This document shows positions 1 through 64,000 of a stretch of 64,000 nucleotides of DNA, one piece after another. The DNA comes from an archaeon (GTDB taxonomy: Archaea; Undinarchaeota; Undinarchaeia; Undinarchaeales; JBDRKL01): positions 89,170 to 153,169 of the forward strand of contig JBDRKL010000012.1 of the NCBI GenBank assembly GCA_043814055.1. Direction: 5' to 3'. Positions within the stretch are counted from its first letter, which is position 1. Each line of letters begins with the position of its first letter. A model generated the notes under the pieces. That model did no database searches, was not told the DNA's origin, and was given only the letters and a program-made list of their open reading frames with translations. The position numbers and the translations under genes are program-made.

Positions 1-1030
1 CCCGCTGAGCACCCAGGATGATATCGCGGCAGCGCTCGCTGAGGAGGAAAATGTTGAGATTTTCGCGTGGCACGGGCAGAACACTGAGGAGTTTTACTGG
101 AGCATTGAGCAGTGCCTTGAGTTCAAGCCGACCTTGACTTTGGACGATGGGGCTGACTTGATATTCACAGTGCACAACAAGCACCCAGAACTTGCTGACG
201 GGATTATTGGCGGAAGCGAGGAAACAACCACAGGAGTTCACAGGCTTAGGGCGATGTCTGATGCAGGGAAGCTCTTGTATCCGGTTATTGCAGTGAATGA
301 TGCAGAGACCAAATGGGACTTTGATAATGTTTACGGCACAGGGCAGAGCTCGCTTGACGGAATTTTGAGGGCGACTAATGTTCTGCTTGCTGGAAAGACT
401 TTTGTGGTTGCAGGGTACGGGCACTGCGGCAAGGGCTGCGGAATGCGCACAAAGGGAATGGGCTGCAATGTTATTGCAACTGAGGTTGACCCAATACAGG
501 CGCTCAAGGCAACTCTTGAGGGAATTAGGGTGATGAAGATGGATGACGCCGCAAAGGTCGGGGATATTTTCATAACCGCGACCGGAGTCAAGGACATTAT
601 TAGGAGGAATCATTTTGAGGTAATGAAGGACGGTGCGATTGTGTGCAACACCGGGCACTATGACTGCGAGATAAACATTCCTGAGCTGGACTCGCTGGCC
701 AAGAGCAAGAGGACCATAAGAGACAATTGCGAGGAATATACAATGAAAGACGGCAGAAGGATTTATCTGCTTGCACAAGGCAGGCTTGTCAATCTTGCGG
801 CAGCTGAGGGGCACCCAAGCGAAGTTATGGACATGAGCTTTGCGAACCAGTTCAACGCGATGATGCAGCTGGCAAAGGAAGGAAAAACCATGGGCAAAAA
901 GGTCTATGACACTACCAAGGAGCAGGACCAGGAAATAGCCGGAGTGAAGCTAAGCACAATGGGCATTGAAATAGACAAGCTCACAAAGGAACAGGAAGCG
1001 TATCTCACGGATTACAGCATGGGGACATAG
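1..1030 (+). CDS. ahcY: S-adenosyl-L-homocysteine hydrolase, 5'-truncated by window edge
   Basis: Frame is open from nt 2. Translation PLSTQDDIAAALAEEENVEIFAWHGQN...GKTFVVAGYGHCGKGCGMRTKGMGCNVIATEVDPIQALKA carries the NAD-binding Rossmann motif typical of AdoHcyase. Confidence 0.85.
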   Translation, partial: PLSTQDDIAAALAEEENVEIFAWHGQNTEEFYWSIEQCLEFKPTLTLDDGADLIFTVHNKHPELADGIIGGSEETTTGVHRLRAMSDAGKLLYPVIAVNDAETKWDFDNVYGTGQSSLDGILRATNVLLAGKTFVVAGYGHCGKGCGMRTKGMGCNVIATEVDPIQALKATLEGIRVMKMDDAAKVGDIFITATGVKDIIRRNHFEVMKDGAIVCNTGHYDCEINIPELDSLAKSKRTIRDNCEEYTMKDGRRIYLLAQGRLVNLAAAEGHPSEVMDMSFANQFNAMMQLAKEGKTMGKKVYDTTKEQDQEIAGVKLSTMGIEIDKLTKEQEAYLTDYSMGT

Positions 1031-1253
1031 AAAAGGTTCATAGGATGAGATAACCCCTTTATAAAGAGAACCCTTTATATACCCCCTTACTTATATAGTA
1101 CTTCCCCGCGATGGAGGGGGCTAAATTTTAGTCATGAGGTGGTAATTGAATGGCACCCAGCCCCTGAAGTTGGGGACTGGGTGTATTTCGAAGCGGCGGA
1201 AGTCGCTTCAAAAAAAAGAGGGAGGGAAATGCGGCATTTAATGCCGCTTCGAA

Positions 1254-1895
1254 ATGGCAAAAAAAACAACAAAAAAAAGTACAACAAAACCTGTTAAAAA
1301 ACAGGTTATTAAGAAATCTAAGACAACAAAACCTGTTAAAAGACAATTTATTAAGAAACCCAAGGTTAAGATTGAGAACGTGGTTGCGTCCGCTTCTGTG
1401 GATGCCGAAATAGACTTGGACAAAATTGCTGCAACGCTTCCGAATGCTGAGTATGAGCCGGAGCAGTTCCCAGGGCTTGTCCTAAGACTTACTGACCCCA
1501 AAGCCGCAATACTGGTCTTTTCCTCAGGAAAGATGGTCTGCACAGGCGCAAAAGAAGTAGCTATGATTAAGGTGGCAATAGACAAGACCATCAAGCAGAT
1601 AAAGACAACCGGAACCAAGGTTAGGGGGGAGGCAACCATAACTGTGCAGAATATTGTGGCAAGCTCTGACCTAGGCGTAGAGCTCAACCTGGACAAGATT
1701 GCTTTCTCGCTTCAGAACGCTGAGTTTGAGCCAGAGCAGTTTCCCGGGCTCGTGTTCCGCGTGTTTGACCCTAAAGTGGTGTTCCTGCTGTTCAGGTCTG
1801 GGAAGATAGTGTGCACTGGCGCAAAGAAGAAGATTGATGTTGAGCGCGGAGTCGCAAAGCTGATACAAGAACTCAAAAAGATAAAGGCGCTTTGA
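1254..1895 (+). CDS. tbp: TATA-box binding protein with lysine-rich N-terminal extension
   Basis: Two TBP direct repeats (IENVVASASVD...GKMVCTGAKE and VQNIVASSDLG...GKIVCTGAKK). The first ~40 aa are K-rich (TTKPVKKQVIKKSK/TTKPVKRQFIKKPK). Confidence 0.9.
   Translation: MAKKTTKKSTTKPVKKQVIKKSKTTKPVKRQFIKKPKVKIENVVASASVDAEIDLDKIAATLPNAEYEPEQFPGLVLRLTDPKAAILVFSSGKMVCTGAKEVAMIKVAIDKTIKQIKTTGTKVRGEATITVQNIVASSDLGVELNLDKIAFSLQNAEFEPEQFPGLVFRVFDPKVVFLLFRSGKIVCTGAKKKIDVERGVAKLIQELKKIKAL
1281..1364 (+). repeat. 42-bp x2 tandem duplication inside the TBP 5' coding region, encoding the K-rich tail
   Basis: acaacaaaacctgttaaaaaacaggttattaagaaatctaag followed directly by acaacaaaacctgttaaaagacaatttattaagaaacccaag. 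Confidence 0.8.
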
Positions 1896-1917
1896 ATCAT
1901 TTCATAATGGGGAGAAT

Positions 1918-3954
1918 ATGGAGAGAGATCCAATAGAACGATTTGAGGAATTTTTCCGAGAGAAATACTACGACGACCTACTGAAGGTTGCGCGTGAATA
2001 CCCTGACAAGAAATCTCTTGTCGTGGACTACGCGGAGCTGGACAAGCACGATGTTGAGCTGGCTGATCTGCTTCTCAAGGACCCAGAGGAGACCTTCAAG
2101 ATTGCCAAGGACGCCCTGATGGAGATTGACCTCCCTATTGAGGGAATCTACAGTATAAATGTGCGCTTCAAGAACTTGCCGAGCTCCCAGAACATAAATA
2201 TCCGCGACGTCAGGTCAGAGCACATAGACCACCTCATAACGCTTGAAGGGCTTGTGAAGAGTGCGGCGGACGTGAGGCCTGAGGCGATTAGGGTTGTGTA
2301 TGAATGCCCAGACTGCAAGAAGGAAATTGTTGTGGCACAGGGCGGGAAGAAGCTCAAGACCCCGTTTATGTGTGATGACCCGCAATGCGCCAGGAAAGGG
2401 CGGTTCAAACTGCTCAGGGCAGATTTGATTGACACGCAGAGCATAAAGATACAGGAGCCCCCTGAGACGATTATCGGCGGGGAGCAGCCATCACAGCTTT
2501 ACTCACAGCTCAGTGAGGATTTGGTTTCACCTTTTGAGAGGAAGAAGTCGCTGCCTGGAAACAGGGTCAAAATAACCGGAATTCTCAGGAAGAGGGCAAC
2601 GCACACGACTGCCGGCGCGCCCACCACAAGATTTGACTTGTATCTTGAAGCAAACCACATTGAGACTATTGAGCGCGAGTTTTCAGAGATAGAGCTGAGC
2701 AACAAGGATATTGAGGATATAAAGAAATTGTCAAAGGACAAGAAGCTTTACAAGAAGTTTGTTGATTCGCTTGCACCTTCCATCCAGGGTTATGAGGATG
2801 TGAAGGAGGCCATATTGCTGCAATTGTTCGGCGGGGTTCCTAAGATTCAGCCGGACGGAACCAGAATTAGGGAAAATATTCACTTGTTCCTTGTTGGTGA
2901 CCCAGCTGTTGGTAAGTCACAGCTGCTAAGGTATGTTGCTGAGTTGTCGCCAAAGGGCAGGTTTGTCTCTGGGCGAAAAGCGTCAGGGGTTGGTTTGACA
3001 GCAGCGGTTGTGCGCGATGAATTTGCCGGCGGCTGGACCCTTGAAGCAGGCGCGCTTATCCTTGCAAACAATGGAGTGGCTGCTGTTGACGAGTTTGACA
3101 AGATGGATGACGACGACAGGAGCGCTATGCTGGAAGCCATGGAGCAGGGGACGATTTCCATTGCCAAGGCAGGGATTGTAACAACGCTCAGGGCGAACAC
3201 AACTGTGCTTGCTGCAGCGAATCCAAAGTATGGAAGGTTTGACTTGTACAGGCCGCTACCTGACCAGATTGACTTGTCTCCGGTTATACTGAGCAGGTTT
3301 GACGTAAAGTTTCTGATACAGGACACGCCAGGCAGGGAAGCGGACGAGAAACTCGCTGATCACATTCTTAATTCGTTTATTTCTCCAAAAACTGTTGAGC
3401 CCGTGATAAAGGGGGAGTTCATCAGGAAGTATGTTGCTTACGCAAAGACACATTGCAAGCCAAAGATGACAAGGGAAGCACAAAAAATCATAAAGGACTT
3501 CTATGTGACTTGGAGGGGAAAACACGGCGGCGGGGACAGCGGGGACAACAAAGTTGCGCTTACTCCGAGGCAACTGGAAGCGCTTGTGCGAATGTCAGAA
3601 GCATCTGCCAAGGTGCGGCTTGCTGATAAGGTTACTGTTGAGGATGCGAGGCGCGGCACAAGGTTGCTTGAGTTCTCGCTGAGGCAGCTTGGCACTGAGC
3701 CTGAGACAGGGCAGATTGACATTGACAGGATAGAGGCGGGCACTAGTTCAATGCAGAGAAGCAAGATTTACACCATGCTCACAATTATTGAGGAGATTAC
3801 AAAGGACGTTGGCAAGAATGTTCCGGTTGAGGATATCCTGAAAGAGGCAAAAGACCGCGGCATAGAGGAGCTCGCGGCGCTTGAGCTTATTGGAAAATTA
3901 AAGGAGAAAGGTGATTTGTTTGAGCCAAAACCGGGCTACCTCCAAAAAGCGTAA
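1918..3954 (+). CDS. mcm: MCM replicative helicase
   Basis: Zn-finger region CPDCKKE..CDDPQC, Walker A GDPAVGKSQLL, arginine finger SRFD, and a C-terminal winged-helix tail KGDLFEPKPGYLQKA. Confidence 0.9.
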   Translation: MERDPIERFEEFFREKYYDDLLKVAREYPDKKSLVVDYAELDKHDVELADLLLKDPEETFKIAKDALMEIDLPIEGIYSINVRFKNLPSSQNINIRDVRSEHIDHLITLEGLVKSAADVRPEAIRVVYECPDCKKEIVVAQGGKKLKTPFMCDDPQCARKGRFKLLRADLIDTQSIKIQEPPETIIGGEQPSQLYSQLSEDLVSPFERKKSLPGNRVKITGILRKRATHTTAGAPTTRFDLYLEANHIETIEREFSEIELSNKDIEDIKKLSKDKKLYKKFVDSLAPSIQGYEDVKEAILLQLFGGVPKIQPDGTRIRENIHLFLVGDPAVGKSQLLRYVAELSPKGRFVSGRKASGVGLTAAVVRDEFAGGWTLEAGALILANNGVAAVDEFDKMDDDDRSAMLEAMEQGTISIAKAGIVTTLRANTTVLAAANPKYGRFDLYRPLPDQIDLSPVILSRFDVKFLIQDTPGREADEKLADHILNSFISPKTVEPVIKGEFIRKYVAYAKTHCKPKMTREAQKIIKDFYVTWRGKHGGGDSGDNKVALTPRQLEALVRMSEASAKVRLADKVTVEDARRGTRLLEFSLRQLGTEPETGQIDIDRIEAGTSSMQRSKIYTMLTIIEEITKDVGKNVPVEDILKEAKDRGIEELAALELIGKLKEKGDLFEPKPGYLQKA

Positions 3955-3956
3955 GA

Positions 3957-4023
3957 TAGGGGCTTCGCGAACTAAAGTGAGCGAACGCCCCAGCTCTACC
4001 TCCGCGAGCAGGCGGAGTGATTG
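3957..4023. repeat. Copy 1 of a ~70-nt structured intergenic repeat (GGCTTCGCGAACTAAAGTGAGCGAACGCC...CTCCGCGAGCAGGCGGAG)
   Basis: Contains the palindrome TTCGCGAA and the hairpin CTCCGC/GCGGAG. Two related copies lie at 43916-44085. Confidence 0.6.
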
Positions 4024-4033
4024 GAAATTAGGA

Positions 4034-4846
4034 ATGTTCTTTTCCGAGCTTTCACTGTTTCTGGGCGCGCAGATTTTGGGAGTTTATGTTGGATTTTCGC
4101 TCATAAACATGGGTTACACCTATGTGCAGGACACGGGCGCTTCGGTCTCAAGCTTTTTGATTTCCTTCACAATCGCAACATTGGTGCTTGTGTTAATGCT
4201 TAAGTTCCTGAAGAGCCACTTGTTCTTCAAGGGGCTTCTCGCGTTCCTGATATTCGTCGGCGCTGAAACCGTGTTCGCGGTTTTCATCTGGGAAGGCGCA
4301 GCGCTTTTGCTTGCCATAGCGCTTGTTGTTTTAAGATTTAAGCTGCCCAACGTGTTTATGCAAAACTTGGTGATGGTTATAGCCATAGCCGGGATTGGCG
4401 CGAACTTGGGGACGCTGTTCTCAGTTCCAGCTGTTTTGATAATACTCGCTGTTCTTTGCATCTATGACGTTGTTGCAGTGTACAAGACCAAGCACATGGT
4501 AAGCTTGTTTAAGGGAATGGTCAGTAAGGGCGTTCCATTTTCATTAATAGTGCCGGAGAGCATTGGGGATGTTAGGATTAATGTCAAGGATGCCGTGCCG
4601 GGAGAGGGGCGGTTTTTAATGCTTGGGACTGGAGATGTCGCGTTCCCTGTGATATTTGCTGTGGCTGCGCTACAGGTTGGGTTGATGAGTTCAGTGGCAG
4701 TTGTGGCAGGAGCTCTTGTCGGGCTTCTCACGATTCATTTGCTCCTTGTGAGCAAGAAGACCGGAGCAATTCCAGCTCTTCCGCCGATAACATTTTTCTC
4801 AGTAATTTTCTTCCTGATTTCGCTGTATTTTAATGGAGGGCTCTGA
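4034..4846 (+). CDS. Presenilin / signal-peptide-peptidase family intramembrane aspartyl protease (A22)
   Basis: Multi-TM protein with the YD motif (CIYDVVAVY), GxGD motif (LGTGDVAFP) and PAL motif (AIPALPP). I chose the ATG at 4034 because the 3911 start would overlap MCM and the repeat. Confidence 0.7.
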   Translation: MFFSELSLFLGAQILGVYVGFSLINMGYTYVQDTGASVSSFLISFTIATLVLVLMLKFLKSHLFFKGLLAFLIFVGAETVFAVFIWEGAALLLAIALVVLRFKLPNVFMQNLVMVIAIAGIGANLGTLFSVPAVLIILAVLCIYDVVAVYKTKHMVSLFKGMVSKGVPFSLIVPESIGDVRINVKDAVPGEGRFLMLGTGDVAFPVIFAVAALQVGLMSSVAVVAGALVGLLTIHLLLVSKKTGAIPALPPITFFSVIFFLISLYFNGGL

Positions 4847-5454
4847 TGGAGCTCGCAACGAAAATTCACATTAAGGATATACTTGACGGAAAATTCACTC
4901 CAGGGCAAGGCTACGAGTCTGGCACGCTGAAGACAACTGACGGGAAGGAAATCAAGAAAATTCATATTCTGGCCACTATTGTTGAAAAGTTCGTTGCGGA
5001 AGACAAGGGATTCGCGAGCATCACGCTGGACGACGCCACTGAGACAATAAAAGTCAAGGTATTCAAGGAGCACGTGGCGAAGATTGAGCCCCGGAAGGTT
5101 GGGGATATTATTGACGTGATGGGTGTGCTAAGAGAATATGAGGGCGAGGTTTATGTAATGCCGGATTTTATTAAGATTATTGATGACCCTAATTGGGAGA
5201 TATTGCGAAACTTGGAGCTTGATAAAAGGACTTTGCAGAAAGCAAATGAAAACACAGCGCTGGGAGCAGCCAGAGTGGAGATTGACCTTGGGCCGATAAT
5301 ACTTGAGAAAGTTGGAGCAGGTAGAATAGCAATTAAAGAATTGATAAATGATTTAAAGGAGCACGAAGAAGAGAATGTTCTTGGCAAGGTGCGAGAGCTG
5401 ATGATGAAGGGCGATTTGTACGAGCCAAAACCAGGAGTGATAAAAGCAGTATGA
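4846..5454 (+). CDS. RPA32-like ssDNA-binding protein (OB fold plus C-terminal winged helix)
   Basis: OB-fold-like segment ITLDDATETIKVKVF...VMGVLREYEGEVYV. The C-terminus KGDLYEPKPGVIKAV closely resembles the MCM C-terminal tail. Confidence 0.5.
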   Translation: MELATKIHIKDILDGKFTPGQGYESGTLKTTDGKEIKKIHILATIVEKFVAEDKGFASITLDDATETIKVKVFKEHVAKIEPRKVGDIIDVMGVLREYEGEVYVMPDFIKIIDDPNWEILRNLELDKRTLQKANENTALGAARVEIDLGPIILEKVGAGRIAIKELINDLKEHEEENVLGKVRELMMKGDLYEPKPGVIKAV

Positions 5455-5852
5455 GCTACGAAGACCTTTTAAAAAGAGCGAGGGAGAATTTGCCGGAACA
5501 GACCGCAGAAGATAACCGATTTGAGGCGCCGACGTTTCAGAGCTTTAACCAAGGTTCTCAAACCATCATCAAGAACTTCACTGAGGTTGCAGGAACGCTT
5601 GAGCGGGATGTTGCCCATTTAATGAAATTCATACTAGGAGAGTCAGGAGCTGCTGGCGATTTGGACGGGCACAGGCTGATACTGAAAGGCAGGAAGACCC
5701 AGGATTTTCTCAACCAAAAACTTGAGGTTTATATTAACAGGTTCTTGATTTGTGACCAGTGCGGAAAGCCGGACACTGAGCTGAGGAAAGAAGAGGGTGT
5801 TTTGAGAATTAAGTGCAAAGCGTGTGGGGCGAAATACACACCTAAAAGATGA
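5451..5852 (+). CDS. Translation initiation factor 2 beta subunit (aIF2-beta)
   Basis: C4 zinc ribbon CDQCGKPDTEL...CKACGA at the C-terminus. Size and the N-terminal helix region fit eIF2-beta. Confidence 0.8.
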   Translation: MSYEDLLKRARENLPEQTAEDNRFEAPTFQSFNQGSQTIIKNFTEVAGTLERDVAHLMKFILGESGAAGDLDGHRLILKGRKTQDFLNQKLEVYINRFLICDQCGKPDTELRKEEGVLRIKCKACGAKYTPKR

Positions 5853-6151
5853 TTAGCATAAAAGAAACTGAAACCACAGATGGAAAAGTTCTCGCCGCTT
5901 GCGACGAGGAATTGCTTGGGAAGAATTTTAAAGAGACCGGAAGGACTTTAGAGGTTAGAGAAAGTTTCTACGGCGGCAAGATTGTAACGATTGAGGAGTT
6001 TTCTGACAAATTACAAGCCTGCACGATTGCTAATTTGGTTGGGGATATTGTTGTTGGGAAAGCACTGGAGCTCGGACTGGTTGCTGAAAGCTCAGTTATT
6101 AGAATTCAAAATGTGCCGCACGCTCAGATATTATTCTTTAAAACAGCATAG
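5849..6151 (+). CDS. Conserved small archaeal protein of unknown function (possibly DUF424-like), translationally coupled to aIF2-beta
   Basis: ATGA overlap with the upstream gene. No recognisable catalytic motif. Confidence 0.4.
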
Positions 6152-6386
6152 TTTCCAGGTCAGCGCTGGCTATGTCAATTATTATTGGCTCTTTTCCATC
6201 CGCGCGCCTTATCACGGTCATTGGGATTGCGCGGTCCTTGAACTCCAGGACTGCAACCTCGGTTGGAGAACCCTTGAGCTCATCAGGAACATTCACGAGC
6301 ACAGGTGCGCCCATTGAAATCTGCAAAGAGCGGGCTCCAATGATGCGTGCGCGCTCAAAACGTGTAAGTTTGTTTGTAGGATACAT
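6138..6386 (-). CDS. rpoK: DNA-directed RNA polymerase subunit K (Rpb6/omega homolog)
   Basis: [25 protein letters not shown] matches the RpoK signature. The start at MYPTNK is an internal ATG of the longer listed ORF. Confidence 0.85.
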
Positions 6387-6455
6387 AAGCGAAATGATAT
6401 CTATTGAAAGGTATTTAAAGGTTAGTATGAGACACACATTGGAGAAAGTTGTTAC

Positions 6456-7109
6456 GTGTGTTCATCAACATCGGAGGCGATGTTGATGGAGCCGAAGAAA
6501 GAAGAGCTGGAACAACTCAAAGCCACAGGACTTGAGTACGTAGCGAAAGGGTGGCGCTCAAGCGTGTATAAAGCGCAAATGGGCAAGAAGGTTGCTGCGC
6601 TAAAGGTTTGCGAGGCTGGGACGGCTGTGAAGGAGGCCGAGATGCTCAGAGAAGCGAACAAAGTGGGCGTGGGGCCGGAGTTATATGGCAGTGCAGAGCA
6701 CATTGTTGCGATGGAGTTTATTGACGGGGTTCGCTATGCGGACTGGGTTGAAACCGCTGAGCCAGTTGATGTTAAAAAAGTTGTTTTGAAAATACTTGAG
6801 CAGTGCAGGGCGCTTGACAAAGCCGGGATTGTGCACGGCCAGCTCTCCACTGCGGAGAAGCATATTATTGTGAGGGGGAATATTCCGTATATTATTGATT
6901 TTGAAAAGGGCTCCGCAGAGGGGAATGCGCGCAATTTTACAGCTGTTTTGAACTTTATTTTGCTTAATCCGAACGGGTATGCGGCAAAGACAACAGTAGA
7001 AAAGCTTAATATAGACGCCAACGAAGTAAAGCGCTATGCCAGGGAATACTCAGAACACGGGGAAGAAGCCTACGCCAAAACCAGGCGGTGGATACAGACC
7101 GGGATTTAG
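6456..7109 (+). CDS. Atypical serine/threonine kinase, compact RIO-type or Bud32-like
   Basis: Nucleotide-binding loop GWRSSVYKA, catalytic loop [12 protein letters not shown], and metal-binding IIDFEKG. Its neighbours aIF1A and the KH/Dim2 protein favour a RIO1-like assignment. Confidence 0.6.
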
Positions 7110-7440
7110 GCCAGGATACCGCCCAGGTTTTAATAGGAACCAGGACGGAGATGGCTTTGTCCGCGTTCGCATGCCCAAGGAGCAATTTAGAGAGGTTTTG
7201 GGCACGGTTGAAGAGAACTATGGCAGCAAACTATTGATAAAGTGCAAGGATGGGCACGATAGGATTTGCAGAATTCCCGGCAAGATACGCTACAAGCTAA
7301 GGCTCAAGATTGGGGACATAGTACTTGTCAAGAAGTGGACAGTGCAGGAGAATGAGAAAGGCGATTACCTTTATCGGTACACTCCGGCACAAATTGCAAA
7401 GCTCAAGACGATGGGCATTTTGAAGGATGAGGATATGTGA
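7036..7440 (+). CDS. eif1a: Translation initiation factor 1A (aIF-1A) with a G/R/P-rich N-terminal extension
   Basis: S1/OB core FVRVRMPKEQ...KIRYKLRLKIGDIVLV. The only in-frame start upstream of the VRVRMP motif is the ATG at 7036, which overlaps the kinase gene by 74 nt. Confidence 0.7.
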   Translation: MPGNTQNTGKKPTPKPGGGYRPGFRPGYRPGFNRNQDGDGFVRVRMPKEQFREVLGTVEENYGSKLLIKCKDGHDRICRIPGKIRYKLRLKIGDIVLVKKWTVQENEKGDYLYRYTPAQIAKLKTMGILKDEDM

Positions 7441-7562
7441 AAGGGCGGAGCGTGGCGATTTTGGTTTTTAGAGCTGTGTGTTTTGAAGACTAAATCAATA
7501 TGCTGCGACGCAGTTACCTTTATATACCAAGAGAGATAAATAGCATATAGTCCTTCTGGATA

Positions 7563-8105
7563 GTGGTTAAAGTGGCAGAATACGTTAAAATACCAGCAGA
7601 GCGCATTGAGGTTTTGCTGGCAAACAAAGAGAAGATAAAGAGAGAGATTGAGAAGGGCACGAATACAGAACTTGAGATAGACGAAGAGGCCTGCGACGTA
7701 GAAATTATTGAAACCGAGAGAATGGAAGACCCCTTAGCTGTCTGGAAGGCGCGGGATATTGTAAAGGCAATTGGCCGCGGATTTGAGCCAGAGATTGCGA
7801 TGATGCTGCTGGACGAGAACAATGTGCTTAAGGTTATAGACCTGAAAGCGTTTGTTGGAAAAAGTAAGAATGCGGCGATAAGAATAAAGGGCCGCGTGAT
7901 TGGTCGCGAAGGAAAGTCCAAGAAGAAGATAAGCGAAATAACCGACACGGAAATGGTCGTATACAGCAAGACAGTGGCGATAATTGGAAAAATGGAGTAC
8001 GTTGAAATTGCCGCAAGGGCCGTAGACATGCTTGCGTCAGGCTCAATGCACGGCTCAGCATTCAAGATGGTTGAGGAAGAAATGGCAAAAGCGGTGACAA
8101 AGTAA
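7563..8105 (+). CDS. KH-domain pre-rRNA processing protein (Dim2/Pno1 homolog)
   Basis: Two KH modules with the GxxG loop (IGREGKSKKKI). GTG start. Confidence 0.7.
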   Translation: MVKVAEYVKIPAERIEVLLANKEKIKREIEKGTNTELEIDEEACDVEIIETERMEDPLAVWKARDIVKAIGRGFEPEIAMMLLDENNVLKVIDLKAFVGKSKNAAIRIKGRVIGREGKSKKKISEITDTEMVVYSKTVAIIGKMEYVEIAARAVDMLASGSMHGSAFKMVEEEMAKAVTK

Positions 8106-8180
8106 GATGAGACACAAAGCAAAAAATTTGTTAAGCAACTTCATTGTGTTCAAAGCAGGTAAAGGGGGTGAAACTTTGAA

Positions 8181-9932
8181 ATGGCAGGAGAAATAACAGC
8201 AGAAGCATTATTCAAGGAATTCCAGAGCGTTCAATTGAGCGAGTTCTTTAGGAAGAATAGGCAGTTTCTTGGCTATGTTGGAAAAATAAAGTCACTCACT
8301 ACGGTTATTCACGAGCTTGTTACTAATTCATTAGACGCGTGCGAGGAAGCGGGCATACTGCCTGACCTTCGGGTTATTGTTGAAGAGCTTGGAGTTGAGC
8401 ATTACAAGATTACTTGCCAGGACAACGGACCAGGAATCCCGGAAACACATCTGGAAAAAGTTTTCGGGCAATTACTCACAGGGACTAAATTTCACAGGAA
8501 TATTCAACTCAGAGGACAGCAGGGGCTTGGTGTCAGCGGAGCAGTGCTGTTCTCACAGATCACTACTGGCCAGCCGAGCAGGATAAAATCAGGAACAGGC
8601 AAAGGCACAGTTGTTGATGCCATGATTGAGATGGATATCAAGACGAACTCGCCAAAGATAATTTCAAAAAATGTTGAGCACGATTCCTGGAGGGGAACGC
8701 GCGTGGAAAGCGAATTCAAGGGGGTCCAATACTCAAAGGGCTCTAAAGGGCCGTTTGAATATGTCAGGTGGACCGCTGCCTCAAATCCACACGCGAAAAT
8801 TTACTTCAAGGACCCTGCGGGCAGTGAGATTGTGTTTGAGAGGGTTATTGACAAGATTCCGCAGACACCAAAGGAGATAAAGCCGCACCCGGAGGGGCTT
8901 GAGGCGCACGACCTGCTTGACCTAGCGCACAAGTCAACGGCAAGGCAGGTTTCAACGTTCCTGACCACAGAGCTCGCTCGAGTGAGCTCGCAGAAGGTCA
9001 CGGAGATGGAAGACATAATCAACAAGGACATGATTAGGGATTACTTGGTAGCTGCTGGAATTTCAAAGGAATCTGCTGAGACGCAAGCTGCTAGCATAAC
9101 CCCTAAAGAGTGGACTGAGAAGCACGCGGATAAGCCGCTCTTTGACACCCGCAGAAGCCCGAAGAGGATTGAGTGGAAAGACGCTGAACATCTCGTGAAT
9201 GCTTTCAAGAAAACCAAGTTTATGGCGCCGCCGAGTTCTGGATTAATTCCAATTGGGCAGAAAACTGTTGAGAAGGCGCTAACAAATCTGCTCGCGCCTG
9301 ACTTTGTTGAGGCAATCACACGAAACCCCACAGTTTACAAAGGCGGAATTCCGTTCATGGTTGAGGCTGCGATTGCATACGGCGGAAACTCAGGGAGAGA
9401 AGGAGCAGAAGGCGGGAGAAAAGTTGAATTGATGAGATTCGCAAACCGCGCTCCACTATTGTTTGACGCAGGCGGCTGCGCTTTAAACAAGTCAATGGAG
9501 TCAATTGACTGGAAGAGATACCACATAATGGATATGGACCACGCGCCGGTGACTGTTTTCATAAATCTCGTATCAACGCACGTACCTTACACATCCGCAG
9601 GGAAGCAGGCGATTGCAGAGGAGGACGAGGTTGTGGCAGAGGTGCGGTTCGCGCTGATGCAGATAGCAAGAACACTTCAAAAGTTCTTGTCCGGAAAGAG
9701 GCGGGCTTCAGAGAGGAACGCGAAGAAAAAGCTGTTTGAAAAATATATCCCAGAGACCGCGAAGGCGATATCAAAGCTCAGCGGCGCAAAAGAAGAGGAC
9801 CTGCGCAAGAATCTTGAGAAAATCGTTCTTGACCGGTTTGGAAAGGAATTCGCCGGCGGCGAGCCAGAGGAAGAAGAGACCGCTGCGTATGAGGAGATTC
9901 CTGAAGAGATTGAAGAGGAGGCGGAAGAATGA
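8181..9932 (+). CDS. top6B: DNA topoisomerase VI subunit B
   Basis: GHKL/Bergerat ATPase motifs ELVTNSLDACEEAG and DNGPGIP, with an acidic C-terminal tail. Confidence 0.9.
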   Translation: MAGEITAEALFKEFQSVQLSEFFRKNRQFLGYVGKIKSLTTVIHELVTNSLDACEEAGILPDLRVIVEELGVEHYKITCQDNGPGIPETHLEKVFGQLLTGTKFHRNIQLRGQQGLGVSGAVLFSQITTGQPSRIKSGTGKGTVVDAMIEMDIKTNSPKIISKNVEHDSWRGTRVESEFKGVQYSKGSKGPFEYVRWTAASNPHAKIYFKDPAGSEIVFERVIDKIPQTPKEIKPHPEGLEAHDLLDLAHKSTARQVSTFLTTELARVSSQKVTEMEDIINKDMIRDYLVAAGISKESAETQAASITPKEWTEKHADKPLFDTRRSPKRIEWKDAEHLVNAFKKTKFMAPPSSGLIPIGQKTVEKALTNLLAPDFVEAITRNPTVYKGGIPFMVEAAIAYGGNSGREGAEGGRKVELMRFANRAPLLFDAGGCALNKSMESIDWKRYHIMDMDHAPVTVFINLVSTHVPYTSAGKQAIAEEDEVVAEVRFALMQIARTLQKFLSGKRRASERNAKKKLFEKYIPETAKAISKLSGAKEEDLRKNLEKIVLDRFGKEFAGGEPEEEETAAYEEIPEEIEEEAEE

Positions 9933-10004
9933 GACGCAAAGTAAGAAATTTGAAAAGCAACTTCGCGTTTATTTCAAACCTGATGCAGGCGGGGAGGGTT
10001 TGAA

Positions 10005-11120
10005 ATGAGCGACGATGCAAAAAATAAGAGGAAGCTTGAAAAAGAGGAAGAATCCACTGAGAGAATAGGCGATTTTGGAAAGAATATTTCTGACACGATT
10101 CTTGCCGGGAAGTCCCCGGATTTCTCCATGCCAATAAGGTCAAAGAACAACGTCACATATGACGCTGGACATGGCTACCTTGAGCTTGGGGACAAGATGG
10201 CAAAGCGTTATTTCCTGAACGTGGCTCACACCAGAAAATTCATGCAGTCAATGCTCGTTGCCTCGGCGTGCAAGACGTATATTGAAAACGACAGGACAGT
10301 AGGAAAACGTGAGTTGTACTACAACCTGAAGCACTCACTGCCAAATTCAAGGGAGAACACTTTTGAGGATGACATTGAGTCCGGCACTGTGCTTGATGAT
10401 TTGGAGGCATCGCTTGACACCCTGCGTGAGAACCTGCACATTGAAGCAAAAGCGCGCGGGTCAATTTATGGAGACATAACGCTGAGCCAGGCAGGGGACA
10501 CTTTTGACTGCAGCAGGCTTGGCAGGGGCGGATGGGCTATTCCTGGATACACCGAGGACGTTGAGGTAGTCAACCACAAGGCGGATTTCATATTAGCAAT
10601 AGAGAACGATGCCATGATGTCCCGACTCATTCAGGAAAAGATTTACAAAAAGTTGAACTGCATCCTGATGACAGGAGAAGGCATGTTCCCGCGGGGCGTG
10701 AGGCGGTTCGTGAAGATACTGAGCGAGCGGCTCAAGCTGCCGGTCATAACTTTCGTTGACGGCGACCCGTACGGGTTTTACATATACTCTGTGCTGAAGT
10801 ATGGGTCAATCCAGCTTGCGCACTTGTCAAGGAGGTACGCGATACCGGATGCAAAGTATGTTGGAATGACAATGGATGATATTGACACTTACGAGCTGGG
10901 GAATGTTACGGAAAGGCTCAAGGAGATTGACAAGAAGAGAATCAGGGAGGAAATGGAGTACCCGTGGTTCAAGGGCAATGAGGTCTGGATGAGGCAGTTA
11001 AAAATGATGCTGGAGAAGGGTGTGCGTATTGAACAGCAAGCGCTTGCGAATAAATCACTGGACTTTGTCGCGAAGAAGTATCTGCCTGAGAAAATTGAGG
11101 CGGAGAAGTTCTTGTTTTAG
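10005..11120 (+). CDS. top6A: DNA topoisomerase VI subunit A (Spo11 homolog)
   Basis: Toprim region VDGDPYGFYIYSVLKYGS and a winged-helix catalytic Tyr region. Confidence 0.9.
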   Translation: MSDDAKNKRKLEKEEESTERIGDFGKNISDTILAGKSPDFSMPIRSKNNVTYDAGHGYLELGDKMAKRYFLNVAHTRKFMQSMLVASACKTYIENDRTVGKRELYYNLKHSLPNSRENTFEDDIESGTVLDDLEASLDTLRENLHIEAKARGSIYGDITLSQAGDTFDCSRLGRGGWAIPGYTEDVEVVNHKADFILAIENDAMMSRLIQEKIYKKLNCILMTGEGMFPRGVRRFVKILSERLKLPVITFVDGDPYGFYIYSVLKYGSIQLAHLSRRYAIPDAKYVGMTMDDIDTYELGNVTERLKEIDKKRIREEMEYPWFKGNEVWMRQLKMMLEKGVRIEQQALANKSLDFVAKKYLPEKIEAEKFLF

Positions 11121-11199
11121 TAGGCAGATATCAGTTTGTAGTTCGTAGTAACTACCAACCACTAACTTTAAAAAGAGCTAAGAATATAAGAGTTGTACA

Positions 11200-11370
11200 A
11201 TGGGAAAGAAAGAAAAGGTCAGCCTGCCGCCAATGGGCGGGGGATTGTTCAGGCCAACAGAAGGCGAAGGAACAGGACTAAAGCTCAAGCCAGAGCACGT
11301 AATTGGAGCTGTTATTTTTGTGATTGTTTTTGAGGTTTTTCTTCACTTTTACGGGAACTCGCTGTTTTAA
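11200..11370 (+). CDS. Preprotein translocase Sec61-beta subunit (56 aa), missing from the ORF track
   Basis: MGKKEKVSLPPMGGGLFRPTEGEGTGLKLKPEHVIGAVIFVIVFEVFLHFYGNSLF has the PxGxGL motif, KPEHVIG and a single C-terminal TM helix. Its 3' end overlaps the convergent Lrp gene. Confidence 0.75.
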   Translation: MGKKEKVSLPPMGGGLFRPTEGEGTGLKLKPEHVIGAVIFVIVFEVFLHFYGNSLF

Positions 11371-12397
11371 CTCCAGGAATTGAAAGTATTGGGGAATCAC
11401 GTTCAGTAAAAGATGAGCCGTAGGTTTGCGTCCGTTCTATGCCGGGAATTTTGATAATCTCTTTGATGATTTGCTTCATGATTTCACGCTCGCTTGAGCC
11501 GTGAGCCTTCGCAACTATGTTGAACTTTCCGGAGAGGATATGTGCCTGAGTGATATTTGGTATGGCTGCAAGAGCCTTCAGGATGTCGTCAAGCTTTATG
11601 TTCTTGTCTATTAGTTTGTCAGCTGAGATTGTTGAGACGAAGATGAAAGCGGTTGCAGGAAGGCCTATTTTTCCAGGGACTATTTTTGCGTGGTAGCCAA
11701 TGATAACCTCGTTTGTTTCAAGGCGGCGCCTGCGGTGGTGCACAGTGGTTGGAGGGATGTTAAGTTTTGAGCCAAGCTCACGGGAAGAGAGCATGCAATT
11801 CTGCTGAAGCTCAGCGAGGATTTTGCGGTCAGTGTTGTCAAGCTTGACCTCGCCTTCCTTGAGCACTGGGATTTCCTTTTTCACTGACTCGTGGATAGAA
11901 AGCTCGTGGCTGTCCAGGGCAGAGAGTCCGATGAAAAGCGTCTCGGTTCGGTTGATTCCAGGAACAGCTCGGATTTGGTCAATAAAGAGACGACCGATCT
12001 CCCAATCAGTGGCGCCTGTTGCCCTAACGAGTATGTCCAAATCCCCTGTGAGAATGTCAACGCTTGAGACGTTGTTAAGCTTTCCAATCTCGTGAGTGAT
12101 GTCATATACGCTCAGCTTTTCCTGCATCATCAGGTGTAGGGAGAGAATTTCAATAAGAATTAGGACTGATGTATTAAGGCCGACTGCGTTTGGATTTAAT
12201 TTTGCGTGGTATCCTGATATCACGCCGGTTGCCTCAAGTCGCTTGCGCCTGTGATGTGCAGTGGTTGAGGGGATTCCAACTTTTGAGCCAAGCTCACGGG
12301 AGGAGAGCATGCAATTCTGCTGAAGCTCAGCAAGAATCAAGCGGTCAGTGTTGTCAAGCTTGACCGGAGCTATGGGATTTGGGAGAGTTTCTTTCAT
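11312..12397 (-). CDS. Tandem-fused double Lrp/AsnC family transcription regulator (two HTH+RAM units in one chain)
   Basis: Two ~170-aa units each start VKLDNTDR(L/K)ILAELQQNCMLSSRELGSK. The DNA carries an ~83-nt near-identical repeat at 11768-11850 and 12278-12361. Confidence 0.85.
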   Translation of the reverse strand: MKETLPNPIAPVKLDNTDRLILAELQQNCMLSSRELGSKVGIPSTTAHHRRKRLEATGVISGYHAKLNPNAVGLNTSVLILIEILSLHLMMQEKLSVYDITHEIGKLNNVSSVDILTGDLDILVRATGATDWEIGRLFIDQIRAVPGINRTETLFIGLSALDSHELSIHESVKKEIPVLKEGEVKLDNTDRKILAELQQNCMLSSRELGSKLNIPPTTVHHRRRRLETNEVIIGYHAKIVPGKIGLPATAFIFVSTISADKLIDKNIKLDDILKALAAIPNITQAHILSGKFNIVAKAHGSSEREIMKQIIKEIIKIPGIERTQTYGSSFTERDSPILSIPGVKTASSRKSEEKPQKQSQK

Positions 12398-12430
12398 TTT
12401 GATATTGGCACATACAGTACAAAGTGTTAT

Positions 12431-12446
12431 TTTTGTACATTATACC
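12431..12446. promoter_or_regulatory. AT-rich box TTTTGTACATTA inside the imperfect palindrome GTACAAAGTGTTATTTTTGTAC, upstream of the Lrp gene. Candidate Lrp operator
   Basis: The same 12-mer recurs at 59086-59097 upstream of lysW. GTACAAGAT direct repeats are nearby. Confidence 0.4.
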
Positions 12447-12743
12447 ATAAATGAGTAGCTGTTTATATGTTTTTCTAATAATTTGCAATGTAAATCGCCT
12501 AAATAGGAACATACGTACAAGATAGCGAAGGAACGTATAAACAAGAAAATGGGTATTGATTGGATAATGTACAAGATTTAGTTAGTATTCGTTAGAATAT
12601 CATAAAATATACAATATTTTTTAAGAAACTTATATATAAGGAATAGTGTATAAGAAAGGCGTGGTGGAAATGAAACTATATGGAGAGAGAGGCGCAATAG
12701 AAAGTTTGAGAGCCAATTTGTATGGCAGAAAGGTGGTGGAGAA

Positions 12744-12971
12744 ATGGTAGTGGCTTTCATACTGGCCAATACAAAAACAGGGAAAGAGAGCGATGTAATA
12801 AACAGCCTGAAGGTTATGCCAGAGATTAAGGAGGCGCACAGCGTGTATGGAGACTATGACATTTACATACGGGCGGAGACTGAGAATCTTGAGCACCTGA
12901 ATGACTTCCTGCTCAAGAAAATACGCGGCGTTACAGGCATATCTTGCACGACCACGATGATTGGCCTTTAG
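12744..12971 (+). CDS. Stand-alone Lrp/AsnC C-terminal (RAM) domain protein
   Basis: 75 aa beta-alpha-beta-beta-alpha-beta effector domain (VYGDYDIYIRAETENLEHLNDFL). Divergent from the double-Lrp gene. Confidence 0.7.
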   Translation: MVVAFILANTKTGKESDVINSLKVMPEIKEAHSVYGDYDIYIRAETENLEHLNDFLLKKIRGVTGISCTTTMIGL

Positions 12972-13063
12972 GCTCTGGGGTCTGCTAGTTCTGAATAGAC
13001 GTGAGTATTGATTATAGAAAGTGTTAAAAGGGTTCGCGGAGAGAATAGTCTAGTTATAACATA

Positions 13064-13182
13064 GGGGGTGTGGTCTAGTTTGGTATGATACTTGCTTTGG
13101 GAGCAAGTGGTCCCCAGTTCAAAGGCGTGCGAAGCGTGACTTAACATGCGCTTGTGCGTGGAAAATCTGGGCACCCCCACCA
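13064..13182 (+). tRNA. tRNA-Pro (anticodon TGG) with a ~42-nt intron in the T-loop and encoded CCA
   Basis: Acceptor GGGGGTG/CACCCCC, D-loop AGTTTGGTA, anticodon arm CTTGC-TTTGGGA-GCAAG, T-stem CCCAG (13113-17)/CTGGG (13167-71) split by an insertion at 13124-13165. Discriminator A then CCA. Confidence 0.7.
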
Positions 13183-13288
13183 CTCCGCCTAGCCGCGGAG
13201 AAAGGCTGTCCCGCATCACACAACACACACTCGTGTGTGTGCATAAATCACCGCAATGCGGTGATTCATGTTTGTGATGCTGCGGGAC
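13183..13288. terminator. Nested long palindrome between the convergent tRNA-Pro and tmk genes, candidate bidirectional terminator or structured RNA
   Basis: CTCCGC..GCGGAG hairpin (13183-13200), then GTCCCGCATCACA...TGTGATGCTGCGGGAC (13208-13288) enclosing CACACACTCGTGTGTGTG and AATCACCGCAATGCGGTGATT. Confidence 0.5.
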
Positions 13289-13305
13289 TACTGGACAAGT
13301 ACATC

Positions 13306-13866
13306 TTAAACAAGATTTCTGATTTCATCCTGCACTAAATCAACCTCGCGCGAGGCGTCAATTATTTTGAAACCGCTTTCCTCCGCGAGTTTCAGGTAGT
13401 TCCCCCGGACTTTTGTAAGAAACTCAGTGTTCTCAAATTTTTCCTCAGTTGTGGTTCTGCCTGCTCCGACTTCGGGCGGGACGTCAAGCAGGATTACAAT
13501 GTCAGGCTTAGGGGCGAATGAATTCAATGATTTCAACCATTCCATATCTAGGCCCTGCGCGGCTTGGTAAGCGATTGTTGAATAGGTATAGCGCTCGCAG
13601 ATTACGGTTTTGCCCTGCTCAAGAGCTGGCTTTATTTCCTGCTCAACATGCTCAGCTCGGTCTGCGATGAAGAGCATTGTGTCAACGAGCGGCGGAGCAT
13701 CCTGCCTGAGATACTCGCGGAGAAGTTTTCCAATTTGGCCGTGGCTCGGCTCGGCGGTGTGCAGGACTTCTTTGCCATGCTCTTTCAGAAATTCAGTAAG
13801 AAGCTCTGCGTGGGTTGACTTGCCGCAGCCGTCTATGCCTTCAAAAACTATGAGCTTACCCGGCAT
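13306..13866 (-). CDS. tmk: Thymidylate kinase
   Basis: P-loop FEGIDGCGKST, DRY-like motif, lid region. Confidence 0.85.
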   Translation of the reverse strand: MPGKLIVFEGIDGCGKSTHAELLTEFLKEHGKEVLHTAEPSHGQIGKLLREYLRQDAPPLVDTMLFIADRAEHVEQEIKPALEQGKTVICERYTYSTIAYQAAQGLDMEWLKSLNSFAPKPDIVILLDVPPEVGAGRTTTEEKFENTEFLTKVRGNYLKLAEESGFKIIDASREVDLVQDEIRNLV

Positions 13867-15028
13867 TTTTCTCCACTACCTCGCCTGGCTTTGTGGTTGC
13901 TCCGGATTTTATTTTTCTGCCAGGGTATATTATTGAGCAGATTCCTGTTTTCACGTTGTCGCCAATTACTGCGCCGAATTTTCTCAGGCCTGTGTCAACC
14001 ATTTCACCGTTCACTTCCATCTTTATGTTCGCGTTATCGTGGCGCAGGTTTCCGATTATTGTTCCTGCTGCGATGTTGCAGTTTTCCCCTATGATTGAAT
14101 CTCCAACGTAATTCTGGTGTGGCAGGCAGGTATTGTTAAATATGACTGAATTTTTTATCTCAACACTCTGGCCTATTTTGCAATTGTTGCCGATTGTTGA
14201 ATACGGGCGGATGTAGCAGTTCGGGCCGATTCTGCAGTTAGTCCCAATAAGCACTGGGCCTTCTATGTAAGCTCCTGCGCGGATTATCGTGCCTTTGCCC
14301 GCGATTATCTTGCCCTTTAGTGTTGCGCCCTGCTCAACCTCAGCCTCATTCTTCCCTTCAATTTCATTTAGAAGCGACTGGTTTGCCTCAAGAATCTGCC
14401 ACGGGTAGCCGACCGGCTGCCAGAAGATTGCGTCAACGTATTTCAAGCTGCCAAGTTGAAGCGCAGCCTGCGGGAGTTCGTAATCGCCGCGCTCGGATTT
14501 CTCAAGTTTCAGTTCAAAGAATTTTTTTGGGAGGATGAAAGCGCCGGTGTTTACAAAGCCATCTGCTCCTGATTTTTCAGAGAATGAAATTACCTTGTCA
14601 TCATCCAGCTCTGCAACCCCGAATGCGGACGCATCTTTCACTTTTGCAAGAGCAACAGCGGGCGCGCCTTTTTCAATTAAGTTTTGTATTGTCCCGGCGT
14701 CTATTATGTCGTCTCCGTTTAGCACGAGGAAATCTTTCTTGATAAAATCTTTTGCAGCTGCAACTGCGTTCGCGGTTCCGAGCGGCTCTTTCTGCACTGC
14801 GTATTCAAGCTTGACCCCAGCGGTTTCGGTTCCAAGTGCGCCCTTGAGTGTTCCGTCCGGCTTCTGGACTATGACTGCCTCGCTGATGCCTGCTGTTTTC
14901 AGGGCTTCAAGTATGTGCACTATGATTGGCTTGATTGCAATAGGGATGAGCGACTTGAGCCGCGTCTCGGTCAGCGGGAGCATTCTGGCCCCGTCTCCTG
15001 CGGCAAGGATTACAGCTTTCATGGGCAC
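13856..15028 (-). CDS. Bifunctional sugar-1-phosphate nucleotidylyltransferase / acetyltransferase (archaeal GlmU-like)
   Basis: N-terminal AVILAAGDGARMLPLT nucleotidyltransferase fold plus C-terminal hexapeptide-repeat left-handed beta-helix. Confidence 0.75.
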   Translation of the reverse strand: MPMKAVILAAGDGARMLPLTETRLKSLIPIAIKPIIVHILEALKTAGISEAVIVQKPDGTLKGALGTETAGVKLEYAVQKEPLGTANAVAAAKDFIKKDFLVLNGDDIIDAGTIQNLIEKGAPAVALAKVKDASAFGVAELDDDKVISFSEKSGADGFVNTGAFILPKKFFELKLEKSERGDYELPQAALQLGSLKYVDAIFWQPVGYPWQILEANQSLLNEIEGKNEAEVEQGATLKGKIIAGKGTIIRAGAYIEGPVLIGTNCRIGPNCYIRPYSTIGNNCKIGQSVEIKNSVIFNNTCLPHQNYVGDSIIGENCNIAAGTIIGNLRHDNANIKMEVNGEMVDTGLRKFGAVIGDNVKTGICSIIYPGRKIKSGATTKPGEVVEKNAG

Positions 15029-15098
15029 TCATTTGAGAAAAGCCTCTCTTATAGTTTACTACAATAATAATTTAAGGCAGCGCGGACAAGTGGGAGTT

Positions 15099-15851
15099 AT
15101 GGGATTGGAGGAAGAACTGGTTGAGGTTTACAGGAAGGCAGCCTGCGAGCTGCCTGAGGATGTTCTAGCGGAGCTGAAGAAACGCGCAGGGGACAGGAAG
15201 ATTGATACTATTTTGGATAACTGCGAGATTGCGAAAGCTGAGAGCAAACCGATTTGTCAGGACACCGGGACTCCGGTTTGGTATGTTAAAAAGCCAACTG
15301 GAAAAAGCGAGGATGAAATCCGCACAGCGATTGAAAGCGCCACCAAGCGAGCTGTTGAAGAGGTTCCGCTTCGCGCTAATTCCGTCTGTCCTGTTACCGG
15401 GCAGAACTTTGGATTGATGCCATTCATACATTTTGAAGAGCACGAGAAAGATTTAATTCAGTTTGACCTGCTTTTGAAAGGCGGCGGCTCTGAGAACATT
15501 GGACAAACTTATTTTGTGAAGGAAATGGAGTTTAGCGCTGTGAAGAATTACGTGAAGGACGCGGTTGAGAAAGCCGGAGACCGTGGCTGCCCGCCCTATG
15601 TGCTTGGTGTTTGCGTTGGAGGTTCAAGGGATATTGTTTCTTATTACTCAAAGAGGATGCTGAGGCGGAAATTGGATGATGTTAATAAGAATCCGGTTGC
15701 AGCGGAGATGGAGAAAGAACTGGTTGAGGAATTTGATAATGTGATGGGTGTGAAAATTGGAATTACTAATAGGCACCCTGCGTCGTATTTTGTTGATGTT
15801 TGCTTTTCGTGCTGGGCGCTGAGGAGAGGTAGGTTGGAATGGAAATTATAG
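15099..15851 (+). CDS. Fe-S hydro-lyase alpha subunit (class I fumarate hydratase / tartrate dehydratase alpha)
   Basis: The CQDTGT motif is characteristic of class I fumarase alpha (ICQDTGTPVWYV). The start is the ATG at 15099. The upstream part of listed ORF 14535..15851 is antisense to the GlmU-like gene and was discarded. Confidence 0.75.
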   Translation: MGLEEELVEVYRKAACELPEDVLAELKKRAGDRKIDTILDNCEIAKAESKPICQDTGTPVWYVKKPTGKSEDEIRTAIESATKRAVEEVPLRANSVCPVTGQNFGLMPFIHFEEHEKDLIQFDLLLKGGGSENIGQTYFVKEMEFSAVKNYVKDAVEKAGDRGCPPYVLGVCVGGSRDIVSYYSKRMLRRKLDDVNKNPVAAEMEKELVEEFDNVMGVKIGITNRHPASYFVDVCFSCWALRRGRLEWKL

Positions 15852-16591
15852 TTCTTACAGAGGATATTGCTAGAGAAGGATTCCTTGCTGAGCATGGAGT
15901 TTCATTTTTGATTAAACATAATGGGAAAAAATTGCTTTTTGACACTGGACAAAGTGATGTTTTCATAAAAAATGCAGAGAAAATGGGAGTTATACTTGAT
16001 GTTGATGCGATTACACTAAGCCACGGGCATTATGATCACAGCAGGGGTTTGAAATATTTAGCTGGGAAAAAATTGAAGTTAATTGCTCATCCGCTTGCGT
16101 TTAAAGAGCAGATAGAAGAAGGACAGAACATTGGAACTCCAATGAGCAAAGAGGAAGCGCAGAAAGCATTTAATCTAATTGAAGCCGTTGAGCCGTACAA
16201 TATTTTTGACGAGGTTCTATTTTTAGGAGAGGTTCCAAGAGAGAGTGGATTTGAGCAGAATGAATACAATGAACTGCTTGATGATTCAGGGGTTGTGATA
16301 AAAACTAACAAAGGGCTCGTTGTTATTTCTGGCTGCGCGCATTCGGGCATTGTAAATATTATTGAGCATTCAAAAAGAGTTGCAGGTATTGAAAAAGTTT
16401 ATGCAGTTATTGGTGGATTTCACCTTCGAAAAACTTCGCAGGAGCAGATTGAAAAAACAATTGAGTATTTCAAGGAAGAGAGAATTGAAAAAATAATGCC
16501 CTGCCATTGTAATGATGCTGAAGCAATGACAGCTTTCCATAATGCTTTTGAATTTAAAAAACCGTGTGCAGGAGATGTGATAGAATTATGA
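15839..16591 (+). CDS. Metallo-beta-lactamase-fold hydrolase (low-GC gene lying between the fumarase alpha and beta genes)
   Basis: HxHxDH motif (LSHGHYDH), GCAHSG and GGFHL. Markedly AT-rich compared with its flanks. It overlaps both neighbours (13 nt and ATGA). Confidence 0.65.
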   Translation: MEIIVLTEDIAREGFLAEHGVSFLIKHNGKKLLFDTGQSDVFIKNAEKMGVILDVDAITLSHGHYDHSRGLKYLAGKKLKLIAHPLAFKEQIEEGQNIGTPMSKEEAQKAFNLIEAVEPYNIFDEVLFLGEVPRESGFEQNEYNELLDDSGVVIKTNKGLVVISGCAHSGIVNIIEHSKRVAGIEKVYAVIGGFHLRKTSQEQIEKTIEYFKEERIEKIMPCHCNDAEAMTAFHNAFEFKKPCAGDVIEL

Positions 16592-17022
16592 AAACAAGCG
16601 AGGATTTTTCAAAGCTCAAGAAGGGCGACGAGGTTTTGCTCTCTGGGAAAGTTTACATTGCCCGAGATTTGGCGCATAAAAAATTGCTTGAAGAGGATTT
16701 TGATTTGAAAATTGATGTTATTTACCACTGCGGACCTTTGTTTAAGGGCGATGAGATTGTTTCTGCAGGGCCGACCACTTCAAAGAGAATGGAACCATAC
16801 ACGAAAGAGGTTGTTGAGAAGTACGGGGTTCGCGGGATAATTGGGAAAGGCGGGATGGAAGTGCCTGAAGGTGTTGTTTATTTTGAAGCTGTGGGCGGAG
16901 CAGGAGCTCTGCTTGCGAAGAAAATTAAGAGCTGGAAGAAGATTGTTGACTTGGGACCGGTTGAGAGCATTCTTGAATGCGAGGTTGAGGAGTTTCCGGT
17001 TATAGTTTCATCTTCGCGCTGA
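16588..17022 (+). CDS. Fe-S hydro-lyase beta subunit (class I fumarate hydratase beta)
   Basis: GPTTSKRMEPYT...GIIGKGGM is typical of the fumarate/tartrate dehydratase beta (C-terminal) domain. Confidence 0.75.
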   Translation: MKTSEDFSKLKKGDEVLLSGKVYIARDLAHKKLLEEDFDLKIDVIYHCGPLFKGDEIVSAGPTTSKRMEPYTKEVVEKYGVRGIIGKGGMEVPEGVVYFEAVGGAGALLAKKIKSWKKIVDLGPVESILECEVEEFPVIVSSSR

Positions 17023-17623
17023 GCAGTTCATACGCCTTTGTAGCATCTTTTTCATCAACTATAAAAATCGTGTCAGTGTAGCAGGATATTACCTCAACTA
17101 TGTTTATACCTTCGGCTGAAAGGAGCCCTGTTGTATACTCAACAAAACCAAGTGTTTCTTCAACATCAATGGGGCTGATTAAAGCAATCTCCACAAGGTT
17201 CTTGCGTATTTCTATGGCGTTGACTACATCAACCTTTTCCAGATCCTCGTTGTTTATCACTAGAGTGTCGGCATTTGAGCCGCTTGAGGTATGAATTGGC
17301 TTGAAACCTTTAACTTTCAGCTCCCCCTTCTTGAAAGTTATGTCAACAACACAGTTCTTCATGCTGATTTGAGACTTTGAAAGGAGCTTCAGGAGTTTTG
17401 TTTCCTGGACGCTGGCTTCCTTGCTCAAAGTTTCAGCAAAGCGGCGGGCTGAGACAGCGATTGCATCGTTGCTGACTTTTCGGCCAAGGGTTTCAACTAT
17501 AGCGGGCTTTATTTTTTCAGCTAGAGCAGAGTAGTTTATTATGCCATTCTCCATTGCATACAACAAGTACGGCTTTTTCTCTAAGTTCTCGCGCACAGTT
17601 TTTGCGAGTGAGTTTTGCTTCAT
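17000..17623 (-). CDS. HTH + ACT domain putative regulator of amino-acid metabolism (COG2150-like)
   Basis: N-terminal HTH-like GIINYSALAEKI and C-terminal ACT-like modules. Paralog of 58372..59052. Divergent from dapF-argGH-carAB. Confidence 0.55.
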   Translation of the reverse strand: MKQNSLAKTVRENLEKKPYLLYAMENGIINYSALAEKIKPAIVETLGRKVSNDAIAVSARRFAETLSKEASVQETKLLKLLSKSQISMKNCVVDITFKKGELKVKGFKPIHTSSGSNADTLVINNEDLEKVDVVNAIEIRKNLVEIALISPIDVEETLGFVEYTTGLLSAEGINIVEVISCYTDTIFIVDEKDATKAYELLSAKMKL

Positions 17624-17633
17624 ACATATAATG

Positions 17634-17716
17634 TCGTATTTAAGACATATAAATATTGCGGTGATTTTAGAGAATACCACACAAAATTGGATTATTTTGT
17701 CTTATTTAAGACACAT
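17634..17716. promoter_or_regulatory. Two direct repeats TATTTAAGACA(T/C)AT (17634-17650 and 17698-17716) in the divergent promoter region, overlapping TATA-like sequences
   Basis: CGTATTTAAGACATAT and CTTATTTAAGACACAT, 64 nt apart. One sits ~15 nt from the ACT gene start and the other ~40 nt upstream of the dapF ATG. Confidence 0.45.
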
Positions 17717-17751
17717 TTTTGATATAGGATGTTGAGCACTTTTAGTGGGCT

Positions 17752-18618
17752 ATGAAATTAGAATTTAAAAAATATCATCATTGCGGAAACGACTTCGTTA
17801 TAGTTGATGATTTAACTGGGACGATCGAGCCAGAGTTTGCAAAGAAGCTCAGCAAAAACCTTCTCAAGAGAAAATATGCAATTGGGGGAAATGATTTACT
17901 TTATTTGAAAAGTGATGAAGATACTGATGCATTTATGCACATTTACAATGTCTCGGATGTTGAGGGGAGTATGTGCGGAAATGGCAGTCTTTGTGCTGGA
18001 AAATATCTCAGTGGAAAGCTTGGTAAAAATGAAATAAAAATAAAAACCTTGTCTGGAATTGTTAATATTAAAAAGATAGGCAATAACTTCTTTGAACTTG
18101 GGCTAGGACAGGTTTTTCACAAGTATGGCGAGCTTTCAAAGTTTTTCAAGTATCCTGGGCTGGCTAAAGAGGAAAGTGTGCTTGCAGTTGAATTTAACAT
18201 AAAAGAAGTTCCACCGTTTATTGGAAATGTTGTGCATGTTGGGGAACCACACTTGGTTGTTTTTGAAACTGAGGTAGATAAAGTGGATTTGCAGAAGTTT
18301 GGAGATGCTGTAAACAATTGCAAAAAACATTTTCCAGAATTTATAAACTTAAATCTTGTACAGATTTTGGACGAGAAAACAATAAAAATCCGCACATATG
18401 AGCGCAGCTGTTTTGAAGAAACCGATGCTTGCGCCACCGGAAGCACATGTGCAGCATATGTTTGCAAATTACTGGGAAATCTAAAAGAAGATATGATTAC
18501 TGTCAAGGTCAAGGGTGGAGAATTCAAAGTTTATGCAAAAAAGAATATGAATTATCTTGTTGGGAGCCCAGAGAAAGTTTTTGAAGGTCATGTAGCGATA
18601 CCAGAGGGGGAATTTTAG
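17752..18618 (+). CDS. dapF: Diaminopimelate epimerase
   Basis: The two catalytic Cys regions CGNDFVIVD and ETDACATGSTCAA. Low GC relative to the downstream argG. Confidence 0.8.
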   Translation: MKLEFKKYHHCGNDFVIVDDLTGTIEPEFAKKLSKNLLKRKYAIGGNDLLYLKSDEDTDAFMHIYNVSDVEGSMCGNGSLCAGKYLSGKLGKNEIKIKTLSGIVNIKKIGNNFFELGLGQVFHKYGELSKFFKYPGLAKEESVLAVEFNIKEVPPFIGNVVHVGEPHLVVFETEVDKVDLQKFGDAVNNCKKHFPEFINLNLVQILDEKTIKIRTYERSCFEETDACATGSTCAAYVCKLLGNLKEDMITVKVKGGEFKVYAKKNMNYLVGSPEKVFEGHVAIPEGEF

Positions 18619-18619
18619 A

Positions 18620-19813
18620 ATGAACCAAAAAATAATATTGGCATACAGTGGTGGACTTGATACATCGTTCTGTGTGCCATACCTGAAAGAGAAGGGATAC
18701 GACGTAATAACCCTGACAGTTGATACTGGAGGGCTGAACAAGGATGAGCTTGAGTATATCGAGAGCCATTCAAAGGAGCTTGGGGCTTCAAAGCACTACT
18801 TTGTTGACGCGAAGGATGAGGTTTATGAGAAAATCATAACCAATGTGATAAAAGCGAACGGGCTTTACCAGGGAGTTTACCCCCTGATGTGCTCGGACAG
18901 GTTCCTTTTTGGGAAGTATGCCAAGGAAATCGCGGACAAGGAGGGCACGAATGTTATAGCGCACGGCTGTACAGGCACTGGGAATGACCAGTTTCGTATA
19001 GAGCTTCCTGTGCTTGCAATGTATCCTGAGATTGAGATAGTTGCGCCAGTGAAGGAATTGGGGAGCACGCGTGATTATGAAATAGAATATCTGGAAAAGA
19101 AAGGGTTTGAAGTTCCGAAAGAGGTCAAGAAGTACACTTATAATCAGAATGTGTTTGGAGTTACGATTTCAGGCTCTGAGATTGACGAGAACAAGGAGAT
19201 TCCTGAGAGCGCGTGGGTAATGTCTAAAGTCACGAAGACTGAGCCGGAGTATGTTGAAATTGAATTTGAGAAAGGAGTCCCGGTTGGATTAGATGGTAAA
19301 AATTTGCCTGGGATTGAGATACTCGGAAAGCTGAATGAAGTTGCTGGAGCGCACGGATATGGCCAAGGATACTATATTGAAGATGAAATCCTTGGAATAA
19401 AGGGACAGCAGGCGTTTGAGGCTCCGGGTTTGATGCTAATTATAGAAGCACACAAAACATTGGAGAAATTGACGTTGACCAAGGAGCAGTTGAGCATTAA
19501 GCACGGGCTTGAGTATACTTGGGCTGAGTACGCGTATTTGGGCAAGCTGTTTGACCCAATGATGAAGGATGTTCAGGCGTTTTTTGATTCAACGCAAGAG
19601 TCCGTGAATGGAAAGGTAAAGATGAAGCTGGAGCACAAATCAGCTTTCCTGTGCGAGGTGCACAGCCCGAACTCGTTGATTGACGAAGATGTGGCGTTGT
19701 ATGCACAGAAGGCAACTTGGACCGGAGGGGACGTGAATGCATTCATGAAATTCTATGGGATGCAAAGCACAACGTTCAATAAAAAAAATGAAAAAACAAA
19801 TCTGGAAAACTGA
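18620..19813 (+). CDS. argG: Argininosuccinate synthase
   Basis: ILAYSGGLDTS PP-loop, ~397 aa. Confidence 0.9.
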   Translation: MNQKIILAYSGGLDTSFCVPYLKEKGYDVITLTVDTGGLNKDELEYIESHSKELGASKHYFVDAKDEVYEKIITNVIKANGLYQGVYPLMCSDRFLFGKYAKEIADKEGTNVIAHGCTGTGNDQFRIELPVLAMYPEIEIVAPVKELGSTRDYEIEYLEKKGFEVPKEVKKYTYNQNVFGVTISGSEIDENKEIPESAWVMSKVTKTEPEYVEIEFEKGVPVGLDGKNLPGIEILGKLNEVAGAHGYGQGYYIEDEILGIKGQQAFEAPGLMLIIEAHKTLEKLTLTKEQLSIKHGLEYTWAEYAYLGKLFDPMMKDVQAFFDSTQESVNGKVKMKLEHKSAFLCEVHSPNSLIDEDVALYAQKATWTGGDVNAFMKFYGMQSTTFNKKNEKTNLEN

Positions 19814-20963
19814 AAAAGAGAATGAATTGAATCCAACTATTCTGGAGTATAATTCAGGAGAGAATATCCAGCTTGACCAGGCTTTGCTCAAATATGACAT
19901 CAAAGTGAACAAAGCGCATGCGAATATGCTTGAGAAAACTGGGTTGATTTCAGCTGAAGAAAACAAAAAGATTCAGGAGGCATTGAACAAGATTCCAGAG
20001 GATTTTAAACTGGATCCGGAACTTGAAGACGTTCATATGAATGTTGAGTCTGCGCTTGGAGAAATTGGAAAGAAACTGCACACTAGCAAGAGCAGAAACG
20101 ACCAGGTTATGGCTGACCTGCAACTCTATATGAAAGACCAGATAGGAGAAATTGCTGGAGGACTGCAGGAGCTTCAGAAAGTTTTGAAAGAGAAAGCAGA
20201 TGAGTACAAAGGAGCAGAAATGCCGGCTTACACGCACATGCAGCCAGCGGTTTCCACCACGTTTGATGAATGGATTGGAGCTTATGCCTGCCTGTTTGAG
20301 TCAGACGTTGAGTTTTTTAATACTGCAAAAAAGTCTCTTTTTTGCCCGCTTGGCGCGTGCGCTGTGGCCGGCACCAATCTTCCAATAGACAAGAAAATGA
20401 CTGCAAAGGAGCTTGGGTTTGAAAAAAGCTTTGAGAATCCAATTGCAGTGATAAGCTCGCGCGGGGAGGTTGAGACACACTGCTTGTTCGGGCTTTCAAT
20501 GGCAATGTTGCACTTGAATAAGCTGGCGAATGACCTTCAGCTTTATTCCACATTTGAGTATGGAATGATTGAGCTAGCGGATGAAGTTTGCACTTCCAGT
20601 TCCATAATGCCGCAGAAGAAGAATCCAGACGTATTGGAGATTTTGCATTCTAAAAGTGTAGAGATTCACAGTTTGTTGATGCAAAACCTTATGATACTTA
20701 ATTCATTGACTTCTGGGTTTCACATGGATATGCAGCAGACCAAGAAGAATGTGATGCAAGGATTTGAGATTGTCCTGAAAAGTATTGAAGTTATGAAAAT
20801 TGTAATTGCCGGACTAAAAGCAAACCCGGAGAAGATGAAAGAGTTGGTTGAGGCAAGTGGCTGCAATGCGATTAAGGAAGTTGAGCAGCTTGTTTTAGGT
20901 GGGATGCCGTTCCGTGATGCGTATAAGAAAGTGAGGCAAAACTATATAACCGCGAATAGGTAA
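19788..20963 (+). CDS. argH: Argininosuccinate lyase
   Basis: Fumarase/aspartase family with TSKSRNDQV and the GSSIMPQKKNPD signature. The start is uncertain (19755 or 19788) and overlaps the argG end. Confidence 0.85.
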   Translation: MKKQIWKTEKENELNPTILEYNSGENIQLDQALLKYDIKVNKAHANMLEKTGLISAEENKKIQEALNKIPEDFKLDPELEDVHMNVESALGEIGKKLHTSKSRNDQVMADLQLYMKDQIGEIAGGLQELQKVLKEKADEYKGAEMPAYTHMQPAVSTTFDEWIGAYACLFESDVEFFNTAKKSLFCPLGACAVAGTNLPIDKKMTAKELGFEKSFENPIAVISSRGEVETHCLFGLSMAMLHLNKLANDLQLYSTFEYGMIELADEVCTSSSIMPQKKNPDVLEILHSKSVEIHSLLMQNLMILNSLTSGFHMDMQQTKKNVMQGFEIVLKSIEVMKIVIAGLKANPEKMKELVEASGCNAIKEVEQLVLGGMPFRDAYKKVRQNYITANR

Positions 20964-20995
20964 ATTCAATACCTAATTGTAGGAGAGATTTAAGA

Positions 20996-22102
20996 ATGGC
21001 TGATAAGAGTCTAATTGTGTTCAGGGACGGCGCTGTGCTAGAGGGGAGAAGCTTTGGCGCGCGGAAAACTGTTGTCGGCGAGATAGTTTTCAATACTGCT
21101 ATGACAGGTTACCAGGAATCGCTGACTGACCCTTCCTACCACAGGCAGATTCTGAACCAGACCTACCCGATTGTTGGAAATTACGGAATTGATGAGGAAA
21201 GTTTTGAGGGCAGCAAGCTCTGGGCCTCCGGGTTCCTGGTCAGGGACTTGTGCGAGAAGCCGTCGCATTATAAATCCATAAAAACTTTGGATGAATTTTT
21301 AAAAGAGCAGGATGTTCCCGGGGTTTGCGGGATTGACACAAGGGCAGTCACTGTGAAGCTGAGGAATGCTGGCTCAATGCTTGGCGCGATTGTGCCTTAT
21401 GAGGGAAAAAAGCCTGAGCTGGGAAAAATCAGGGAAGAAATCAGCTCGTTTGACTATGCAGGAGCGGACCTGGTCAAGGATTACGCAGAGGCTGAGTTCA
21501 AGGACAAGGAGAAAATTATCCACGGCAAAGGGAACACGTACAAGGTTGTGATGATTGACTGCGGAGTCAAGCTCGGGATTGTGCGCGAGATGGTGAAGCG
21601 CGATATTGAGGTTATAAGGGTTCACCCTGTGACAAGCGCTGAGAAGATTCTTGCAATGAAGCCGGACTGCGTGCACATTTCAAACGGACCTGGGAATCCT
21701 GAGACAATACTTTACGCAATAGAAACTGCGAAGAAGCTTGTGGGAAAAGTTCCAATGCACGGGATTTGCGTTGGTCACGGCGTTATTGCCGCGGCGTGCG
21801 GAGGGAAAAATTTCAAGATGAAGTTCGGCCACCGCGGAGGGAACCACGGGGTTAAGGATTTGAAAACCGGGAAGGTTTTCATCACTTCGCAGAACCACGG
21901 CTTCTGCGTGGATGGGGATTCGCTGAAAGGCACTGGGCTTGAGGTTACTGAAGTTAACTGCAATGATGGGACTGTGGAAGGAATGGATCATACAAAGTAT
22001 CCGATTTTTTCAACGCAGTACCATCCTGAGGCGAACCCAGGACCTTACGACGCGCTTGGGAAGTTTGACAGGCTTGTTGAGATGATAAAGGAGAACCGAT
22101 GA
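20996..22102 (+). CDS. carA: Carbamoyl-phosphate synthase small (glutaminase) subunit
   Basis: GATase catalytic triad region GICVGHG plus a CPSase small-chain N-domain. Confidence 0.9.
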   Translation: MADKSLIVFRDGAVLEGRSFGARKTVVGEIVFNTAMTGYQESLTDPSYHRQILNQTYPIVGNYGIDEESFEGSKLWASGFLVRDLCEKPSHYKSIKTLDEFLKEQDVPGVCGIDTRAVTVKLRNAGSMLGAIVPYEGKKPELGKIREEISSFDYAGADLVKDYAEAEFKDKEKIIHGKGNTYKVVMIDCGVKLGIVREMVKRDIEVIRVHPVTSAEKILAMKPDCVHISNGPGNPETILYAIETAKKLVGKVPMHGICVGHGVIAAACGGKNFKMKFGHRGGNHGVKDLKTGKVFITSQNHGFCVDGDSLKGTGLEVTEVNCNDGTVEGMDHTKYPIFSTQYHPEANPGPYDALGKFDRLVEMIKENR

Positions 22103-25100
22103 AAAGAGATGTGAAAAAAGTGCTTGTGATTGGCTCTGGCCCGATTGTGATAGGCCAGGCTGCAGAGTTTGACTACTCAGGAAGCCAGGCGCTAAAGGCG
22201 ATGAAAGAGGAAGGCGTCAAAACCGTGCTTGTCAATTCAAATCCCGCTACTATTCAGACTGACAGGGACATGGCTGATGCAGTTTACATAGAACCGCTGA
22301 CCCCCGAGATTGTTGAGAAAGTGATTGAAAAGGAGAAACCGGACGGAATTTTGTCCGGGATGGGAGGGCAGACAGCGTTGAATATAATTTCTGAATTGGC
22401 TGAACGCGGAGTTCTTGAAAAGCACAATGTTCAAGTGCTTGGGACTCCGGTTGATACGATTGAAACCAGCGAAAACAGGGAGTTGTTCAAGCAGATGATG
22501 CTCAAGATTGGGGAGCCGGTTCCGAAGTCAAAGAGCGTGAACACAGTTCAAGAGGCGCTGGATTTTGCAGAGGAAATAGGATATCCGGTTGTTGTAAGGC
22601 CGGCTTACACACTTGGCGGCTCAGGCGGCGGCATTGCCCACGACTTCGTTGACCTAGAGAGGATTGCAGGCAATGGCATTTCGCTGAGCAGGATAGGCCA
22701 GGTTCTCATAGAGGAATACCTGAGCGGCTGGAAGGAGATAGAGTACGAGGTTATGCGCGATTCTGCTGACAACTGCATAACCATCTGCAATATGGAGAAC
22801 CTTGACCCGATGGGAATACACACAGGGGATAGCATTGTTGTTGCGCCGTCGCAGACGCTGAGCGATGATGATTACCACATGCTGCGCTCGGCGAGCCTGA
22901 AAATTATCCGCGCGCTGAAAGTGGAGGGCGGGTGCAACATACAGTTTGCCCTTGACCCAAAAAGCAGCGATTATAGAATCATAGAAGTCAACCCGAGAGT
23001 TTCAAGAAGCTCAGCGCTCGCGTCAAAAGCAACCGGATACCCAATAGCACTCATCTCCGCTAAGATAGCAATTGGCAGAACGCTTGGTGAGATACCAAAC
23101 GCAGTAACTAAAGACACGCCAGCCTCTTTTGAGCCGGCGCTGGATTATATTGTTGTTAAAATACCAAGATGGCCATTTGAGAAGTTCCCAATGGCTGACA
23201 GAACCCTTGGAACCGAGATGCGCAGCACTGGTGAGGTGATGGCAATAGGCAGGACGTTTGAGGAGGCGCTGGACAAGGCAGTGAGGAGCTTGGATATTGG
23301 GAAGAAATTGATTGATGGGACTGGGGAGATGGATAAGGGGCACTTGAGAGAATTTTTGACAGTCGCAACTCACAAGCGGCTGTTCCACATAGTTGACGCG
23401 ATTAAGAGCGGATTTTCAGACGAGGAGATTGTTGAGCTCACAAAGATAGATCCGTGGTTTATCTGGAAAGTACGGAGCATTGTGGAGAGTGGAGATGGGA
23501 AAAAGAAAAAGTGCTACAAGATGGTGGACACTTGCGCGGCAGAGTTTGAGGCAAAGACGCCGTATTACTATTCGACTGAAGGCGATGTAAGTGAGAGCGT
23601 TGCATCAAACAAGAAGAAAATAATTATACTTGGCTCCGGGCCAATACGGATAGGACAGGGTATTGAGTTTGACTACTGCACTGTTCACGCGGTGTGGGCG
23701 CTTAGGGAGATGGGCATAGAGACAATTGTAATTAACAACAACCCAGAGACAGTTTCAACTGATTATGACACTTCGGATAAATTGTATTTTGAGCCGCTTG
23801 ATTTTGAGCACGTGATGAATGTTGTGAACGTGGAGAAACCAACAGGCATTATAACCCAGTTCGGCGGGCAGACAGCTGTAAATCTTTCTTTGCCTTTAGA
23901 AAAAGCAGGTGTTAAAGTCTTTGGAACCTCACCAAAAAGTATGGACTTGGCTGAGGACAGGACTAAATTCACAAAGGTTTTGAAAAAGCTCAAGATACCG
24001 CAGGCAAACTATGGTGTTGCACACAGCTTTGAAGATGCAAAGAAGGTTGTTGCCAGTATTGGCTATCCGGTTTTGGTCAGGCCGTCTTATGTTCTTGGTG
24101 GCAGGGCAATGGAGATAGTGCATAGCGAAGATGAACTTGTGAATTACATGAAAGAGGCCAGAAAAGTTTCTGAAAAGCGACCCATACTCATTGACCAATT
24201 TTTGCAGAATGCGATAGAAGTTGATGTTGATGCGGTGTGTGATGGAAGTGAAGTGCTTATTGGCGGCATCATGGAGCACATAGAGCAGGCAGGAGTGCAC
24301 TCTGGGGACAGCTCGTGCGTTGTGCCACCGCAGAGTTTGAGCAACGAGATTGTGAAGAAAATCAGGGATTACACTAAAAAGCTTGCGCTAGGTTTGAATG
24401 TTGTTGGGTTAATGAATGTGCAGTATGCGGTGAAAGATGAGGTGGTTTATGTTCTTGAGGCGAACCCGCGGAGCTCAAGGACAGTGCCGTTCATAAGCAA
24501 GGCAACAGGGATTCCGCTCGCGAAGATTGCGGCGCAGGTCATAGCCGGAAAGAAATTAAAAGAGTTAAAAGTGAAGAACAAAATTCTGAATCATGTTTCA
24601 GTTAAGTCCGTTGTTTTCCCGTTCAACAAGCTGCCTGGCTCTGACACCAAGCTCGGGCCTGAGATGAAGAGCACTGGAGAAAGCATGGGCATAGCTGACA
24701 GCTTCCCGGAGGCATTTTACAAGGCACAGCTCGGCGCAGGCGTTGAGATTCCATCAGATGGGTGTGTTTTTTTCGCTGTGAACCACGAGGACAAAGAGCA
24801 TATCACTGAGATAGCGCGCGGCTTTGAGGGGCTGGGGTTTGAGATACTTGCAGTTGGCCGAACTGCAAAAATTCTCCGCGTGGACGGCGTTTCAGTTAGA
24901 AAAGTCTTTAAGGCCAGCGAGGGAAACCTAAACATTGTTGACCTTATCAAGCGCGGAGAAGTGGACCTTGTGATTAACACGCCGACAAAAGGAGGATCAG
25001 CGAATAGGGATGGCTATAAGATACGGACGGCGTGCATACGCTCAAATGTTCCGTGCATAACAACGCTTGCAGGGGCAAGGGCTGCGCTCAAGGCGATTGA

Positions 25101-25152
25101 AAATGCAGGTAGGGGCGGGATGCAGGTTAAGCCGCTTGGGGATTACTACTGA
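22099..25152 (+). CDS. carB: Carbamoyl-phosphate synthase large subunit
   Basis: Duplicated ATP-grasp halves, oligomerisation and MGS-like domains, 1017 aa. ATGA-coupled to carA. Confidence 0.9.
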   Translation: MKRDVKKVLVIGSGPIVIGQAAEFDYSGSQALKAMKEEGVKTVLVNSNPATIQTDRDMADAVYIEPLTPEIVEKVIEKEKPDGILSGMGGQTALNIISELAERGVLEKHNVQVLGTPVDTIETSENRELFKQMMLKIGEPVPKSKSVNTVQEALDFAEEIGYPVVVRPAYTLGGSGGGIAHDFVDLERIAGNGISLSRIGQVLIEEYLSGWKEIEYEVMRDSADNCITICNMENLDPMGIHTGDSIVVAPSQTLSDDDYHMLRSASLKIIRALKVEGGCNIQFALDPKSSDYRIIEVNPRVSRSSALASKATGYPIALISAKIAIGRTLGEIPNAVTKDTPASFEPALDYIVVKIPRWPFEKFPMADRTLGTEMRSTGEVMAIGRTFEEALDKAVRSLDIGKKLIDGTGEMDKGHLREFLTVATHKRLFHIVDAIKSGFSDEEIVELTKIDPWFIWKVRSIVESGDGKKKKCYKMVDTCAAEFEAKTPYYYSTEGDVSESVASNKKKIIILGSGPIRIGQGIEFDYCTVHAVWALREMGIETIVINNNPETVSTDYDTSDKLYFEPLDFEHVMNVVNVEKPTGIITQFGGQTAVNLSLPLEKAGVKVFGTSPKSMDLAEDRTKFTKVLKKLKIPQANYGVAHSFEDAKKVVASIGYPVLVRPSYVLGGRAMEIVHSEDELVNYMKEARKVSEKRPILIDQFLQNAIEVDVDAVCDGSEVLIGGIMEHIEQAGVHSGDSSCVVPPQSLSNEIVKKIRDYTKKLALGLNVVGLMNVQYAVKDEVVYVLEANPRSSRTVPFISKATGIPLAKIAAQVIAGKKLKELKVKNKILNHVSVKSVVFPFNKLPGSDTKLGPEMKSTGESMGIADSFPEAFYKAQLGAGVEIPSDGCVFFAVNHEDKEHITEIARGFEGLGFEILAVGRTAKILRVDGVSVRKVFKASEGNLNIVDLIKRGEVDLVINTPTKGGSANRDGYKIRTACIRSNVPCITTLAGARAALKAIENAGRGGMQVKPLGDYY

Positions 25153-25643
25153 GGAAGCCTTGGCCGACGGCCGGTTTCTTTAACAAGCCGGTTAAATTTG
25201 TCCTGCAAATCTGTCATAGCGTATTCAATCAGCTCATCCAATTTGGAGATGTCTTCTTCTGTGACTTTCAAAAAAAGAGTGAATGAATGCTGGACGCCTT
25301 TTAATTGATTCAAGTTGTTTTGGGTGGTTTCAAAATCTCTGCGAAGTGAGGTGATTGTGAAGGGGGATGAATGGTTTTCCTTTAAAGAGCGTGCGATGCC
25401 TGCAATTCGGAATTCCTCGTGCTGTATTGAATCGTCTATTTGCGCCAGTATTCCTTTGAACTCTTCTTGCCGTGCGAGCAGAGCCTTTTTAAACGTATTC
25501 AAACCAGGCAGGATGGAATTGAAGTCCTTGTAGTCCTGATCAGAAATGCGGGCGCGTGACTTGGTAAAAAATTTGTCTGCCCACGCCCTGAGACCCTCTT
25601 CAAGTTCCTCAGTGAGGTGATTGTACCCCTTTTGATCACCCAT
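25146..25643 (-). CDS. Hypothetical coiled-coil protein (165 aa)
   Basis: No recognisable motif. Overlaps the carB stop by 7 nt on the opposite strand. Confidence 0.4.
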   Translation of the reverse strand: MGDQKGYNHLTEELEEGLRAWADKFFTKSRARISDQDYKDFNSILPGLNTFKKALLARQEEFKGILAQIDDSIQHEEFRIAGIARSLKENHSSPFTITSLRRDFETTQNNLNQLKGVQHSFTLFLKVTEEDISKLDELIEYAMTDLQDKFNRLVKETGRRPRLPQ

Positions 25644-25846
25644 ATGATAAAATAGTTGTTTTCGCTGTATAAAAGCTTTTATGGAAAGGTATAAATCACA
25701 TTTTAAACATGATATTTTAGATATGGGCGCAAAAACTTCAGTTCGGAGAAGCAGGCGGCTTTAGCCGCGCCCATCGGTATCTTTTTATTCACCCAAAGAT
25801 TATTAGTCTTCAGCCAATGGGCTGTTGACGGTGTAAGGCAAAAAAA

Positions 25847-26033
25847 GGATCCGTAGCCTAGTCTGGATAAGGCGACAGCCTTCTAACAACCGCAAAATCG
25901 GTTGACGCTTTGGGTCGCATTCCGCTTCGCGGAAGCGACCCGGCTCGCGCGTTCGCACGCGCTCGCTCGGTCAATTCGAGCAAGTTGGTTGGAAGCCAGC
26001 TGTAAATCAGGGGTTCAAATCCCCTCGGATCCA
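25847..26033 (+). tRNA. tRNA-Arg (anticodon TCT) with a 112-nt intron at canonical position 37/38
   Basis: Acceptor GGATCCG/CGGATCC, D-arm GCCT-AGTCTGGATA-AGGC, anticodon stem ACAGC (25875-79) with loop CTTCTA|A, 3' stem GCTGT at 25999-26003, T-arm AGGGG-TTCAAAT-CCCCT. Intron ~25886-25997. Confidence 0.8.
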
Positions 26034-26047
26034 CTCAAACCTAAAAT

Positions 26048-26297
26048 GGGCCAGTAGCCTAGTCTGGATACGAGGCGGAAGCAAGCTCCCGCTTGTTTCC
26101 AGCTCCGCTGGAAAAGGCGTCAGGCTTCGGACCAGCGGCAAATTCATTTGCTCTGGAAGGATACCTGAAGACCGAGGGTTCAAAACTCCGCCGCTGCGGA
26201 GGATAGCAGGGGGCTTGGTTAAAACCGAGCATTCCGCCAAAAGCGGAAGCCCCCTATAAAATGCAGCGCCGGACTGAAAATCCCTTCTGGCCCACCA
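26048..26297 (+). tRNA. tRNA-Arg (anticodon TCG) with three apparent introns (D-arm, anticodon 37/38, T-loop) and encoded CCA
   Basis: Acceptor GGGCCAG/CTGGCCC, D-stem GCCT, D-loop AGTCTGGATA, then a 44-nt insert (26071-26114) before AGGC-G. Anticodon stem TCAGG (26120-24) with loop CTTCGG, a ~32-nt insert, then A-CCTGA (26163-68). T-stem GAGGG (26174-78) pairs CCCTT (26282-86) across a ~90-nt insert. Confidence 0.6.
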
Positions 26298-26333
26298 TAA
26301 TCATTAAAACCAAGGAAAACCTACGGGAAAACA

Positions 26334-28496
26334 ATGGCAAAGAAAGAAAAGTCAAAAAAAGCGGTAAAGAAGAAGGTAATGCCGAAAACTCTAAAGAAGA
26401 AGGCAGCCATTAAGAAGAAACTAGTAGTGAAGAAGAAAGCTTTGATTAAGAAAAAAATTGTAGTGAAGAAGAAACCAGTGTCTAAGAAGAAAGTGACACC
26501 AAAGAAGAAGGTTTCAAAACCAAAGAAAGCCCTTGCAAAGAAAAAGCTGGTGGTGAAAAAGAAAGCTGCAAAACCGAAAGCCAAAAAGGCAGCGATTAAG
26601 AAGAAACCGGTAAAAGCAAAGAAAACTGTGAAGAAGACAACAGTTAAGAAGAAGGTTTCAATAAAAAAGAAGGCTGTAAAAGCCAAGAAAAAAGCAGCAA
26701 AACCTAAGAAGCCGCCGGAACCAAAAGAAGAGCAAGAACCTGAGAAACCAAATGAACCTACCTATGACCCGTGGCAGGAACTAAAGAATCAGGCACAAGC
26801 AGCGATTGAAGAAGCTGTGAAGACCGCGAAGATTAAGGTTCCATCAGAGGTAAATTTTGCAACTGCGATTGAAGAGCCGCCAAGCGCCAAGATGGGAGAT
26901 GTGGCTTGTAGCATTGCGTTTTCATTGGGAAGAGCATCTAAGAAGAACCCAAGACAGCTTGCGGAACTGCTCATATCAAAAGTAAAGAAGCCGCCAATTT
27001 TCAAGAAGGTTGCGCTCGCAGGAGCGTACATCAATTTCTTTCTGGATCACGATAAGTTCGCAAAGCACATTCTTGCAAAGGTTGTTGACGACGATTATGG
27101 CCGGGGAGGGAAGAAGGGCGACAAGGTAATGGCAGAGTTCTGCCAGGTTAACACGCACAAGGCGTTTCATATTGGGCATATTAGGGGAACCATACTTGGC
27201 GAGACTATTTCACGCATTTTGGAGTACAGCGGGTATGAAGTTGTGAGAGCAAATTACCAAGGGGACATTGGCTCGCACGTTGCAAAGTGGATGTGGTATT
27301 ATAACAAGTTCAAGAGTGGAGAGAGCCCGCATGGCAAGGGGGAAACCTGGCTTGCTAATATTTACCGGGCTGCCACGCAGGAGCTAAGGGAGCACCCTGA
27401 ATACGAGAAAGAGACCAGCGAGATTCTGCAGAAGCTTGAAGCCGGTGAAGATGAAAAACTGATGCAGGCCTGGCGGGAAACTCGGCAGTGGTCGCTTGAT
27501 GAGTATGAGAAAATTTACAAAGAGCTTGACGTGCGATTTGACCGATATTTCTTTGAGAGCGAGATGGGAAACTCTGGCAAGGAAATCGTGGACGAACTGC
27601 TCAAGAAAAAGATTGCAAAGATGAGCGAGGGCGCTATTGTGATAAATTTGGAGAAGTTTGGGCTCGGAACGTATCTTTTGCTTAAGAGCGACGGGACCGC
27701 GCTTTATTCCACCAAGGACCTGGCGCTTGCAAAGGCTAAGTTTGAAGAGTTTGGAATTGATATTTCACTTTATGTTGTTGGATCAGAGCAGCGGCTTTAT
27801 TTCCAGCAGCTGTTCAAGACGCTTGAGCTGATGGGCTTCAAGCGCGCGAAGAAGTGCCACCATCTTGCTTTTGACCTGATAAGCCTGAAGGAAGGCAAGA
27901 TGTCCTCAAGGGAAGGTACTGCCATTTTATATTCTGAGCTGAGAGACGGGATGTTCAAGAGGGCGCTTGAAGAAGTTATGGAAAGAAATCCGGAGATGGA
28001 CCCGCACGAACAGAAGATCATTGCGAATAAAGTTGCGTACGGCGCGATGAAGTTTGACATACTTAACATAAACAACAACAAGACAATATTCTTTGACTGG
28101 GAAAAAGCACTTGAATTTGAGGGCGAGACCGCGCCTTATGTGCAGTACGCCGGAGTTCGATGCAAGAGAATACTTGAGAAGGCTGGAAAAGTGCCTGAGA
28201 CTGGAAAAGTTGACTTCGGAAAGCTGAAGCTTGCAGCAGAGCACGAGCTTGTCAAGATGCTCGCGAGATTCCCTGGGGTTATTGCCACGGCTGCGAAGGA
28301 GTACAAACCGCACTTCATTGCGAATTATGTATATGGGCTAGCTGACAAGTTTAGCACTTTCTATACCGAGGCGCCTATAATGGACGCGGGAGATAAGGCA
28401 ACAAAAGATGCTCGGCTTATGCTGCTAAGCGCAACATATAAAACCCTTGAGAAAGCCCTATATCTGCTCGGAATAGAAATTCCTGAGCGTATGTAA
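26334..28496 (+). CDS. argS: Arginyl-tRNA synthetase with a ~145-aa polylysine N-terminal extension
   Basis: Class I HIGH motif (AFHIGHIRG), KMSK-like GKMSSREG, and a DALR anticodon-binding C-terminus. The N-terminus is KKK(L/I)VVKKK repeats. The antisense ORF 26321..26686 is an artefact of the repeats. Confidence 0.9.
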   Translation: MAKKEKSKKAVKKKVMPKTLKKKAAIKKKLVVKKKALIKKKIVVKKKPVSKKKVTPKKKVSKPKKALAKKKLVVKKKAAKPKAKKAAIKKKPVKAKKTVKKTTVKKKVSIKKKAVKAKKKAAKPKKPPEPKEEQEPEKPNEPTYDPWQELKNQAQAAIEEAVKTAKIKVPSEVNFATAIEEPPSAKMGDVACSIAFSLGRASKKNPRQLAELLISKVKKPPIFKKVALAGAYINFFLDHDKFAKHILAKVVDDDYGRGGKKGDKVMAEFCQVNTHKAFHIGHIRGTILGETISRILEYSGYEVVRANYQGDIGSHVAKWMWYYNKFKSGESPHGKGETWLANIYRAATQELREHPEYEKETSEILQKLEAGEDEKLMQAWRETRQWSLDEYEKIYKELDVRFDRYFFESEMGNSGKEIVDELLKKKIAKMSEGAIVINLEKFGLGTYLLLKSDGTALYSTKDLALAKAKFEEFGIDISLYVVGSEQRLYFQQLFKTLELMGFKRAKKCHHLAFDLISLKEGKMSSREGTAILYSELRDGMFKRALEEVMERNPEMDPHEQKIIANKVAYGAMKFDILNINNNKTIFFDWEKALEFEGETAPYVQYAGVRCKRILEKAGKVPETGKVDFGKLKLAAEHELVKMLARFPGVIATAAKEYKPHFIANYVYGLADKFSTFYTEAPIMDAGDKATKDARLMLLSATYKTLEKALYLLGIEIPERM

Positions 28497-28511
28497 TAGA
28501 GACAAAAGTGT

Positions 28512-28694
28512 GCCAGGGTAGCCTAGTTTGGATAAGGCGACAGCCTCCTAACAGCGGCAAATTCCGCTGGCAAATTGGGCCGCATTCGGCTTTCAGCCGA
28601 AGCGACCCGGCCCGCTGCGCGGGCAAAAGCCAATAGCGGAAAGCTGATGGAAGCAAGCTGTAAGTCGAGGGTTCAAATCCCTCCTCTGGTGCCA
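28512..28694 (+). tRNA. tRNA-Arg (anticodon CCT) with a 105-nt intron at 37/38 and encoded CCA
   Basis: Acceptor GCCAGGG/CTCTGGT (two G-U pairs), D-arm GCCT-AGTTTGGATA-AGGC, anticodon stem ACAGC with loop CTCCTA|A, 3' stem GCTGT (28657-61), T-arm GAGGG-TTCAAAT-CCCTC. Intron 28551-28655. Confidence 0.75.
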
Positions 28695-28699
28695 TAATA

Positions 28700-29182
28700 A
28701 TGACCTTAGTAGACGAATGCAAAATAAGGGACGCAGCGCCTGAAGATGTTGATGCAATCATAGAACTGTACAAGGAAGCCCTAGTCCCGATATGGGACAG
28801 GATACACAGGCCCTATGACCTTGTTAGGCTAAGGAGAACGCTTGAGAAACGGTTTGAAAAAGGGCATAGCGGTCTGGTGGTTGTTAGGGAGAACAAGATT
28901 ATTGGGTGCGTTCTGACCGCACTGCGAACCGGGAAGATATCCAATAAAAAAGTAATGAAAATATCGTCTCTTCTGGTCAAGCCGGAATTTTTTGGGAAAG
29001 GCTTAGGCCAGGAACTCATTAGAATCGTAGAAGACACAGCAAGGCAAAATGGCGTGGAGCGGATAAGACTGAAGTGCGCCTATAAGAACACTGCACTGGA
29101 GTTCTACAACAAAATGGGTTTTCAGGAAGACCAGATAAGCTTTATCAAGGAGCTAAAAACAAAAAAAGCCCCCGTAGTCTAG
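28700..29182 (+). CDS. GNAT family N-acetyltransferase (160 aa)
   Basis: Acetyl-CoA binding motif region (Q/R)xxGxG/A: FGKGLGQELIRIV. Its last ~15 nt overlap the 5' end of tRNA-Arg(GCG). Confidence 0.7.
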   Translation: MTLVDECKIRDAAPEDVDAIIELYKEALVPIWDRIHRPYDLVRLRRTLEKRFEKGHSGLVVVRENKIIGCVLTALRTGKISNKKVMKISSLLVKPEFFGKGLGQELIRIVEDTARQNGVERIRLKCAYKNTALEFYNKMGFQEDQISFIKELKTKKAPVV

Positions 29183-29241
29183 TTTGGATAGGATGTGAGC
29201 TTGCGGAGCTCGAGGCTTGGGTTCAAATCCCGACGGGGGCA
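29168..29241 (+). tRNA. tRNA-Arg (anticodon GCG), intron-less
   Basis: Acceptor GCCCCCG/CGGGGGC, D-arm GTCT-AGTTTGGATA-GGAT, anticodon arm TGAGC-TTGCGGA-GCTCG, T-arm TTGGG-TTCAAAT-CCCGA, discriminator A. Confidence 0.8.
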
Positions 29242-30717
29242 CTAATGTTTTCTTTTACTAAAACTCTTTTTGAACTCGTGGCGCCAGAGCTTGTCGCGGA
29301 ATGACTTTCGCTTTGAGTTGAAAAAGAAGACTGCAGCTATTATGAGGAGTATTACAACAGCTAAAAGCAGTTTTCCGCCTAAGGAGTCCAGCAACCTGAC
29401 CGGTTTTTCCTCAATTACAAATGCTGCAGATTCGCTCTCCGCAAGCCGCTGTTCATCCACAAGAATCGTGACCTTGAGCAAGTGGTCGCCAGGCGCTTCT
29501 GGGATGTCCCAGACGCTCAACACATCCTTTTTCTCGCCCCTGAGAAGCGTGAATGAATTAAAACCAATTTTATAAGAGTCCATATAGAAGTTTACCGTGC
29601 CCTGAATGTCAATGTTTCCTGTGTTCTCAAGCGCGGCAACCAAATCTACTTGGTCTCCAATGTACGCGGAGCTGGCGTTGAGCTTGAGGCCGGCAAGTAA
29701 TTTCTTTTCTTCCGCGACTGTGAAAGTCTTTGCGCACTTGCCCTTGTTGCCATACTCATCAGTTGCCTCTGCCTTTGCAGTGTACTGGCCGGGAGGGTCC
29801 TGCTTGCTTATCGGGGCTTCAAAAGAGAAGTGGCCGTTGCTATCTGAGATTGCGTCATATGTTGTTGAGATGTCCTCTGAGGTTGTAAACCAGGATTTTG
29901 TGCTTATTTTATCAAGTGGCTCGTCGTGCACATTGTCTATGGTTCCAAAGAGGACCACAACACCGCCTGGGTTTATGTTTGTCTTCTGGAGAGAACACGC
30001 CATCTTGAGCTCATCCGTGACAATGATGTCATCAATGATGGAGGTTCTTGCGTTCCCGTAGTTGTCAAGAAAGTTTGCTTCTAGTGAATATGTTCCAGGA
30101 GGGTCTGACGCTTTGAATGTGTAAGCGTAGGATATGTAGCCGTTCTTAAGGTCTGCGGAATCTGTAACAATGCCACCCAGACCGGACTCCTCAAGGCTTA
30201 TGGACGCTTTGCCCTCTACCGGGAACCCGTGGGCGTTAAGGACTATACTGCTGAACTCAAGGGTTTCGCCTCGGTTGAAGATGCGAGCGTTTATGCTACG
30301 CTCAACAAAGAGGTTCTCGGTTATGGTGAATTTGCCAGAGTAAAAATCTGCATAGGAATCGTAGCCGGTCTTTATCTTTACCTTGATTCTCCAGTCGTCC
30401 GCGGTGTTTATGGTGCTGGTTACGTCCCAGAGGAGTGTGCCCTTGGTGATTAGAGAGAATGAAACTGGGGTGTCTGCGAGGAAGGAGTATATTTTAGTGG
30501 TTATTGGAATTTCCTGGGAAGTAGAGTCGCTCACAGCAAGGAACTGGACCTCAGAGCCTGGAATGTTCTCGCCGAGCTCAATTGTTCCAGTAATCACGAT
30601 TTGGTCGCCGTAGTTGAACGTGCTGTTCGCCCGCGGGTTTGAAACTGTCATTCCAGCGTGAGCCCCGGATAGCACGATTAGAAATAACACTAGGGCGCAT
30701 AATGCAAGCTTTTTCAT
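29242..30717 (-). CDS. Secreted / cell-surface protein with N-terminal signal peptide and C-terminal TM anchor (491 aa)
   Basis: MKKLALCALVLFLIVLSGAHA signal and a C-terminal LLLAVVILLIIAAVFFF anchor followed by a basic tail. Beta-rich repeats suggest Ig/CARDB-like domains. Confidence 0.5.
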   Translation of the reverse strand: MKKLALCALVLFLIVLSGAHAGMTVSNPRANSTFNYGDQIVITGTIELGENIPGSEVQFLAVSDSTSQEIPITTKIYSFLADTPVSFSLITKGTLLWDVTSTINTADDWRIKVKIKTGYDSYADFYSGKFTITENLFVERSINARIFNRGETLEFSSIVLNAHGFPVEGKASISLEESGLGGIVTDSADLKNGYISYAYTFKASDPPGTYSLEANFLDNYGNARTSIIDDIIVTDELKMACSLQKTNINPGGVVVLFGTIDNVHDEPLDKISTKSWFTTSEDISTTYDAISDSNGHFSFEAPISKQDPPGQYTAKAEATDEYGNKGKCAKTFTVAEEKKLLAGLKLNASSAYIGDQVDLVAALENTGNIDIQGTVNFYMDSYKIGFNSFTLLRGEKKDVLSVWDIPEAPGDHLLKVTILVDEQRLAESESAAFVIEEKPVRLLDSLGGKLLLAVVILLIIAAVFFFNSKRKSFRDKLWRHEFKKSFSKRKH

Positions 30718-30757
30718 ATTCTCCCAAGGATGGGTATGAATTTTGAGTATTTAAGGG

Positions 30758-31657
30758 TTACTTTGTGATTTGAGTTCCTGCTTTTCCGCCAAGAGCTTTC
30801 TCAATATCGCTGAGGTGGCAGATTATTGCACGCTCGCCGCCGGATTCAATAAAGTTTATTGCGGCTTGAATTTTCGGGCCCATTGAGCCCGCTGGGAAAG
30901 AATCCATGTGTTTTTTTGCTTCTTTAACCGTGAGTTTGTCAAGGAGCTTTTGGTTTGGCTTGCCGAAGTTGAGGTATGCGCCTTTCGTGTCCGTGACTAT
31001 TAACAAAATATCTGCTCCGATTTCCTCGCCGAGCTTCGCGCTTGCAAGGTCCTTGTCTATGACTGCTTCTATGCCATGGTAGTTGTGCTCTTCCCTTTTT
31101 ATCACAGGAATTCCGCCCCCGCCGCAGGTTACAACCAGGAAGCCGGCCTTGAGGAGCTCCTTGATTTTGTAAGAGCCGACAATCCTTATTGGTTTTGGAG
31201 ATGCCACGACTTTGCGCCAGCCCTTTGCGGTTTTCACAAAGCCTGGTTTTTTGTTTTTGTAAGCAGGGCCGATTGGCTTTGTCGGGTTCTTGAACGCTGG
31301 GTCGTTCGCGTCAACCTGAACGTAAGTTGAAAGGGTGGAGAGGAGCGGGTGCATAATTCCGATTTTCATTAATTCGTTATCAAGTGTTTTCTCAATCATG
31401 TAACCGATTTGACCCTGAGTCATAGCGACCAGGACTTCAAGGGGCATTTCAGGGACTTCAGAAGTTGCCTGCTGCTGGAGAAGAAGGTTGCCGACCTGGG
31501 GTCCGTTGCCGTGCGTGATTACAAGATTGTATTTGCCGTATAATTTCGCGACCTTGCTCAGCGGGATTTCAAGGTTGTTGAACTGCTCGCTCACGTTCCC
31601 TTCCTGACCTTTCTGGATGAGGGCGTTGCCTCCGAGCGCGATAATTAGAGTTTTCAT
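30758..31657 (-). CDS. arcC: Carbamate kinase
   Basis: Amino-acid kinase family with LIIALGGNAL at the N-terminus, ~300 aa, typical carbamate kinase length and motifs. Confidence 0.75.
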   Translation of the reverse strand: MKTLIIALGGNALIQKGQEGNVSEQFNNLEIPLSKVAKLYGKYNLVITHGNGPQVGNLLLQQQATSEVPEMPLEVLVAMTQGQIGYMIEKTLDNELMKIGIMHPLLSTLSTYVQVDANDPAFKNPTKPIGPAYKNKKPGFVKTAKGWRKVVASPKPIRIVGSYKIKELLKAGFLVVTCGGGGIPVIKREEHNYHGIEAVIDKDLASAKLGEEIGADILLIVTDTKGAYLNFGKPNQKLLDKLTVKEAKKHMDSFPAGSMGPKIQAAINFIESGGERAIICHLSDIEKALGGKAGTQITK

Positions 31658-31745
31658 TAATTTTGTATTATTTTGAGGGGTAATATGCTTTTTTGTTTGT
31701 GGAAAAACAAAATGTTTATGAAGGAATGAATTTAAATGAAATAAA

Positions 31746-32486
31746 ATGGCAGTAACAAGCTATAGGAGAGACGGCGCTTTGCTTTTGGACAAGCTTTTCC
31801 CAGGGTTCGGGTTGGATGTTAAGATTTATGAAATCTGGAGGGATTTTGACTTAGATGATTACAAGATGGGGAAAGACGATCGTCTTATGGTGAGAACATT
31901 CGGCAGTAATTCTCCAAATGTTAGAAACCCAGATATAATTGTTAAGAATACTGCGGATGCGCTTAAGTTTATGAAAAGGCAGGCTAAGAAAAATCGGTTT
32001 GGATACATAGGTCAAAGGACCATGAATGAAAATGATATAAAATATTCTGTGAGTGGCTCGCTTGATTATAGGAGAATTCCTTCATTAGCATTCACAATAC
32101 GAGAAGTGGACAAAGGATTCATATTGAATAATATGGAAACAGATGAGCGCGGAACAACTACACGAGAGGCAAAGGTGCTTGTTGAGTTCAAATATGATTA
32201 TTTCTCCGCAACTCCGAAAGCTCCTAGCTTGTCACCACCTAATTTTCCGAAGAGCGAGCTTAGAAAACTGAAGAAAACTGTACTTCAGGTAGTGAAGTTC
32301 GCAAAAATAGTTGATGATAATTACACTAAAAACTATGCGAAGAAGGACCTAATGCCAAATTTCCTTTTGTATGTTTCAAAGAAGGGCGACATTTTGCCAG
32401 TTGATTTAAAGCAGAAATACAATTTGAAGAGTACACAAAGAAAAATCTGGATGGGGATTAAAGTTTCCCCATCAAAAACAGCATAA
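31746..32486 (+). CDS. Hypothetical protein (246 aa), cysteine-free, low GC, sitting between arcC and argF
   Basis: No recognisable domain. Its base composition (~38% GC) differs from the flanking ~50% GC genes. Confidence 0.4.
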   Translation: MAVTSYRRDGALLLDKLFPGFGLDVKIYEIWRDFDLDDYKMGKDDRLMVRTFGSNSPNVRNPDIIVKNTADALKFMKRQAKKNRFGYIGQRTMNENDIKYSVSGSLDYRRIPSLAFTIREVDKGFILNNMETDERGTTTREAKVLVEFKYDYFSATPKAPSLSPPNFPKSELRKLKKTVLQVVKFAKIVDDNYTKNYAKKDLMPNFLLYVSKKGDILPVDLKQKYNLKSTQRKIWMGIKVSPSKTA

Positions 32487-33390
32487 TCGCGTTCTGGGCG
32501 TGCATTCTGTTCTCCGCCTGGTCGTACACGATGCTCTGCGGTCCGTCAATCACGTCAGCTGTTTGCTCAAGCCCACGGGCTGCTGGGAGGCAGTTCATGA
32601 AAATCGCGTCCGGCTTTGCCTTGCTCATGAAGTCCGCGTTAATTTGGTACGGCATGAACTTTGCCTTGCGCGCTTCCATCTGGTCTTCTGGAATGTGGTA
32701 GGACATCCAGGAGTCAGTGTAGACCACATCCGCGTCCTTTGCTGCCTCAGCTGCGTCGTGTGTTACGATTACTTTGCCTCCAGAGGTTTTGCAGAGCTCT
32801 TTGCACTCGTCAAGAACTTCCTGCTCAGGGGAATATTCAGCACCCTCTGGGCAGGCTACTGCGATTTCAAAGCCCATCACAGCTGCTGCGCGCATCAGGT
32901 CGTAGGTCACGTTGTTGTGGCAGTCGCCGGAGTATGCCATCTTGATTCCTTCCAGACTTCCTTTCTTTTCAACTATTGCTTGGAGGTCGCAGATGATTTG
33001 GCACGGGTGCGCGAAGTCGTCAAGCGCGTTTATTACTGGCACGTTGGATTCTTCAGAGAATTCTTTAAGGTCTTCCTTCTTGTTCACGCGGGCCATAATT
33101 ATGTCAACATATCTTGAGGCGCACTTCGCAGTGTCCTTGATGTTCTCTTTCTTGCCGAGCGGGGAGTCCTTGATGCTGTAGAATATTGCGTGGCCACCGA
33201 GGCGAGTCATACCGGTTTCAAAGGAGACGCGGGTGCGCAGAGAGGGTTTCTCAAAGAGCATTAGAAGGGTCTTACTCTTCATTGTTGTGTTGTAATTCTC
33301 AGGGTTCTTTTTTATGTCAATTGCTTTTTCAATAATAGTTGCAATCTCGTCCTTTGTAAAATCAGATACTTTTAGCAAATGTCTTGTCAT
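32458..33390 (-). CDS. argF: Ornithine carbamoyltransferase
   Basis: STRTR carbamoyl-phosphate motif, HPCQ and an SMG-like ornithine-binding region. The antisense ORFs 32500-33181 were discarded. Confidence 0.9.
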   Translation of the reverse strand: MTRHLLKVSDFTKDEIATIIEKAIDIKKNPENYNTTMKSKTLLMLFEKPSLRTRVSFETGMTRLGGHAIFYSIKDSPLGKKENIKDTAKCASRYVDIIMARVNKKEDLKEFSEESNVPVINALDDFAHPCQIICDLQAIVEKKGSLEGIKMAYSGDCHNNVTYDLMRAAAVMGFEIAVACPEGAEYSPEQEVLDECKELCKTSGGKVIVTHDAAEAAKDADVVYTDSWMSYHIPEDQMEARKAKFMPYQINADFMSKAKPDAIFMNCLPAARGLEQTADVIDGPQSIVYDQAENRMHAQNAIMLFLMGKL

Positions 33391-33502
33391 TCATCTCACC
33401 TTGGCACAAGTAAGGATGTATCGTTTATAAGAGTATTTATAAAAAATTTTTAAAAGGTTTTATAAATCAATATTTCTTAGTTGGTGCAAGGAGGGATTTA
33501 AA

Positions 33503-34840
33503 ATGGCAGAAAAAAAGAAAGTATTGATTATGGGTGCGGCAGGCACAGATTTCCATGTTTTTAACACGTACTATCGGGACAACGATGAGTATGAGGTTGT
33601 GGCGTTCACAGCCGAACAGATTCCAGGGATTGGAGGAAGAATCTATACAAAGGAACTTGCAGGGGATTTGTATCCTGATGGGATTCCAATTTTTGATGAA
33701 TCAGAACTTCCAAAACTCATAAAGGAAAAGGGAGTTGAGCTCGTGGTATTTGCATACCACGATTTGACTTATGAGTATGTTATGCACCGCGCGTCCATTG
33801 TGAATGCGAACGGTGCAGACTTCATGCTGACCGGGACGAAGAAGAGGATGATAAAATCAGAGAAGCCTGTTATTGCAGTGTGCGCTGTGAGAACTGGTTG
33901 TGGCAAGTCGCAGACAGCGAGAAAGATTTGCGACATAATGCTGAAGAAAGGCTACAAGATTGTTGCAATAAGGCACCCGATGCCTTATGACCAGGATTTG
34001 AATTCGCAAACCTGCCAGAGATTTGCAAGCCGCGAGGATTTGGACAAGTACAGGTGCACTATTGAGGAGAGGGAAGAGTACGAGCCATACATAGAGCGCG
34101 GCATGGTGATTTATGCCGGGGTGGATTATGAGAAGATTCTGCGCGAGGCAGAGAAAGAGGCGGACATAATCCTCTGGGACGGGGGGAACAATGACTTCTC
34201 GTTCTACAAGCCAGATTTGTACATAACTGTTGCAGACCCTAGGCGACCTGGCCACGAGATTTCTTACTATGCAGGTGAAATAAATTCGCGGCTTGCTGAC
34301 TATGTTATAATAAATAAGGTTGACAGCGCGGAAGAGAAGGACATCAAGACTGTTGAGAAAAATATCAAGAGCGTCAATCCGAATGCAATTATTATCAGGG
34401 CTGAGTCAAAACTGACTCTGGATGATGCTGAGGCGATTAAAGGCAGGCGGGTTCTTGTGGTTGATGACGGACCAACGCTCACACACGGCGGACTGCCTAC
34501 AGGAGCTGGCTACTTCGCAGCGAAGAGGAACGGGGCAAAGGAGATAATTGACCCAAGGCCTTACGCGGTTGGTTCTATAAAGGCAACTTTTGAAAAGTAT
34601 CCGCAGACAACCGAGGTTCTGCCAGCGATGGGTTATGGAGATGAGCAGATTAAAGAGCTTGAAGAGACCATAAACGCTGCGGACTGTGATGTGGTGGTTG
34701 ATGGCAGTCCGGTTGACTTGGCAAAGATTGTCAAGGTGAACAAGCCGATTATAAGGGTAACCTATGACCTTGAAGAGATTGGCGAGCCAAATCTTGAAAC
34801 TGTCCTGGACGAGTTTGAGCAAAAGTTCATAAAGAAGTAA
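33503..34840 (+). CDS. Cyclic 2,3-diphosphoglycerate synthetase family protein (COG2403 P-loop NTPase)
   Basis: N-terminal Rossmann-like LIMGAAGTD, Walker A AVRTGCGKSQT, ~445 aa. The assignment is by family resemblance only. Confidence 0.45.
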   Translation: MAEKKKVLIMGAAGTDFHVFNTYYRDNDEYEVVAFTAEQIPGIGGRIYTKELAGDLYPDGIPIFDESELPKLIKEKGVELVVFAYHDLTYEYVMHRASIVNANGADFMLTGTKKRMIKSEKPVIAVCAVRTGCGKSQTARKICDIMLKKGYKIVAIRHPMPYDQDLNSQTCQRFASREDLDKYRCTIEEREEYEPYIERGMVIYAGVDYEKILREAEKEADIILWDGGNNDFSFYKPDLYITVADPRRPGHEISYYAGEINSRLADYVIINKVDSAEEKDIKTVEKNIKSVNPNAIIIRAESKLTLDDAEAIKGRRVLVVDDGPTLTHGGLPTGAGYFAAKRNGAKEIIDPRPYAVGSIKATFEKYPQTTEVLPAMGYGDEQIKELEETINAADCDVVVDGSPVDLAKIVKVNKPIIRVTYDLEEIGEPNLETVLDEFEQKFIKK

Positions 34841-34844
34841 GTAG

Positions 34845-35492
34845 TTGCACTACAGCATGATACTTGAACTGCATATGCATTCGCACTACTCGGACGGCAT
34901 GTATTCTCCGCGGGTTATGGCAAAGCATGTAAAGAAGCTTGACTTGGATGGTTTTGCTCTTGTTGACCACGAGACTGTGAAGGGGCACAAGGATGCGAGG
35001 GCTGCTGCGAAGGAATTTGGTTTGGAGTTTGTTCCTGGAATAGAAGTTGCCGCGGACAAGGGGCACATTCTCGGGCTTGGAGTCACTGAGTACATAGACA
35101 AGGGGCCTGTTGAGGATGTTCTTGAGGAGATTAAGAGCCAGGGCGGGGTGAGCGTTGCAGCGCACCCGTATGATTTTTTCAGGCACGGCATAGGCGGAGA
35201 TTTGCGCAAGTTCAAGTTTGATTATGTTGAGGGGTTCAACTCGCGGGTTGTGCTCTTGTTTTTGAATTACTTCGCGCAGAAAGCAGCGAAGGAGCTGAAA
35301 CTGCCGATGACCGCAGGCTCGGACGCACACGACCTGGCATGCCTTGGATTGGGGACAACCAGAGTTGATTCAATTGAGGACTTGTATAAGGGAAAAGCGC
35401 AGATGCATAAGACAGAGTGGGCTGGTATAAGGCGCATATCTGTTGAGAAAACGCAGAGGATACTCCGATCTGTTAGAGAGAGCACTGCCTAG
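34845..35492 (+). CDS. PHP-domain metal-dependent phosphoesterase
   Basis: HMHSHYSDG N-terminal His motif and AHPYD, typical of the PHP/histidinol-phosphatase fold. Confidence 0.7.
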   Translation: MHYSMILELHMHSHYSDGMYSPRVMAKHVKKLDLDGFALVDHETVKGHKDARAAAKEFGLEFVPGIEVAADKGHILGLGVTEYIDKGPVEDVLEEIKSQGGVSVAAHPYDFFRHGIGGDLRKFKFDYVEGFNSRVVLLFLNYFAQKAAKELKLPMTAGSDAHDLACLGLGTTRVDSIEDLYKGKAQMHKTEWAGIRRISVEKTQRILRSVRESTA

Positions 35493-35519
35493 AGCCAGAA
35501 TAAATATTTTCTGAAATTC

Positions 35520-35729
35520 TTACATCAACTGCTCTATCTTGCGGACTATCGGCACTGTGAAGAGCAGAAGCCCGAGCCAGAGCACGAAGATGCCCAGCAC
35601 GAAGTTCGCCCAGCCTGCGCTCATTATCACAATGATGCCGAATGCGAGCACAAGAGCTCCGATAAAGCTGAGGATTATTTCCTCAATAGCGAACATCAGC
35701 CGCTTCTCCGCTTTGCTTGTCTTTGCCAT
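35520..35729 (-). CDS. Small two-TM membrane protein (69 aa), hypothetical
   Basis: Hydrophobic segments only. Confidence 0.35.
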   Translation of the reverse strand: MAKTSKAEKRLMFAIEEIILSFIGALVLAFGIIVIMSAGWANFVLGIFVLWLGLLLFTVPIVRKIEQLM

Positions 35730-35803
35730 GGGGCGGAATAAGTTGAACCCTATTAAATACTTTTTCCCAAGATATTTATAGAGGTTTATCCACGTGAAAG
35801 GGT

Positions 35804-36574
35804 ATGAAAAGAATACTGCTTCTTGGAATTGTATTGCTTGTTATTTTGACCAGTTCGGCATATGCACAAATGCCCGGCGATGACTGCGTGGTTGGAAAAG
35901 TTGATGCCTCAGTGGCTTATGACGGGACAGCGCACGTCAAGATGATTTACAGGTTCACCTGCAGCGGCACGATTGACTATACAGGGCAGGTTACCAAGAT
36001 GCTCATAAGCCTTCCCTTGAATGATGTGAAAAATGTAGAGGTAGAGGATGGGCTTGGGTCAATGAAAGTTCTTGAGGGACCGGAGTATGTCAAAGTTGAG
36101 AAGGATTCTGACGAATCCAAAATTGGAATCATATTTAGAAAAGGGCTTTTGATTAATAGGGAGACCAATGATTATGACATTGCGATTGAGTTTGACACAG
36201 ACTCGCTTGTCACAGAAGGGGAGAGTGTGAATAGCATTAGCTCCGGGGTGCTTGTTGCGAATCCCAAAGTCACGATAATAACCAGCGGAATGACTGAAAC
36301 CGTACTGCCAGTGAACGCTTTTGATTTCGCGCTCAAGCTGGACGAAGAGGCGAGCATACAAAGCGTGAAGCCGAGCGTTTGTGCAATAGAGGGCGGTGAC
36401 GTTGAATGCGCAGACTTGAGTAAACAGGAGATGGAGCAGCTTGAAATAAGCTGGACTGGCGGAAGCACAGGCTGGGGCGGGAAGATTCAGGGATTCACAA
36501 AGAAATACCTGCCCGCTGCTGGGGATTTCTTAGGCAGCTTGTTTGGTAATATAAAGGATATGCTGGACAAGTAA
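35804..36574 (+). CDS. Secreted hypothetical protein with signal peptide (256 aa)
   Basis: MKRILLLGIVLLVILTSSAYA signal. TAATG-coupled to the downstream AN1 zinc-finger gene. Confidence 0.45.
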   Translation: MKRILLLGIVLLVILTSSAYAQMPGDDCVVGKVDASVAYDGTAHVKMIYRFTCSGTIDYTGQVTKMLISLPLNDVKNVEVEDGLGSMKVLEGPEYVKVEKDSDESKIGIIFRKGLLINRETNDYDIAIEFDTDSLVTEGESVNSISSGVLVANPKVTIITSGMTETVLPVNAFDFALKLDEEASIQSVKPSVCAIEGGDVECADLSKQEMEQLEISWTGGSTGWGGKIQGFTKKYLPAAGDFLGSLFGNIKDMLDK

Positions 36575-36855
36575 TGAGTATAGAAGCGGTTATTTTTGCT
36601 GTAATCGGGCTGATAGTTGCGATTATTGCGTATTTTACTTATTTTAGGGAGCTAGGAATTCCGAAGGTAAGGATGCCGAAAAAGAAATCTGTTGCTGAGA
36701 TTACGCCGCCGAATAAAAAGAAGCTGAGCCCGGTGAGCGGGAAGTGCGCAAAGTGCAGGAAGAAAGTTACAATGCCGTTCAGGTGCAAGCATTGCGAGGG
36801 GCTTTATTGCGATGATCACAGGCTGCCTGAGAATCATGATTGTAAGGAGTTATAG
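36574..36855 (+). CDS. Membrane-anchored AN1-type zinc-finger protein (93 aa)
   Basis: N-terminal TM helix, then CAKCRKKV...FRCKHCEGLYCDDHRLPENHDC, a C6H2 AN1 pattern. Confidence 0.6.
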   Translation: MSIEAVIFAVIGLIVAIIAYFTYFRELGIPKVRMPKKKSVAEITPPNKKKLSPVSGKCAKCRKKVTMPFRCKHCEGLYCDDHRLPENHDCKEL

Positions 36856-36946
36856 CTAAATCGCAATCTATATATAGCACTTTATTCACCCTTATGGAGT
36901 AGTAACAAGGAGTTGGGAGACTCTAACACGTAGTGAGGACAATGTA

Positions 36947-37789
36947 ATGATATGGATGCTTGCAGCTGTACCAGTGATTCTGATTTTGGGAGGCTTGGGT
37001 CTAGCTGCAAAATCGCCAAAGGGCATTATAATCGGCAAGCTTATTTTTGAGTTTCGCGAATACGAGCGAGGCGTAGTCTTCCGGTTTGGTAAGTTTCATA
37101 GAGTTGTTGGCCCCGGCTGGGTTTTTGTGATTCCCACTATTGAGAAATTCGTTTTGTACGACCTGCGTACTGAGACAATTGATATTCCTCCGCAGGAGGT
37201 TATTACCAAGGACGCGGTAAAGCTGCTTATTGATGCTGTCATTTTTATGCGTGTTGAGGACCCTGTAAAAGCCGAGCTGTATGTTGAAGAGGATTACAGG
37301 AAGGCTGTTGAGGAATATACCAAGGGCAGAATCCGAAACGTTATTGGCAGTGTTGAACTCGGCGAGCTATATGCCAAAATAGGGGAGATTAACGAAACGC
37401 TCAAGAAGGATGTCCAGAACATCGCAGAACGCTGGGGAGTCATGATTACGGATATTGAACTTATTGATGTTACCCCGCCCCCAGAGGTTGTAGAAGCAAT
37501 GCAAGCCCAGGAGATTGCGGAGAGGTACAAGGCTGCGGCTGCTGAAGAGGCTAAAACCACTCAGATTAGAATAGGTGCGATTCAGGAGGCTGCGGGCAAG
37601 TTGACAGCGCCTGCGCTGACTTACCTTTACCTGAACGCGCTCAAGGACATTGCAAACGGCCAGGCTTCAAAGCTCATATTCCCACTTGAATTCTCAAAGC
37701 TGGCTGAAGGCATTTCAAAGGGAATCGGCGGCAAGGCTACAGACCTGGAGGCGCTGGCTGAGAAAGTTCTGGTGAATGTAAAGGGATAA
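36947..37789 (+). CDS. SPFH/band-7 (stomatin/prohibitin-like) membrane protein
   Basis: N-terminal TM plus SPFH domain (ERGVVFRFGKFHRVVGPGW...), with a C-terminal coiled coil. Confidence 0.8.
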   Translation: MIWMLAAVPVILILGGLGLAAKSPKGIIIGKLIFEFREYERGVVFRFGKFHRVVGPGWVFVIPTIEKFVLYDLRTETIDIPPQEVITKDAVKLLIDAVIFMRVEDPVKAELYVEEDYRKAVEEYTKGRIRNVIGSVELGELYAKIGEINETLKKDVQNIAERWGVMITDIELIDVTPPPEVVEAMQAQEIAERYKAAAAEEAKTTQIRIGAIQEAAGKLTAPALTYLYLNALKDIANGQASKLIFPLEFSKLAEGISKGIGGKATDLEALAEKVLVNVKG

Positions 37790-37791
37790 AA

Positions 37792-38025
37792 ATGGATGAA
37801 TATATTCTGGCGAACAAAAATGACCTGAAAAACGTGTCGGAGAGAACAAGAACTCTTAAAATCAGCTGTAGCCTGAAGCATCAGGACGCGGCCGATATTA
37901 TGAAAAGATGCCGGCTGCTTGAGGAGATTATTTTTGACCACAAGGCATTTGGCGAGACAGAGGACTCGGCAAAGGAGTATCTCAACAAATGGGTTTTTGT
38001 TGACACAGACGCAAGGCTTATTTAA
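37792..38025 (+). CDS. Small hypothetical protein, paralog A (77 aa)
   Basis: Shares the block TR(T/I)L.(I/V).C.L..(Q/H).AA(D/E)(I/V)(M/L).RCR.LE..IFD with the next gene. Confidence 0.4.
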   Translation: MDEYILANKNDLKNVSERTRTLKISCSLKHQDAADIMKRCRLLEEIIFDHKAFGETEDSAKEYLNKWVFVDTDARLI

Positions 38026-38047
38026 ATTCCCGTTCTATTTCTTTTTC

Positions 38048-38425
38048 ATGCTTATTGAATCCACGCTGGAGCACAAAGAGGATGTTTGGCAGGTTCCAGG
38101 AAATACGCGAATTTTGCACGTTCACTGCAAGCTGGACAGGCACTCCGCAGCTGAGGTTTTGGCTAGATGCAGGGAGTTAGAGGTTGTGATTTTTGACGCG
38201 AACGCTCACACGCTGATTGATGAGGAAACTAAAACATATTTAAGCGAGCGAGTATTTTTAGAGATAGAGGGAGAGCTCAGGGAACACAAAGTTTCGCGCG
38301 AAGAGGCGCACAAGATTCGCGAGCTTTACATGCGGGGCGACCATAGCATTGACGAGCTCGCCAGGGAATTTGAGCTGGATAGGGATATGGTATGGCAAAT
38401 AATAAAGGAGAAAGCACATGGCTGA
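38048..38425 (+). CDS. Small hypothetical protein, paralog B with a C-terminal HTH-like tail (126 aa)
   Basis: N-terminal domain homologous to 37792..38025, plus IDELAREFELDRDMVWQIIK, which resembles a sigma-region-4-like HTH. I chose the internal ATG at 38048. Confidence 0.4.
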   Translation: MLIESTLEHKEDVWQVPGNTRILHVHCKLDRHSAAEVLARCRELEVVIFDANAHTLIDEETKTYLSERVFLEIEGELREHKVSREEAHKIRELYMRGDHSIDELAREFELDRDMVWQIIKEKAHG

Positions 38426-38846
38426 AGATAAAACAATGGTAACTGTTGACGTCCTTGTATCGGACGAGAAGAACGAGAAGTTTCTGCTCGTGAAGAGGAA
38501 GAACGAGCCTTTCGCAGGAAAGTGGGCGCTGCCAGGCGGATTCGTTGAGGCAAACGAGACTGTTGAGCAGGCAGCAGTGCGGGAAGTGAAAGAGGAGCTG
38601 GACATTGATGTTGAGCTGGAAGGACTCCTTGGGGTTTACTCAGAGCCGGGAAGGGATCCGCGAGGTCACACGGTTTCTATTGTGTTCTTTGGGAAGAAGA
38701 AAAGCGGCAAGGAGAAAGCTGGGAGCGACGCAGAGGACTTTATGTGGGCGCTTCTTGGAAAGACAGATTCAATTGACTTTGCCTTTGACCACGCGGTTAT
38801 GGCAGAGGATTTCAAAATCATATATATGAGCGAGCCTGAAAAATGA
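38418..38846 (+). CDS. NUDIX hydrolase
   Basis: Nudix box GKWALPGGFVEANETVEQAAVREVKEELDI. Confidence 0.85.
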   Translation: MAEDKTMVTVDVLVSDEKNEKFLLVKRKNEPFAGKWALPGGFVEANETVEQAAVREVKEELDIDVELEGLLGVYSEPGRDPRGHTVSIVFFGKKKSGKEKAGSDAEDFMWALLGKTDSIDFAFDHAVMAEDFKIIYMSEPEK

Positions 38847-40756
38847 AAACCCTAATACAACACTGCGACTACGTGAAGTTCAAGGTAACGAAGAAGACCA
38901 AGCTGGCGCAGGAAATACCAAAAGAGCTTGAGCAGGGAGAAGTTAAGGAGTGCTTGTTCGTGAGATTTGCAACTGAGAAAGAGGATGATGGGAATGAGAA
39001 GGAGCTTGCGAAGAAAGTTGTTGAGGACTTGAAAGGGGTTGCTGAGCAGGTAAAAGTGAAAAAAGTCCTGCTTTATCCGTATGTGCATTTGCTTTATGGG
39101 TCGGAGCCGAGTAATGTTAAAACCGCGCTGAGCGTCCAGGATTTGGTAGAAGACGGGCTGAAGGAAGATGGATTTGAGGTTTTCAAGGCGCCGTTCGGGT
39201 GGTACAAGGAATTTGAGATGAAGTGCAAGGGCCATCCGCTGAGTGAGTTGTCAAGAATTATACGCGCAGGGGATTTGGTCCAGAAGAAAGAGGGAAGTCA
39301 AGAGCTTTCCGAGGCGCTGAAAGTTGAGGAGAAAATAAAATCCAAATTTTACATTATAGAGCCGAATGGGAAGAAGCACGAGATAGTACACGAGGCCGGG
39401 GAGATTAAGGGATTTGATTTTTCAAAGCACCCCAAGCTTGAGAAGTTGTGCAAATATGAATTGGCCAAGAGCAGGGTGAGCGACAAGGCGCCGCCGCACA
39501 TTGAAATTATGCGGAAGCTTGAGCTTGCTGACTACGAACCAGGGTCTGACCCTGGCAATTTGAGATTTTATCCCAATGGACGATTGATTAAGAGCCTGCT
39601 TGAGGATTATGTCACGCGGGAGACTGTTGCTTACGGCGCAATGGAAGTTGAGGCGCCGATAATGTATGACTATGAACAGCCTACTTTGAAAAAGTACATT
39701 GACAGGTTTCCGGCGAGGCAGTATGTTGTTGAAACACCGAACAAGAATTGCTTTTTGAGGTTCGCAGCTTGCCTTGGGCAGTTTTTGATGGCGCACGACG
39801 CCACGATTTCATACAAAGACCTGCCGCTCAGAATGTATGAGATGACCAGGTATAGTTTCAGGGTTGAGAAGCGCGGCGAGCTTTCCGGCTTGAGAAGGCT
39901 GCGCGCGTTCACAATGCCGGACTGCCACGCGTTCTGCGCGGATGTTAAAACCGCTATAACCGAGATGCAGACAAGGTATAAGCTCGCTGGAAATATTCAA
40001 AAAGGAATTGGCTTTGAAAAAGATGACATGGAAATTTCGCTCAGGGTTGTGAAGGAGTTTGAGAACGATTTGAAGCCGATGGTTGACGCAATACTCAAGG
40101 AGTGGAAGAAGCCGATTATGGTGGAGGAATGGGACAAGAGGTTCTTCTACTTCATATTCAAGCACGAGTGGAACTTCATAGACGCGCTGGACAAGGCCGC
40201 GTGCCTGACCACGGACCAGATTGATGTTGAGAACGCTGAGACTTATGACTTGAAATACACTGGCGAAGATGGGAAAGAGCACAGGCCTGTTATCCTGCAC
40301 CTTTCACCGAGCGGCTCAATTGAGCGAGTGATGTACGCGCTTTTGGAAAAAGCATATATGCAGGCGAAAACCGGGAAAAAGGCGATGCTGCCGGTGTGGC
40401 TCAGCCCAAGTCAAGTGAGAGTTTGTGCGGTTTCGGATGAGTACGTGAAGCTCTGCGAGAAAATTGCAGACATGCTGGATAAGGAATGCATCCGCGTTGA
40501 TATTGATGACAGGTCGGAGAGCGTTGGGAAGAAGATTTCCCAGGCAGAGCAGGACTGGGTGCCTTATACTCTTGTGATTGGAGACCAGGAAGCGAAAAGC
40601 AAGAAGATTCCGGTAAGAGTGAGAAAGAGCGGCAAGGTTGAGGAGATGGCGCTTGAGGAGTTAGTTAAGGTTATAAAGAAGGAAACTGAATGCATGCCGT
40701 ATAGGAGACTTAGCTTGCCTAAGTATTTGAGCAAGAGACCAAAATTTGTGGGGTGA
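38843..40756 (+). CDS. thrS: Threonyl-tRNA synthetase, archaeal type with N-terminal editing domain
   Basis: Class II motif 2 FRVEKRGELSGLRRLRAFTMPDCHAF, motif 3, and a C-terminal anticodon-binding domain. 637 aa. Confidence 0.85.
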   Translation: MKTLIQHCDYVKFKVTKKTKLAQEIPKELEQGEVKECLFVRFATEKEDDGNEKELAKKVVEDLKGVAEQVKVKKVLLYPYVHLLYGSEPSNVKTALSVQDLVEDGLKEDGFEVFKAPFGWYKEFEMKCKGHPLSELSRIIRAGDLVQKKEGSQELSEALKVEEKIKSKFYIIEPNGKKHEIVHEAGEIKGFDFSKHPKLEKLCKYELAKSRVSDKAPPHIEIMRKLELADYEPGSDPGNLRFYPNGRLIKSLLEDYVTRETVAYGAMEVEAPIMYDYEQPTLKKYIDRFPARQYVVETPNKNCFLRFAACLGQFLMAHDATISYKDLPLRMYEMTRYSFRVEKRGELSGLRRLRAFTMPDCHAFCADVKTAITEMQTRYKLAGNIQKGIGFEKDDMEISLRVVKEFENDLKPMVDAILKEWKKPIMVEEWDKRFFYFIFKHEWNFIDALDKAACLTTDQIDVENAETYDLKYTGEDGKEHRPVILHLSPSGSIERVMYALLEKAYMQAKTGKKAMLPVWLSPSQVRVCAVSDEYVKLCEKIADMLDKECIRVDIDDRSESVGKKISQAEQDWVPYTLVIGDQEAKSKKIPVRVRKSGKVEEMALEELVKVIKKETECMPYRRLSLPKYLSKRPKFVG

Positions 40757-40760
40757 AAAA

Positions 40761-41558
40761 ATGAAAATTGATTTTAGTACAGCTGTAAAAAATGGTTTGA
40801 AATATTCTATTTTGAAGGATCGCGTTGCAATTTATTTCGCACTTCTCGCGGTCTATATGATTGGAATGGTTTACCCAATGTATAGATTAATCGGCGCAAT
40901 AAGCGGACTTGCTGCAGGCGGCGGGCCAGAGATTTTCATAACGCTAATAGGACCGCTATTAACCATGATTTTTGTGATATTCATATTCACGCTGATAAGC
41001 ATATGGGTCAATATGGCTTATGTGCAGGATTATGCAACTGGCGCAAAGCAGGGTGGGCTTATGAAAGCCTTCTCTGACGTGAAGAAATACTACTGGAGAA
41101 TGCTCGCGGTAACCATTGTTATAGTGATAATATCCGCATTGCTTGGGGCAATCCCTTACATCGGCTGGATATTCTCGTTCTTGTTGTCGTGGGTGTTCCT
41201 ATTCGCAACACAATTTGTTATACTAGGAAATAAAAAGTTCAGGGACGTGTTCTCAACCTGCTGGGAAACTTTCAAGCAGCACCATTGGGATATTGTTGTG
41301 TTGTGGGTTGTTGGGGCGCTTGTTGGCATGGTTATAATGGGAATATTCGCAATACCACTGATAGGAATGTCCTTGAGCATTGTACTGCCGTACTTGATGG
41401 GAAATAATCCAATGGGTGCGTTGACCGCATTTATGGACAATCTTGCGCTGATAGGAATTGGTGCATTCATCGCATTGATTGGAGCGAGCATCAGCACCGT
41501 GTTCTCAGTTGGATTCTTCACCGACGGATACCTGCAGATATTCAAGAAGAAAAAGTAA
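40761..41558 (+). CDS. Polytopic membrane protein, hypothetical (~265 aa)
   Basis: 6-7 predicted TM helices. I used the ATG at 40761 just after the thrS stop rather than the listed TTG at 40746. Confidence 0.45.
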   Translation: MKIDFSTAVKNGLKYSILKDRVAIYFALLAVYMIGMVYPMYRLIGAISGLAAGGGPEIFITLIGPLLTMIFVIFIFTLISIWVNMAYVQDYATGAKQGGLMKAFSDVKKYYWRMLAVTIVIVIISALLGAIPYIGWIFSFLLSWVFLFATQFVILGNKKFRDVFSTCWETFKQHHWDIVVLWVVGALVGMVIMGIFAIPLIGMSLSIVLPYLMGNNPMGALTAFMDNLALIGIGAFIALIGASISTVFSVGFFTDGYLQIFKKKK

Positions 41559-41565
41559 TATTGAA

Positions 41566-41604
41566 GAAAGAGCGGGGGCGGAAAGCTCCCGCAATTTCCT
41601 TTTT
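41566..41604. terminator. Hairpin plus T-tract between convergent genes
   Basis: GAGCGGGGGCGGAAAGCTCCCGC followed by AATTTCCTTTTTTTAAATT. Confidence 0.4.
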
Positions 41605-42036
41605 TTAAATTCTAATAAATTTAGGCAGTTTTTTCTTGTCGTGCTTTCTCAGCCCGCCTGTGAACATTTTTGGAATGTGCTTTAGCTCGTGGATTAGGAC
41701 TTCGTCCTGCTTGTGCTGCGGGAGCTTGTCAAAGCGCTCGGAAAGAACTTCAATTACGTAGCGCGGATTCATATAGAGCGCGAGCTGCCAGATTTTTGGA
41801 AAGCTCCAGATTCGGGCGAGGATTCTTTCAGAGGTTGAGCCGTGGGAGCGGAAGCAATAAATGCGCTCTGGGGTTACGTTTGGAAAGTCCTCGGCTAGGT
41901 CTATTATTCTCCTTTTGATATCCGGGGCGTGGATGTATTTGATTACCATAAAACTAAATAAGTGGCATGACCTTTTAAGCTTATATGGAAATCCTGTACT
42001 GGAACAAGGACTCAGCGGCGCTGAATATTGTGTCAC
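41605..42036 (-). CDS. Putative zinc metallopeptidase-like protein (HExxH, DUF45/SprT-like)
   Basis: The HELKH motif is the only recognisable element. The true start may be an internal Met. Confidence 0.3.
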   Translation of the reverse strand: MTQYSAPLSPCSSTGFPYKLKRSCHLFSFMVIKYIHAPDIKRRIIDLAEDFPNVTPERIYCFRSHGSTSERILARIWSFPKIWQLALYMNPRYVIEVLSERFDKLPQHKQDEVLIHELKHIPKMFTGGLRKHDKKKLPKFIRI

Positions 42037-42728
42037 GATTGGAAGATATGCAGAGCATTATGATTGAGAAAGACGAGAGTTTGCTTTACTTAGAGAAATT
42101 AGATGAGGATGCTGACTTTTTCGTGATTCCGAGCATGCACAAGAGCGAAGCGGAGAAGTGTTCTTTGACTGTGCACGCGTGCGGGAACTTTGGGAATGCT
42201 GATTTTGGAGGGAACCCTGCTGAACTGGAGAGAACTTGGCCTTCCGCGCTCGCTGTTGGTTTGAGGAGCATGGCGCAAGCTGGTTTGGATGATTATGAAG
42301 TTTGCATGGAAGTTACGCATCACGGTCCGAGCGGGCTGGGCAAGCCACTGGTCTGGATTGAGATTGGCTCTGGGGAAGAGCAGTGGATGGATGAACGGGC
42401 TGGGGAAGTTGTTGCGAAAGCGATTAGAGCTATTTATGATAATAAAACTGAGTTTGAGAATTACATTGGGTTCGGCGGGCCGCACTACGCGCCGAGCTTC
42501 ACGAATTTGGTCTTGGAGAATGAGAAGATTGCAATAGGGCATATTCTGCCGAGCTACCAGGCAGAGCATATTACTAAGGAAATTGTTGAGGAGATGCTTG
42601 AGAAGAGTTCTGCAAAGAAAGCAGTGTTTGACTGGAAAGGGTTGAAGCGCGGGGCGAGGAATAAAGTGCTTGGAATTTTAGATGAGCTGGGTGTTGAGTA
42701 TTGCAAGACGAGTGAATTGAGAGTGTAG
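41985..42728 (+). CDS. Putative archaeal-type D-aminoacyl-tRNA deacylase (DtdA-like)
   Basis: The overall ~250-aa architecture and the conserved SMHKSE / HHGPS / GGPHY blocks resemble archaeal DTD. Assigned from memory of the family, not verified. Confidence 0.35.
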   Translation: MEILYWNKDSAALNIVSRLEDMQSIMIEKDESLLYLEKLDEDADFFVIPSMHKSEAEKCSLTVHACGNFGNADFGGNPAELERTWPSALAVGLRSMAQAGLDDYEVCMEVTHHGPSGLGKPLVWIEIGSGEEQWMDERAGEVVAKAIRAIYDNKTEFENYIGFGGPHYAPSFTNLVLENEKIAIGHILPSYQAEHITKEIVEEMLEKSSAKKAVFDWKGLKRGARNKVLGILDELGVEYCKTSELRV

Positions 42729-42762
42729 AAACTTTATAAGGCAGGAAGAATTACAGAGTCTT

Positions 42763-43740
42763 ATGAAAAAACTTCCTGTAATAGCTGTTATAATTGCAAT
42801 TATTATGATATCCGGCTGTATAGACTTGCCAATAACGCCGGAGTCCGAGATTTTGGAATATGAATTATATGGGGACGGGAGCATAAAACAAACCTCAATT
42901 CAAACCGGGCTGCTGAAGGGTAATGCTGATGATTGGCCGAGCGACTGCACGCAGAACATGACTAAAATGCTAAATGCGATGAAGGCTATGATGGAGGCTG
43001 GAATGAGCATGCAGACCGAGAGTGGAGAAATGTCAGCTGATGAACAGGCAAAAACTGAAAAAGCTATAGCCGCGTTTGACAGGTATGTTGATAGTATAAG
43101 CTGCAAATTTGAAAAATCCGGGGATAGCGGAACTATAACGATAAGCTCAACGCAGAATTATGATGACATCCAGGCACTTAGTGAGATGAGTGAGGCAAGT
43201 GGGCAGGGCTCAGAACCAAGTACAGGGGCAAAGAAGAAAGACGGGAAGATTTATACTAACATAAACTTGTCAAGTGGGCTGTTCGGCGACAGCAGCAGTA
43301 CGCCATCTTTAAAAGAGGTGCGCATAAAGGTCCAGGGAGATGTTGAGACTATGCCGCTGGGTTATGAGATGGACGGCGATGTGTATGTTTACAAGAACCC
43401 AAGCGTAACAGAACTAGCGATTGTTTATGCAAGAAGCGGTGGGATAAGTTTGACAGACCCAATTGTATTAGGCGGGATTGTAGCCGCTATTTTGGTTGTT
43501 GTGATAATTGTGGTTCTTGTTATCAAGAAGAGGAAGAAAAAAGTCAAAGAACAGGAGACTGCTGAAGAAGAACCGCAGCTGCAGCCGATTGGTGAATCCC
43601 AATTAAACCTTTCTCCTGCTGTAATTGATTATGTCAGGGCGATGAGGGCGCAGGGCTACCCGGATGAGCAGATTGGGCAGGCGTTGCTTGCCGGAGGGCA
43701 TCCACAGGAAAAGGTCTATGCGTATTTGAGAAACAGATAA
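42763..43740 (+). CDS. Lipoprotein-like surface protein with a C-terminal TM anchor and short cytoplasmic tail (325 aa)
   Basis: A Cys lipobox-like residue follows the signal (ISGCIDL). The C-terminal TM is GGIVAAILVVVIIVVLVI, followed by KKRKKK. Confidence 0.45.
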   Translation: MKKLPVIAVIIAIIMISGCIDLPITPESEILEYELYGDGSIKQTSIQTGLLKGNADDWPSDCTQNMTKMLNAMKAMMEAGMSMQTESGEMSADEQAKTEKAIAAFDRYVDSISCKFEKSGDSGTITISSTQNYDDIQALSEMSEASGQGSEPSTGAKKKDGKIYTNINLSSGLFGDSSSTPSLKEVRIKVQGDVETMPLGYEMDGDVYVYKNPSVTELAIVYARSGGISLTDPIVLGGIVAAILVVVIIVVLVIKKRKKKVKEQETAEEEPQLQPIGESQLNLSPAVIDYVRAMRAQGYPDEQIGQALLAGGHPQEKVYAYLRNR

Positions 43741-43818
43741 CTAATTGGGGATGTCTAAACTAGCGAAAATGTCTTTAATAAGCAAGATTATAGAATAGAC
43801 ACTCGGGAGAATAATATT

Positions 43819-43915
43819 AGCCCCGTGGTGTAGTGGCCAAGCATACGAGCCTCTGGAGGGTTTTAAAACTCAGGGTGAGCTGGTGACAACGGTTCGAATC
43901 CGTTCGGGGCTACCA
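43819..43915 (+). tRNA. tRNA-Gln (anticodon CTG) with a ~21-nt intron at 37/38 and encoded CCA
   Basis: Acceptor AGCCCCG/CGGGGCT, D-arm GTGT-AGTGGCCAA-GCAT, anticodon stem CGAGC with loop CTCTGG|(intron AGGGTTTTAAAACTCAGGGTG)|A, 3' stem GCTGG (one G-G mismatch), T-arm AACGG-TTCGAAT-CCGTT. Confidence 0.6.
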
Positions 43916-44095
43916 TAAAAACATAACAAGGTGACTTCGCGAACAAAGTGAGCGAATGTCGCCTAAAGCGCCAGCCGATTTCGCGGCTGTTCGCCAATCC
44001 GTTCGGGGCTACCATAACAGATAGAGGCTTCGCGACTAAAAGGAGCGAATGCATCCGGCCTAACTCCGCGGCCAGGCGGAGCGTGTGGGGCTACC
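43916..44095. repeat. Two tandem units made of a ~70-nt structured repeat plus a duplicated tRNA-Gln 3' end (att-scar-like)
   Basis: A 22-nt exact copy of the tRNA 3' end AATCCGTTCGGGGCTACCATAA lies at 43996-44017, and a 10-nt copy GGGGCTACCA at 44086-44095. The spacers carry the CTTCGCGA(AC)..AAAG(T)GAGCGAA and CTCCGCG..CAGGCGGAG motifs shared with 3957-4023. Confidence 0.6.
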
Positions 44096-44106
44096 AAAAA
44101 ACTAAA

Positions 44107-45234
44107 ATGATAACCGAGGACGAATGCTTTGAAATTTGGGACAAGATACGATTAGACCATCGTGTTAGGGCGCACTCCAAGATTGTCAAACAGAACTCTG
44201 TAACTATTGCAAAAGAGCTGCAGAGAGCTGGGATAGAAGTGGATATTCCGCTAATAATCGCTGGCGCGCTGCTTCATGATATTGGCCGCTCTGAGTCTCA
44301 TAATGTTGAGCATGGGTACAAAGGAGGGAAAATTCTGCGCAATCTTGGAGTACCTGAGCCGATTTGCAAGATAGCCGAGAGGCACGTTGGGGCAGGGATA
44401 AGCGCTGACGAAGCGCCTGCCCTTGGTTTGCCCGGGGTTGATTTCATTCCAGAGACGCTTGAGGAGAAAATTGTGTGCTACGCAGACTCGCTCATAGACC
44501 ACGACCACATTGTTGATTACGAACTGAAGCTGAGCAGATGGATAACGGAGTTCGGCGAGATTTCCGGGATTGTGAACAGATTTATTTTGCTGAACCAGGA
44601 GCTTAGCAAGTATGCCACTTCCAGCGAGATGAAAGTGGAGGAGGAGTGGGCAAAGAAGAATGGAATGACCATGGCGGACATGATGGAGAACGCAGGGAGT
44701 TCGGTTGCGGAGACCCTTGTTGAGGGAATGGAGCTAAAGGGAAAAGAGGTAGTTGTGCTTTGCGGGCCAGGGAACAACGGAGGCGATGGCTTGGTTGCCG
44801 CGCGCTATTTGAACAAGTTTGCAAAAGTCAGGGTTTTCATGTTCGGGACTCCGAACAGCGAGGAAGCAGCGCATAATCTGGACTTGCTCAAGAAAGGGAA
44901 GGTTGAGATAAAAGAGGTTCACTATTCTGACGAACTTGGAGAAGTTCGAGGCGACATTGTTATTGATGCGCTCATCGGGACAGGGGTTAAGGGAGACATA
45001 AGAAGACCGGCTTCAATCGGCATAAAGAAAATAAATGAGATGAATGCGTATACTGTTTCAATTGACGTACCTTCGGGAGTGAATCCGGATACAGGGGCGG
45101 AGTCAAATCTTTTTGTTAAGCCGGATTTGGTTGTGTGTATTCATAGGTTCAAGAAAGGATTGGTTGGAAAGTACAAGCTTGGGAAGGTAGTTGTTGTTGA
45201 CATCGGGCTTCCTGAGAAACGGCAAGTATTTTAA
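44107..45234 (+). CDS. HD-domain phosphohydrolase fused to a YjeF-N (NAD(P)H-hydrate epimerase) domain
   Basis: N-terminal HD motif LLHDIGRSESH...H. C-terminal VVLCGPGNNGGDGLVAARYL is the YjeF_N signature. The ATG at 44107 was chosen because the listed 43948 start runs through the tRNA-derived repeats. Confidence 0.65.
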   Translation: MITEDECFEIWDKIRLDHRVRAHSKIVKQNSVTIAKELQRAGIEVDIPLIIAGALLHDIGRSESHNVEHGYKGGKILRNLGVPEPICKIAERHVGAGISADEAPALGLPGVDFIPETLEEKIVCYADSLIDHDHIVDYELKLSRWITEFGEISGIVNRFILLNQELSKYATSSEMKVEEEWAKKNGMTMADMMENAGSSVAETLVEGMELKGKEVVVLCGPGNNGGDGLVAARYLNKFAKVRVFMFGTPNSEEAAHNLDLLKKGKVEIKEVHYSDELGEVRGDIVIDALIGTGVKGDIRRPASIGIKKINEMNAYTVSIDVPSGVNPDTGAESNLFVKPDLVVCIHRFKKGLVGKYKLGKVVVVDIGLPEKRQVF

Positions 45235-45256
45235 TAATCACGTATAGTGAGAGCCT

Positions 45257-46423
45257 ATGATAGATGGAAAAAGAGTGGAAGAACTGCTGGCAAAAGCTGA
45301 AAACGGCGATCTAGACGCGATAAGAGAGATTGTTGTTAAACTCATTGAACCATCAGGCGCCAAAATAGATCTTCCAGACCTGAGGAAAATGGAAGCGTCG
45401 CTTGCTGGCTTAGATATTGGCACAACGATTGCGATAGTAAAAGCGATAAAAGAAGTTGTGGAATACCTGCACAGAGAGGGCTACATAGAAATTCCCTCCT
45501 TAGGGGATAAGAACGAAACAGGGAGCGAGATATACTACTATTACCTTGACAACGGAGTCAAGAACCACATCAAGAACTATTTGAGCGAACAGATAAGGGA
45601 AGCAGAGGTAGCAGAAGAAAACAGAGAAGCGGTTGCATACAAGTACGGGCTTGTTTTTGGGGAAGTGCAGAAAAGGGACATAAAGGTTGACGCTTTTTTC
45701 TCATTTGAGGATCTGAGGACTTCATCACTGGAACTCAAGGACGAGATTGAGGCGTGCATTGACGCACTGGTTGAGATAGATGCTGGCATAAAAAAGAAGT
45801 ATTCATACAGCAAGGTCAGCACTTTTATTGTAGCGCTTTCAAAACTCATTGAGAACCTAGGGGATGTTTCCGCTACGGATCTTCTGCTTGCTGTGAGGGG
45901 CAAGAAGATAGCCGCGCCAGGGTTTATGAAATGGCTGGACAGGGTTCCTAAGGAGAAGTCCAGGAAAGAGTCATTTGAAACACACATAAAAAGCCGGCTT
46001 CTAGGGATTTACGTAAGAAGTAGGCATATCCAGAAAAGAAACACTCCGCTCAGATGGCTTGATGGGTATTACTGCATGGAGAAACAGAGTGGGGAAAGCG
46101 GTGCCTATGTTACAAAACCGGAGAAGAAAATTTACATAGAAACCAATTACAAGGATTTTATTGAGCAGACTTTGAAGGGGCTGAGGAAGTATGCAAACAA
46201 GGGACCTCCAATCGCGCTCTGCTTTGCAGGGTATGAAAAAACAGAGAACGAAGAGGAACTGAAAAAGAGCATGAAAAGCCCGAAAATGGACGAGACCAGC
46301 AGCACCTGCCTCGCCTACATAGACAAAGAGCTTTACAGGATTCTTTGCAAAAAGGCCCCGAAGGAAAAAGTGGACAAGAAAAAAATAGGGGATACCTTTT
46401 GCTTTGAGACCCAGCAAATCTAA
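45257..46423 (+). CDS. Hypothetical protein (388 aa)
   Basis: No recognisable motif. Convergent with scpA, ending 4 nt into it. Confidence 0.4.
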   Translation: MIDGKRVEELLAKAENGDLDAIREIVVKLIEPSGAKIDLPDLRKMEASLAGLDIGTTIAIVKAIKEVVEYLHREGYIEIPSLGDKNETGSEIYYYYLDNGVKNHIKNYLSEQIREAEVAEENREAVAYKYGLVFGEVQKRDIKVDAFFSFEDLRTSSLELKDEIEACIDALVEIDAGIKKKYSYSKVSTFIVALSKLIENLGDVSATDLLLAVRGKKIAAPGFMKWLDRVPKEKSRKESFETHIKSRLLGIYVRSRHIQKRNTPLRWLDGYYCMEKQSGESGAYVTKPEKKIYIETNYKDFIEQTLKGLRKYANKGPPIALCFAGYEKTENEEELKKSMKSPKMDETSSTCLAYIDKELYRILCKKAPKEKVDKKKIGDTFCFETQQI

Positions 46424-47091
46424 GCCTTGTTTTTCACAATATAAAACTCGCCGAACAATTTCTCCTGCTCAAGAGTTATCTTGTGCTCGTTTGCCAGGTG
46501 CAGTATTGGCATAAAAACGTCAACTATCTCATCGCGAGTTCTGTTAGGTGTGAATTCAGAGAATGCAATTCGATTCGATGTGTTTTCAATTATTTTCTTA
46601 TGAAGATCCTCAATCTGCTGGCTTATGTCAAATTCAGGTAAGTCCAGCACGAACTTCTGCATCTTTATGCGCGGTGGCTTTGGCGCGAGACCCTTGCTGA
46701 GCGCGCCGAGCAAATCGGTTAAGGTTACTTTCCTGTGCGGCTTGCGGCGGAGGCGGATATCAAGCAAGGGCACTTCGCCCTGCTCTTCCTCTTCAACTTC
46801 GCTTGGGAACTCGCTGTCCCATTCTTCCATCAGGTTATCAAGTGCTTCCTCTTCCTCGCGGGGCATCAGCTGCTCGGACTGCATCCTGAGCAGAACTGAC
46901 GCGGCAAGTATGATTCGGGCTGGAATTCGCAAATCAAGCTGTTTCATCTTGCGGATGCGCTCTATATAGGTCTCAGTGAGCTTGACAATGTCTATATCCC
47001 AGGGGTCAAGGTCTTCAGATTTGACAATGTCTAGGAGAACGTATTCCCAGGCGCGTTCGGACTGGAGGATTTGCTCTATGTTAAGTTCCAT
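46420..47091 (-). CDS. scpA: Segregation and condensation protein A (kleisin)
   Basis: N-terminal DLDPWDIDIVKLTETYIE and a C-terminal winged-helix region, downstream of smc. Confidence 0.8.
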   Translation of the reverse strand: MELNIEQILQSERAWEYVLLDIVKSEDLDPWDIDIVKLTETYIERIRKMKQLDLRIPARIILAASVLLRMQSEQLMPREEEEALDNLMEEWDSEFPSEVEEEEQGEVPLLDIRLRRKPHRKVTLTDLLGALSKGLAPKPPRIKMQKFVLDLPEFDISQQIEDLHKKIIENTSNRIAFSEFTPNRTRDEIVDVFMPILHLANEHKITLEQEKLFGEFYIVKNKA

Positions 47092-47146
47092 TCAGACTCC
47101 CCTCTTTGTGACTGAATGTCACGAAAAGCTTCGCTTTTCTGTTCCA

Positions 47147-49696
47147 TTATTCATCCCTCGCGATTTCTTCCATCTTCGGGTTGAACTCGGCTTTGGTTCC
47201 CTTTGGCTGCTCGGTGTACTTTTTAGCAGTTTCTGCGTCTCCAAGCTCTATGCCAACTATTCGCGAGGTGCCTTCTGCGGTCATTGAGACCCCATAGAGC
47301 CGCTCTGCTTTCTTGATAACCGAGTTGTTGTGGCTTATCACGAGTATCTGCGCGTTGCCGAGCACTTCAGTGAGCATGTTGACAAATCGCATTGAATTCG
47401 CTTGGTCCAGCGCGGCGTCAACCTCGTCAAGAACATAGAACGGGGCAGGCTTGTATTTCTGGAGCGCGAAGAGGAATGCGAGAGCTGTTATGACTTTTTC
47501 TCCGCCGGACATTGAATCTATGCTGAGGAGTTTCTTCCCTGCGGGTTTTGCCTCCACGATTATTCCGCCCGCGAGCGGGTCCTCCTGATCCTCAAGAAGA
47601 AGTTTTGCCTCTCCATTCGGCGAGAGGTGCGGGAATATTGCTGAGAATTCCGTTGAGACCTTGGTGTAAACTTCCATGAACACATATTTTTTCTTGCCTT
47701 CAATTTCTGCTATGAATTCCAGAACTGACCTTCGTTCATCCTGAAGTTTTGTGAAGCGAATGTTGAAGCTCTCATATTCGCCTTTTGCCTCGGCGAACAT
47801 TTCTATTGCCTTCATGTTGACCGGTTCAAGCGCAGTGATTTCTTTTGATATTTCGCTTAGGCGCTTTTCCATTACCCTCAGGTCGCCTTCCTTGAACTCG
47901 CCAGTCTCAAAGCGCTTCATGCTGTTTTTCGCATCAGATAACTGGGCGTCTATGCGTGCTTTTTCAACGCGGAGGTCGCCAATGATTTGCTGGAGCAATT
48001 CTCGCTCGGATGCAAGCTCCCCTCGCTTGAGTTTCATCCGGTCAAGCTCTGCTTGTAAATCTGTGCGCTTTTTCTGAAGGTTGTTAAAGTCAGCGCCGAT
48101 TTCCTCTGCCTTTTGCTCTGTCTTCTCAAGTTGCTCCCGCCAGGAATCCAGTTCAAGTTTTGTTTCCTCAATTTCATCAAGGAGCTTGTCACGGCCTTTT
48201 GCAAGCTCGTCAACCCCTGAGCTTTCGTTGCTGTCCTTCTTGTAAGACCCCCCAGTGACCGCGCCACTCTTCTCGGCTATGTCCCCGTCAAGAGAAACCA
48301 TTCGGAACCTGCCGATGAGGGATTTCACATCGCGAAGCTTGTCAACGATATAGGTGTTTCCGAGTATGTAGGAGAAGATGTTCTTGTACTTGAAGTCAAA
48401 CTCAACCAGATTTACTGCAAGGCCGACCACGCCGCGGGTTTTCATGTCCTTTATTTCAGGGCCGCGGATTTTGTTGAGCGGCAGGAAAGTTGCCCTGCCG
48501 AGCCTGTTCTTCTTTAGGAAATCCACGCACTTGAGCGCAACTTCCTCGTTGTCAACCACTATGAAGTTAACGCGGTTGCCCATTGCGGACTTTATGGCGC
48601 GCTCGTACTTTGGCTCAACCCTGAGAAGTTCTCCGACCGTGCCGTGGATTCCCTGAACTTCTTCCTTGAGCGAAATCACGCGGTCTCCGGCCTTGTCGGT
48701 TGAAAGGGACTGCATCTTCGTGACCAGTGTGTCAAGGCGGCTTATCTCGGACTGCTTTGATTCTATCTTGCTTTCGCCGATTGAAATCTGGCTGTGCAGG
48801 CGTGCAACTTCGAATTTCACACCAAGCTGCTCCTCGCCGCCCTCCTTGATTATTTTCGTGTCAAGGTTCTTGAGCTCGTTGTCGTTCTTTGAAAGAGTTG
48901 TGTCTATCACCTCAAGTTCCTTTTTTGTAGCGGAGAATTTTGAATTCTCGGCTGTTAGTTTTTCATTTGTTTTTGAGCTCTCTGCTTCTATTTTCTTGAG
49001 CTTTGTGAACGCGAGGCTTGCCTCAAGCTCTGTTGCTTCCTTCTTGAGCGAGTTGTAGCGCTCGGCATCATTCTTTTCTTTTTCAAGGTCTTCCAGGTGC
49101 TTCTTGCGCTCGGACATCACGATTACGAGCTCCTTTATCCTGGACTCAACCTCGTCAAGGTCTTTCTTTGCCTTGTCGCGCTTCTCGTCATACTCAGAGA
49201 TGCCGCATATTTCGTCAAGGATTTGCCGGCGCTGGAGTGGGGACATTTCTATGAAGTTCGTGATGTCACCCTGCAGTACTATGTTGTGGCCCTGTGGGTT
49301 GAATAATGCGGTTGAAAGAATGTCAGTAACTTGCGTGCGGGTTGTCTTGTTGCCGTTTATCTTGAATGCCATTGTGCCCTTGCGCGTGAGCCGGCGGGAG
49401 ATTTTCACGGTTTCCTCGTCAAATGGAAGCTTCTTTTCCTTGTTGTCAAGGATGAGGGAAACTTCCATAAAATTTGCAGGCGCCTTGTTCTTGCCGCCGT
49501 TATAAATTAGGTGGGTCAGGCGCTCAGCGCGCATTGAGCTCGCAGAGCTCAAGCCAAGGACAAAGCAGATGGCGTCGCAGATATTTGACTTGCCGGAGCC
49601 GTTTGGGCCGACCACCGCGGTGAAACCGCTAGAGAGTGGAATAGAGATGTGCCTGTCAAATGACTTGAATCCCTGAAGCTCCAGTTCCTTAATCAT
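47147..49696 (-). CDS. smc: SMC chromosome segregation ATPase (compact, ~849 aa)
   Basis: Walker A GPNGSGKSN, hinge domain, signature LSGGEK, Walker B LDEVDAALD, H-loop. I chose the start MIKELELQGFKSF (internal ATG at 49696). The coiled-coil arms are shorter than in typical SMC. Confidence 0.85.
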   Translation of the reverse strand: MIKELELQGFKSFDRHISIPLSSGFTAVVGPNGSGKSNICDAICFVLGLSSASSMRAERLTHLIYNGGKNKAPANFMEVSLILDNKEKKLPFDEETVKISRRLTRKGTMAFKINGNKTTRTQVTDILSTALFNPQGHNIVLQGDITNFIEMSPLQRRQILDEICGISEYDEKRDKAKKDLDEVESRIKELVIVMSERKKHLEDLEKEKNDAERYNSLKKEATELEASLAFTKLKKIEAESSKTNEKLTAENSKFSATKKELEVIDTTLSKNDNELKNLDTKIIKEGGEEQLGVKFEVARLHSQISIGESKIESKQSEISRLDTLVTKMQSLSTDKAGDRVISLKEEVQGIHGTVGELLRVEPKYERAIKSAMGNRVNFIVVDNEEVALKCVDFLKKNRLGRATFLPLNKIRGPEIKDMKTRGVVGLAVNLVEFDFKYKNIFSYILGNTYIVDKLRDVKSLIGRFRMVSLDGDIAEKSGAVTGGSYKKDSNESSGVDELAKGRDKLLDEIEETKLELDSWREQLEKTEQKAEEIGADFNNLQKKRTDLQAELDRMKLKRGELASERELLQQIIGDLRVEKARIDAQLSDAKNSMKRFETGEFKEGDLRVMEKRLSEISKEITALEPVNMKAIEMFAEAKGEYESFNIRFTKLQDERRSVLEFIAEIEGKKKYVFMEVYTKVSTEFSAIFPHLSPNGEAKLLLEDQEDPLAGGIIVEAKPAGKKLLSIDSMSGGEKVITALAFLFALQKYKPAPFYVLDEVDAALDQANSMRFVNMLTEVLGNAQILVISHNNSVIKKAERLYGVSMTAEGTSRIVGIELGDAETAKKYTEQPKGTKAEFNPKMEEIARDE

Positions 49697-49816
49697 AGGT
49701 TCTGTATAAATCGCTGCACGTATTAAATGTTTTGGAAAAGAGGAAGGAGGAAACACTTAAATATGCGTTTTAATTAGGGGATATCTCAGAAGCCTGCTTG
49801 GGCTAGGGAGGTTGGC

Positions 49817-50824
49817 ATGAAACATTGGATGTTGCGCAAAGACGCTGTCTTTGCCTGGGCTCTCGTCTTGGTAGTTGTGGTCAGCGGATGCACAGGCAAC
49901 GGGGGTGAAAAGGACATAGCCACCATAACTCTTTACGGTTTCAGTGTTTTGGAGGAGGTTCACGCACAGAGAATAATACCAGGGTTTCAGGCCTACTGGA
50001 AGGAAAAGACTGGGCAGGACGTGAATTTTGAAACTTCTTTTGCAGGCTCAGGAACTATCACTAACCAGATTATAGCCGGAACCCCGGCAGAGGTTGCATA
50101 CCTGTCGCATGAGCTTGACGCAATCAGGCTCAGGGAAGCAGGGCGAGTTTCAACCGATTGGACGGGCTTCCAGCACGATGGTATAGTTTCCCAGACACCT
50201 TTTATCATAGTTGTTCGCAAGGGGAATCCAAAGGGGATACAGGACTGGGCAGACCTGACTAATGAGGGCGTTGGAGTGATACACGCAGACCCTTCAACCT
50301 CGGGCGGCGCAATGTGGAGCATATACGGAATGTATGGCTCAGTGCTGAAGACCGGCGGCAGCAGTGAGGAAGCGGCAGAGCTCCTCAGGGGCGTGGACAA
50401 GAACGTGGTGAGCATGCCATCCTCTGCAAGGAAGGCAATGACAACTTTTGAGGCCGGCATTGGCGACGCGCTGATAACATATGAGGAGGAAGCCCTGCTC
50501 GCGATTAGGGACGGCAACGAGTATGAGATAGTTGCGCCGAAGAGCACGATAATATCCGAGAACCCTGTTGTGATTGTTGACGCAAACGTTGCGGAAGGCG
50601 AGAGAGAGCTTGTGCTGGGTTTCATAGATTACCTGTGGTCAGAGGACGCGCAGGCGGCGCTGGGCGATTATGGCTTTGTATCGCACTATGACAGCATAAA
50701 TGCAAAGCACCCAGAGCTTGTCACAATAGAGGAACCCTTTAAGATAGATTACCTTGGCGGCTGGGAGAAGGCAAAAGCAGACCTAATAGACGGGGTGTGG
50801 AGCGGAATACAGCAGGAAGAATAA
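49817..50824 (+). CDS. Sulfate/thiosulfate ABC transporter substrate-binding protein
   Basis: Signal/lipobox VVSGCTG. Blocks VVRKGNPKGIQDWADL and GIGDALITYEEEALLA closely parallel E. coli Sbp/CysP. Confidence 0.75.
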   Translation: MKHWMLRKDAVFAWALVLVVVVSGCTGNGGEKDIATITLYGFSVLEEVHAQRIIPGFQAYWKEKTGQDVNFETSFAGSGTITNQIIAGTPAEVAYLSHELDAIRLREAGRVSTDWTGFQHDGIVSQTPFIIVVRKGNPKGIQDWADLTNEGVGVIHADPSTSGGAMWSIYGMYGSVLKTGGSSEEAAELLRGVDKNVVSMPSSARKAMTTFEAGIGDALITYEEEALLAIRDGNEYEIVAPKSTIISENPVVIVDANVAEGERELVLGFIDYLWSEDAQAALGDYGFVSHYDSINAKHPELVTIEEPFKIDYLGGWEKAKADLIDGVWSGIQQEE

Positions 50825-50876
50825 GTGCAAGGAAACCCTTAAATAGGAAATCCCCGATAGTGGAAAGGACATTATA

Positions 50877-51713
50877 ATGACCAGATTTAACAAGGAGGCT
50901 CTGGAGCGCGCCAACGTCAACTCCGCGACAAAATACGCATTGATTGGCCTTGTGATTGGTTTTTTCTTAATCTTGGTTTTGTTCCCAATCGGCTCAATGT
51001 TCCTCTACTCCGCAGGCGGCGGGTTCGGGGCGTTTATTGAGAACATAACCTCGCCAGCCGCACTGTTCTCGCTGAAGTTCAGCATAATACTGGCACTTAC
51101 CACGACTGTGTGCAACGTGGCTATAGGAACTCTGGTCGCGTTCGTTCTTGTCAGGTACACCTTCTTTGGCAAGAACGTGCTGAACGCTCTGGTTGACCTG
51201 CCCATAGCGATACCGACCGCAGTCACTGGGTTCACGCTGCTGCTGCTCTACGGACCCATGGGGATGGCAGGGGGCTTCCTGGCGCGGCACGGCATAAACA
51301 TCATGTTCGCATTCCCTGGCATATTGCTTGCCCACATTTTCATCACATTCCCCTTTGTGGTCCGGGCTGTCGGCGCAGTGCTTGAGGGTGTTGAGGCGAG
51401 CTATGAAGAGGCGGCGAAGACTCTTGGGGCGTCCGGGCTTCAGGTGTTCAGGTACGTCACTCTCCCCTCAATAATGCCTGGCCTGGTGTCAGGGTCAATC
51501 CTCTCGTTCGCGCGGTCGCTTGGCGAGTTCGGCGCAACCATAATGGTATCTGGAAATCTGGCCATGAACACGCAGACTGCGCCGCTTTACATATTCTCAA
51601 GGTTCAATAGTGGCGACCTGGAAGGAGCGAGCGCGGTCGCGATGATACTCGCGATTGTCTCGTTCGCAATGCTCTACATCCTAAAAACGCTTACGGAGGG
51701 TGGTGAGAAATGA
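50877..51713 (+). CDS. Sulfate ABC transporter permease (CysT/CysW family)
   Basis: Six TM helices and the EAA-like loop EEAAKTLGASGLQVFRYVTLP. Confidence 0.75.
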   Translation: MTRFNKEALERANVNSATKYALIGLVIGFFLILVLFPIGSMFLYSAGGGFGAFIENITSPAALFSLKFSIILALTTTVCNVAIGTLVAFVLVRYTFFGKNVLNALVDLPIAIPTAVTGFTLLLLYGPMGMAGGFLARHGINIMFAFPGILLAHIFITFPFVVRAVGAVLEGVEASYEEAAKTLGASGLQVFRYVTLPSIMPGLVSGSILSFARSLGEFGATIMVSGNLAMNTQTAPLYIFSRFNSGDLEGASAVAMILAIVSFAMLYILKTLTEGGEK

Positions 51714-51783
51714 GACGCGAAGTTTTGAATTTTGACCAGTTTCGCGTTAATTTCAAAGCTGGTGAAGGAGGTGAGACTTTGAA

Positions 51784-52917
51784 ATGAGCAAGAGAGGAGG
51801 CAGGGGCAGGGCAGCGGTGACCATCAAGGGACTCACGAAAAAGTACGGCGAGAACGTGGTTGTTGACAATGCCAGTTTCTCAGTGAGGAAAGGCGAATTT
51901 TTAGTCATACTGGGACCGAGCGGCTGCGGCAAGACCACGCTATTGAGGATTATGGGCGGACTTACCAGGCAGACTTCTGGCGACGTCTTCTTTGGAAAGA
52001 ATCTCGTGAACAACCTGCCGCCGCAGAAGCGGGATATTGGATTTTTGTTCCAGCAGTACACGCTGTTCAAGTACATGACAATAGAGGAGAACGTGGAGTT
52101 CGGACTGAAGATAAAAAAAGTGGACAAGAAAGTGAGAGAGAAGCGCGCCAGGGAGCTGATTGACCTTGTCGGACTTTCCGAGCACTCAGAAAAGCTGCCG
52201 AGCCAGCTTTCAGGCGGGCAGCAGCAAAGGGTTGCGCTCGCAAGGGCGCTTGCAAGGAAGCCGAACCTGCTCCTGCTTGACGAGCCATTCGGCGCTCTTG
52301 ACGCAAAGATACGGCAGAAAATGCGCGGGGATATCAAGCAGATTCAGAAAGAATTGGGAATTACAACAATACTGGTGACGCACGACCAGGAGGAGGCATT
52401 TGAGCTCGGAGACAGGATTGTTGTTATGAACCGGGGGAAGATAGAGCACATCGGAACTCCGCAGGAACTTTACGACCACCCGAAGACTTCATTCGTTGCG
52501 CGATTTATTGGAATGGTTAATATTTTGGATGGGAAAATTGAGAAGAATCATGTTAAAATTGGGTACTTTGACCTGGATTTGAACGGGAACAAGGGGTTCA
52601 AGGAGGGAGACATTGTTAAGGTCCTGATACGGCCAGAGGAGATTGAAGTTGAGAAGGCGCTGGTTGACATGAAGAAGACTGAGGAGCTTACAACAGGGAA
52701 GATAATGAGCATGACTTTTCTAGGGCCGCTTGTAAGAATGAGGTTGAGCTTAGGTCGCGGAGTTTCTGTTAATGCAGTGAAGCCGAAGACAGAAGTGGCG
52801 GAGAAAGAGTTTAAGGAAGGAGATGCTGTTTTTGTGAACATACCGAGTTACAAGATATTCCCAGAAGAGGCAGAAGTTCTGATAAGTTCGCCTGTATCAA
52901 AGATATTGACAGTATAG
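51784..52917 (+). CDS. Sulfate/molybdate-type ABC transporter ATP-binding protein with C-terminal TOBE domain
   Basis: Walker A GPSGCGKTT, signature LSGGQQQRVALARAL, Walker B LLLDEPFGALD. Confidence 0.8.
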   Translation: MSKRGGRGRAAVTIKGLTKKYGENVVVDNASFSVRKGEFLVILGPSGCGKTTLLRIMGGLTRQTSGDVFFGKNLVNNLPPQKRDIGFLFQQYTLFKYMTIEENVEFGLKIKKVDKKVREKRARELIDLVGLSEHSEKLPSQLSGGQQQRVALARALARKPNLLLLDEPFGALDAKIRQKMRGDIKQIQKELGITTILVTHDQEEAFELGDRIVVMNRGKIEHIGTPQELYDHPKTSFVARFIGMVNILDGKIEKNHVKIGYFDLDLNGNKGFKEGDIVKVLIRPEEIEVEKALVDMKKTEELTTGKIMSMTFLGPLVRMRLSLGRGVSVNAVKPKTEVAEKEFKEGDAVFVNIPSYKIFPEEAEVLISSPVSKILTV

Positions 52918-52918
52918 G

Positions 52919-54103
52919 TTAAACTGCTGTCAAAAGTTTTGGAACGTGCTTTAGTAGGCTTGGACGCTTTCCGAAGATTTTTGCCAAAAGCGTAAACTGG
53001 CTGGCTCGCGTTATGTCAAGTATTTGGTCCCCGGATAAATGTTCTGCCAAGTAGTCCAAGTCTTTGTCTGAAAGTTTTTCTATTACGCTTTTCATGATTG
53101 CAACGCGTTTGAGTCGTTTTCCTTCAATTGCAAACCATTCCTCATCATACTGCTTTAGCGTATTTCGTGTGTAATCATTTGCATCAATCGCACGCTTTAT
53201 TGTTTTTGACGCGATTTCTCCTGCCCTCATTGACTCAGGTATGCCACCACCGTGTACTGCATTGACCTGGTGAGCAGCGTCACCAACTAGAACCAGACCA
53301 TCTGTTGAAAGCTGATCCACTGGCCCGCCTACCGGGATGTTGCCGGTGTTTATCTCCAGAATTGACCCTTTTTTCAGATTGTCTTTGCTTTGGATGAATT
53401 TTTTCAAGTAGTAAAGTGCAGATCCATTGGTACCCCGCGTTCCAATTCCAACATTTGCCACGTGCTTTCCTTTTGGAAATATCCAAATGTAGCCACCTGG
53501 TGCTATTTCATTGCCCATGTATACTTCAAGCTGGTCTTCGCTAATAGGGTCTATGTTGCACATTTCAAATTGGGCGCCAGAACAGGTGTCTTGTAAAAGG
53601 TGTTTTGTGTTTAATCCAGCCCAACGACCAACAAGAGATTCAACACCATCAGCTGCGACCACGACTTTTGCTTTTACATCCCATACTCCATCGTAGCCAC
53701 TCAGTTTTACCCCAGTGACCTGATTGCCATTTTTAATAAGACCAGTTGCCCGCACCCCTGCTTGTACCTTTGCTCCATTCTCGGCAGCCAACTCAGCGAG
53801 ACGCTTGTCAAAAATTTTCCGCTCAATGACATAGCCACCATAGGGCTTGTACTCTATGTCAACACGCTTTAGTGAGGGGGAGAACATTATAGCGCCCATT
53901 ATTTTCTGGCGCGCCCACTCTGGTTCAGGCTTCAGGCCGACACGCTTCATTCCGCCGACTGTCAGGCCTTCTCCACATCTTTTTGGAGCTCCAATTTCTT
54001 TTCGCTTTTCTACAAGAAGGGTATCCAGCCCTGCTGCGGCACAATATTTTGCAGTTGAACTCCCCCCAGGACCAGCTCCAACAACAACTACGTCGTATTC
54101 CAT
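52919..54103 (-). CDS. Geranylgeranyl reductase family flavoprotein (digeranylgeranylglycerophospholipid reductase-like)
   Basis: FAD-binding VVVVGAGPGGSSTA and the RCGEG motif typical of GGR. Confidence 0.8.
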   Translation of the reverse strand: MEYDVVVVGAGPGGSSTAKYCAAAGLDTLLVEKRKEIGAPKRCGEGLTVGGMKRVGLKPEPEWARQKIMGAIMFSPSLKRVDIEYKPYGGYVIERKIFDKRLAELAAENGAKVQAGVRATGLIKNGNQVTGVKLSGYDGVWDVKAKVVVAADGVESLVGRWAGLNTKHLLQDTCSGAQFEMCNIDPISEDQLEVYMGNEIAPGGYIWIFPKGKHVANVGIGTRGTNGSALYYLKKFIQSKDNLKKGSILEINTGNIPVGGPVDQLSTDGLVLVGDAAHQVNAVHGGGIPESMRAGEIASKTIKRAIDANDYTRNTLKQYDEEWFAIEGKRLKRVAIMKSVIEKLSDKDLDYLAEHLSGDQILDITRASQFTLLAKIFGKRPSLLKHVPKLLTAV

Positions 54104-54281
54104 TATTTCTCACCTATGGATAGTGCAGTCATTGGACAAAACTTTACGCATATTCCGCACTCATTGCATTTCGTTTCATCTATGACTAAGCCTGAGCCAA
54201 CATAGTTCAAAGCCTGTTGTGGGCATAGTCCAACGCATCCAGCGCACGAAGCGCACTTGTCCTTGTTAAGTTTTACTGCCA
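54104..54281 (-). CDS. 2x[4Fe-4S] ferredoxin (59 aa), missing from the ORF track
   Basis: Reverse-strand translation MAVKLNKDKCASCAGCVGLCPQQALNYVGSGLVIDETKCNECGICVKFCPMTALSIGEK carries two CxxCxxCxxxCP motifs. Its stop overlaps the GGR start (TAATG). Confidence 0.75.
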
Positions 54282-54314
54282 TTTCAAAGTTTCTCCAATT
54301 TCAACAGATTTGAA

Positions 54315-54400
54315 ACTTCGGACGCGCAGCGCAAATTCGCAACAGCGAATTGCGCAACCCGCTTTGCGGGTTGCGTCCGAAGCACGCACACCTTGTGTGC
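54315..54400. ncRNA. Structured element between aspS and the ferredoxin gene, possibly a three-way-junction RNA, terminator or attenuator
   Basis: A 10-bp outer stem CTTCGGACGC (54315-24)/GCGTCCGAAG (54372-81) encloses the hairpins GCGCAAATTCGC..GCGAATTGCGC and AACCCGC-TTT-GCGGGTT. A second hairpin CGCACAC-CTT-GTGTGCG lies at 54383-54400. Confidence 0.4.
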
Positions 54401-54444
54401 GATGTCAGCACGGTCGCAGATTTCAAGGTCTGTGCTTGATTTGA

Positions 54445-55740
54445 TCACGGTTTTAATCTCTTCACGTCCCTTGGGAAAAGAACAGCCTCTCTTATGTTGT
54501 CAAGCCCGCAGATGACCATCACTAGGCGGTCAACGCCTATCGCCCAGCCCGCGTGCGGGGGCATTCCGAGACGGAAGAACTTTGTGATTTCCTCAAAGCT
54601 CTTTGGATCCAGGCCTTTTTCCCTAAGCCTCTTCTCGTACATTTCATGGTCATGGATTCGCCTGCCGCCTGATGCCATCTCAATTGAGTCCATTATCAGG
54701 TCAAAGCCGTATGAAAGTTTTGGATCCTTGTCGTGCGGGTGAATGTAATAAGGCTTCTGCTCAAGCGGATATTCATAGACGATTATCGGCTTTTTATAGA
54801 TTTCCGTAAGCTTCTTCTCACCCTCGGGCGGAATGTCCTCGCCGAACTTGACGCCTATTTTTTTCACAGCCTCAGTATAAGAGACGCGCTCAAAAGGCGC
54901 CTTTGGAATCTTTAGGTCAACCCCTAGGAGCTCAAGTTCTTGTGCGCAGTTCTTTTTTACCTGCGTGTAAATGTGCTCTACAACGCCTTCAAGGATTTTC
55001 CATGTGTCCTCCTCGGTTGCAAAACCCATTTCAATATCCATCTGGGTTACTTCAGCAAGGTGCCTTGGAGTGTCGCTCGGCTCTGCGCGGAACACCGGGC
55101 CAATTTCAAAAACTTTCTCAAAGCAGGAAGTCATTAATTCCTTGTAAAGCTGCGGGCTCTGGCGCAGGTAAGCGTTCTCCTCAAAGTATTTCACTGGAAA
55201 GAGCTCGGCGCCGCCCTCTGTCGCTGTTGCGATTATTTTTGGAGTTTCAATTTCCATGAATTTGTTCTGCCTGAAGTATTCGCGGGCTGAAGCAAGAACC
55301 TGGTCACGGATTTTGAATATCGCGACAACTTTTGGCTTTCTCAGGTCCAGGACTCGGTTGTTCAATCGCGTGTCAAACTCTGCAGGAGTTTTTTCAGTTA
55401 TTTCAAGCGGGAGCGGGGTGATTGAAGTGTTGAGGACTTTTAGATCGTTCAGAAGAATTTCAACGCCGCGGTTGGTTTTGTCGCTCTTCTTTGCAGTTCC
55501 CTTGACTGCGATTACGTCCTCGCGGTTGAGATTCTGGACTGCCTCAAGAAATTTGTTGTCCTTCAAAACAGTTACCTGGCAGTCGCCCTCGCGGTCAGCT
55601 AGTATGATGAAGGCGAGGTTGCCGTGGAGGCGGAGCTCGCGAACCCAGCCCATAAGCGTGACTTCCTTGTTGTCAAGCTTAGGGGTTATTTCATTGGTGT
55701 AGTGCGACTTTTTCCAGTCTGATATTGTGTCCATTGCCAT
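54445..55740 (-). CDS. aspS: Aspartyl-tRNA synthetase, archaeal/eukaryotic type
   Basis: N-terminal OB anticodon-binding domain, QSPQ motif, class II motif 2 FRAEPSDTPRHLAEVTQMD, motif 3 GGRRIHD...GMPPHAGWAIGVDRL. Confidence 0.85.
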   Translation of the reverse strand: MAMDTISDWKKSHYTNEITPKLDNKEVTLMGWVRELRLHGNLAFIILADREGDCQVTVLKDNKFLEAVQNLNREDVIAVKGTAKKSDKTNRGVEILLNDLKVLNTSITPLPLEITEKTPAEFDTRLNNRVLDLRKPKVVAIFKIRDQVLASAREYFRQNKFMEIETPKIIATATEGGAELFPVKYFEENAYLRQSPQLYKELMTSCFEKVFEIGPVFRAEPSDTPRHLAEVTQMDIEMGFATEEDTWKILEGVVEHIYTQVKKNCAQELELLGVDLKIPKAPFERVSYTEAVKKIGVKFGEDIPPEGEKKLTEIYKKPIIVYEYPLEQKPYYIHPHDKDPKLSYGFDLIMDSIEMASGGRRIHDHEMYEKRLREKGLDPKSFEEITKFFRLGMPPHAGWAIGVDRLVMVICGLDNIREAVLFPRDVKRLKP

Positions 55741-55788
55741 GTCCCAACTAGAGTAGGTAATGCGCTATTTTAAGGTTATTGTTCCCAG

Positions 55789-56349
55789 CTAAAGCGGAAG
55801 CACTTTCCTGCCGTAAACCTCGTTGAGCACCTGGCCGCACGCCGCGTATATCGCGCTGAAGCCGCAGAAGATGCCCTCGTAGCCAGCGAAGGTTTTTATC
55901 GCTGCGCTTCCGGTGTAGTCGCCCAATGCGAGAAGCCAGAACAGCACAAAGAGCGTGAAGAACACGACCTGAAGCGAGCGGTTCAGCTTGAGCGAGCCGA
56001 TGAACATGTAGAACGTGAAGAGCCCCCACATGAAAAAGTACGCAGCCATTGCCGTGCTACTTGGAGCAGTTGCCCAGCCAAGTGTCGGCATTACAATAAG
56101 CGCGACAAGTGTGAGCCAGAAGAGCCCGTAGGACGTGAACGCTGTGGTCCCGAACGTGTTGCCTTTCTTGAACTCCATTATCCCGGCGATTATCTGGGCG
56201 ATTCCGCCGTAGAAGATGCCTATTGCGAGTATCATTCCTCCAAGAGCAAAAAAGCCGGCGTTATGCAGGTTCAGCAGCACGGTTGTCATGCCGAAACCCA
56301 TCAGCCCAAGAGGCGCTGGGTTTGCAAGTTTATCCATTTTTTTATTCAC
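55789..56349 (-). CDS. GPR1/FUN34/YaaH family acetate/succinate transporter
   Basis: Signature [24 protein letters not shown] and six TM helices. Confidence 0.75.
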
Positions 56350-56350
56350 C

Positions 56351-56632
56351 TCATAGGTTGTAGAAGAGTATCCAAATGAATATCCAGAATACTATGTACG
56401 GGTAGGCCCCATTTGAGAGCCACCATTTCCTGTCGTACTTTTTTTCTCCTGAAGCGCTTGTCTCGGGCTTAAGGCTGAACGCCTTCTGGACCGCCTGACC
56501 TGTTGCGAAGAGCACGACTATCATCATGAACAGTATTACGATATTGCTCGTGAGCATATTTGATACATATCCAATTATTATACCCATTACAATGTGTATT
56601 AGCATTGTTTTGAGCTCCATAGTAAGTTTCAT
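56351..56632 (-). CDS. Small membrane protein (93 aa), hypothetical, coupled to neighbours
   Basis: Three hydrophobic segments. Its start overlaps the rnhB stop. Confidence 0.35.
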
Positions 56633-57294
56633 TATTTGAAATCCTCCAAGCTTTTTTGCTTCTTTTTACCGATTGTACCGGTTACTGTCCCCCAGGTTTT
56701 CCGAACTATGTCGGGATAGTTTTCATTCTGTTTGAGCCAATTGCTTAAAAACTTTTGCGTGGTGGGGTCAGCTGGGTATCCTGAGCCGACTGCTCCATAT
56801 TTTGCCTCAAGGCTTTTGACTTCAGAGTCTCGCGTTACTTTTGCAAGGATTGATGCGGCTGAGACTATTGGATAGTTTTCGTCTGCCTTGTGCTCAAGGG
56901 TCAGGGTTGTATCAACGCGAAGGTGCTTGTTCAACCGGGCCCGGAACGTCAAGGGGTTTGAGTCAACACAGTCAAGATACGCGTGGCTTGGCTTGAAGTG
57001 GTTTATGAGCTCTGCCATCTTGGCAGCCTCAAGGTCGTTTAGGTTTGCGGTTCCGCTCATTCGCACTGCATCTATCTCAATTGATTTTACCTTGATGAGC
57101 TTGTGGTCTGCAAGGGTTTCTTTTATTATGCCCTGAAGCTCTTCGCGGCGCTTTGGAGTCAGGAGCTTTGAGTCGCGGACTTTTAGCGCCCTGAGTTTTG
57201 GCAGGTCCTGCTCGTCAATAAGAGCGCCGCATATCACAAGCGGACCCAGCACGGCTCCGCGGCCTGCCTCGTCTATTCCTAAAATCTTAGCCAT
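56632..57294 (-). CDS. rnhB: Ribonuclease HII
   Basis: LGIDEAGRGAVLGPLV catalytic DEDD region. Confidence 0.85.
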   Translation of the reverse strand: MAKILGIDEAGRGAVLGPLVICGALIDEQDLPKLRALKVRDSKLLTPKRREELQGIIKETLADHKLIKVKSIEIDAVRMSGTANLNDLEAAKMAELINHFKPSHAYLDCVDSNPLTFRARLNKHLRVDTTLTLEHKADENYPIVSAASILAKVTRDSEVKSLEAKYGAVGSGYPADPTTQKFLSNWLKQNENYPDIVRKTWGTVTGTIGKKKQKSLEDFK

Positions 57295-57370
57295 TGTTCC
57301 CGCACTGAATTGGCGTTTGTTTTATTAAGGTTTGCTATCGCAAAATTATTTTAAGGGGTGGTGTTTATGA

Positions 57371-58375
57371 GTGGCTATGTACGACGAGGCCGAATCAAAA
57401 AAACTGCAGGACAAAATATTTGACGTGCGCAATGAGAATCCGAAGAGCGGCGCCTGGTGGTGGTGGTTCTGGCTGTTCTTCTGGAAGAACCCTGAGAATC
57501 CAGCGAAGCCGAAGCAGCTGATGATACTCTGGAGCACCAAGCAGGAACGCAGGATTAGGTGCAATTCACTTGATATCAAATTGGACCATTCCCTGGAGAA
57601 GGAGAGCAATTGGAAAGTAATGGACGGGGCAGTGGCAGCGTGGTATTTTGACGGGAAGGAAATGCACCACGATCATTTGTTGGAGCAGTGCAACCTGAAT
57701 CTTGATGATTCTGTGGTTACTAAGGAACCAAAAACGTCGTTTACTGGAAAATTGGATAATTATAATGTCAAGATTGGGAAAGACATGGACTTTAGGGCGC
57801 AGTTGAAGGAGAAGAATGATTTCACAATGCCTGAGTACCACGAGAACGAGTACCTGAAGGGAAAATATAATTACAAGATTTTGAGGATGAATAAGATGAG
57901 CCTGGGCGGGAGAGTTGACGGAAAAGCGATAAGCGGAAGCGCATATTTCCAGAGGGTTTTTGTCAACTCGCCGGCTGTGCCGTGGCATTGGGGCGTGTTC
58001 CATTTCCCAAAGGGCGAAATTCTGACTTATTACAGGCCGCACGTAATGGGAATTCCTGTGAAGAAGGACATCGCGTTCTGGGACGGGAAGGAACTGCACG
58101 AGTTCAGGGATATCAAGGTCAGGGCGGTTGGGGCAGAAACTCCGGTATTTTTTGTCTCTGGCAAGAACGAAACAAAGAAGATTCAGTTTGGCGTGCACAC
58201 CTATTCTCACTCGTCCTGGACGTTCAGGAAGCCGCTGCAGAAGCTTGTTTACAATGAGTATCCTGCACTTTTGAAGGGTTTGGTTTTGGAAGACAAGACA
58301 GGGAAGAACTTGTTAAAGAGAAACGTTGGAGAAGGGGTTGGGAATGCTGAGCACACTACCGGTCTGTTGTTTTAG
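57371..58375 (+). CDS. Hypothetical protein (334 aa) with an extreme tryptophan cluster near the N-terminus
   Basis: SGAWWWWFWLFFWKNPENP carries 6 Trp in 11 residues. No other recognisable motif. Confidence 0.4.
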   Translation: MAMYDEAESKKLQDKIFDVRNENPKSGAWWWWFWLFFWKNPENPAKPKQLMILWSTKQERRIRCNSLDIKLDHSLEKESNWKVMDGAVAAWYFDGKEMHHDHLLEQCNLNLDDSVVTKEPKTSFTGKLDNYNVKIGKDMDFRAQLKEKNDFTMPEYHENEYLKGKYNYKILRMNKMSLGGRVDGKAISGSAYFQRVFVNSPAVPWHWGVFHFPKGEILTYYRPHVMGIPVKKDIAFWDGKELHEFRDIKVRAVGAETPVFFVSGKNETKKIQFGVHTYSHSSWTFRKPLQKLVYNEYPALLKGLVLEDKTGKNLLKRNVGEGVGNAEHTTGLLF

Positions 58376-59052
58376 GATTTGCTCTGCTCGATGAGCTTGT
58401 TCAAAGCTTCGAACGCGTGGGTTGCGTCTTTTTTTCGGACAAGGATTGAGAGCTCTGTTGTGGTTGAAACAATATCTATTATGTTTATGCCGTGAATTGA
58501 GATTTGTCTTGTAACGTGCGAGATTATGCCTGGTATGTCCCACCAGCTTGGGGGGGCCATTATGTGGAGCTCGACAGCATCGCGTTCTTCTACGAGTATT
58601 TTCTTGCCCTGAAGCTTTTTGAGCAGGGTGTCGGCGTGTTTTTCTTCGATTATAATTGAAATTTCTGAAACTCCCTGAATAACGCTCAGGAGCTCGCCCT
58701 TTTTTGTGTCCACTTTTTTTGAGATTTCATTAAGGATTGTGAAGATGTCGTTGGTTTTTTCAACAGAGATGTCAGCGACACCGGATTTTAAATTAACTGT
58801 GCATTCACGGAGGACATCATTTATTTTTTCCTCGAATTTTGAATCTTGTGCGGCTTTTGTGTAGCGTTTTACTGCCATAATAACTGCTTGTGGATTTACC
58901 TCAATGCAGAGTTCATCCTCAAGCTCAGGAAGCAGGTCTCTAGCCAATGCGCTCTGATTGACTAAACCGCGAGCTAGGAAGCTCTCCAGCATTGGCATGG
59001 CTGAGATTTTAGTCTCAACTAAGTGGGAAATTGATTTTTTCACATATATCAC
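58372..59052 (-). CDS. HTH + ACT domain putative regulator (paralog of 17000..17623)
   Basis: GLVNQSALARDL matches GIINYSALAEKI of the paralog. GTG start. Divergent from the lysW operon. Confidence 0.55.
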   Translation of the reverse strand: MIYVKKSISHLVETKISAMPMLESFLARGLVNQSALARDLLPELEDELCIEVNPQAVIMAVKRYTKAAQDSKFEEKINDVLRECTVNLKSGVADISVEKTNDIFTILNEISKKVDTKKGELLSVIQGVSEISIIIEEKHADTLLKKLQGKKILVEERDAVELHIMAPPSWWDIPGIISHVTRQISIHGINIIDIVSTTTELSILVRKKDATHAFEALNKLIEQSKS

Positions 59053-59085
59053 CTTTTTTTAACAGTTCTTAGTTAAACAGTTACA

Positions 59086-59110
59086 TTTTGTACATTACCT
59101 ATATAAAGGT
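59086..59110 (+). promoter_or_regulatory. TTTTGTACATTA box followed directly by the TATA-like CCTATATAAAGG, ~100 nt upstream of lysW
   Basis: The same 12-mer appears in the Lrp gene promoter at 12431-12442. A strong RBS GGAGGTGA lies 7 nt before the lysW ATG. Confidence 0.4.
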
Positions 59111-59210
59111 TTTCATACACTGAAGTAAAGCATGGAACTCCTAGTGATTACTCGGAAGCCTCGCAAGGATTGAGCTAGAGTGGAGTTTCCTCATTTTGGA
59201 GGTGATTAAT

Positions 59211-59375
59211 ATGGTAAATTGTGTAGAATGCAACGCGGCTGTTGAACTGCCATCGGATGCACGGCAGGGAGAGATAGTGGACTGCCCAGAGTGCGGGATA
59301 GAACTTGAGATAGTTAACCCAGGAACTGGAGAAGTAAGAGTAGCTGAAGCTACAGAAGAGGACTGGGGCGAATGA
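59211..59375 (+). CDS. lysW: Amino-group carrier protein LysW/ArgW (54 aa), missing from the ORF track
   Basis: [54 protein letters not shown] has the zinc ribbon CxxC...CxxC and a C-terminal EDWGE. ATGA-coupled to the next gene. Confidence 0.8.
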
Positions 59376-60211
59376 GAATAGGTTTCCTTTACTCAAGAAT
59401 AAGAGAAGAAGAGAAGCTTTTGCTTAATGAGCTTGAGCATCGTGGAATAGACGTTGAGATGCTTGATGACCGCGAGCTTGTTTTCAGGCCGGGGCAAGAT
59501 GAATTTGACCTAGATGTTGTACTTGAAAGAAGTGTTTCTCATTCAAGGGCGTTGTATGCGTTAAGAATGTTCAGACAGGCAGGTGTTCCGTGTGTGAATG
59601 AGTATGATACTGCATTGACTTGTGGGGACAAGCTGCTCACAAGCGTTGCACTGCAAGAGAATGATGTGAGAACTCCAAGGATTGAAGTAGCATTTACGCC
59701 TGAAAGTGCACTAAGAGCTATTGAAGAAATGGGTTATCCTGTTGTGATGAAACCGGTTGTTGGCTCTTGGGCTCGGCTTGTTACAAAAATAAACGACAGA
59801 GATGCAGCGGAAGCAATTCTTGAACACAAAGATGTGCTTGGAACCGCGTATTTGCACTCAATTTACTATATTCAGGAGTATGTTGAAAAGCCCGGAAGGG
59901 ATATACGGGCTTTTGTGATTGGAGATAAGGTAATTGGAGCTATTTACAGAAATTCGCCTCATTGGATAACGAACACGAGCAGGGGCGGGACTGCAAGCAA
60001 TTGTCCTGTTACGAATGAGCTTAGAGATGTTGCAGTGAATGCAGCGGAAGCAGTTGGCGGCGGGATAGTTGCGCCAGATTTGATGGAGACCCCAAACGGA
60101 TTGACTGTGCACGAGGTAAACTACACTATGGAATTCAGGAACAGCATAGAGCCAACTGGAGTGGATATTCCTGCAAGGATTGTTGATTATATTGAGGAGG
60201 TGGCAAGATGA
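59372..60211 (+). CDS. lysX: LysX/ArgX, RimK-type ATP-grasp ligase that attaches glutamate or aminoadipate to LysW
   Basis: ATP-grasp fold, 279 aa, immediately downstream of lysW. Confidence 0.8.
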
Positions 60212-61209
60212 GAGTAAGTATTGTTGGAGGCTCTGGATATACTGGCGGGGAATTGGTTAGGATTCTGCTGAACCACCCAGAGGTTGAGCTTGGGGAGATT
60301 ACATCAAGGAGTTTTGCCGGTCGGAGCCTGTGGAAGGCGCACCCTAATCTGAGGAATGTGCAGCATAGGTTTAGTGAGTACTCTGCAGATAGGGTTGGGG
60401 AATCTGATGTGGTTTTTACTTGCTTGCCGCATACTGCTTCAATGGGGATCGTACCAGAACTTGTTGAGAATACAAGAGTTGTGGATCTTGGGGCTGACTT
60501 CAGGCTCAGGTCTGCTGAGGTGTATAGGGAGTGGTACGGAGTTGAGCACACAGCGCCTGAGCTTTTGGAAAATGCTGTTTATGGGATTCCTGAGCTGCAC
60601 GGGGATGAAATGAGAAATGCGAACTTGGTAGCTGGGGCTGGGTGCGAGGCCACTTCGTCTATTTTGGCGCTTGCTCCGCTGAGAGGGAACCTGCAGAGCG
60701 TGATTGTGGATGCAAAGATTGGCGGCTGCGCTGCTGGAAGAACTGCAAATGCTGGGACGCATTATCCCGAGAGGGCGAATGCAGTGAGGCCTTATGCTCC
60801 TGAGAAGCACAGGCATGCTGCTGAGATAGAGCAGGAGGTTGGCGTGAGCGTGGAGATGACTGCGCATGCAGTTGGAATGGTTCGCGGAATTCTTACGACT
60901 AATCATGTGCTTGGGTATGAGGAGGGAGAGCTGAATGAAACCCTGAAGGCGTACAGGGATTTCTACAATGATTCGCCTTTTGTTAGGGTAACTCCAACCG
61001 CGGTGAACAATCTGCCGAATCCAAAGTATGTGCTTGGCTCAAATTACTGCGACGTTGGGCTTGCGCAGAGCGGGAATCGCTTGGTTGTATTCTCGGCGCT
61101 GGACAACATGATGAAAGGGGCTTCTGGGCAGGCAGTGCAGTGCATGAATATCATGTTCGGTTTTGAAGAAACGCAGGGACTGGAGGCCCTTCCAATCTAT
61201 CCAATATGA
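60208..61209 (+). CDS. argC: N-acetyl-gamma-glutamyl-phosphate reductase homolog (ArgC/LysY)
   Basis: [21 protein letters not shown]-binding region and a catalytic Cys region. Confidence 0.85.
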
Positions 61210-61970
61210 TGATCGTAGTAAAAGTTGGCGGTAGCGTGCTCAGTAACATAGAACAGATCGCCAGAGATTTGAAAGAAAGAGAGTTTGTCCTAGTGCACGG
61301 AATCGGCCCGCAGATGGATGAGATGCAGCGTGCGATGGGAGTGGAGCCGCAGTGGCACTACTCGCCTAGCGGGATAAAGTTCAGGTACACGGATGCAGAG
61401 GCAATGCGATTGTTCAATATGGTCGCGTCTGGGATGAGCAATGAAGTTGTTGTTGCACTACAGGCGCAGGGTATTGATTCCGTGGGGGTTGTTGCTGCGC
61501 TGAATGCAAGGAGGAAGGAGCGGATTAGGATAGTGGAGAACGGGCGAAAGAGAATGCTTGAAGGGGATTACAGCGGGAAGATTGAAAGCTGTAGTGCTGA
61601 AGTGCTACAGAATCTTATCTCCAGCGGGATTGCGCCTGTTGTACCGCCGATTGCAATAAGTGAGAATCATGAGCTCGTTAATGTGAACGGGGACAGGGCA
61701 GCCGCTGTTATAGCAAGAGACTTGGAAATTGATACAATTGTAAATCTGAGTGATATTCCTGGGGTATTGAGAGGTAGTAGAGTTATTAGGAGAGTTGGCA
61801 GAGATGAACTTGAAGCATTGCGCAGAGAAGTGGATGGAGGAATGACTATGAAGCTTCTCGCAGTTCAAGAAGCGTTTGACTTTGGAGCAAAGAAAGTAAT
61901 AATTGCACCTGGGAATGTTGAGAACCCAGTAGAAAACGCGCTGAAAGGCAGGGGGACGGTGTTTGAATGA
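61206..61970 (+). CDS. argB: Acetylglutamate kinase homolog (ArgB/LysZ)
   Basis: Amino-acid kinase family VVKVGGSVL, 254 aa. Confidence 0.85.
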   Translation: MMIVVKVGGSVLSNIEQIARDLKEREFVLVHGIGPQMDEMQRAMGVEPQWHYSPSGIKFRYTDAEAMRLFNMVASGMSNEVVVALQAQGIDSVGVVAALNARRKERIRIVENGRKRMLEGDYSGKIESCSAEVLQNLISSGIAPVVPPIAISENHELVNVNGDRAAAVIARDLEIDTIVNLSDIPGVLRGSRVIRRVGRDELEALRREVDGGMTMKLLAVQEAFDFGAKKVIIAPGNVENPVENALKGRGTVFE

Positions 61971-63112
61971 GCCTGGCAAAGACATATGGAATGAGAGGAA
62001 TTGAACTTGTTCGTGGCAGCGGAGCTTTGGTTTATGATTTGGAGGGAAACGAATATGTTGACTGCACTGCAGGGGTCGGAGTTGTGCTGCTCGGGCATGC
62101 GCACCCAGAACTAACAAGAGCGATAAGCGAGCAGACACAGAGGCTGGTGACATGCTACGGGATTTTTGACAATGATGTGAGGAATGAATTTGCAAGGAGA
62201 TTTGAAGCGGTTACCCCTGGAAATTTGAATACCTTCTTCTTGTCTAATTCAGGCTCAGAGAGTGTTGAGTGCGCTTTGAAGTTAGTTAGGAGGTATACTG
62301 GGCGAACAGAAGTTGTTGCTATGAGCAGAGCGTTTCATGGGAGGACTCTTGGGGCGTTGAGCGCAATTTGGAAGCCAGCGTACAGAAAAGCGTTTGAGCC
62401 GCTTGTGCCTGGTTTTTCGCATGTGAAGTATGGAGATTCAGAGGGATTGAGGAATGTAGTTAGTGAGAGCACTGCTGCGGTTATAGTTGAGCCAGTACAG
62501 GGCGAGGCTGGGGTTGTGCTACCGCCTGAAGGGTATCTACAAGAAGTGAGGGAAATCTGCAATGAAAGTGGTGCCTTGCTCATATTTGATGAGGTGCAGA
62601 GCTTTGGAAGAACTGGAAATTATTTCGCAGCGCAGACTTTTGGAGTTACTCCAGACATTGCGTGTGTTGCAAAAGGTGTTGCAGGTGGGGTTCCGATGGG
62701 AGTTACTGCAAGCACAGAGGAAATCTTTTCAGCTCTGGGGGTGGGAGAGCACGGCTCCACCTTTGGGGGGAATCCGCTTTCCTGCGCTGCAGGAATTGCG
62801 ACTTTGAATGTTTTGCAGAGTGAGAATTTGATTGAACGCGGGGCTGAGATGGGACAGCGGCTTCTTGCAGGGCTTAGAAAAATTGAAAATGAGAGCATCA
62901 GGGAAGTTCGCGGAATTGGGGCAATGGTCGCGCTTGAGGCAAGGTTTCCGTGCGGGGGCGCATTAAAGAGTTGTATGGAAAATGGTGTTTTGGTGCTTGC
63001 GTCTGGGCGAAATGTTATGAGGTTCCTACCGCCACTTGTGATTAGCGAAGAGCAAGTTGATACGGTGATTGAGGTAGTGAGGTCGAGTTTAAATGCAAAT
63101 AGCACTGCTTGA
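61967..63112 (+). CDS. argD: Acetylornithine / acetyl-lysine aminotransferase (ArgD/LysJ)
   Basis: Class III PLP aminotransferase with the PLP lysine region FDEVQSFGRTG. Confidence 0.85.
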   Translation: MSLAKTYGMRGIELVRGSGALVYDLEGNEYVDCTAGVGVVLLGHAHPELTRAISEQTQRLVTCYGIFDNDVRNEFARRFEAVTPGNLNTFFLSNSGSESVECALKLVRRYTGRTEVVAMSRAFHGRTLGALSAIWKPAYRKAFEPLVPGFSHVKYGDSEGLRNVVSESTAAVIVEPVQGEAGVVLPPEGYLQEVREICNESGALLIFDEVQSFGRTGNYFAAQTFGVTPDIACVAKGVAGGVPMGVTASTEEIFSALGVGEHGSTFGGNPLSCAAGIATLNVLQSENLIERGAEMGQRLLAGLRKIENESIREVRGIGAMVALEARFPCGGALKSCMENGVLVLASGRNVMRFLPPLVISEEQVDTVIEVVRSSLNANSTA

Positions 63113-63719
63113 TTGCCACAAGAATCGAATTTGTGAATCTGAAAAAATAGCGAGAGCTCTGCCGTGTGAGGTTGATATTTTTGAAGTTAGGAAGTTTCAA
63201 TTTCCTAACATGGAAAACTATGATGCACTCGTTATTAGCGGAGCTGATAGATTTAGAGAGGAACATTTGTGGATTAGAAAAACACAAGAGTTTGTGAAAG
63301 GGCTCAGCGTTCCGATTTTGGGAATTTGTTTTGGAAACCATTTGCTAGCGAGCATTTATGGATATAATTTGATTGAAGCAAATGAGCCTGAAGTTGGATG
63401 GTATGAGATTGAAGTTGTGCAAAATCATCCATTATTTAATGGTTTGCCGGAAAGATTTGCGGTTTTTCAGCACCACAAAAGATTCGTTGAGAGTGGACCA
63501 AGAATCCTTGCTAGAAATGAAAATGGAGTTCAGGCAATTGAATATGCAGAAAATGTTTATGGAATACAATTTCACCCAGAGGAAAGCCCAGAAAGCGGTA
63601 TGGAGTATTTGAGAACGGATCCACATTGCGAGAATTTTGAAGCTGCGATTAGGGTAATTCCTAACGAATACATAGAAAGGGGAATTTTTGAGAATTTTAT
63701 TAGCTGTTGTAGGAATTAA
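63093..63719 (+). CDS. Class I glutamine amidotransferase-like protein
   Basis: GATase1 catalytic Cys region ILGICFGNHLL and HH...E later. Overlaps the argD 3' end by 20 nt. Confidence 0.6.
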   Translation: MQIALLDCHKNRICESEKIARALPCEVDIFEVRKFQFPNMENYDALVISGADRFREEHLWIRKTQEFVKGLSVPILGICFGNHLLASIYGYNLIEANEPEVGWYEIEVVQNHPLFNGLPERFAVFQHHKRFVESGPRILARNENGVQAIEYAENVYGIQFHPEESPESGMEYLRTDPHCENFEAAIRVIPNEYIERGIFENFISCCRN

Positions 63720-63765
63720 ACTAACAGAAACCATTAAATAAACCGCAATTGATTGACTATGACAC

Positions 63766-63948
63766 AGCGGGGTAGGGCAGCCTGGAGTGCCCGCGAGGCT
63801 CATAACAACCTTTTTCCGACCTTCGGCCGCAAAAAGCTTGACCAAAAAGAAATCGCTTTGCGATTTCGTGCCACTGCGCGGCAATTAAAAATCTGCGCAG
63901 AGGGTTGAGAGACACCTCGAGGTCGATGGTTCAAGTCCATCCCCCGCT
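63766..63948 (+). tRNA. tRNA-Met or Ile2 (anticodon CAT) with a ~109-nt intron at 37/38
   Basis: Acceptor AGCGGGG/CCCCGCT, D-arm GGGC-AGCCTGGAGT-GCCC, anticodon stem CGAGG with loop CTCATA|A, 3' stem CCTCG (63914-18), T-arm GATGG-TTCAAGT-CCATC. The anticodon stem lacks the GGG/CCC of initiator tRNA. Confidence 0.7.
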
Positions 63949-64000
63949 ACTAATCACAAAAGTGGCTTCACAAAGTGGAGAGCCACCTTGGGAGGTGCGG

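Follow-up and report, generated by a model that had tools for sequence, protein, structure and literature searches.

The window analysed here, a 64-kb stretch from one metagenome-assembled genome, contains three neighbouring tRNA-Arg genes at a locus with the gene order carAB - tRNA-Arg(UCU) - tRNA-Arg(UCG) - argS - tRNA-Arg(CCU). The UCU gene (25847-26034, + strand) and the CCU gene (28512-28694, +) lie 2.6 kb apart, and each is interrupted by a single intron at position 37/38, of 112 nt (25886-25997, +, as read from the sequence) and 105 nt (28551-28655, +) respectively; the Rfam tRNA model matches 25847-26033 at 51.9 bits and 28512-28691 at 45.9 bits, with one large insertion each, 3' of the anticodon. 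The UCG gene (26048-26297, +) has three introns: in the D-loop (26071-26113), at 37/38 (26131-26162) and in the T-loop at 59/60 (26185-26280). Splicing in silico yields canonical tRNAs from all three genes—ARAGORN identifies the UCU product as tRNA-Arg(tct) and the UCG product as tRNA-Arg(tcg), and the CCU product as tRNA-Arg(cct)—but before intron removal the UCG gene is called neither by the Rfam tRNA model nor by ARAGORN. A second tRNA gene in the window, tRNA-Pro(UGG) (13064-13182, with a T-loop intron at 13124-13165), was also overlooked by standard tools, so the tRNA complements of such genomes are probably under-called.

The splice junctions have the bulge-helix-bulge (BHB) geometry of endonuclease-type tRNA introns, two 3-nt bulges around a 4-bp helix. 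In the UCU gene, the terminal GAAG of the intron (25992-25995) pairs with C32-C35 of the anticodon loop (CUUC, 25880-25883) between bulges UA-A and CC-A, a perfect motif, and the inner helix is formed by CAACC (25887-25891) and GGUUG (25987-25991). The CCU intron has the same geometry in relaxed form, with a C.A mismatch in its 4-bp helix (CUCC/GAAG) and a single G.A in the inner one; the former is as expected if this intron had evolved beside a CUUC anticodon loop. The UCG T-loop intron uses a UUCA/UGAA helix, with bulges AA-A and AA-U. The long introns are thus best read as ordinary members of the archaeal class that the tRNA splicing endonuclease removes and the RtcB ligase seals, and they resemble known archaeal BHB introns (Marck and Grosjean 2003; PMC4090602) in their positions (37/38, D-loop, 59/60), their helix and bulges, the restoration of the cloverleaf on removal, and the presence of a multi-intron gene, here tRNA-Arg(UCG). 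They differ in that their bulk is a sequence also found outside introns, and in length: at 96-112 nt they are near the top of the 11-129 nt reported for the class (medians 12-25 nt; PMC4090602). A sequence-only reading of this DNA had called about 100 nt unusual; it is long, but within those limits.

Homology and pairing of the UCU and CCU introns

Global alignment of the two introns gives 77 identities in 102 aligned positions (67% of 115 columns), with z = 8.4 against dinucleotide shuffles, and local alignment gives z = 12-13. The homology claimed for them by that reading is therefore upheld, and the common strings it quoted are all present, TTGGG(T/C)CGCATTC at 25910 and 28575 and GAAGCGACCCGGC at 25932 and 28599. 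Likeness is concentrated upstream: identity is about 80% over the first 60 nt, and the 3' halves are far more diverged. The terminal GGAAGC that both introns share is accounted for by the BHB motif, in which GAAG is one strand.

The common module starts with HpA, a hairpin of 6 bp, and continues into HpB, which is nested. In the UCU intron the HpA stem is 25887-25892/25899-25904, and HpB comprises an outer stem (25912-25918/25935-25941), a bulged A (25919) and an inner stem (25920-25925/25929-25934). The nested hairpin appears in the minimum-free-energy folds of both precursors, and the compensated change of its inner stem from CCGC/GCGG in UCU to CGGC/GCCG in CCU, noticed earlier from the letters, is real. 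HpA, which had gone unmentioned, adds two compensated pairs (CAACCG/CGGTTG vs CAGCGG/CCGCTG); the outer stem has one uncompensated change, U-A to C.A. Under independent random substitution, the probability of keeping at least 18 of the 19 pairs with at least three compensated doubles is about 2e-4.

One explanation of this pairing is a functional intron RNA: the nested hairpin would be kept since the intron acts, before or after its excision and possible circularisation, perhaps by binding a protein, by guiding processing or modification of pre-tRNA-Arg, or by coupling its maturation to the arginine gene cluster. The compensated pairs and the strongly negative folding z-scores fit such a role, as does the recurrence of the module in three tRNA-Arg genes clustered with argS, always at the intron 5' end. 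Precedents exist in the box C/D guide RNA of archaeal tRNA-Trp introns (PMC4090602), likewise long (~65-105 nt), structured and at 37/38, and in the circularisation of archaeal tRNA introns (PMC3326292). Here, however, no C/D or C'/D' boxes (C box RUGAUGA and D box CUGA, with a kink-turn) are conserved between copies, a CUGAUGG being present in the CCU intron but not in that of UCU; the introns contain no Rfam family, and no C/D family matches them at E <= 10. Sequence is also retained where structure is not: the 37/38 intron of tRNA-Arg(UCG) has in common with the start of the CCU intron the 13-mer CAGCGGCAAATTC (13/13 nt, p ~0.002), folded differently in the two, so that this likeness reflects descent rather than structure.

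A two-hairpin repeat inside and outside introns

Copies of the module were sought with two covariance models whose E-values are roughly calibrated: R1, made from the UCU and CCU introns, and R2, built only from two intergenic copies (3953-4018 and 44021-44082). The repeat unit that emerges is GC-rich and about 60-70 nt long, comprising HpA (6 bp), a linker of 7-8 nt and HpB, in which a bulge separates an inner UUCSGC/GCSGAA stem from a GC-rich outer stem. The window contains the unit in full at least six times and once in part, dispersed over both strands (three full copies on each, the partial on +). A descriptor of the inner hairpin, run over the 64 kb, picked out the six full copies with their outer stems and, apart from three unrelated matches, nothing else.

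Three full copies form the extreme 5' ends of BHB introns of the three neighbouring tRNA-Arg genes, all in the tRNA sense. Those of the UCU (25886-25947, +) and CCU (28551-28614, +) introns define subfamily I. The third opens the UCG T-loop intron (26185-26260, +) and belongs to subfamily II: its HpA is CTCCGC-CGCT-GCGGAG, its HpB has GGGGGC/GCCCCC around TTCCGC-CAAAA-GCGGAA (the intron reads ATTCCGC-CAAAA-GCGGAAGC at 26231-26250), and an extra 16-nt hairpin replaces the bulge. Taken alone this copy is marginal (pairwise p ~0.07; model R1, E 0.16-0.5); the kinship proposed for it in the sequence-only reading becomes credible only through R2, made from non-intron copies, which matches it over its full length at 17.1 bits (E 0.022).

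The other three full copies are intergenic and oriented opposite to the intronic ones. One (43923-43990, -) combines a subfamily I HpA with an HpB loop like that of subfamily II, and is found over its full length by R1 at 45.7 bits (E ~1e-8) and by R2 at E 0.0017; it sits in an 80-nt spacer (43916-43995) immediately 3' of a tRNA (43819-43915). A second spacer holds a subfamily II copy whose outer stem is partly decayed (44021-44082, -). The remaining one, also of subfamily II (3953-4018, -), lies between genes identified by Pfam as MCM (1918-3954) and a presenilin-type peptidase (4034-4846), and is 85% identical to the copy at 44021-44082. The partial copy has HpA only (CTCCGC-CTAGCC-GCGGAG, 13183-13207, +; R2, E 0.0015) and directly follows the CCA end of tRNA-Pro(UGG). 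The link between the two subfamilies rests mainly on the intermediate copy at 43923-43990 and on moderate E-values (0.002-0.02).

Both hairpins are nearly all Watson-Crick in all six full copies despite differing arm sequences, and among the three copies with subfamily I character 6 of 19 pairs have changed on both sides with 96% of cells paired, a result equalled in none of 500 shuffles. This pairing does not favour the tRNA sense: in five of the six copies the complementary strand forms a fold at least as good, as in the CCU copy (-35.0 kcal/mol antisense vs -31.4 sense), where the C.A mismatch of the outer stem is a G.U on the opposite strand. The intergenic location and inverted orientation of half the full copies, and the folding of the strand antisense to the tRNA-Arg genes, argue against a functional intron RNA. 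Five of the seven copies are nevertheless inside or adjoining tRNA genes, which could point to a tRNA-linked function rather than neutral spread.

In general description the repeat is like bacterial REP/REPIN and miniature inverted-repeat elements, which are short, GC-rich, non-coding imperfect palindromes, present in both orientations, whose hairpins are kept by compensation; association with tRNA genes or introns is not typical of REPs. It differs in that no terminal inverted repeats or target-site duplications were found in the flanks of the copies and no transposase or integrase among 20 ORFs near them. Subfamily II copies end in CTATC/TATA, but flank comparison showed no consistent termini or duplications.

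Intron-free relatives and possible routes of spread

Related genomes keep the carAB - tRNA-Arg(UCU) - tRNA-Arg(UCG) - argS - tRNA-Arg(CCU) order, with ArgRS 55-72% identical, and in three of them position 37/38 is uninterrupted in the orthologues of both UCU and CCU. Both genes are intron-free in L062/L063 and L064; in L065 the CCU gene is intron-free and the UCU gene has D-loop and T-loop introns, none at 37/38; in L001 a 37/38 intron is missing from the UCU gene but present in the CCU gene, where it measures 42 nt and does not contain the module. The absence of the introns from orthologous genes of relatives marks them as recent and lineage-specific. A different element, of about 100 nt, occurs in L065 in a tRNA-Arg T-loop intron and directly 3' of another tRNA-Arg gene.

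The covariance-model search proposed in the sequence-only reading was productive within the window, where it brought out the third full copy (43923-43990), though outside introns; the loci of relatives did not contain the module, and neither a scan of 185,579 species genomes nor one of metagenomes found it. That reading had also taken the conserved structure to imply an intron function, for instance as splicing guide or as processed sRNA. With the module intergenic, on the opposite strand and missing from the orthologues in every relative examined, this argument finds no support and we consider a functional intron RNA very unlikely; of its three suggestions a homing-element remnant comes nearest in spirit to what we find.

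Might the repeat instead be purely an intron family, which arose in a single tRNA-Arg intron and had intron transposition or gene conversion between tRNA genes as its sole means of spread, its intergenic copies being decayed leftovers of intron-bearing tRNA gene fragments? Significantly similar introns do occupy different tRNA genes and positions of this one genome, and of 120 pairwise comparisons among tRNA-Arg introns of the clade five reach p <= 0.005, across insertion positions and genomes: the UCG D-loop intron of the window resembles the 37/38 intron of L001 CCU, and the 3' part of the UCU intron resembles the UCG T-loop intron of L064 (p = 2e-4). Very similar introns in different tRNA genes are known from Thermoproteales (Fujishima et al. 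2010, as summarised in PMC4090602 and PMC4033280), where, as here, closely similar introns recur across genes and positions of one genome and were gained recently relative to sister lineages. The concentration of copies in or directly beside tRNA genes also fits, as does the identity of the UCU and CCU anticodon stems (ACAGC/GCTGT), which differ from each other in every relative.

Unlike the Thermoproteales introns, those described here are several times longer, belong to a DPANN-type archaeon near Naiadarchaeales/Undinarchaeota, and share their sequence with intergenic DNA in both orientations. To our knowledge such intergenic copies have not been reported for the Thermoproteales families. 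The copy between the MCM and peptidase genes has no tRNA remnant—the 8-mer GGGCTACC near it falls within the match to the Pfam archaeal MCM winged-helix domain, up to the last profile position—and the spacer copies run opposite to the neighbouring tRNA and have no exon-like flanks in the required orientation. Spread as an intron family alone is thus unlikely, even though exact repeats of a tRNA 3' end are interspersed with the two spacer copies.

These repeats raise a further alternative. The tRNA at 43819-43915 has its 3' end directly repeated, with three copies within 43897-44096 (+): 43897-43915 is identical to 43996-44014 (19/19), and a third copy, GGGGCTACCA, occupies 44087-44096 (10/10), the three being separated by the two repeat-bearing spacers of 72-80 nt each. 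The hairpin repeat might then have been the arm flanking att in plasmids or viruses with tRNA genes as integration sites, introns having been gained when an insert-bearing tRNA segment of the element recombined with the chromosomal gene, as in the model of Sugahara et al. 2012. Exact 19-nt and 10-nt tRNA-end repeats bracketing diverged spacers fit successive integrations; about 1.8 kb upstream there is an ORF for a putative phage metallopeptidase; the L065 element has a comparable double placement; and intron gain through integration of a mobile element at a tRNA gene has been proposed from one locus of Caldiarchaeum subterraneum (PMC3293823), with which the present case shares tRNA-end direct repeats beside inserts, sequence common to several tRNA loci and fast intron turnover between close relatives. 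Here, however, the inserts are hairpin units of 60-100 nt and the 'islands' only 72-80 nt; neither an integrase or other recombinase gene nor an element body was found between or beside the repeats, where the flanking ORFs encode a D-aminoacyl-tRNA deacylase, a protein with no Pfam match and an HD/YjeF protein; no duplicated exon segments accompany the intron copies; and the repeat has no match in phage, plasmid or viral-contig collections. We regard footprints of integrative elements as quite improbable.

A proposed repeat-based origin of the introns

On balance we lean towards a dispersed palindromic two-hairpin repeat, rather than an intron-specific RNA, with introns recently gained or expanded and copied between tRNA-Arg genes. 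The repeat and other GC-rich hairpins make up the bulk of the introns, and the intron ends supply the BHB, through a 3'-terminal GAAG with the CUUC of the anticodon loop or UGAA with the UUCA of the T-loop. The UCU and CCU introns would be alike because intron and anticodon stem were copied together from one gene to the other, by gene conversion or intron transposition. Simple recent duplication, which the sequence-only reading had named as a possible refutation of its claim, thus holds in part, since copying would explain the likeness, but the compensated changes show that pairing was kept as well. The hairpin may be recognised by a propagation machinery, or a self-folding insert may spare the folding of the pre-tRNA and its BHB. 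Several points count against a repeat-based origin. Besides the lack of terminal repeats, target-site duplications and a transposase or integrase in the ORFs near the copies, the moderate link between the subfamilies and the closeness of most copies to tRNA genes, a functional RNA would be expected to have compensated changes too, and the BHB conformation predicted for the UCU precursor is 9 kcal/mol less stable than its unconstrained fold (-82.4 vs -91.2 kcal/mol).

We know of no donor sequence that has been pinned down for the gain of archaeal tRNA introns. Their origin is still debated, and 'transposition' in Thermoproteales was inferred from similar introns in different genes. In the present genome the same unit of about 65 nt is seen in three introns and in intergenic DNA, together with intron-less orthologous sites in relatives and an anticodon stem apparently co-converted with its intron. 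We suggest, tentatively, that the hairpin repeat is actively supplying sequence to the tRNA introns of this DPANN lineage, inserting into or creating BHB introns and colonising tRNA flanks and intergenic DNA. If so, the 'late' gain of archaeal tRNA introns, long debated, would have a concrete donor at the sequence level and, were the repeat confirmed genome-wide, intron gain could be studied in this lineage as an ongoing process.

The tRNA-Arg locus and the splice motif of its introns

The host is an uncultured archaeon whose arginyl-tRNA synthetase (ArgRS) is 51-72% identical to the nearest proteins, labelled Naiadarchaeum or Undinarchaeales. Its gene, argS (26334-28496), is flanked by four tRNA-Arg genes: UCU (25847-26034), UCG (26048-26297), CCU (28512-28694) and GCG (29168-29242), the last without an intron. 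The UCU and CCU genes are both spanned by the Rfam tRNA model, each interrupted past the anticodon by a single large insertion (25886-25997, 112 nt, and 28551-28655, 105 nt), whereas tRNA-Arg(UCG) was overlooked by Rfam and ARAGORN because three introns interrupt it, in the D-loop (26071-26113), at position 37/38 of the anticodon loop (26131-26162) and in the T-loop (26185-26280). With the proposed introns removed in silico, ARAGORN identifies the three genes as tRNA-Arg(tct), (cct) and (tcg). The locus forms part of an arginine 'supercluster' (19755-33390) comprising argH, carA, carB, tRNA-Arg(UCU), tRNA-Arg(UCG), argS, tRNA-Arg(CCU), a GNAT acetyltransferase gene, tRNA-Arg(GCG) and the genes of carbamate kinase and ornithine carbamoyltransferase; its carAB - tRNA-Arg - argS - tRNA-Arg order is also seen in the related contigs L062, L064 and L065. 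The ArgRS N-terminus (26334-26740) is a lysine-rich, histone H1-like extension of ~135 residues with KKK repeats; the homologues P0002, P0006 and P0011 likewise exceed the usual ~575-580 aa by 85-100 residues.

A 4-bp helix bordered by 3-nt bulges, UA|A and CC|A, joins C32-U33-U34-C35 (25880-25883) of the UCU gene to GAAG (25992-25995), and the CAACC at the 5' end of the intron pairs with GGUUG, immediately ahead of GAAG. The junction is a canonical bulge-helix-bulge (BHB), the motif that the archaeal splicing endonuclease recognises (PMC4090602). The terminal GGAAGC common to the UCU and CCU introns, noted in the sequence-only reading, is there, but the splice motif accounts for it. In tRNA-Arg(UCG), the short intron at 37/38 likewise has GGAAGG at its end, adjoining a CUUC loop, and the T-loop intron has the same arrangement, with UUCA/UGAA pairing. 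The CCU gene has a CUCC loop instead, against which GAAG pairs with one C.A mismatch; such a mismatch is expected of an intron that evolved next to CUUC and reached the CCU gene later by copying.

Paired hairpins of the long introns and a dispersed repeat

The homology proposed for the two long introns holds: 77 of 102 aligned positions are identical (115 columns), and z against dinucleotide shuffles is 8.4 for the global and 12-13 for the local alignment. The likeness is mostly in the first 60 nt (~80% identical), which fold in each intron into two hairpins: HpA, of 6 bp (CAACCG-CAAAAT-CGGTTG or CAGCGG-CAAATT-CCGCTG), and HpB, the nested hairpin recognised earlier (outer stem, bulge, inner stem), which forms in UCU and CCU alike. 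HpA and the inner BHB helix compete for one 5' arm; a three-way covariation of that arm with its local partner and a distal intron partner was considered and rejected, failing in the CCU intron at a G.A mismatch of the inner helix. Three of the 19 hairpin pairs have changed on both sides with pairing kept, and one U-A has become C.A. A two-sequence shuffle test of this pairing proved to be without statistical power (64 of 500 shuffles, 1 in 8) and was replaced by a substitution simulation and a three-copy count; in the simulation, 14 random substitutions left at least 18 of 19 pairs intact with at least three compensated doubles at P ~2e-4. The compensatory double substitution noted in the sequence-only reading is real. 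The T-loop intron of tRNA-Arg(UCG) does contain the ATTCCGC...GCGGAAGC hairpin ascribed to it, but its pairwise match is marginal (p ~0.07). An Rfam search matched the introns to neither box C/D, H/ACA nor any other family.

R1, a covariance model that takes HpA+HpB from the two long introns, recovers a third full-length copy, at 43923-43990 on the minus strand (45.7 bits, E ~1e-8); E-values here are rough, the models being short-calibrated, and the repeat is known solely from this 64-kb window. This copy lies outside introns, in a spacer 3' of the tRNA at 43819-43915. Read on the plus strand, the tRNA is followed by a spacer of 80 nt (43916-43995), 19 nt that repeat the 3' end of the tRNA exactly (43996-44014), a second spacer of 72 nt (44015-44086), an exact 10-nt repeat of the same end (44087-44096) and then an HD-domain gene; read on the minus strand (43819-44096), each repeat unit consists of two hairpins preceded by 19 or 10 nt antisense to the tRNA end. 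A resemblance to a tRNA-Arg 5' exon (GTAGCC...GGAT...GGCGA) 5' of the minus-strand copy was discounted, since the tRNA's T-arm and acceptor end in reverse complement account for it. ARAGORN calls this tRNA Pro(UGG), and Rfam scores it at 44 bits; it starts with A1, has an odd 20-nt extra arm, and its identity is doubtful because a tRNA-Pro(UGG) is already present at 13064. About 1.8 kb upstream of it, an ORF (41608-42036, minus strand) has a match to PF18894, the 'putative phage metallopeptidase' of Pfam (E 4e-21).

The second spacer holds another copy (44021-44082), 85% identical to one at 3953-4018, between an MCM gene and a presenilin-type peptidase gene. A putative decayed tRNA 3' end ahead of the latter (GGGCTACC at 3933) was discarded, being an 8-mer inside the MCM winged-helix match (Pfam archaeal, to the last profile position), with a second, chance copy in coding DNA at 43653. 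A model built from these two intergenic copies only (R2) recovers the 43923-43990 copy (E 0.0017), the T-loop intron of tRNA-Arg(UCG) over its first 80 nt (E 0.022) and an HpA-only copy adjoining the CCA end of a tRNA-Pro(UGG) (13064-13182; E 0.0015), a gene that standard scans overlooked and that has a 42-nt T-loop intron (13124-13165). Among the hits of a simple descriptor for the inner hairpin, exactly the six full copies have flanking outer stems. They fall into two subfamilies by HpA (CARCSG/CSGYTG versus CTCCGC/GCGGAG), bridged by the 43923-43990 copy: its HpA is of subfamily I, whereas 21 of the 22 nt in its HpB loop match the 3953-4018 copy, one 1-nt gap being needed. One possible route for the spread of the repeat would be copying that stays among tRNA genes, of the Thermoproteales type (PMC4090602, PMC4033280).

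Both hairpins are kept in all six copies, with almost all pairs Watson-Crick, and among the three copies of subfamily I six of 19 pairs change on both sides, which none of 500 shuffles reaches (the alignment being fitted to the model); the hairpin pairing of the module is thus maintained. The elements fold about equally on either strand, the strand antisense to the tRNA-Arg genes folding as well or better in five of the six since C.A mismatches turn into G.U.

Other structured or gene-poor stretches were seen in the window. The ~120 nt 3' of tRNA-Pro(UGG) (13064-13300) are stacked hairpins, with GTCCCGCATCACA ... TGTGATGCTGCGGGAC around two of them and no Rfam family match; this gene sits in a ~900-nt stretch (12397-13306) with only three short mechanical ORFs (75-88 aa). 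A GC-rich three-way junction (54316-54385; outer stem CTTCGGACGC/GCGTCCGAAG, folding z-score -6.5) lies between the genes of a geranylgeranyl reductase and a class II aminoacyl-tRNA synthetase, and has an HpA-like CAGCGCAAATTCGC and a weak R1 match (E 0.03-0.12). Three stretches of 370-670 nt (5852-6456, 13866-14535, 36574-36947), unusual for a small genome, yielded nothing in an ORF scan at 110 aa or more; the second does hold shorter mechanical ORFs.

Turnover of introns among relatives

For comparison we used the contigs encoding the closest ArgRS proteins: L001 (72% identity), L064 and L065 (58%) and L062/L063 (55%). The order carAB - tRNA-Arg(UCU) - tRNA-Arg(UCG) - argS - tRNA-Arg(CCU) (- GCG) is kept in these, within each contig's extent. 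The UCU and CCU genes are intronless in L062/L063 and L064; in L065 CCU is intronless, and the introns of UCU sit in the D-loop and the T-loop, not at 37/38; L001 has a D-loop intron alone in UCU, none in UCG and three short ones in CCU, of which the 37/38 one is 42 nt and lacks the module. Intron presence varies among relatives, and intron content therefore turns over rapidly. The long introns are specific to the window's lineage, whose nearest available relative is already distant, at 72% ArgRS identity.

Here tRNA-Arg(UCU) and tRNA-Arg(CCU) have the same anticodon stem (ACAGC/GCTGT), whereas in every relative the two stems differ; acceptor and T stems remain gene-specific. The identical stems point to stem and intron having been copied together between the two genes. 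Among tRNA-Arg introns of the clade, 5 of 120 pairwise comparisons reach p <= 0.005, some of these five joining different insertion positions and genomes. The UCG D-loop intron of the window matches the L001 CCU 37/38 intron; the L001 GCG T-loop intron matches the 3' part of the window's CCU intron; and the L064 UCG T-loop intron (9834-9873; Naiadarchaeum) resembles 25953-25987, the 3' part of the UCU 37/38 intron (29 identical in 37 columns, p ~2e-4 uncorrected). This last likeness hints that the long introns may be mosaics.

In L065 (GCA_964401205.1; 4479-4880, 8376-8591), tRNA-Arg(UCU) has, with its D-loop intron, an insertion in the T-loop that measures at least 140 nt, and there are two candidates for its 3' exon; the beginning of the insertion (CAGCTTTTTGCGCACGAGGCAA...) recurs directly 3' of tRNA-Arg(GCG), which has its own 40-nt intron at 37/38. 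This is a second, different tRNA-linked repeat. In the window, an initiator-like tRNA-Met(CAU) with A1:U72 (63766-63950) has a hairpin-rich 109-nt intron (63805-63913); it opens with ACAACC, as does the UCU intron, but kinship was rejected since overall similarity is not significant.

Spread of the repeat and nature of the long introns

A covariance-model search had been proposed for genome and metagenomes: in the window it gave the third copy, but the metagenomes, searched by motif scan and through ArgRS-based loci, gave none. The inner hairpin, GCATTCSGC N3-7 GCSGAAGCGACC, has no archaeal match in 185,579 species genomes (the source genome not among them); its 34 matches, single ones in bacterial genomes, are taken as chance. 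The outer stem, TTGGGYCGCATTC N10-20 GAAGCGRCCCGG, has no match in the metagenome scan. ArgRS-based metagenome loci contained relatives at <=44% identity only, besides one 31-residue fragment at 77%, and no module was found in these or in the relatives' loci. The repeat may have spread as a non-autonomous mobile element; no transposase or integrase occurs among the 20 ORFs neighbouring the copies. Alternatively, integrative elements could have left the copies as footprints, along the lines of the Caldiarchaeum model (PMC3293823); the repeat has no BLAST match among phages and plasmids, and of two viral-contig scans the first gave 14 chance matches without outer stems and the second none.

The conserved structure had been thought to imply an intron function. 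Nothing indicates an intron-specific RNA function of the module, because copies occur in both orientations, some of them intergenic, and because the orthologous genes of relatives lack it and no known RNA family matches. The long introns appear to be ordinary BHB introns, made up in the main of one copy of a dispersed hairpin repeat; they were probably gained or expanded recently and copied between neighbouring tRNA-Arg genes.

Follow-up and report, generated by a model that had tools for sequence, protein, structure and literature searches.

A probable three-intron tRNA-Arg(UCG) gene upstream of argS in an Undinarchaeota-like archaeon

An arginine tRNA array around argS

The window analysed here, a 64-kb stretch of archaeal DNA taken as a whole, carries a tight array of arginine-related genes on one strand. 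In this array, tRNA-Arg(UCU), tRNA-Arg(UCG), argS, tRNA-Arg(CCU), a GNAT gene and tRNA-Arg(GCG) follow one another in that order. Pfam matches and translations identify argG, argH, carA and carB upstream of the array, and genes for an amino-acid kinase and an ornithine carbamoyltransferase-like protein downstream of it. The members of the array are as follows.

25847..26033, + strand: tRNA-Arg(UCU), 14 nt upstream of the UCG gene; Rfam RF00005, 51.9 bits
26048-26297, + strand: tRNA-Arg(UCG), in all likelihood a functional gene of four exons and three introns
26334..28496, + strand: argS, arginyl-tRNA synthetase (ArgRS), 720 aa, 36 nt downstream of the UCG gene; Pfam Arg_tRNA_synt_N, tRNA-synt_1d and DALR_1
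28512..28694, + strand: tRNA-Arg(CCU), 15 nt past the argS stop codon; found by Rfam in E-value mode only, 45.9 bits
28700-29182, + strand: GNAT gene, between tRNA-Arg(CCU) and tRNA-Arg(GCG)
29168..29241, + strand: tRNA-Arg(GCG), intron-less; found by ARAGORN and Rfam, 58.3 bits

The ArgRS encoded in the array is extended at its N-terminus by about 140 lysine-rich residues, and its best homologues, at 53-70% identity, come from archaeal metagenome-assembled genomes (MAGs), Candidatus Naiadarchaeum and Undinarchaeales, which points to a DPANN-type, Undinarchaeota-like host. Two of the tRNA genes that accompany it carry long introns at the canonical site 37/38. The intron of tRNA-Arg(UCU) measures 112 nt (25886-25997) and is bounded by a strict bulge-helix-bulge (BHB) motif, CUUC UA^A ... 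GAAG CC^A (carets mark the cuts), and that of tRNA-Arg(CCU) measures 105 nt (28551-28655). The UCG gene is probably co-transcribed with the argS-linked arginine tRNA cluster.

The UCG gene escapes standard tRNA prediction. Default ARAGORN and Rfam searches of the window miss it, as does Rfam in E-value mode. Across the window, ARAGORN recovers two of the six tRNA genes, one of them mistyped, and Rfam at its curated threshold recovers three. Because default tools overlook tRNA genes of this kind, automated tRNA counts of such genomes can be expected to look incomplete. Decoding of CGA probably depends on the hidden UCG gene.

Exons, introns and the spliced product

An earlier note on this DNA had proposed a tRNA-Arg(UCG) interrupted by introns in the D-arm, the anticodon loop and the T-loop, and the proposal is borne out both by the product of predicted splicing and by BHB motifs at the three junctions. 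Read in order, the following rows give the layout of 26048-26297.

26048..26069, + strand: exon 1, tRNA positions 1-20a; acceptor 5' strand GGGCCAG, U8 A9, D-stem GCCU, D-loop AGUCUGGAU
26070..26113, + strand: intron 1, 44 nt; D-loop site 20a/21, relaxed BHB
26114..26130, + strand: exon 2, positions 21-37; A21, D-stem 3' strand AGGC, G26, anticodon stem UCAGG, C32 U33, anticodon UCG, G37
26131..26162, + strand: intron 2, 32 nt; canonical site 37/38
26163..26184, + strand: exon 3, positions 38-59; A38, anticodon stem 3' strand CCUGA, variable loop AGACC, T-stem GAGGG, T-loop UUCAAA
26185..26280, + strand: intron 3, 96 nt; T-loop site 59/60, strict BHB
26281..26297, + strand: exon 4, positions 60-76; U60, T-stem 3' strand CCCUU, acceptor 3' strand CUGGCCC, discriminator A73, CCA

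Removal of the three inserts leaves a 78-nt tRNA-Arg(UCG) with an encoded CCA end and a perfect cloverleaf, which ARAGORN calls tRNA-Arg(tcg). The same program recognises no tRNA in the unspliced gene, nor in a version from which one non-canonical insert has been removed. When both the D-loop and the T-loop inserts are taken out, it calls Arg(tcg) with a 32-nt intron in the anticodon loop. The sizes and positions put forward earlier agree well with this layout. A 44-nt D-loop insert placed at 26071-26114 yields the same product as 26070-26113, an A flanking the insert at either end; the insert of about 32 nt expected at 37/38 is exactly 32 nt long; and the T-loop insert does lie between the T-stem halves, its length being 96 nt rather than about 90. 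The statement that the mature D-arm, GCCT-AGTCTGGATA-AGGC-G, is identical to those of the neighbouring tRNA-Arg genes holds for tRNA-Arg(TCT), 14 nt upstream, and fails for tRNA-Arg(CCT), which differs by one base.

The failure of standard detectors could be taken as a sign of decay, the locus then being a former tRNA-Arg(UCG) with three disabling insertions whose function had moved to a copy elsewhere in the genome. The state of the exons speaks against such a pseudogene. By reading, the product has the full set of invariant tRNA bases (U8, A14, G18 G19, A20, A21, U33, G53 U54 U55 C56, A58 and C61), and all 21 stem pairs are standard. In an alignment of the product with eight arginine tRNAs from relatives and paralogues, 99.5% of the cloverleaf cells are paired, and compensatory changes occur at 13 of the 21 pairs. 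The imperfect BHB of the D-loop, described below, also counts on the side of decay; taking all the evidence together, including that from chance controls and related loci, a decaying pseudogene appears very improbable. A split or permuted tRNA gene is ruled out, the four exons being collinear within 250 nt on one strand.

Bulge-helix-bulge motifs and precursor fold

In its usual definition, the BHB motif has strict as well as relaxed hBH and HBh' forms (PMC4090602; PMC5829648). In introns at 37/38, the first two anticodon bases sit inside the BHB helix (PMC4090602), from which it follows that the cuts fall after the second bulge nucleotide. The precursor was therefore scanned, over every donor/acceptor pair, for a 4-bp helix with a 3-nt bulge on each side cut after its second nucleotide. 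A BHB search had been suggested in the earlier note as a check, and motifs can indeed be drawn at all three junctions, that of the D-loop in a relaxed form. At each of them, the cut lies two nucleotides into a 3-nt bulge adjoining the 4-bp helix.

The anticodon-loop intron has the top-scoring BHB of the entire precursor. Its outer helix is the 5-bp anticodon stem (26120-24/26164-68), and its central helix joins CUUC at 26125-28 to AAGG at 26157-60 through three of four possible pairs, the exception being a C/A mismatch. Its bulges read GG^A and AU^A; the inner 4-bp helix, CCAG/CUGG, is formed by 26132-35 and 26153-56.

The T-loop intron is bounded by the T-stem as outer helix (26174-78/26282-86) and by a central helix of UUCA at 26179-82 with UGAA at 26275-78, in which all four pairs are Watson-Crick; its bulges are AA^A and AA^U. 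After one C/C mismatch, an inner helix pairs UCCG at 26187-90 with CGGA at 26270-73 and continues for six more base pairs into a branched interior with two hairpins. A nested intron within this insert (AUAG CA^G ... CUAU AA^A, 26204-26259) was considered and is not claimed, as comparable scores are common in the BHB scan.

The D-loop intron departs most from the strict motif. Its central helix pairs the exon 1 bases CUGG at 26064-67 with CUGG at 26108-11 through two G-C and two G-U pairs, and the bulges at 26068-70 (AU^A) and 26112-14 (AA^A) place the cuts at 26069|26070 and 26113|26114. The inner helix is limited to 2 bp (CG at 26071-72 with CG at 26106-07), and the interior holds a 10-bp hairpin (26077-86/26091-26100). 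Three unpaired bases separate the outer helix, which is the D-stem, from the central helix, and this lack of contiguity makes the motif a relaxed one. For the isolated arm, the BHB conformer has a free energy of -26.1 kcal/mol against a minimum free energy (MFE) of -29.3, that is, 3.2 above the MFE. No BHB made of Watson-Crick pairs alone exists at this junction. The CUGG/CUGG pairing nevertheless gains credibility from the fact that G-U pairs are allowed and that two other loci, L002 and L005, have CCAG at the homologous place. Judged by this comparison of sequences, a G-U variant takes the place, in the window, of a helix that homologous introns form with Watson-Crick pairs.

The D-arm also offers another way of being processed. 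The earlier note had drawn attention to an AGGCG direct repeat around the first insert; the repeat is present, at 26073-77 and 26115-19, and a 5-mer repeated within 60 nt is insignificant by itself. Should the first copy serve as the 3' strand of the D-stem, the intron would span 26078-26119 (site 26/27 or within the repeat), and an 80-nt tRNA would result. Its D-loop would have 12 nt with an extra CG, AGUCUGGAUACG in place of the AGUCUGGAUA of the main model, and GGAUACGAGGCG would be joined to UCAGG. GCCU is able to pair with both copies of AGGC, and ARAGORN accepts the 80-nt product as tRNA-Arg(tcg), with a poor D-stem. Against this stand the junctions themselves: examined by hand, none of the six registers that the repeat allows gives the required 4-bp helix, whose strands would end two positions before the cuts, and the BHB scan lists no motif there. 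Moreover, the product departs from the D-arm common to the neighbouring arginine tRNAs, and L002 and L005 show a cut after GGAU and before A-RGGC. Such a register is even less probable than a pseudogene, and the 78-nt product cut at 20a/21 is retained.

The inserts might in principle be elements of another class, for instance self-splicing introns of group I or group II, small mobile insertions, or introns that host a C/D-box sRNA. The strong structure of introns 1 and 3 would suit this idea, as would the length of intron 3, which at 96 nt is long for an archaeal tRNA intron. Self-splicing introns have a conserved ribozyme core, recognisable with covariance models, and extend over hundreds of nucleotides, and introns of the tRNA-Trp type that carry C/D-box sRNAs enclose a guide sequence together with C (RUGAUGA) and D (CUGA) boxes. 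The inserts, at 32-96 nt, are far smaller than the former and give no Rfam match, in or near them, at E <= 5. Read by eye, their sequences show a lone CUGA at 26274-77 and no C box (RUGAUGA) to go with it, and no Rfam snoRNA model matches. The window and 25 related loci contain no further copies. Together with the BHB motif at every junction, this makes another kind of element the least credible of the readings considered here, and BHB-bounded tRNA introns the preferred one.

The fold of the whole precursor is consistent with these assignments. Folded without constraints, the 250-nt precursor has as its MFE structure an extended cloverleaf, coinciding with the centroid, in which all four tRNA stems are present and each of the three arms (D, anticodon and T) is lengthened by its own intron. 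Its MFE of -116.4 kcal/mol compares with -87.4 +/- 4.5 for 200 dinucleotide shuffles (z = -6.43). When the introns are shuffled, the observed BHB pairing at the required junction is matched in 0.5%, 2% and 1.4% of trials, and equally good motifs at the three junctions jointly never arise in 20,000 trials. That each insert pairs for BHB cleavage exactly where a tRNA is restored speaks against disabling insertions in a pseudogene. The three proposed introns bear the features expected of archaeal endonuclease-spliced introns.

Intron gain and loss among related loci

Seven other loci allow the slot upstream of argS to be compared. The complete order of carB, tRNA-Arg(UCU), tRNA-Arg(UCG), argS and tRNA-Arg(CCU) is found in L016, L019 and L020. 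In L025, the order from carB to CCU is kept, but the gene in the UCG slot is UCG-like with a UCU anticodon. L002 and L023 are short contigs in which the part around argS is visible, without carB. Overall, a tRNA-Arg lies directly upstream of argS in six of the seven loci, with a UCG anticodon in L002, L016, L019, L020 and L023 and as the UCG-like gene with UCU in L025; in L001, no tRNA lies directly upstream of argS. In the window, this conserved slot is filled only by the three-intron gene, a position that speaks against a pseudogene. The introns of the tRNA upstream of argS are distributed as follows.

L002, L016, L019, L023: none
L020, L025 (Naiadarchaeum-like): T-loop intron at 59/60 only, with a UUCA/UGAA helix as in the window
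Window: three

The sites themselves recur. L002 is the closest relative (ArgRS 70% identical), and its UCG gene upstream of argS is intron-less; its tRNA-Arg(CCU), downstream of argS, is interrupted at exactly the three sites occupied in the UCG gene of the window, by inserts of 20, about 42 and 19 nt. The D-loop intron of this CCU gene reads CUGG AU^A [CGCGC-UAC-GCGCG] CCAG AA^A AGGCG and its T-loop intron UUCG AA^A ... CGAG UU^U. A gene in L005, from Woesearchaeota, has the D-loop site of the window with a strict BHB, CUGG AU^A ... CCAG AU^A, and the metagenomic locus L012 has a 59/60 intron with a UUCG/CGAA helix, a compensatory change that follows T-loop base 57. The D-loop site recurs with helix covariation in L002 and L005, and the T-loop site in L002, L012, L019, L020 and L025. 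Relatives with insertions at the same three sites and with intact exons are a further argument against a pseudogene. Several metagenomic arginine tRNA genes, that of L012 among them, have D-loop introns at 19/20, one or two bases off.

Among relatives of the L005 locus, the nearest ArgRS is 42% identical, and two loci from this group were uninformative: L021 is without an arginine tRNA upstream of argS, and L022 has next to no intergenic space there. A scan of a genome collection with the 5' exon of the UCG gene gave matches in three distant archaea.

Taken as a set of gene sequences, these loci indicate that the introns of the argS-linked arginine tRNAs are gained and lost over short evolutionary distances. 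The window and the seven related loci form a natural series in which the tRNA upstream of argS, where present, has zero, one or three introns, and this series is useful for studying gain and loss of archaeal tRNA introns.

Relationships among the introns differ by site. The 37/38 introns of the UCU and CCU genes in the window are homologous (z = 17) and form hairpins with compensatory changes. An exact 13-mer, CAGCGGCAAATTC, lies at the same offset in the 37/38 introns of the UCG and CCU genes (z = 7.5); the 32-nt intron of the UCG gene looks like a shortened relative of the CCU intron. Neither of the two non-canonical introns, in the D-loop and the T-loop, is significantly similar to the other or to sequences of the window or the related loci, and neither the window nor the 25 related loci contain free-standing intron copies. 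Homology of the 96-nt T-loop intron with the long 37/38 introns of its neighbours was considered and set aside as unproven, as the local alignment is not significant (z = 1.9-2.8). A hairpin, GCAUUCCGC...GCGGAAGC, is common to the T-loop intron and the neighbours' long introns, and the 9-mer occurs five times in the window against 1.5 expected.

The exons appear to be a mosaic. Over positions 8-26, the UCG gene matches the UCU gene and the three-intron CCU gene of L002 at every base, and the L002 UCG gene, which occupies the same slot, differs from the UCG gene of the window at 7 of 21 bases in this segment. In its acceptor and anticodon stems, the gene in the window belongs to the UCG type. 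This mosaic suggests that the non-canonical introns came by gene conversion from a paralogue, and the identity of the D-arm with those of paralogues favours gene conversion over transposition. The pairing, in L002, of an intron-less UCG gene with a three-intron CCU gene across argS also speaks for this idea. As a tentative scenario, for which the odds are somewhat unfavourable, the D- and T-loop introns may have spread among the argS-linked arginine isoacceptors by gene conversion that included the flanking D-arm and T-arm exon sequence, the window representing a recent event by which a UCG gene free of introns gained three. Alternatively, the introns may have been inserted independently at preferred sites, or they may be ancestral and have been lost repeatedly.

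Predicted splicing and comparison with known systems

By analogy with the established archaeal pathway, the splicing endonuclease EndA would cut each 3-nt bulge after its second nucleotide, leaving a 2',3'-cyclic phosphate and a 5'-OH. An RtcB-type ligase would then join the four exons into the 78-nt tRNA and would probably circularise the introns. Because the motifs lie in separate arms, independent cutting is possible. The relaxed D-loop motif implies that the endonuclease of this lineage has a broad specificity and would be able to cut it. No EndA gene was found in the 64-kb window (by motif regex, by Pfam on ten unassigned ORFs and by phmmer --max, the query being the Methanocaldococcus jannaschii EndA sequence verified against PDB 1A79) or in the fetched loci, and no RtcB gene was found in the window. 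The forms of EndA that cut relaxed BHB motifs are alpha-beta heterotetramers, epsilon2 enzymes and alpha4 enzymes with an added loop. Broad-specificity EndA enzymes are known in DPANN archaea, namely the epsilon2 form of ARMAN-2 (PMC3239211) and an alpha4 form with an L3 loop (PMC5829648).

Introns at 20/21 and 59/60, relaxed hBH and HBh' motifs and three-intron tRNAs have all been described for archaea (PMC4090602). Heavy disruption of tRNA genes has been reported in DPANN, where hidden tRNA genes are expected (PMC5829648). The view in the earlier note that multi-intron tRNAs with non-canonical intron positions are known from only a few archaeal lineages is consequently dated. As the sites, the relaxed motifs, three-intron genes and DPANN disruption are already published, the gene is of a known kind and no new mechanism is involved. 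What it would add is an extension of three-intron tRNA genes to an Undinarchaeota-like DPANN lineage that is little studied; a literature search turned up no publication that deals with tRNA introns in Undinarchaeota-like genomes.

As in DPANN disrupted tRNA genes, introns lie outside the anticodon loop, BHB motifs are relaxed, and some of the tRNA genes are missed by standard predictors. With the multi-intron genes of Thermoproteales, as summarised in PMC4090602, the UCG gene shares three BHB introns in a collinear gene (canonical, D-region and T-region), relaxed BHB motifs at non-canonical sites, and presumed removal by EndA and ligase. For example, tRNA-Pro(UGG) of Pyrobaculum islandicum is interrupted at 25/26, 37/38 and also 56/57 (Sugahara et al., 2007, cited in PMC4090602). 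Unlike that gene, as described there, the one in the window belongs to a DPANN Undinarchaeota-like host rather than to Crenarchaeota, encodes a different tRNA, has its non-canonical introns at 20a/21 and 59/60, and has a long T-loop intron of 96 nt.

A second point of comparison is the transposition of introns among tRNA genes of Thermoproteales (Fujishima et al., 2010, as cited in PMC4090602). As far as that summary describes them, both systems have paralogues with related introns, here the 105-112 nt introns of UCU and CCU and the 13-mer shared by UCG and CCU, and in both the same non-canonical sites are filled in different isoacceptors of sister genomes. In contrast to the Thermoproteales case, sharing in the window is confined to argS-linked arginine isoacceptors, and the non-canonical introns are without significant mutual similarity.

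Intron-containing tRNA genes concealed in the window

Besides the three-intron tRNA-Arg(UCG) gene, the window encodes three tRNAs whose introns hide them from, or mislead, standard tRNA detection:

28512-28694, tRNA-Arg(CCU), with a 105-nt intron at 28551-28655
43819-43915, tRNA-Gln(CUG), with a canonical 21-nt intron at 43857-43877
63766-63949, tRNA-Met(CAU) of the initiator type, with a 109-nt intron at 37/38 (63805-63913)

The tRNA-Arg(CCU) gene escapes both ARAGORN and Rfam at the gathering threshold, and is recovered exclusively in the E-value mode of Rfam, at 45.9 bits. Homology links this intron to the 112-nt one that interrupts tRNA-Arg(UCU) in the window, and the hairpins of the two show compensatory changes. 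The tRNA-Met(CAU) gene, which carries features of an initiator (a start of AGCGGGG and an A1-U72 pair), is detected neither by ARAGORN nor by either Rfam mode; once the intron is removed, ARAGORN accepts the sequence. [quoted passage not shown] AGGG UG^A, where ^ marks the cut. The unspliced sequence is called tRNA-Pro(tgg) by ARAGORN, an assignment that was rejected; the same program reads the spliced sequence as Gln(ctg).

A second BHB-like motif lies within the 96-nt T-loop intron of tRNA-Arg(UCG), at 26204-26259 (AUAG CA^G, a 7-bp helix, and CUAU AA^A), and would delimit a nested intron of 51 nt. This motif may be a chance occurrence, because scores of equal size are common in the BHB scan of all donor/acceptor pairs in the 250-nt precursor.

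Introns of arginine tRNA genes in the comparison loci

Introns also interrupt arginine tRNA genes at several of the loci fetched for comparison. Four of these genes are as follows:

L002 (closest relative), 551-664, tRNA-Arg(UCU) with a single D-loop intron
L002, 3445-3597, tRNA-Arg(CCU) with three mini-introns, just 3' of argS
L025 (GCA_037442905.1), 2340-2470, tRNA gene in the UCG slot upstream of argS, with a T-loop intron
L005 (Woesearchaeota SI048_bin60, JABICX010000010.1), 6746-6949, tRNA-Arg gene with anticodon-loop cassettes, argS immediately downstream

The mini-introns of L002 tRNA-Arg(CCU) measure 20 nt at D-loop position 20a/21, ~42 nt at 37/38, and 19 nt at T-loop position 59/60. 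The tRNA-Arg(UCG) gene of this relative is without introns, and its tRNA-Arg(UCU) is wrongly parsed by ARAGORN as CCU with an anticodon-loop intron. In L025, the anticodon loop of the UCG-slot gene reads CU-UCU-GA, that is, a UCU anticodon followed by G37, while the rest of the body is of the UCG type; this gene may represent an anticodon shift. The same locus encodes a regular tRNA-Arg(UCU), which has a T-loop intron.

Locus L019 (GCA_964401205.1) harbors a structured repeat of ~150 nt, CAGCTTTTTGYGCACGAGGCAA ... GCAAGTGCKGTGATRCGCC, at about 590-770, 2255-2400, and 4500-4604. One copy of the repeat forms the T-loop intron of tRNA-Arg(UCU), and the others lie in the 3' trailers of tRNA-Arg(UCG) and tRNA-Arg(GCG); the repeat may represent a mobile or processed RNA element. 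Arginine tRNA genes on six metagenome contigs (L006, L007, L008, L010, L012, and L015) carry D-loop introns of a distinct family, located at 19/20. These introns are characterized by the helix GUCU/GGRY and a conserved 3' end, GGRYAA^AU, with an additional hairpin close to the 3' splice site in L010 and L015.

Past a D-loop intron, the L005 gene presents one donor, ...AGGGCACAG^ (H-A = GCAC), and four BHB-compatible alternative acceptors, GTGT TT^G, GTGC AC^G, GTGC AA^G, and GTGT AA^G, which are followed by tandem cassettes of ~15 nt each. The cassettes contain the anticodon loops CU-UCG-G, CU-UCU-A, CU-CCU-A, and UU-GCG-G, representing all four arginine isoacceptors. Of the four, the last cassette (GCG) alone forms a canonical 37/38 BHB with the one 3' exon, and a search for a BHB path from cassettes 1-3 to this exon found none. 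The gene would be either a three-intron tRNA-Arg(GCG) with three anticodon-loop mimics inside its 29/30 intron or an alternatively spliced source of several isoacceptors. The nearest relatives are too distant for comparison.

The arginine gene island

In the window, the arginine genes form an island (18620-33390 and 59372-63112) comprising argG, argH, carA, carB, four tRNA-Arg genes, argS, an amino-acid kinase gene, and an OTC-like gene, with a LysX/ArgX-ArgC-ArgB-ArgD-like operon farther along. It also includes this open reading frame:

28700-29182, predicted GNAT acetyltransferase, same strand as tRNA-Arg(GCG)

The frame runs into the tRNA-Arg(GCG) gene (29168-29241), overlapping its start by 15 nt.

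The argS product, ArgRS, bears a lysine-rich N-terminal extension of ~140 aa with KKK repeats (26334-26760). This extension is common to the closest relatives, whose ArgRSs span 664-679 aa, whereas those of others have ~575 aa. A similar extension of ~35 aa occurs in the TATA-binding protein (1254-1370).

The core order of the island, carB, tRNA-Arg(UCU), tRNA-Arg(UCG), argS, and tRNA-Arg(CCU), is found fully or partly in L002, L025, L019, and three further comparison loci (L016, L020, and L023). In L004, another such locus, and L005, argS is likewise adjoined by tRNA-Arg genes.

What the first reader, a model, noticed from the sequence alone, without database searches (positions are those of the whole stretch)
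26334..26790. Polylysine N-terminal extensions on ArgRS (~145 aa) and on TBP (~40 aa, with a 42-bp tandem duplication)
ArgRS begins with about 145 residues of near-pure K/V/A/P repeats (KKKLVVKKKALIKKKIVVKKKPVSKKK...) before the canonical catalytic core. TBP (1254-1380) begins with a similar K-rich tail built from an exact 42-bp tandem duplication. Such histone-H1-like tails are not typical of archaeal ArgRS or TBP. They resemble the eukaryotic aaRS N-terminal tRNA-binding appendages and could raise non-specific nucleic-acid affinity. The DNA-level repeats indicate ongoing expansion by slippage.
Basis: seen in the sequence. Interest (0 to 1): 0.55.

Follow-up and report, generated by a model that had tools for sequence, protein, structure and literature searches.

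The report
Lysine-rich tails on archaeal ArgRS, TBP
In an uncultured Undinarchaeota-type (DPANN) archaeon, the arginine tRNA-charging enzyme and the TATA-box-binding protein each carry a floppy, strongly positively charged lysine-rich tail that is almost certainly translated; such tails are described as eukaryote-specific on tRNA synthetases, and here they most likely act as a non-specific grip on tRNA or DNA, which is untested.

Summary
Both tails exist where stated. ArgRS (26334-28496) has a 144-aa N-terminal extension with 66 K, no R and net charge +59. TBP (1254-1895) has a 37-aa extension with 15 K. One detail is wrong: the 42-bp TBP duplication is 88% identical (37/42), not exact.

The tails are very likely translated. 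No usable in-frame start codon lies downstream. The ArgRS frame is the only forward frame free of stops in four orthologs. A TATA-like box lies 23-24 nt before the start ATG in two tailed and two tail-less orthologs. One tailed ortholog was assembled identically from three samples.

The organism is Undinarchaeota-like. K-rich tails on TBP are clade-wide: 37 protein clusters, each with its own repeat unit, and two more with the tail at the C-terminus. ArgRS tails occur in two sublineages only and in none of 149 other representative ArgRS clusters. AlphaFold2 gives pLDDT below 50 for the ArgRS tail and about 57-59, with no secondary structure, for the TBP tail. No homolog of the tail was found.

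Best reading: convergently evolved polycationic appendages that bind nucleic acid non-specifically, analogous but not homologous to the lysine-rich tRNA-binding extensions of eukaryotic synthetases. The function is inferred. I found no report of this. Interest is moderate.

The parts
26334..26732 (+). ArgRS tail, lysine-rich repeat region (aa 1-133; 49% K, 13% A, 12% V, 7.5% P; degenerate 18-nt / KKKxxx period)
   Evidence: AF2 pLDDT 27-41. No Pfam hit at E<=1.
26733..26765 (+). P/E-rich linker (PEPKEEQEPEKPNEPTY region) between the K-rich tail and the folded Add1 domain. A similar acidic/proline linker occurs in the three tailed orthologs.
   Evidence: pLDDT rises above 50 from about aa 140.
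26766..28496 (+). Canonical ArgRS core (Arg_tRNA_synt_N, class I catalytic domain, DALR), starting at the invariant DPW
   Evidence: AF2 core pLDDT is mostly 85-96.
26303..26309 (+). TATA-like box ATTAAAA, 24 nt before the ATG at 26334. The spacing is 23-24 nt in one other tailed ortholog (L082) and in two tail-less orthologs (L081, L002).
   Evidence: Consensus reading only; there is no transcript data.
26048..26297 (+). Context: tRNA-Arg(UCG) gene with three putative introns. It ends 36 nt before the ArgRS ATG and bounds the space available for the promoter.
   Evidence: Removing 26071-26113, 26132-26163 and 26185-26280 gives a sequence that ARAGORN calls tRNA-Arg(tcg).
1254..1364 (+). TBP lysine-rich N-terminal tail (aa 1-37; 15 K, 1 R, no D/E)
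   Evidence: AF2 pLDDT 57-59 with no secondary structure.
1281..1322 (+). First copy of the 42-bp (14-aa, TTKPVKKQVIKKSK) tandem duplication inside the TBP tail
1323..1364 (+). Second copy (TTKPVKRQFIKKPK), 37/42 identical to the first. It is absent from the nearest relative's TBP (L088).
1365..1895 (+). TBP core (two TBP repeats). It has no acidic C-terminal tail.

Best explanation
The two tails are translated, intrinsically disordered polycationic appendages. They are fused in frame to the N-termini of two nucleic-acid-binding housekeeping proteins of an Undinarchaeota-like DPANN archaeon. They arose and keep turning over by tandem duplication of short K-rich units. Selection acts on their charge and composition, not on their sequence.

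Inferred mechanism: the tails act as non-specific electrostatic tethers for the phosphate backbone. On ArgRS, a +59 tail sits directly N-terminal to the Add1 domain, which contacts the tRNA D-loop. It would raise the encounter rate with tRNA and lower the apparent Km for it. This matters more for ArgRS than for most synthetases, because ArgRS needs bound tRNA even to activate arginine. On TBP, a +16 tail would add affinity and residence time on DNA flanking the TATA box, or help one-dimensional search.

Shown here: existence, near-certain translation, predicted disorder, phylogenetic distribution and mode of evolution. Inferred: nucleic-acid binding and its kinetic consequence.
For: Translation.
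- TBP has no in-frame ATG/GTG/TTG between codon 1 and codon 43, which lies inside the conserved ENVVAS strand. The frame closes 4 codons upstream of the ATG.
- ArgRS has no in-frame start between codon 99 and codon 162, which lies inside the first Add1 helix and beyond invariant W147. Any start choice therefore leaves at least 46 tail residues.
- Tail-less orthologs start M-x(1-4)-DPW. All four tailed genes have lost that Met.
- The ArgRS frame is the only forward frame without stops in all four tailed orthologs; the other two frames have 2-16 stops.
- The ATTAAAA/TATAAAA box lies 23-24 nt before the ATG in two tailed (window, L082) and two tail-less (L081, L002) orthologs.
- 'MAKK' is the conserved start of most TBP tails.

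Not an artefact. P0004 is identical in three independent samples, and the other tailed orthologs come from independent assemblies of further samples.

Selection for a basic tail.
- 37 TBP clusters carry tails that are about 37% K, although their sequences cannot be aligned and their repeat units differ.
- Two Undinarchaeota TBPs with a short N-terminus have a K-rich C-terminal tail instead. This was verified in their DNA.
- P0004 and P0005 keep frame, length (105 aa in both) and K content (46 and 47 K in the first 106-107 residues). Their tails are only 64% identical, against 90.6% for the core.

Specificity. Apart from ArgRS and TBP, none of the ORFs in the window and eleven related loci has a K-rich terminus. 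Only 1 of 1,143 ORFs in 1.17 Mb of control loci reaches 12 K in 25 residues.

Disorder. AF2 gives pLDDT below 50 for ArgRS aa 1-139, and 57-59 with coil for the TBP tail, against above 85-95 for both cores.

Precedent. K-rich, high-pI, disordered N-terminal extensions of eukaryotic LysRS, AspRS and others bind tRNA non-specifically (PMC6213541, PMC8319005). That ArgRS requires tRNA for Arg activation, and that Add1 contacts the D-loop, is established knowledge of the family. The yeast and Pyrococcus horikoshii ArgRS structures 1F7U and 2ZUE were retrieved as homologs.
Against: No binding, kinetic, transcript or peptide data exist for any of these proteins.

The ArgRS tail is dispensable in evolution. 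The closest tail-less relative (P0003, 64% identical, own promoter, no upstream K-rich frame) and most Undinarchaeota ArgRS lack it.

AspRS, ThrRS, MCM, topoisomerase VI, SMC and RNase HII in the same window have no tail, so it is not a general strategy for nucleic-acid-binding proteins.

In P0004/P0005 the tail shows 37 non-synonymous against 18 synonymous codon differences. This is compatible with weak constraint.

Gene callers disagree on the start in the P0005 cluster, giving 679, 577 and 571 aa. In that lineage a TTG or ATG near DPW exists.
Confidence: 0.55

Rival explanations
1. The tails are translated but functionally neutral low-complexity expansions. Replication slippage or unequal recombination in A-rich codon runs adds K-rich units at a tolerant terminus, and they persist by drift.
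For: Length and sequence turn over fast and repeat units are lineage-specific. The ArgRS tail has a patchy distribution, with a tail-less sister lineage. The tail of P0004/P0005 has a high non-synonymous to synonymous ratio. There is no conserved motif and no homolog.
Against: Drift does not explain why essentially every TBP of the clade keeps a basic tail, or why two lineages carry it at the opposite terminus instead. It does not explain why composition stays at 37-49% K with almost no acidic residues. It does not explain why only two nucleic-acid-binding proteins, out of the ORFs sampled in this clade, are affected. Nor does it explain why the ancestral start Met was lost in all four tailed ArgRS genes.
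Confidence: 0.22
2. The tails are functional, but not primarily as binders of the substrate nucleic acid. They might tether the protein to ribosomes or rRNA for channeling. They might drive condensate or complex formation, act as an RNA-dependent folding or solubility aid, or serve as lysine-acetylation targets.
For: The tails are polycationic and predicted disordered. A GNAT acetyltransferase gene lies 204 nt downstream of ArgRS (28700-29182). RNA-dependent chaperoning has been proposed for the human LysRS appendage (PMC6213541). Archaeal ArgRS takes part in synthetase and ribosome-stalk interactions according to the abstract of PMC10817482.
Against: The GNAT adjacency is not conserved in relatives. 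Nothing in the sequence points to a particular partner. All these roles would still operate through polyanion binding.
Confidence: 0.13
3. The start codons are mis-annotated. Transcription and translation begin downstream, and the K-rich stretches are A-rich 5' leaders that happen to be open in frame.
For: A-rich, T-poor DNA tends to stay open: the reverse strand of the tail also has a 121-aa ORF. For the P0005 ortholog, JGI and one NCBI record-aa and 571-aa products without the tail. In P0004/P0005 the upstream tRNA ends 8 nt before the tail's ATG, leaving no room for a separate promoter.
Against: The window has no start codon that would give an intact Add1 domain or an intact first TBP strand. 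In P0004/P0005 the downstream ATG would delete the invariant Trp; the TTG call (LIPDPW) would keep it. Only the ArgRS frame is open in all four orthologs. Promoter spacing matches the tail's ATG. The MAKK start is conserved.
Confidence: 0.06
4. The repeat tracts are assembly artefacts of this metagenome-assembled genome.
For: Low-complexity repeats can be mis-assembled, and the window's own reads could not be examined.
Against: The units are only 60-88% alike, so they are not collapsible perfect repeats. Orthologous tails are found in independent assemblies from ENA, JGI, NCBI, Logan and Tara. P0004 is identical in three samples.
Confidence: 0.02

Closest known systems
Lysine-rich N-terminal tRNA-interacting extensions of eukaryotic aminoacyl-tRNA synthetases (human/yeast LysRS, yeast AspRS, and others; PMC6213541, PMC8319005)
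   Same: An N-terminal appendage on a synthetase core that most prokaryotic orthologs lack. It has high lysine content and pI and is disordered when free. The presumed role is non-specific tRNA capture in cis.
   Different: There is no sequence homology. The host is a class Ia ArgRS (Add1 domain), not a class IIb OB-fold enzyme. The tail is 144 aa against roughly 20-70 aa. It is much richer in K (46-49%) and punctuated by prolines, with a KKKxxx hexad in place of the helical KxxxK(K/R)xxK-type motif (motif from my own knowledge). It occurs in an archaeon. Function is untested.
C-terminal domain of linker histone H1 and SPKK-type basic tails
   Same: A K/A/P-rich, highly basic, disordered tail (K 49%, A 13%, P 7.5% in aa 1-133). 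One TPKK motif lies at aa 55.
   Different: There is no winged-helix globular domain. The tail is valine-rich (12%). It is attached to an enzyme and to a transcription factor, not to a chromatin architectural protein.
Lysine-rich tails on prokaryotic nucleic-acid-binding proteins: tailed Asgard histones (bioRxiv 10.64898/2026.07.02.735847), the A/K-rich uS19 C-terminus of Parcubacteria (PMC9297842), and actinobacterial HU (HupB/HupS) and topoisomerase I tails (own knowledge, not checked here)
   Same: Lineage-specific basic low-complexity termini added to otherwise conserved DNA- or RNA-binding proteins of prokaryotes. They are often built from short repeats.
   Different: The host proteins differ. 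I found no report of such a tail on an archaeal ArgRS or TBP.
Terminal tails of other TBPs (acidic C-terminal tail of many archaeal TBPs; variable Q-rich N-terminal domain of eukaryotic TBP)
   Same: A variable, non-conserved terminal extension on a conserved two-repeat saddle.
   Different: The charge is opposite to the acidic C-tails seen in other archaeal TBPs (for example P0180, P0197, P0204). There is no similarity to the eukaryotic N-terminal domain.

Membership tests
Arginyl-tRNA synthetase (class Ia) | Add1 N-terminal domain, Rossmann catalytic domain with HIGH motif, and DALR anticodon-binding domain | tested here: met
   Pfam PF03485, PF00750 and PF05746, E 2e-18 to 5e-59. FHIGH is invariant. 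Matches to solved ArgRS structures 2ZUE, 5YYM and 1F7U start at aa 154 or later. The AF2 core is confident.
Archaeal TATA-box-binding protein | Two tandem TBP repeats forming the saddle | tested here: met
   PF00352 twice, E 2e-62. AF2 pLDDT is above 93 for the core. TBP-MCM synteny is shared with relatives.
Eukaryotic-type lysine-rich tRNA-interacting aaRS extension | N-terminal appendage absent from most orthologs; high K content and pI | tested here: met
   144 aa, 66 K, net +59. Absent from 116 of the 120 nearest 90%-identity clusters and from 149 of 150 representatives.
Eukaryotic-type lysine-rich tRNA-interacting aaRS extension | Intrinsically disordered when free | tested here: met
   Prediction only: AF2 pLDDT below 50 for aa 1-139.
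Eukaryotic-type lysine-rich tRNA-interacting aaRS extension | Common descent or sequence motif shared with the LysRS/AspRS extensions | tested here: not met
   No Pfam hit at E<=1. No hit in 5.8 billion proteins at E<=1e-3 with the tail alone. The host is a class Ia enzyme. The repeat is a proline-punctuated KKKxxx unit.
Eukaryotic-type lysine-rich tRNA-interacting aaRS extension | Binds tRNA non-specifically and lowers Km for tRNA | not testable with these tools
   Needs gel shifts and aminoacylation kinetics with and without aa 1-144.
Linker histone H1/H5 | Winged-helix globular domain (PF00538) flanked by basic tails | tested here: not met
   No such domain in either protein. Only the composition resembles the H1 C-terminal domain.
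Structured tRNA-binding appended domains (Trbp111 / EMAPII / Arc1p OB fold) | Folded OB domain detectable by profile | tested here: not met
   No Pfam family in aa 1-153. The region is predicted unstructured.

The most novel reading that the evidence does not exclude
Undinarchaeota have convergently evolved an architecture described as eukaryote-specific: a disordered polylysine nucleic-acid-capturing appendage on a tRNA synthetase. They also carry a clade-wide basic tail on TBP that can sit at either terminus. If so, charge-based tethering of core transcription and translation factors would be an adaptive trait of this small-genome lineage. It might, for example, compensate for low tRNA or factor concentrations, or for missing accessory factors. 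The tight ArgRS / tRNA-Arg gene island would be part of the same arginine-decoding module.
Probability: 0.3. Interest if true: 0.6.

Novelty: new variant of a known kind. Interest (0 to 1): 0.42.

Why it matters
Lysine-rich disordered tRNA-binding appendages are described as absent from prokaryotic synthetases (PMC6213541). A prokaryotic case that apparently arose at least twice in one archaeal phylum would show the solution is easy to evolve. It would also give a simple system for testing what such tails do to tRNA capture.

A basic tail that is near-universal on the TBP of a whole archaeal lineage, and that moved to the other terminus in some members, is a testable hint that promoter recognition is tuned electrostatically there.

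In practice, public annotations of the same ArgRS gene disagree by more than 100 residues (571 to 697 aa). The analysis therefore also tells annotators which start to trust.

Tried and rejected
- Searching 5.8 billion proteins with the tail alone gave no hit at E<=1e-3, because composition correction removes everything. A 'which other proteins carry this tail' survey by homology is therefore not possible.
- Pfam on the tail found nothing at E<=1.
- The GTDB species-representative scan with an ArgRS alignment returned only three Undinarchaeota loci, all tail-less.
- The exact look-up of the window's ArgRS returned no contig, so the rest of the 153-kb contig could not be read and a whole-proteome survey was not possible. 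I substituted ORF scans of the window, eleven related loci and 1.17 Mb of control loci.
- Fusion with a neighbouring K-rich gene: rejected. The tail-less relative L081 has an acidic OB-fold gene upstream, not a basic one. The syntenic relatives have unrelated 180-aa and 209-aa ORFs.
- The F-rich 121-aa ORF on the reverse strand (26321-26686): rejected as the complement of AAR codons.
- Literature searches on archaeal aaRS extensions, basic TBP extensions, Undinarchaeota, and DPANN plus lysine-rich found no description of these tails.
- The NJ tree is crude: midpoint-rooted and without support values. 'Two gains' versus 'one gain plus losses' stays open.
Full report
WHAT IS THERE

The ORF 26334-28496 (+) encodes a 720-aa arginyl-tRNA synthetase. 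Pfam finds Arg_tRNA_synt_N at aa 154-237, the class I catalytic domain at aa 258-589 and DALR at aa 603-720, and nothing in aa 1-153. Every solved ArgRS aligns only from aa 154 onward. Tail-less orthologs begin M-x(1-4)-DPW, and that DPW lies at aa 145-147 here, with W147 invariant. The extension is therefore 144 aa.

The extension has 66 K, 17 A, 16 V, 13 P, 7 E, no R and no D, for a net charge of +59. The other ORFs of the window average 8.6% K, which gives a binomial P of about 4e-32. The DNA shows a degenerate 18-nt / 36-nt period (KKKxxx units) with 60-80% identity between units.

TBP (1254-1895, 213 aa) has a 37-aa tail with 15 K and 1 R and no acidic residue, ahead of the Pfam TBP repeats. 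None of the other 65 ORFs in the window has a K-rich terminus. These include AspRS, ThrRS, MCM, topoisomerase VI, SMC and RNase HII.

ARE THE TAILS TRANSLATED?

Five lines of evidence argue against one.

- In TBP, the first in-frame ATG/GTG/TTG after codon 1 is GTG at codon 43, inside the conserved ENVVAS strand. The frame closes four codons upstream of the ATG.
- In ArgRS, there is no in-frame start codon between codon 99 and codon 162. Codon 162 lies within the first helix of Add1, after the invariant Trp. Any start choice therefore leaves at least 46 tail residues, and an ATG-only choice leaves at least 129.
- All four tail-bearing ArgRS genes (the window, P0002, P0004, P0005) have lost the Met that starts tail-less orthologs.
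- In all four, the ArgRS frame is the only forward frame free of stops across the tail. The other two frames carry 2-16 stops.
- A TATA-like box lies 23-24 nt before the annotated ATG in two tailed genes (window ATTAAAA, L082 CTTAAAA) and in two tail-less genes (L081 TATAAAA, L002 TTTAAAA). This matches the geometry seen at other apparently leaderless genes of the window.

Most TBP tails of the clade start MAKK.

Annotation pipelines disagree. The P0005 gene exists in public data at four lengths:
- 697 aa, which reads through the upstream tRNA and is spurious;
- 679 aa, starting at the tail's ATG;
- 577 aa, starting at a TTG;
- 571 aa, starting at a Met just after the invariant Trp.

The question is therefore open in public records. 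The window's own sequence offers no short alternative.

NOT AN ARTEFACT

P0004 is encoded identically in three independent samples. The other tailed orthologs come from independent assemblies of further samples, held in ENA, JGI, NCBI, Logan and Tara. The repeat units are too diverged to collapse or expand in assembly. The window's own reads could not be checked.

WHO HAS THEM

The window's ArgRS and TBP are NCBI MFH1425000.1 and MFH1424974.1 ('MAG: archaeon', 153-kb contig). Their nearest named relatives are Candidatus Undinarchaeales, Undinarchaeota and Naiadarchaeales.

ArgRS tails are rare and patchy.
- Four of the 120 nearest 90%-identity clusters carry one.
- Among the 150 best 50%-identity representatives out of 1.84 billion proteins, only the one standing for this clade has one. 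No other has a K-rich N-terminus.
- In a crude NJ tree of the core, the window and P0002 are sisters, tail-less P0003 is their sister, and P0004/P0005 sit on another branch next to tail-less lineages. This means either two gains or repeated loss.
- The locus of P0003 has no K-rich frame upstream and has its own promoter.

TBP tails are the rule in the clade.
- 37 clusters with 54-93% core identity have 13-66-aa tails averaging 37% K. Other archaeal TBPs have 5-10 residues before the core.
- Two Undinarchaeota TBPs with a short N-terminus (P0164, P0176) carry a 28-37-aa K-rich tail at the C-terminus. Their DNA confirms that no K-rich frame lies upstream.
- The genome whose ArgRS lacks a tail probably still has a tailed TBP: P0155 and P0003 share the same longest-contig length, 223,599 bp.
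- In 1.17 Mb of control loci from other archaea and bacteria, only 1 of 1,143 ORFs reaches 12 K in 25 residues.

HOW THEY EVOLVE

Each TBP tail has its own tandem unit, for example KKPDVKSS x5, KKVTQ x3, TKAKKAT and TKTKTS, with periods of 5-16 aa.

The window's 14-aa duplication is missing from its closest relative (L088). That relative has 93% core amino-acid identity, 80.5% nucleotide identity and 53% identity at third codon positions. Only the first eight tail residues are shared. The two copies differ by 12%, less than the 19.5% nucleotide divergence of the TBP core between the two genomes, so the duplication probably post-dates the split but is not fresh.

P0004 and P0005 show how the ArgRS tail changes:

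| Region | Amino-acid identity | Synonymous codon differences | Non-synonymous codon differences |
|---|---|---|---|
| Core | 90.6% | 147 | 54 |
| Tail | 64% | 18 | 37 |

Frame, length (105 aa in both) and lysine count (46 and 47 in the first 106-107 residues) are nevertheless kept. All four ArgRS tails end in a P/E-rich linker. The pattern is fast sequence turnover with conserved charge and composition.

STRUCTURE AND HOMOLOGY

AlphaFold2 gives pLDDT 27-41 for ArgRS aa 1-139 and mostly 85-96 for the core. For TBP it gives 57-59 and no secondary structure for the tail, and above 93 for the core. The tail has no Pfam match at E<=1 and no detectable homolog.

MOST LIKELY MECHANISM (INFERRED)

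The tails are polycationic disordered tethers that bind the phosphate backbone non-specifically.

For ArgRS, the tail is attached to Add1, the domain that reads the tRNA D-loop. ArgRS needs bound tRNA even for amino-acid activation. Both points are established knowledge of the family; the yeast and Pyrococcus horikoshii ArgRS structures 1F7U and 2ZUE were retrieved as homologs. A tail that raises the tRNA on-rate, or lowers Km, would therefore speed both steps of the reaction.

For TBP, a +16 tail would add contacts to DNA flanking the TATA box. The fact that the tail can sit at either terminus fits a position-tolerant electrostatic role.

The precedent is the K-rich, high-pI, disordered extensions of eukaryotic LysRS, AspRS and others. 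These bind tRNA non-specifically and are described as absent from prokaryotic counterparts (PMC6213541; see also PMC8319005).

RIVALS

- Neutral low-complexity growth (0.22). It fits the turnover and the dispensability of the ArgRS tail. It does not fit the clade-wide, charge-conserved and relocatable TBP tail, or the restriction to two nucleic-acid binders.
- Another polyanion-dependent role (0.13), such as ribosome tethering, condensates, RNA-assisted folding or acetylation control. A GNAT gene lies next door, but it is not conserved in relatives.
- Mis-annotated starts (0.06).
- Assembly artefact (0.02).

COMPARISON WITH WHAT IS KNOWN

The tails probably work like the eukaryotic aaRS lysine-rich appendages and resemble the histone H1 C-terminal domain in composition. 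They are members of neither family. They have no homology, a different host enzyme class, no helical KxxxK motif and no winged-helix domain (see the membership table). I found no published description of such tails on archaeal ArgRS or TBP. The Undinarchaeota genome paper does not mention lysine, TATA, histone, arginyl or extension. I rate this a new variant of a known kind, of moderate interest.

SIDE OBSERVATIONS

ArgRS sits in a 3.4-kb island with four tRNA-Arg genes:

| Gene | Coordinates | Feature |
|---|---|---|
| tRNA-Arg(UCU) | 25847-26033 | 114-nt intron |
| tRNA-Arg(UCG) | 26048-26297 | three putative introns |
| ArgRS | 26334-28496 | |
| tRNA-Arg(CCU) | 28512-28694 | 105-nt intron |
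| tRNA-Arg(GCG) | 29168-29242 | |

This rests. The order UCG-ArgRS-CCU is conserved in tailed and tail-less relatives. In P0004/P0005 the tRNA ends only 8 nt before the ArgRS ATG, which suggests co-transcription and release by tRNA processing.

A 13-nt perfect inverted repeat (1185-1197 / 1243-1255) overlaps the TBP start codon.

Noticed in passing
window 25847-29242; relatives L083, L086, L002, L003, L082: ArgRS lies inside an island of four tRNA-Arg genes: UCU 25847-26033, UCG 26048-26297, CCU 28512-28694 and GCG 29168-29242. The order tRNA-Arg(UCG)-ArgRS-tRNA-Arg(CCU) is conserved in Undinarchaeota relatives with and without the tail. In L083/L086 the upstream tRNA ends 8 nt before the ArgRS ATG, which suggests co-transcription and release by tRNA processing. 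A literature search found no description of this.
   Followed up: partly
window 26048-26297, 25847-26033, 28512-28694: The tRNA-Arg genes are rich in introns. UCG appears to be split by three intervening segments (26071-26113 in the D region, 26132-26163 at the anticodon loop, 26185-26280 in the T-loop). It is missed by both ARAGORN and Rfam, and in-silico removal of the segments gives a clean tRNA-Arg(tcg). UCU has a 114-nt intron and CCU a 105-nt intron. The same tRNAs in relatives are intron-free.
   Followed up: partly
window 43819-43915: tRNA-Pro(UGG) is 97 nt long according to ARAGORN and 94 nt according to Rfam, so it probably contains an intron too.
   Followed up: no
window 28700-29182: A GNAT-family acetyltransferase gene sits between tRNA-Arg(CCU) and tRNA-Arg(GCG), 204 nt downstream of the lysine-rich ArgRS. 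Its 3' end overlaps the tRNA-Arg(GCG) gene by 15 nt. The adjacency is not conserved in relatives.
   Followed up: partly
window 1185-1255: A 13-nt perfect inverted repeat (ATTTCGAAGCGGC / GCCGCTTCGAAAT, 45 nt apart) has its second arm covering the first two bases of the TBP start codon. Two smaller competing hairpins (1186-1213 and 1231-1247) are also present. This could be a regulatory alternative structure in the TBP leader or promoter.
   Followed up: no
cluster of P0005 (P0244, P0246-P0251): The same ArgRS gene is annotated in public data as 697, 679, 577 and 571 aa. The 697-aa call translates through the upstream tRNA-Arg gene. The Undinarchaeales MAG ERR594346 U_76725 has it as two entries: a 496-aa ArgRS and a 176-aa 'hypothetical protein' that holds the tail.
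   Followed up: yes
L081 9437-9913: In the tail-less relative, the gene just upstream of ArgRS encodes an OB-fold protein (weak tRNA_anti-codon hit) with a roughly 70-aa acidic A/E/P-rich repetitive C-terminal tail. Its charge is opposite to that of the tails studied here.
   Followed up: no
P0123, P0124, P0127, P0154 (TBP homologs, 275-289 aa): Some TBP homologs from metagenomes carry a third TBP repeat after the normal two-repeat core.
   Followed up: no
P0384 (836-aa ArgRS representative): One distant ArgRS has an N-terminal extension of about 270 aa that is not lysine-rich. By eye it resembles a PheRS-type B3/B4 domain, but it was not scanned against any domain library. If so, it would be a different way of adding an N-terminal module to ArgRS.
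   Followed up: no
window 1-64000: GC skew is positive in 31 of 32 2-kb bins, and cumulative skew rises steadily to 5.45. Most genes are on the + strand.
   Followed up: no
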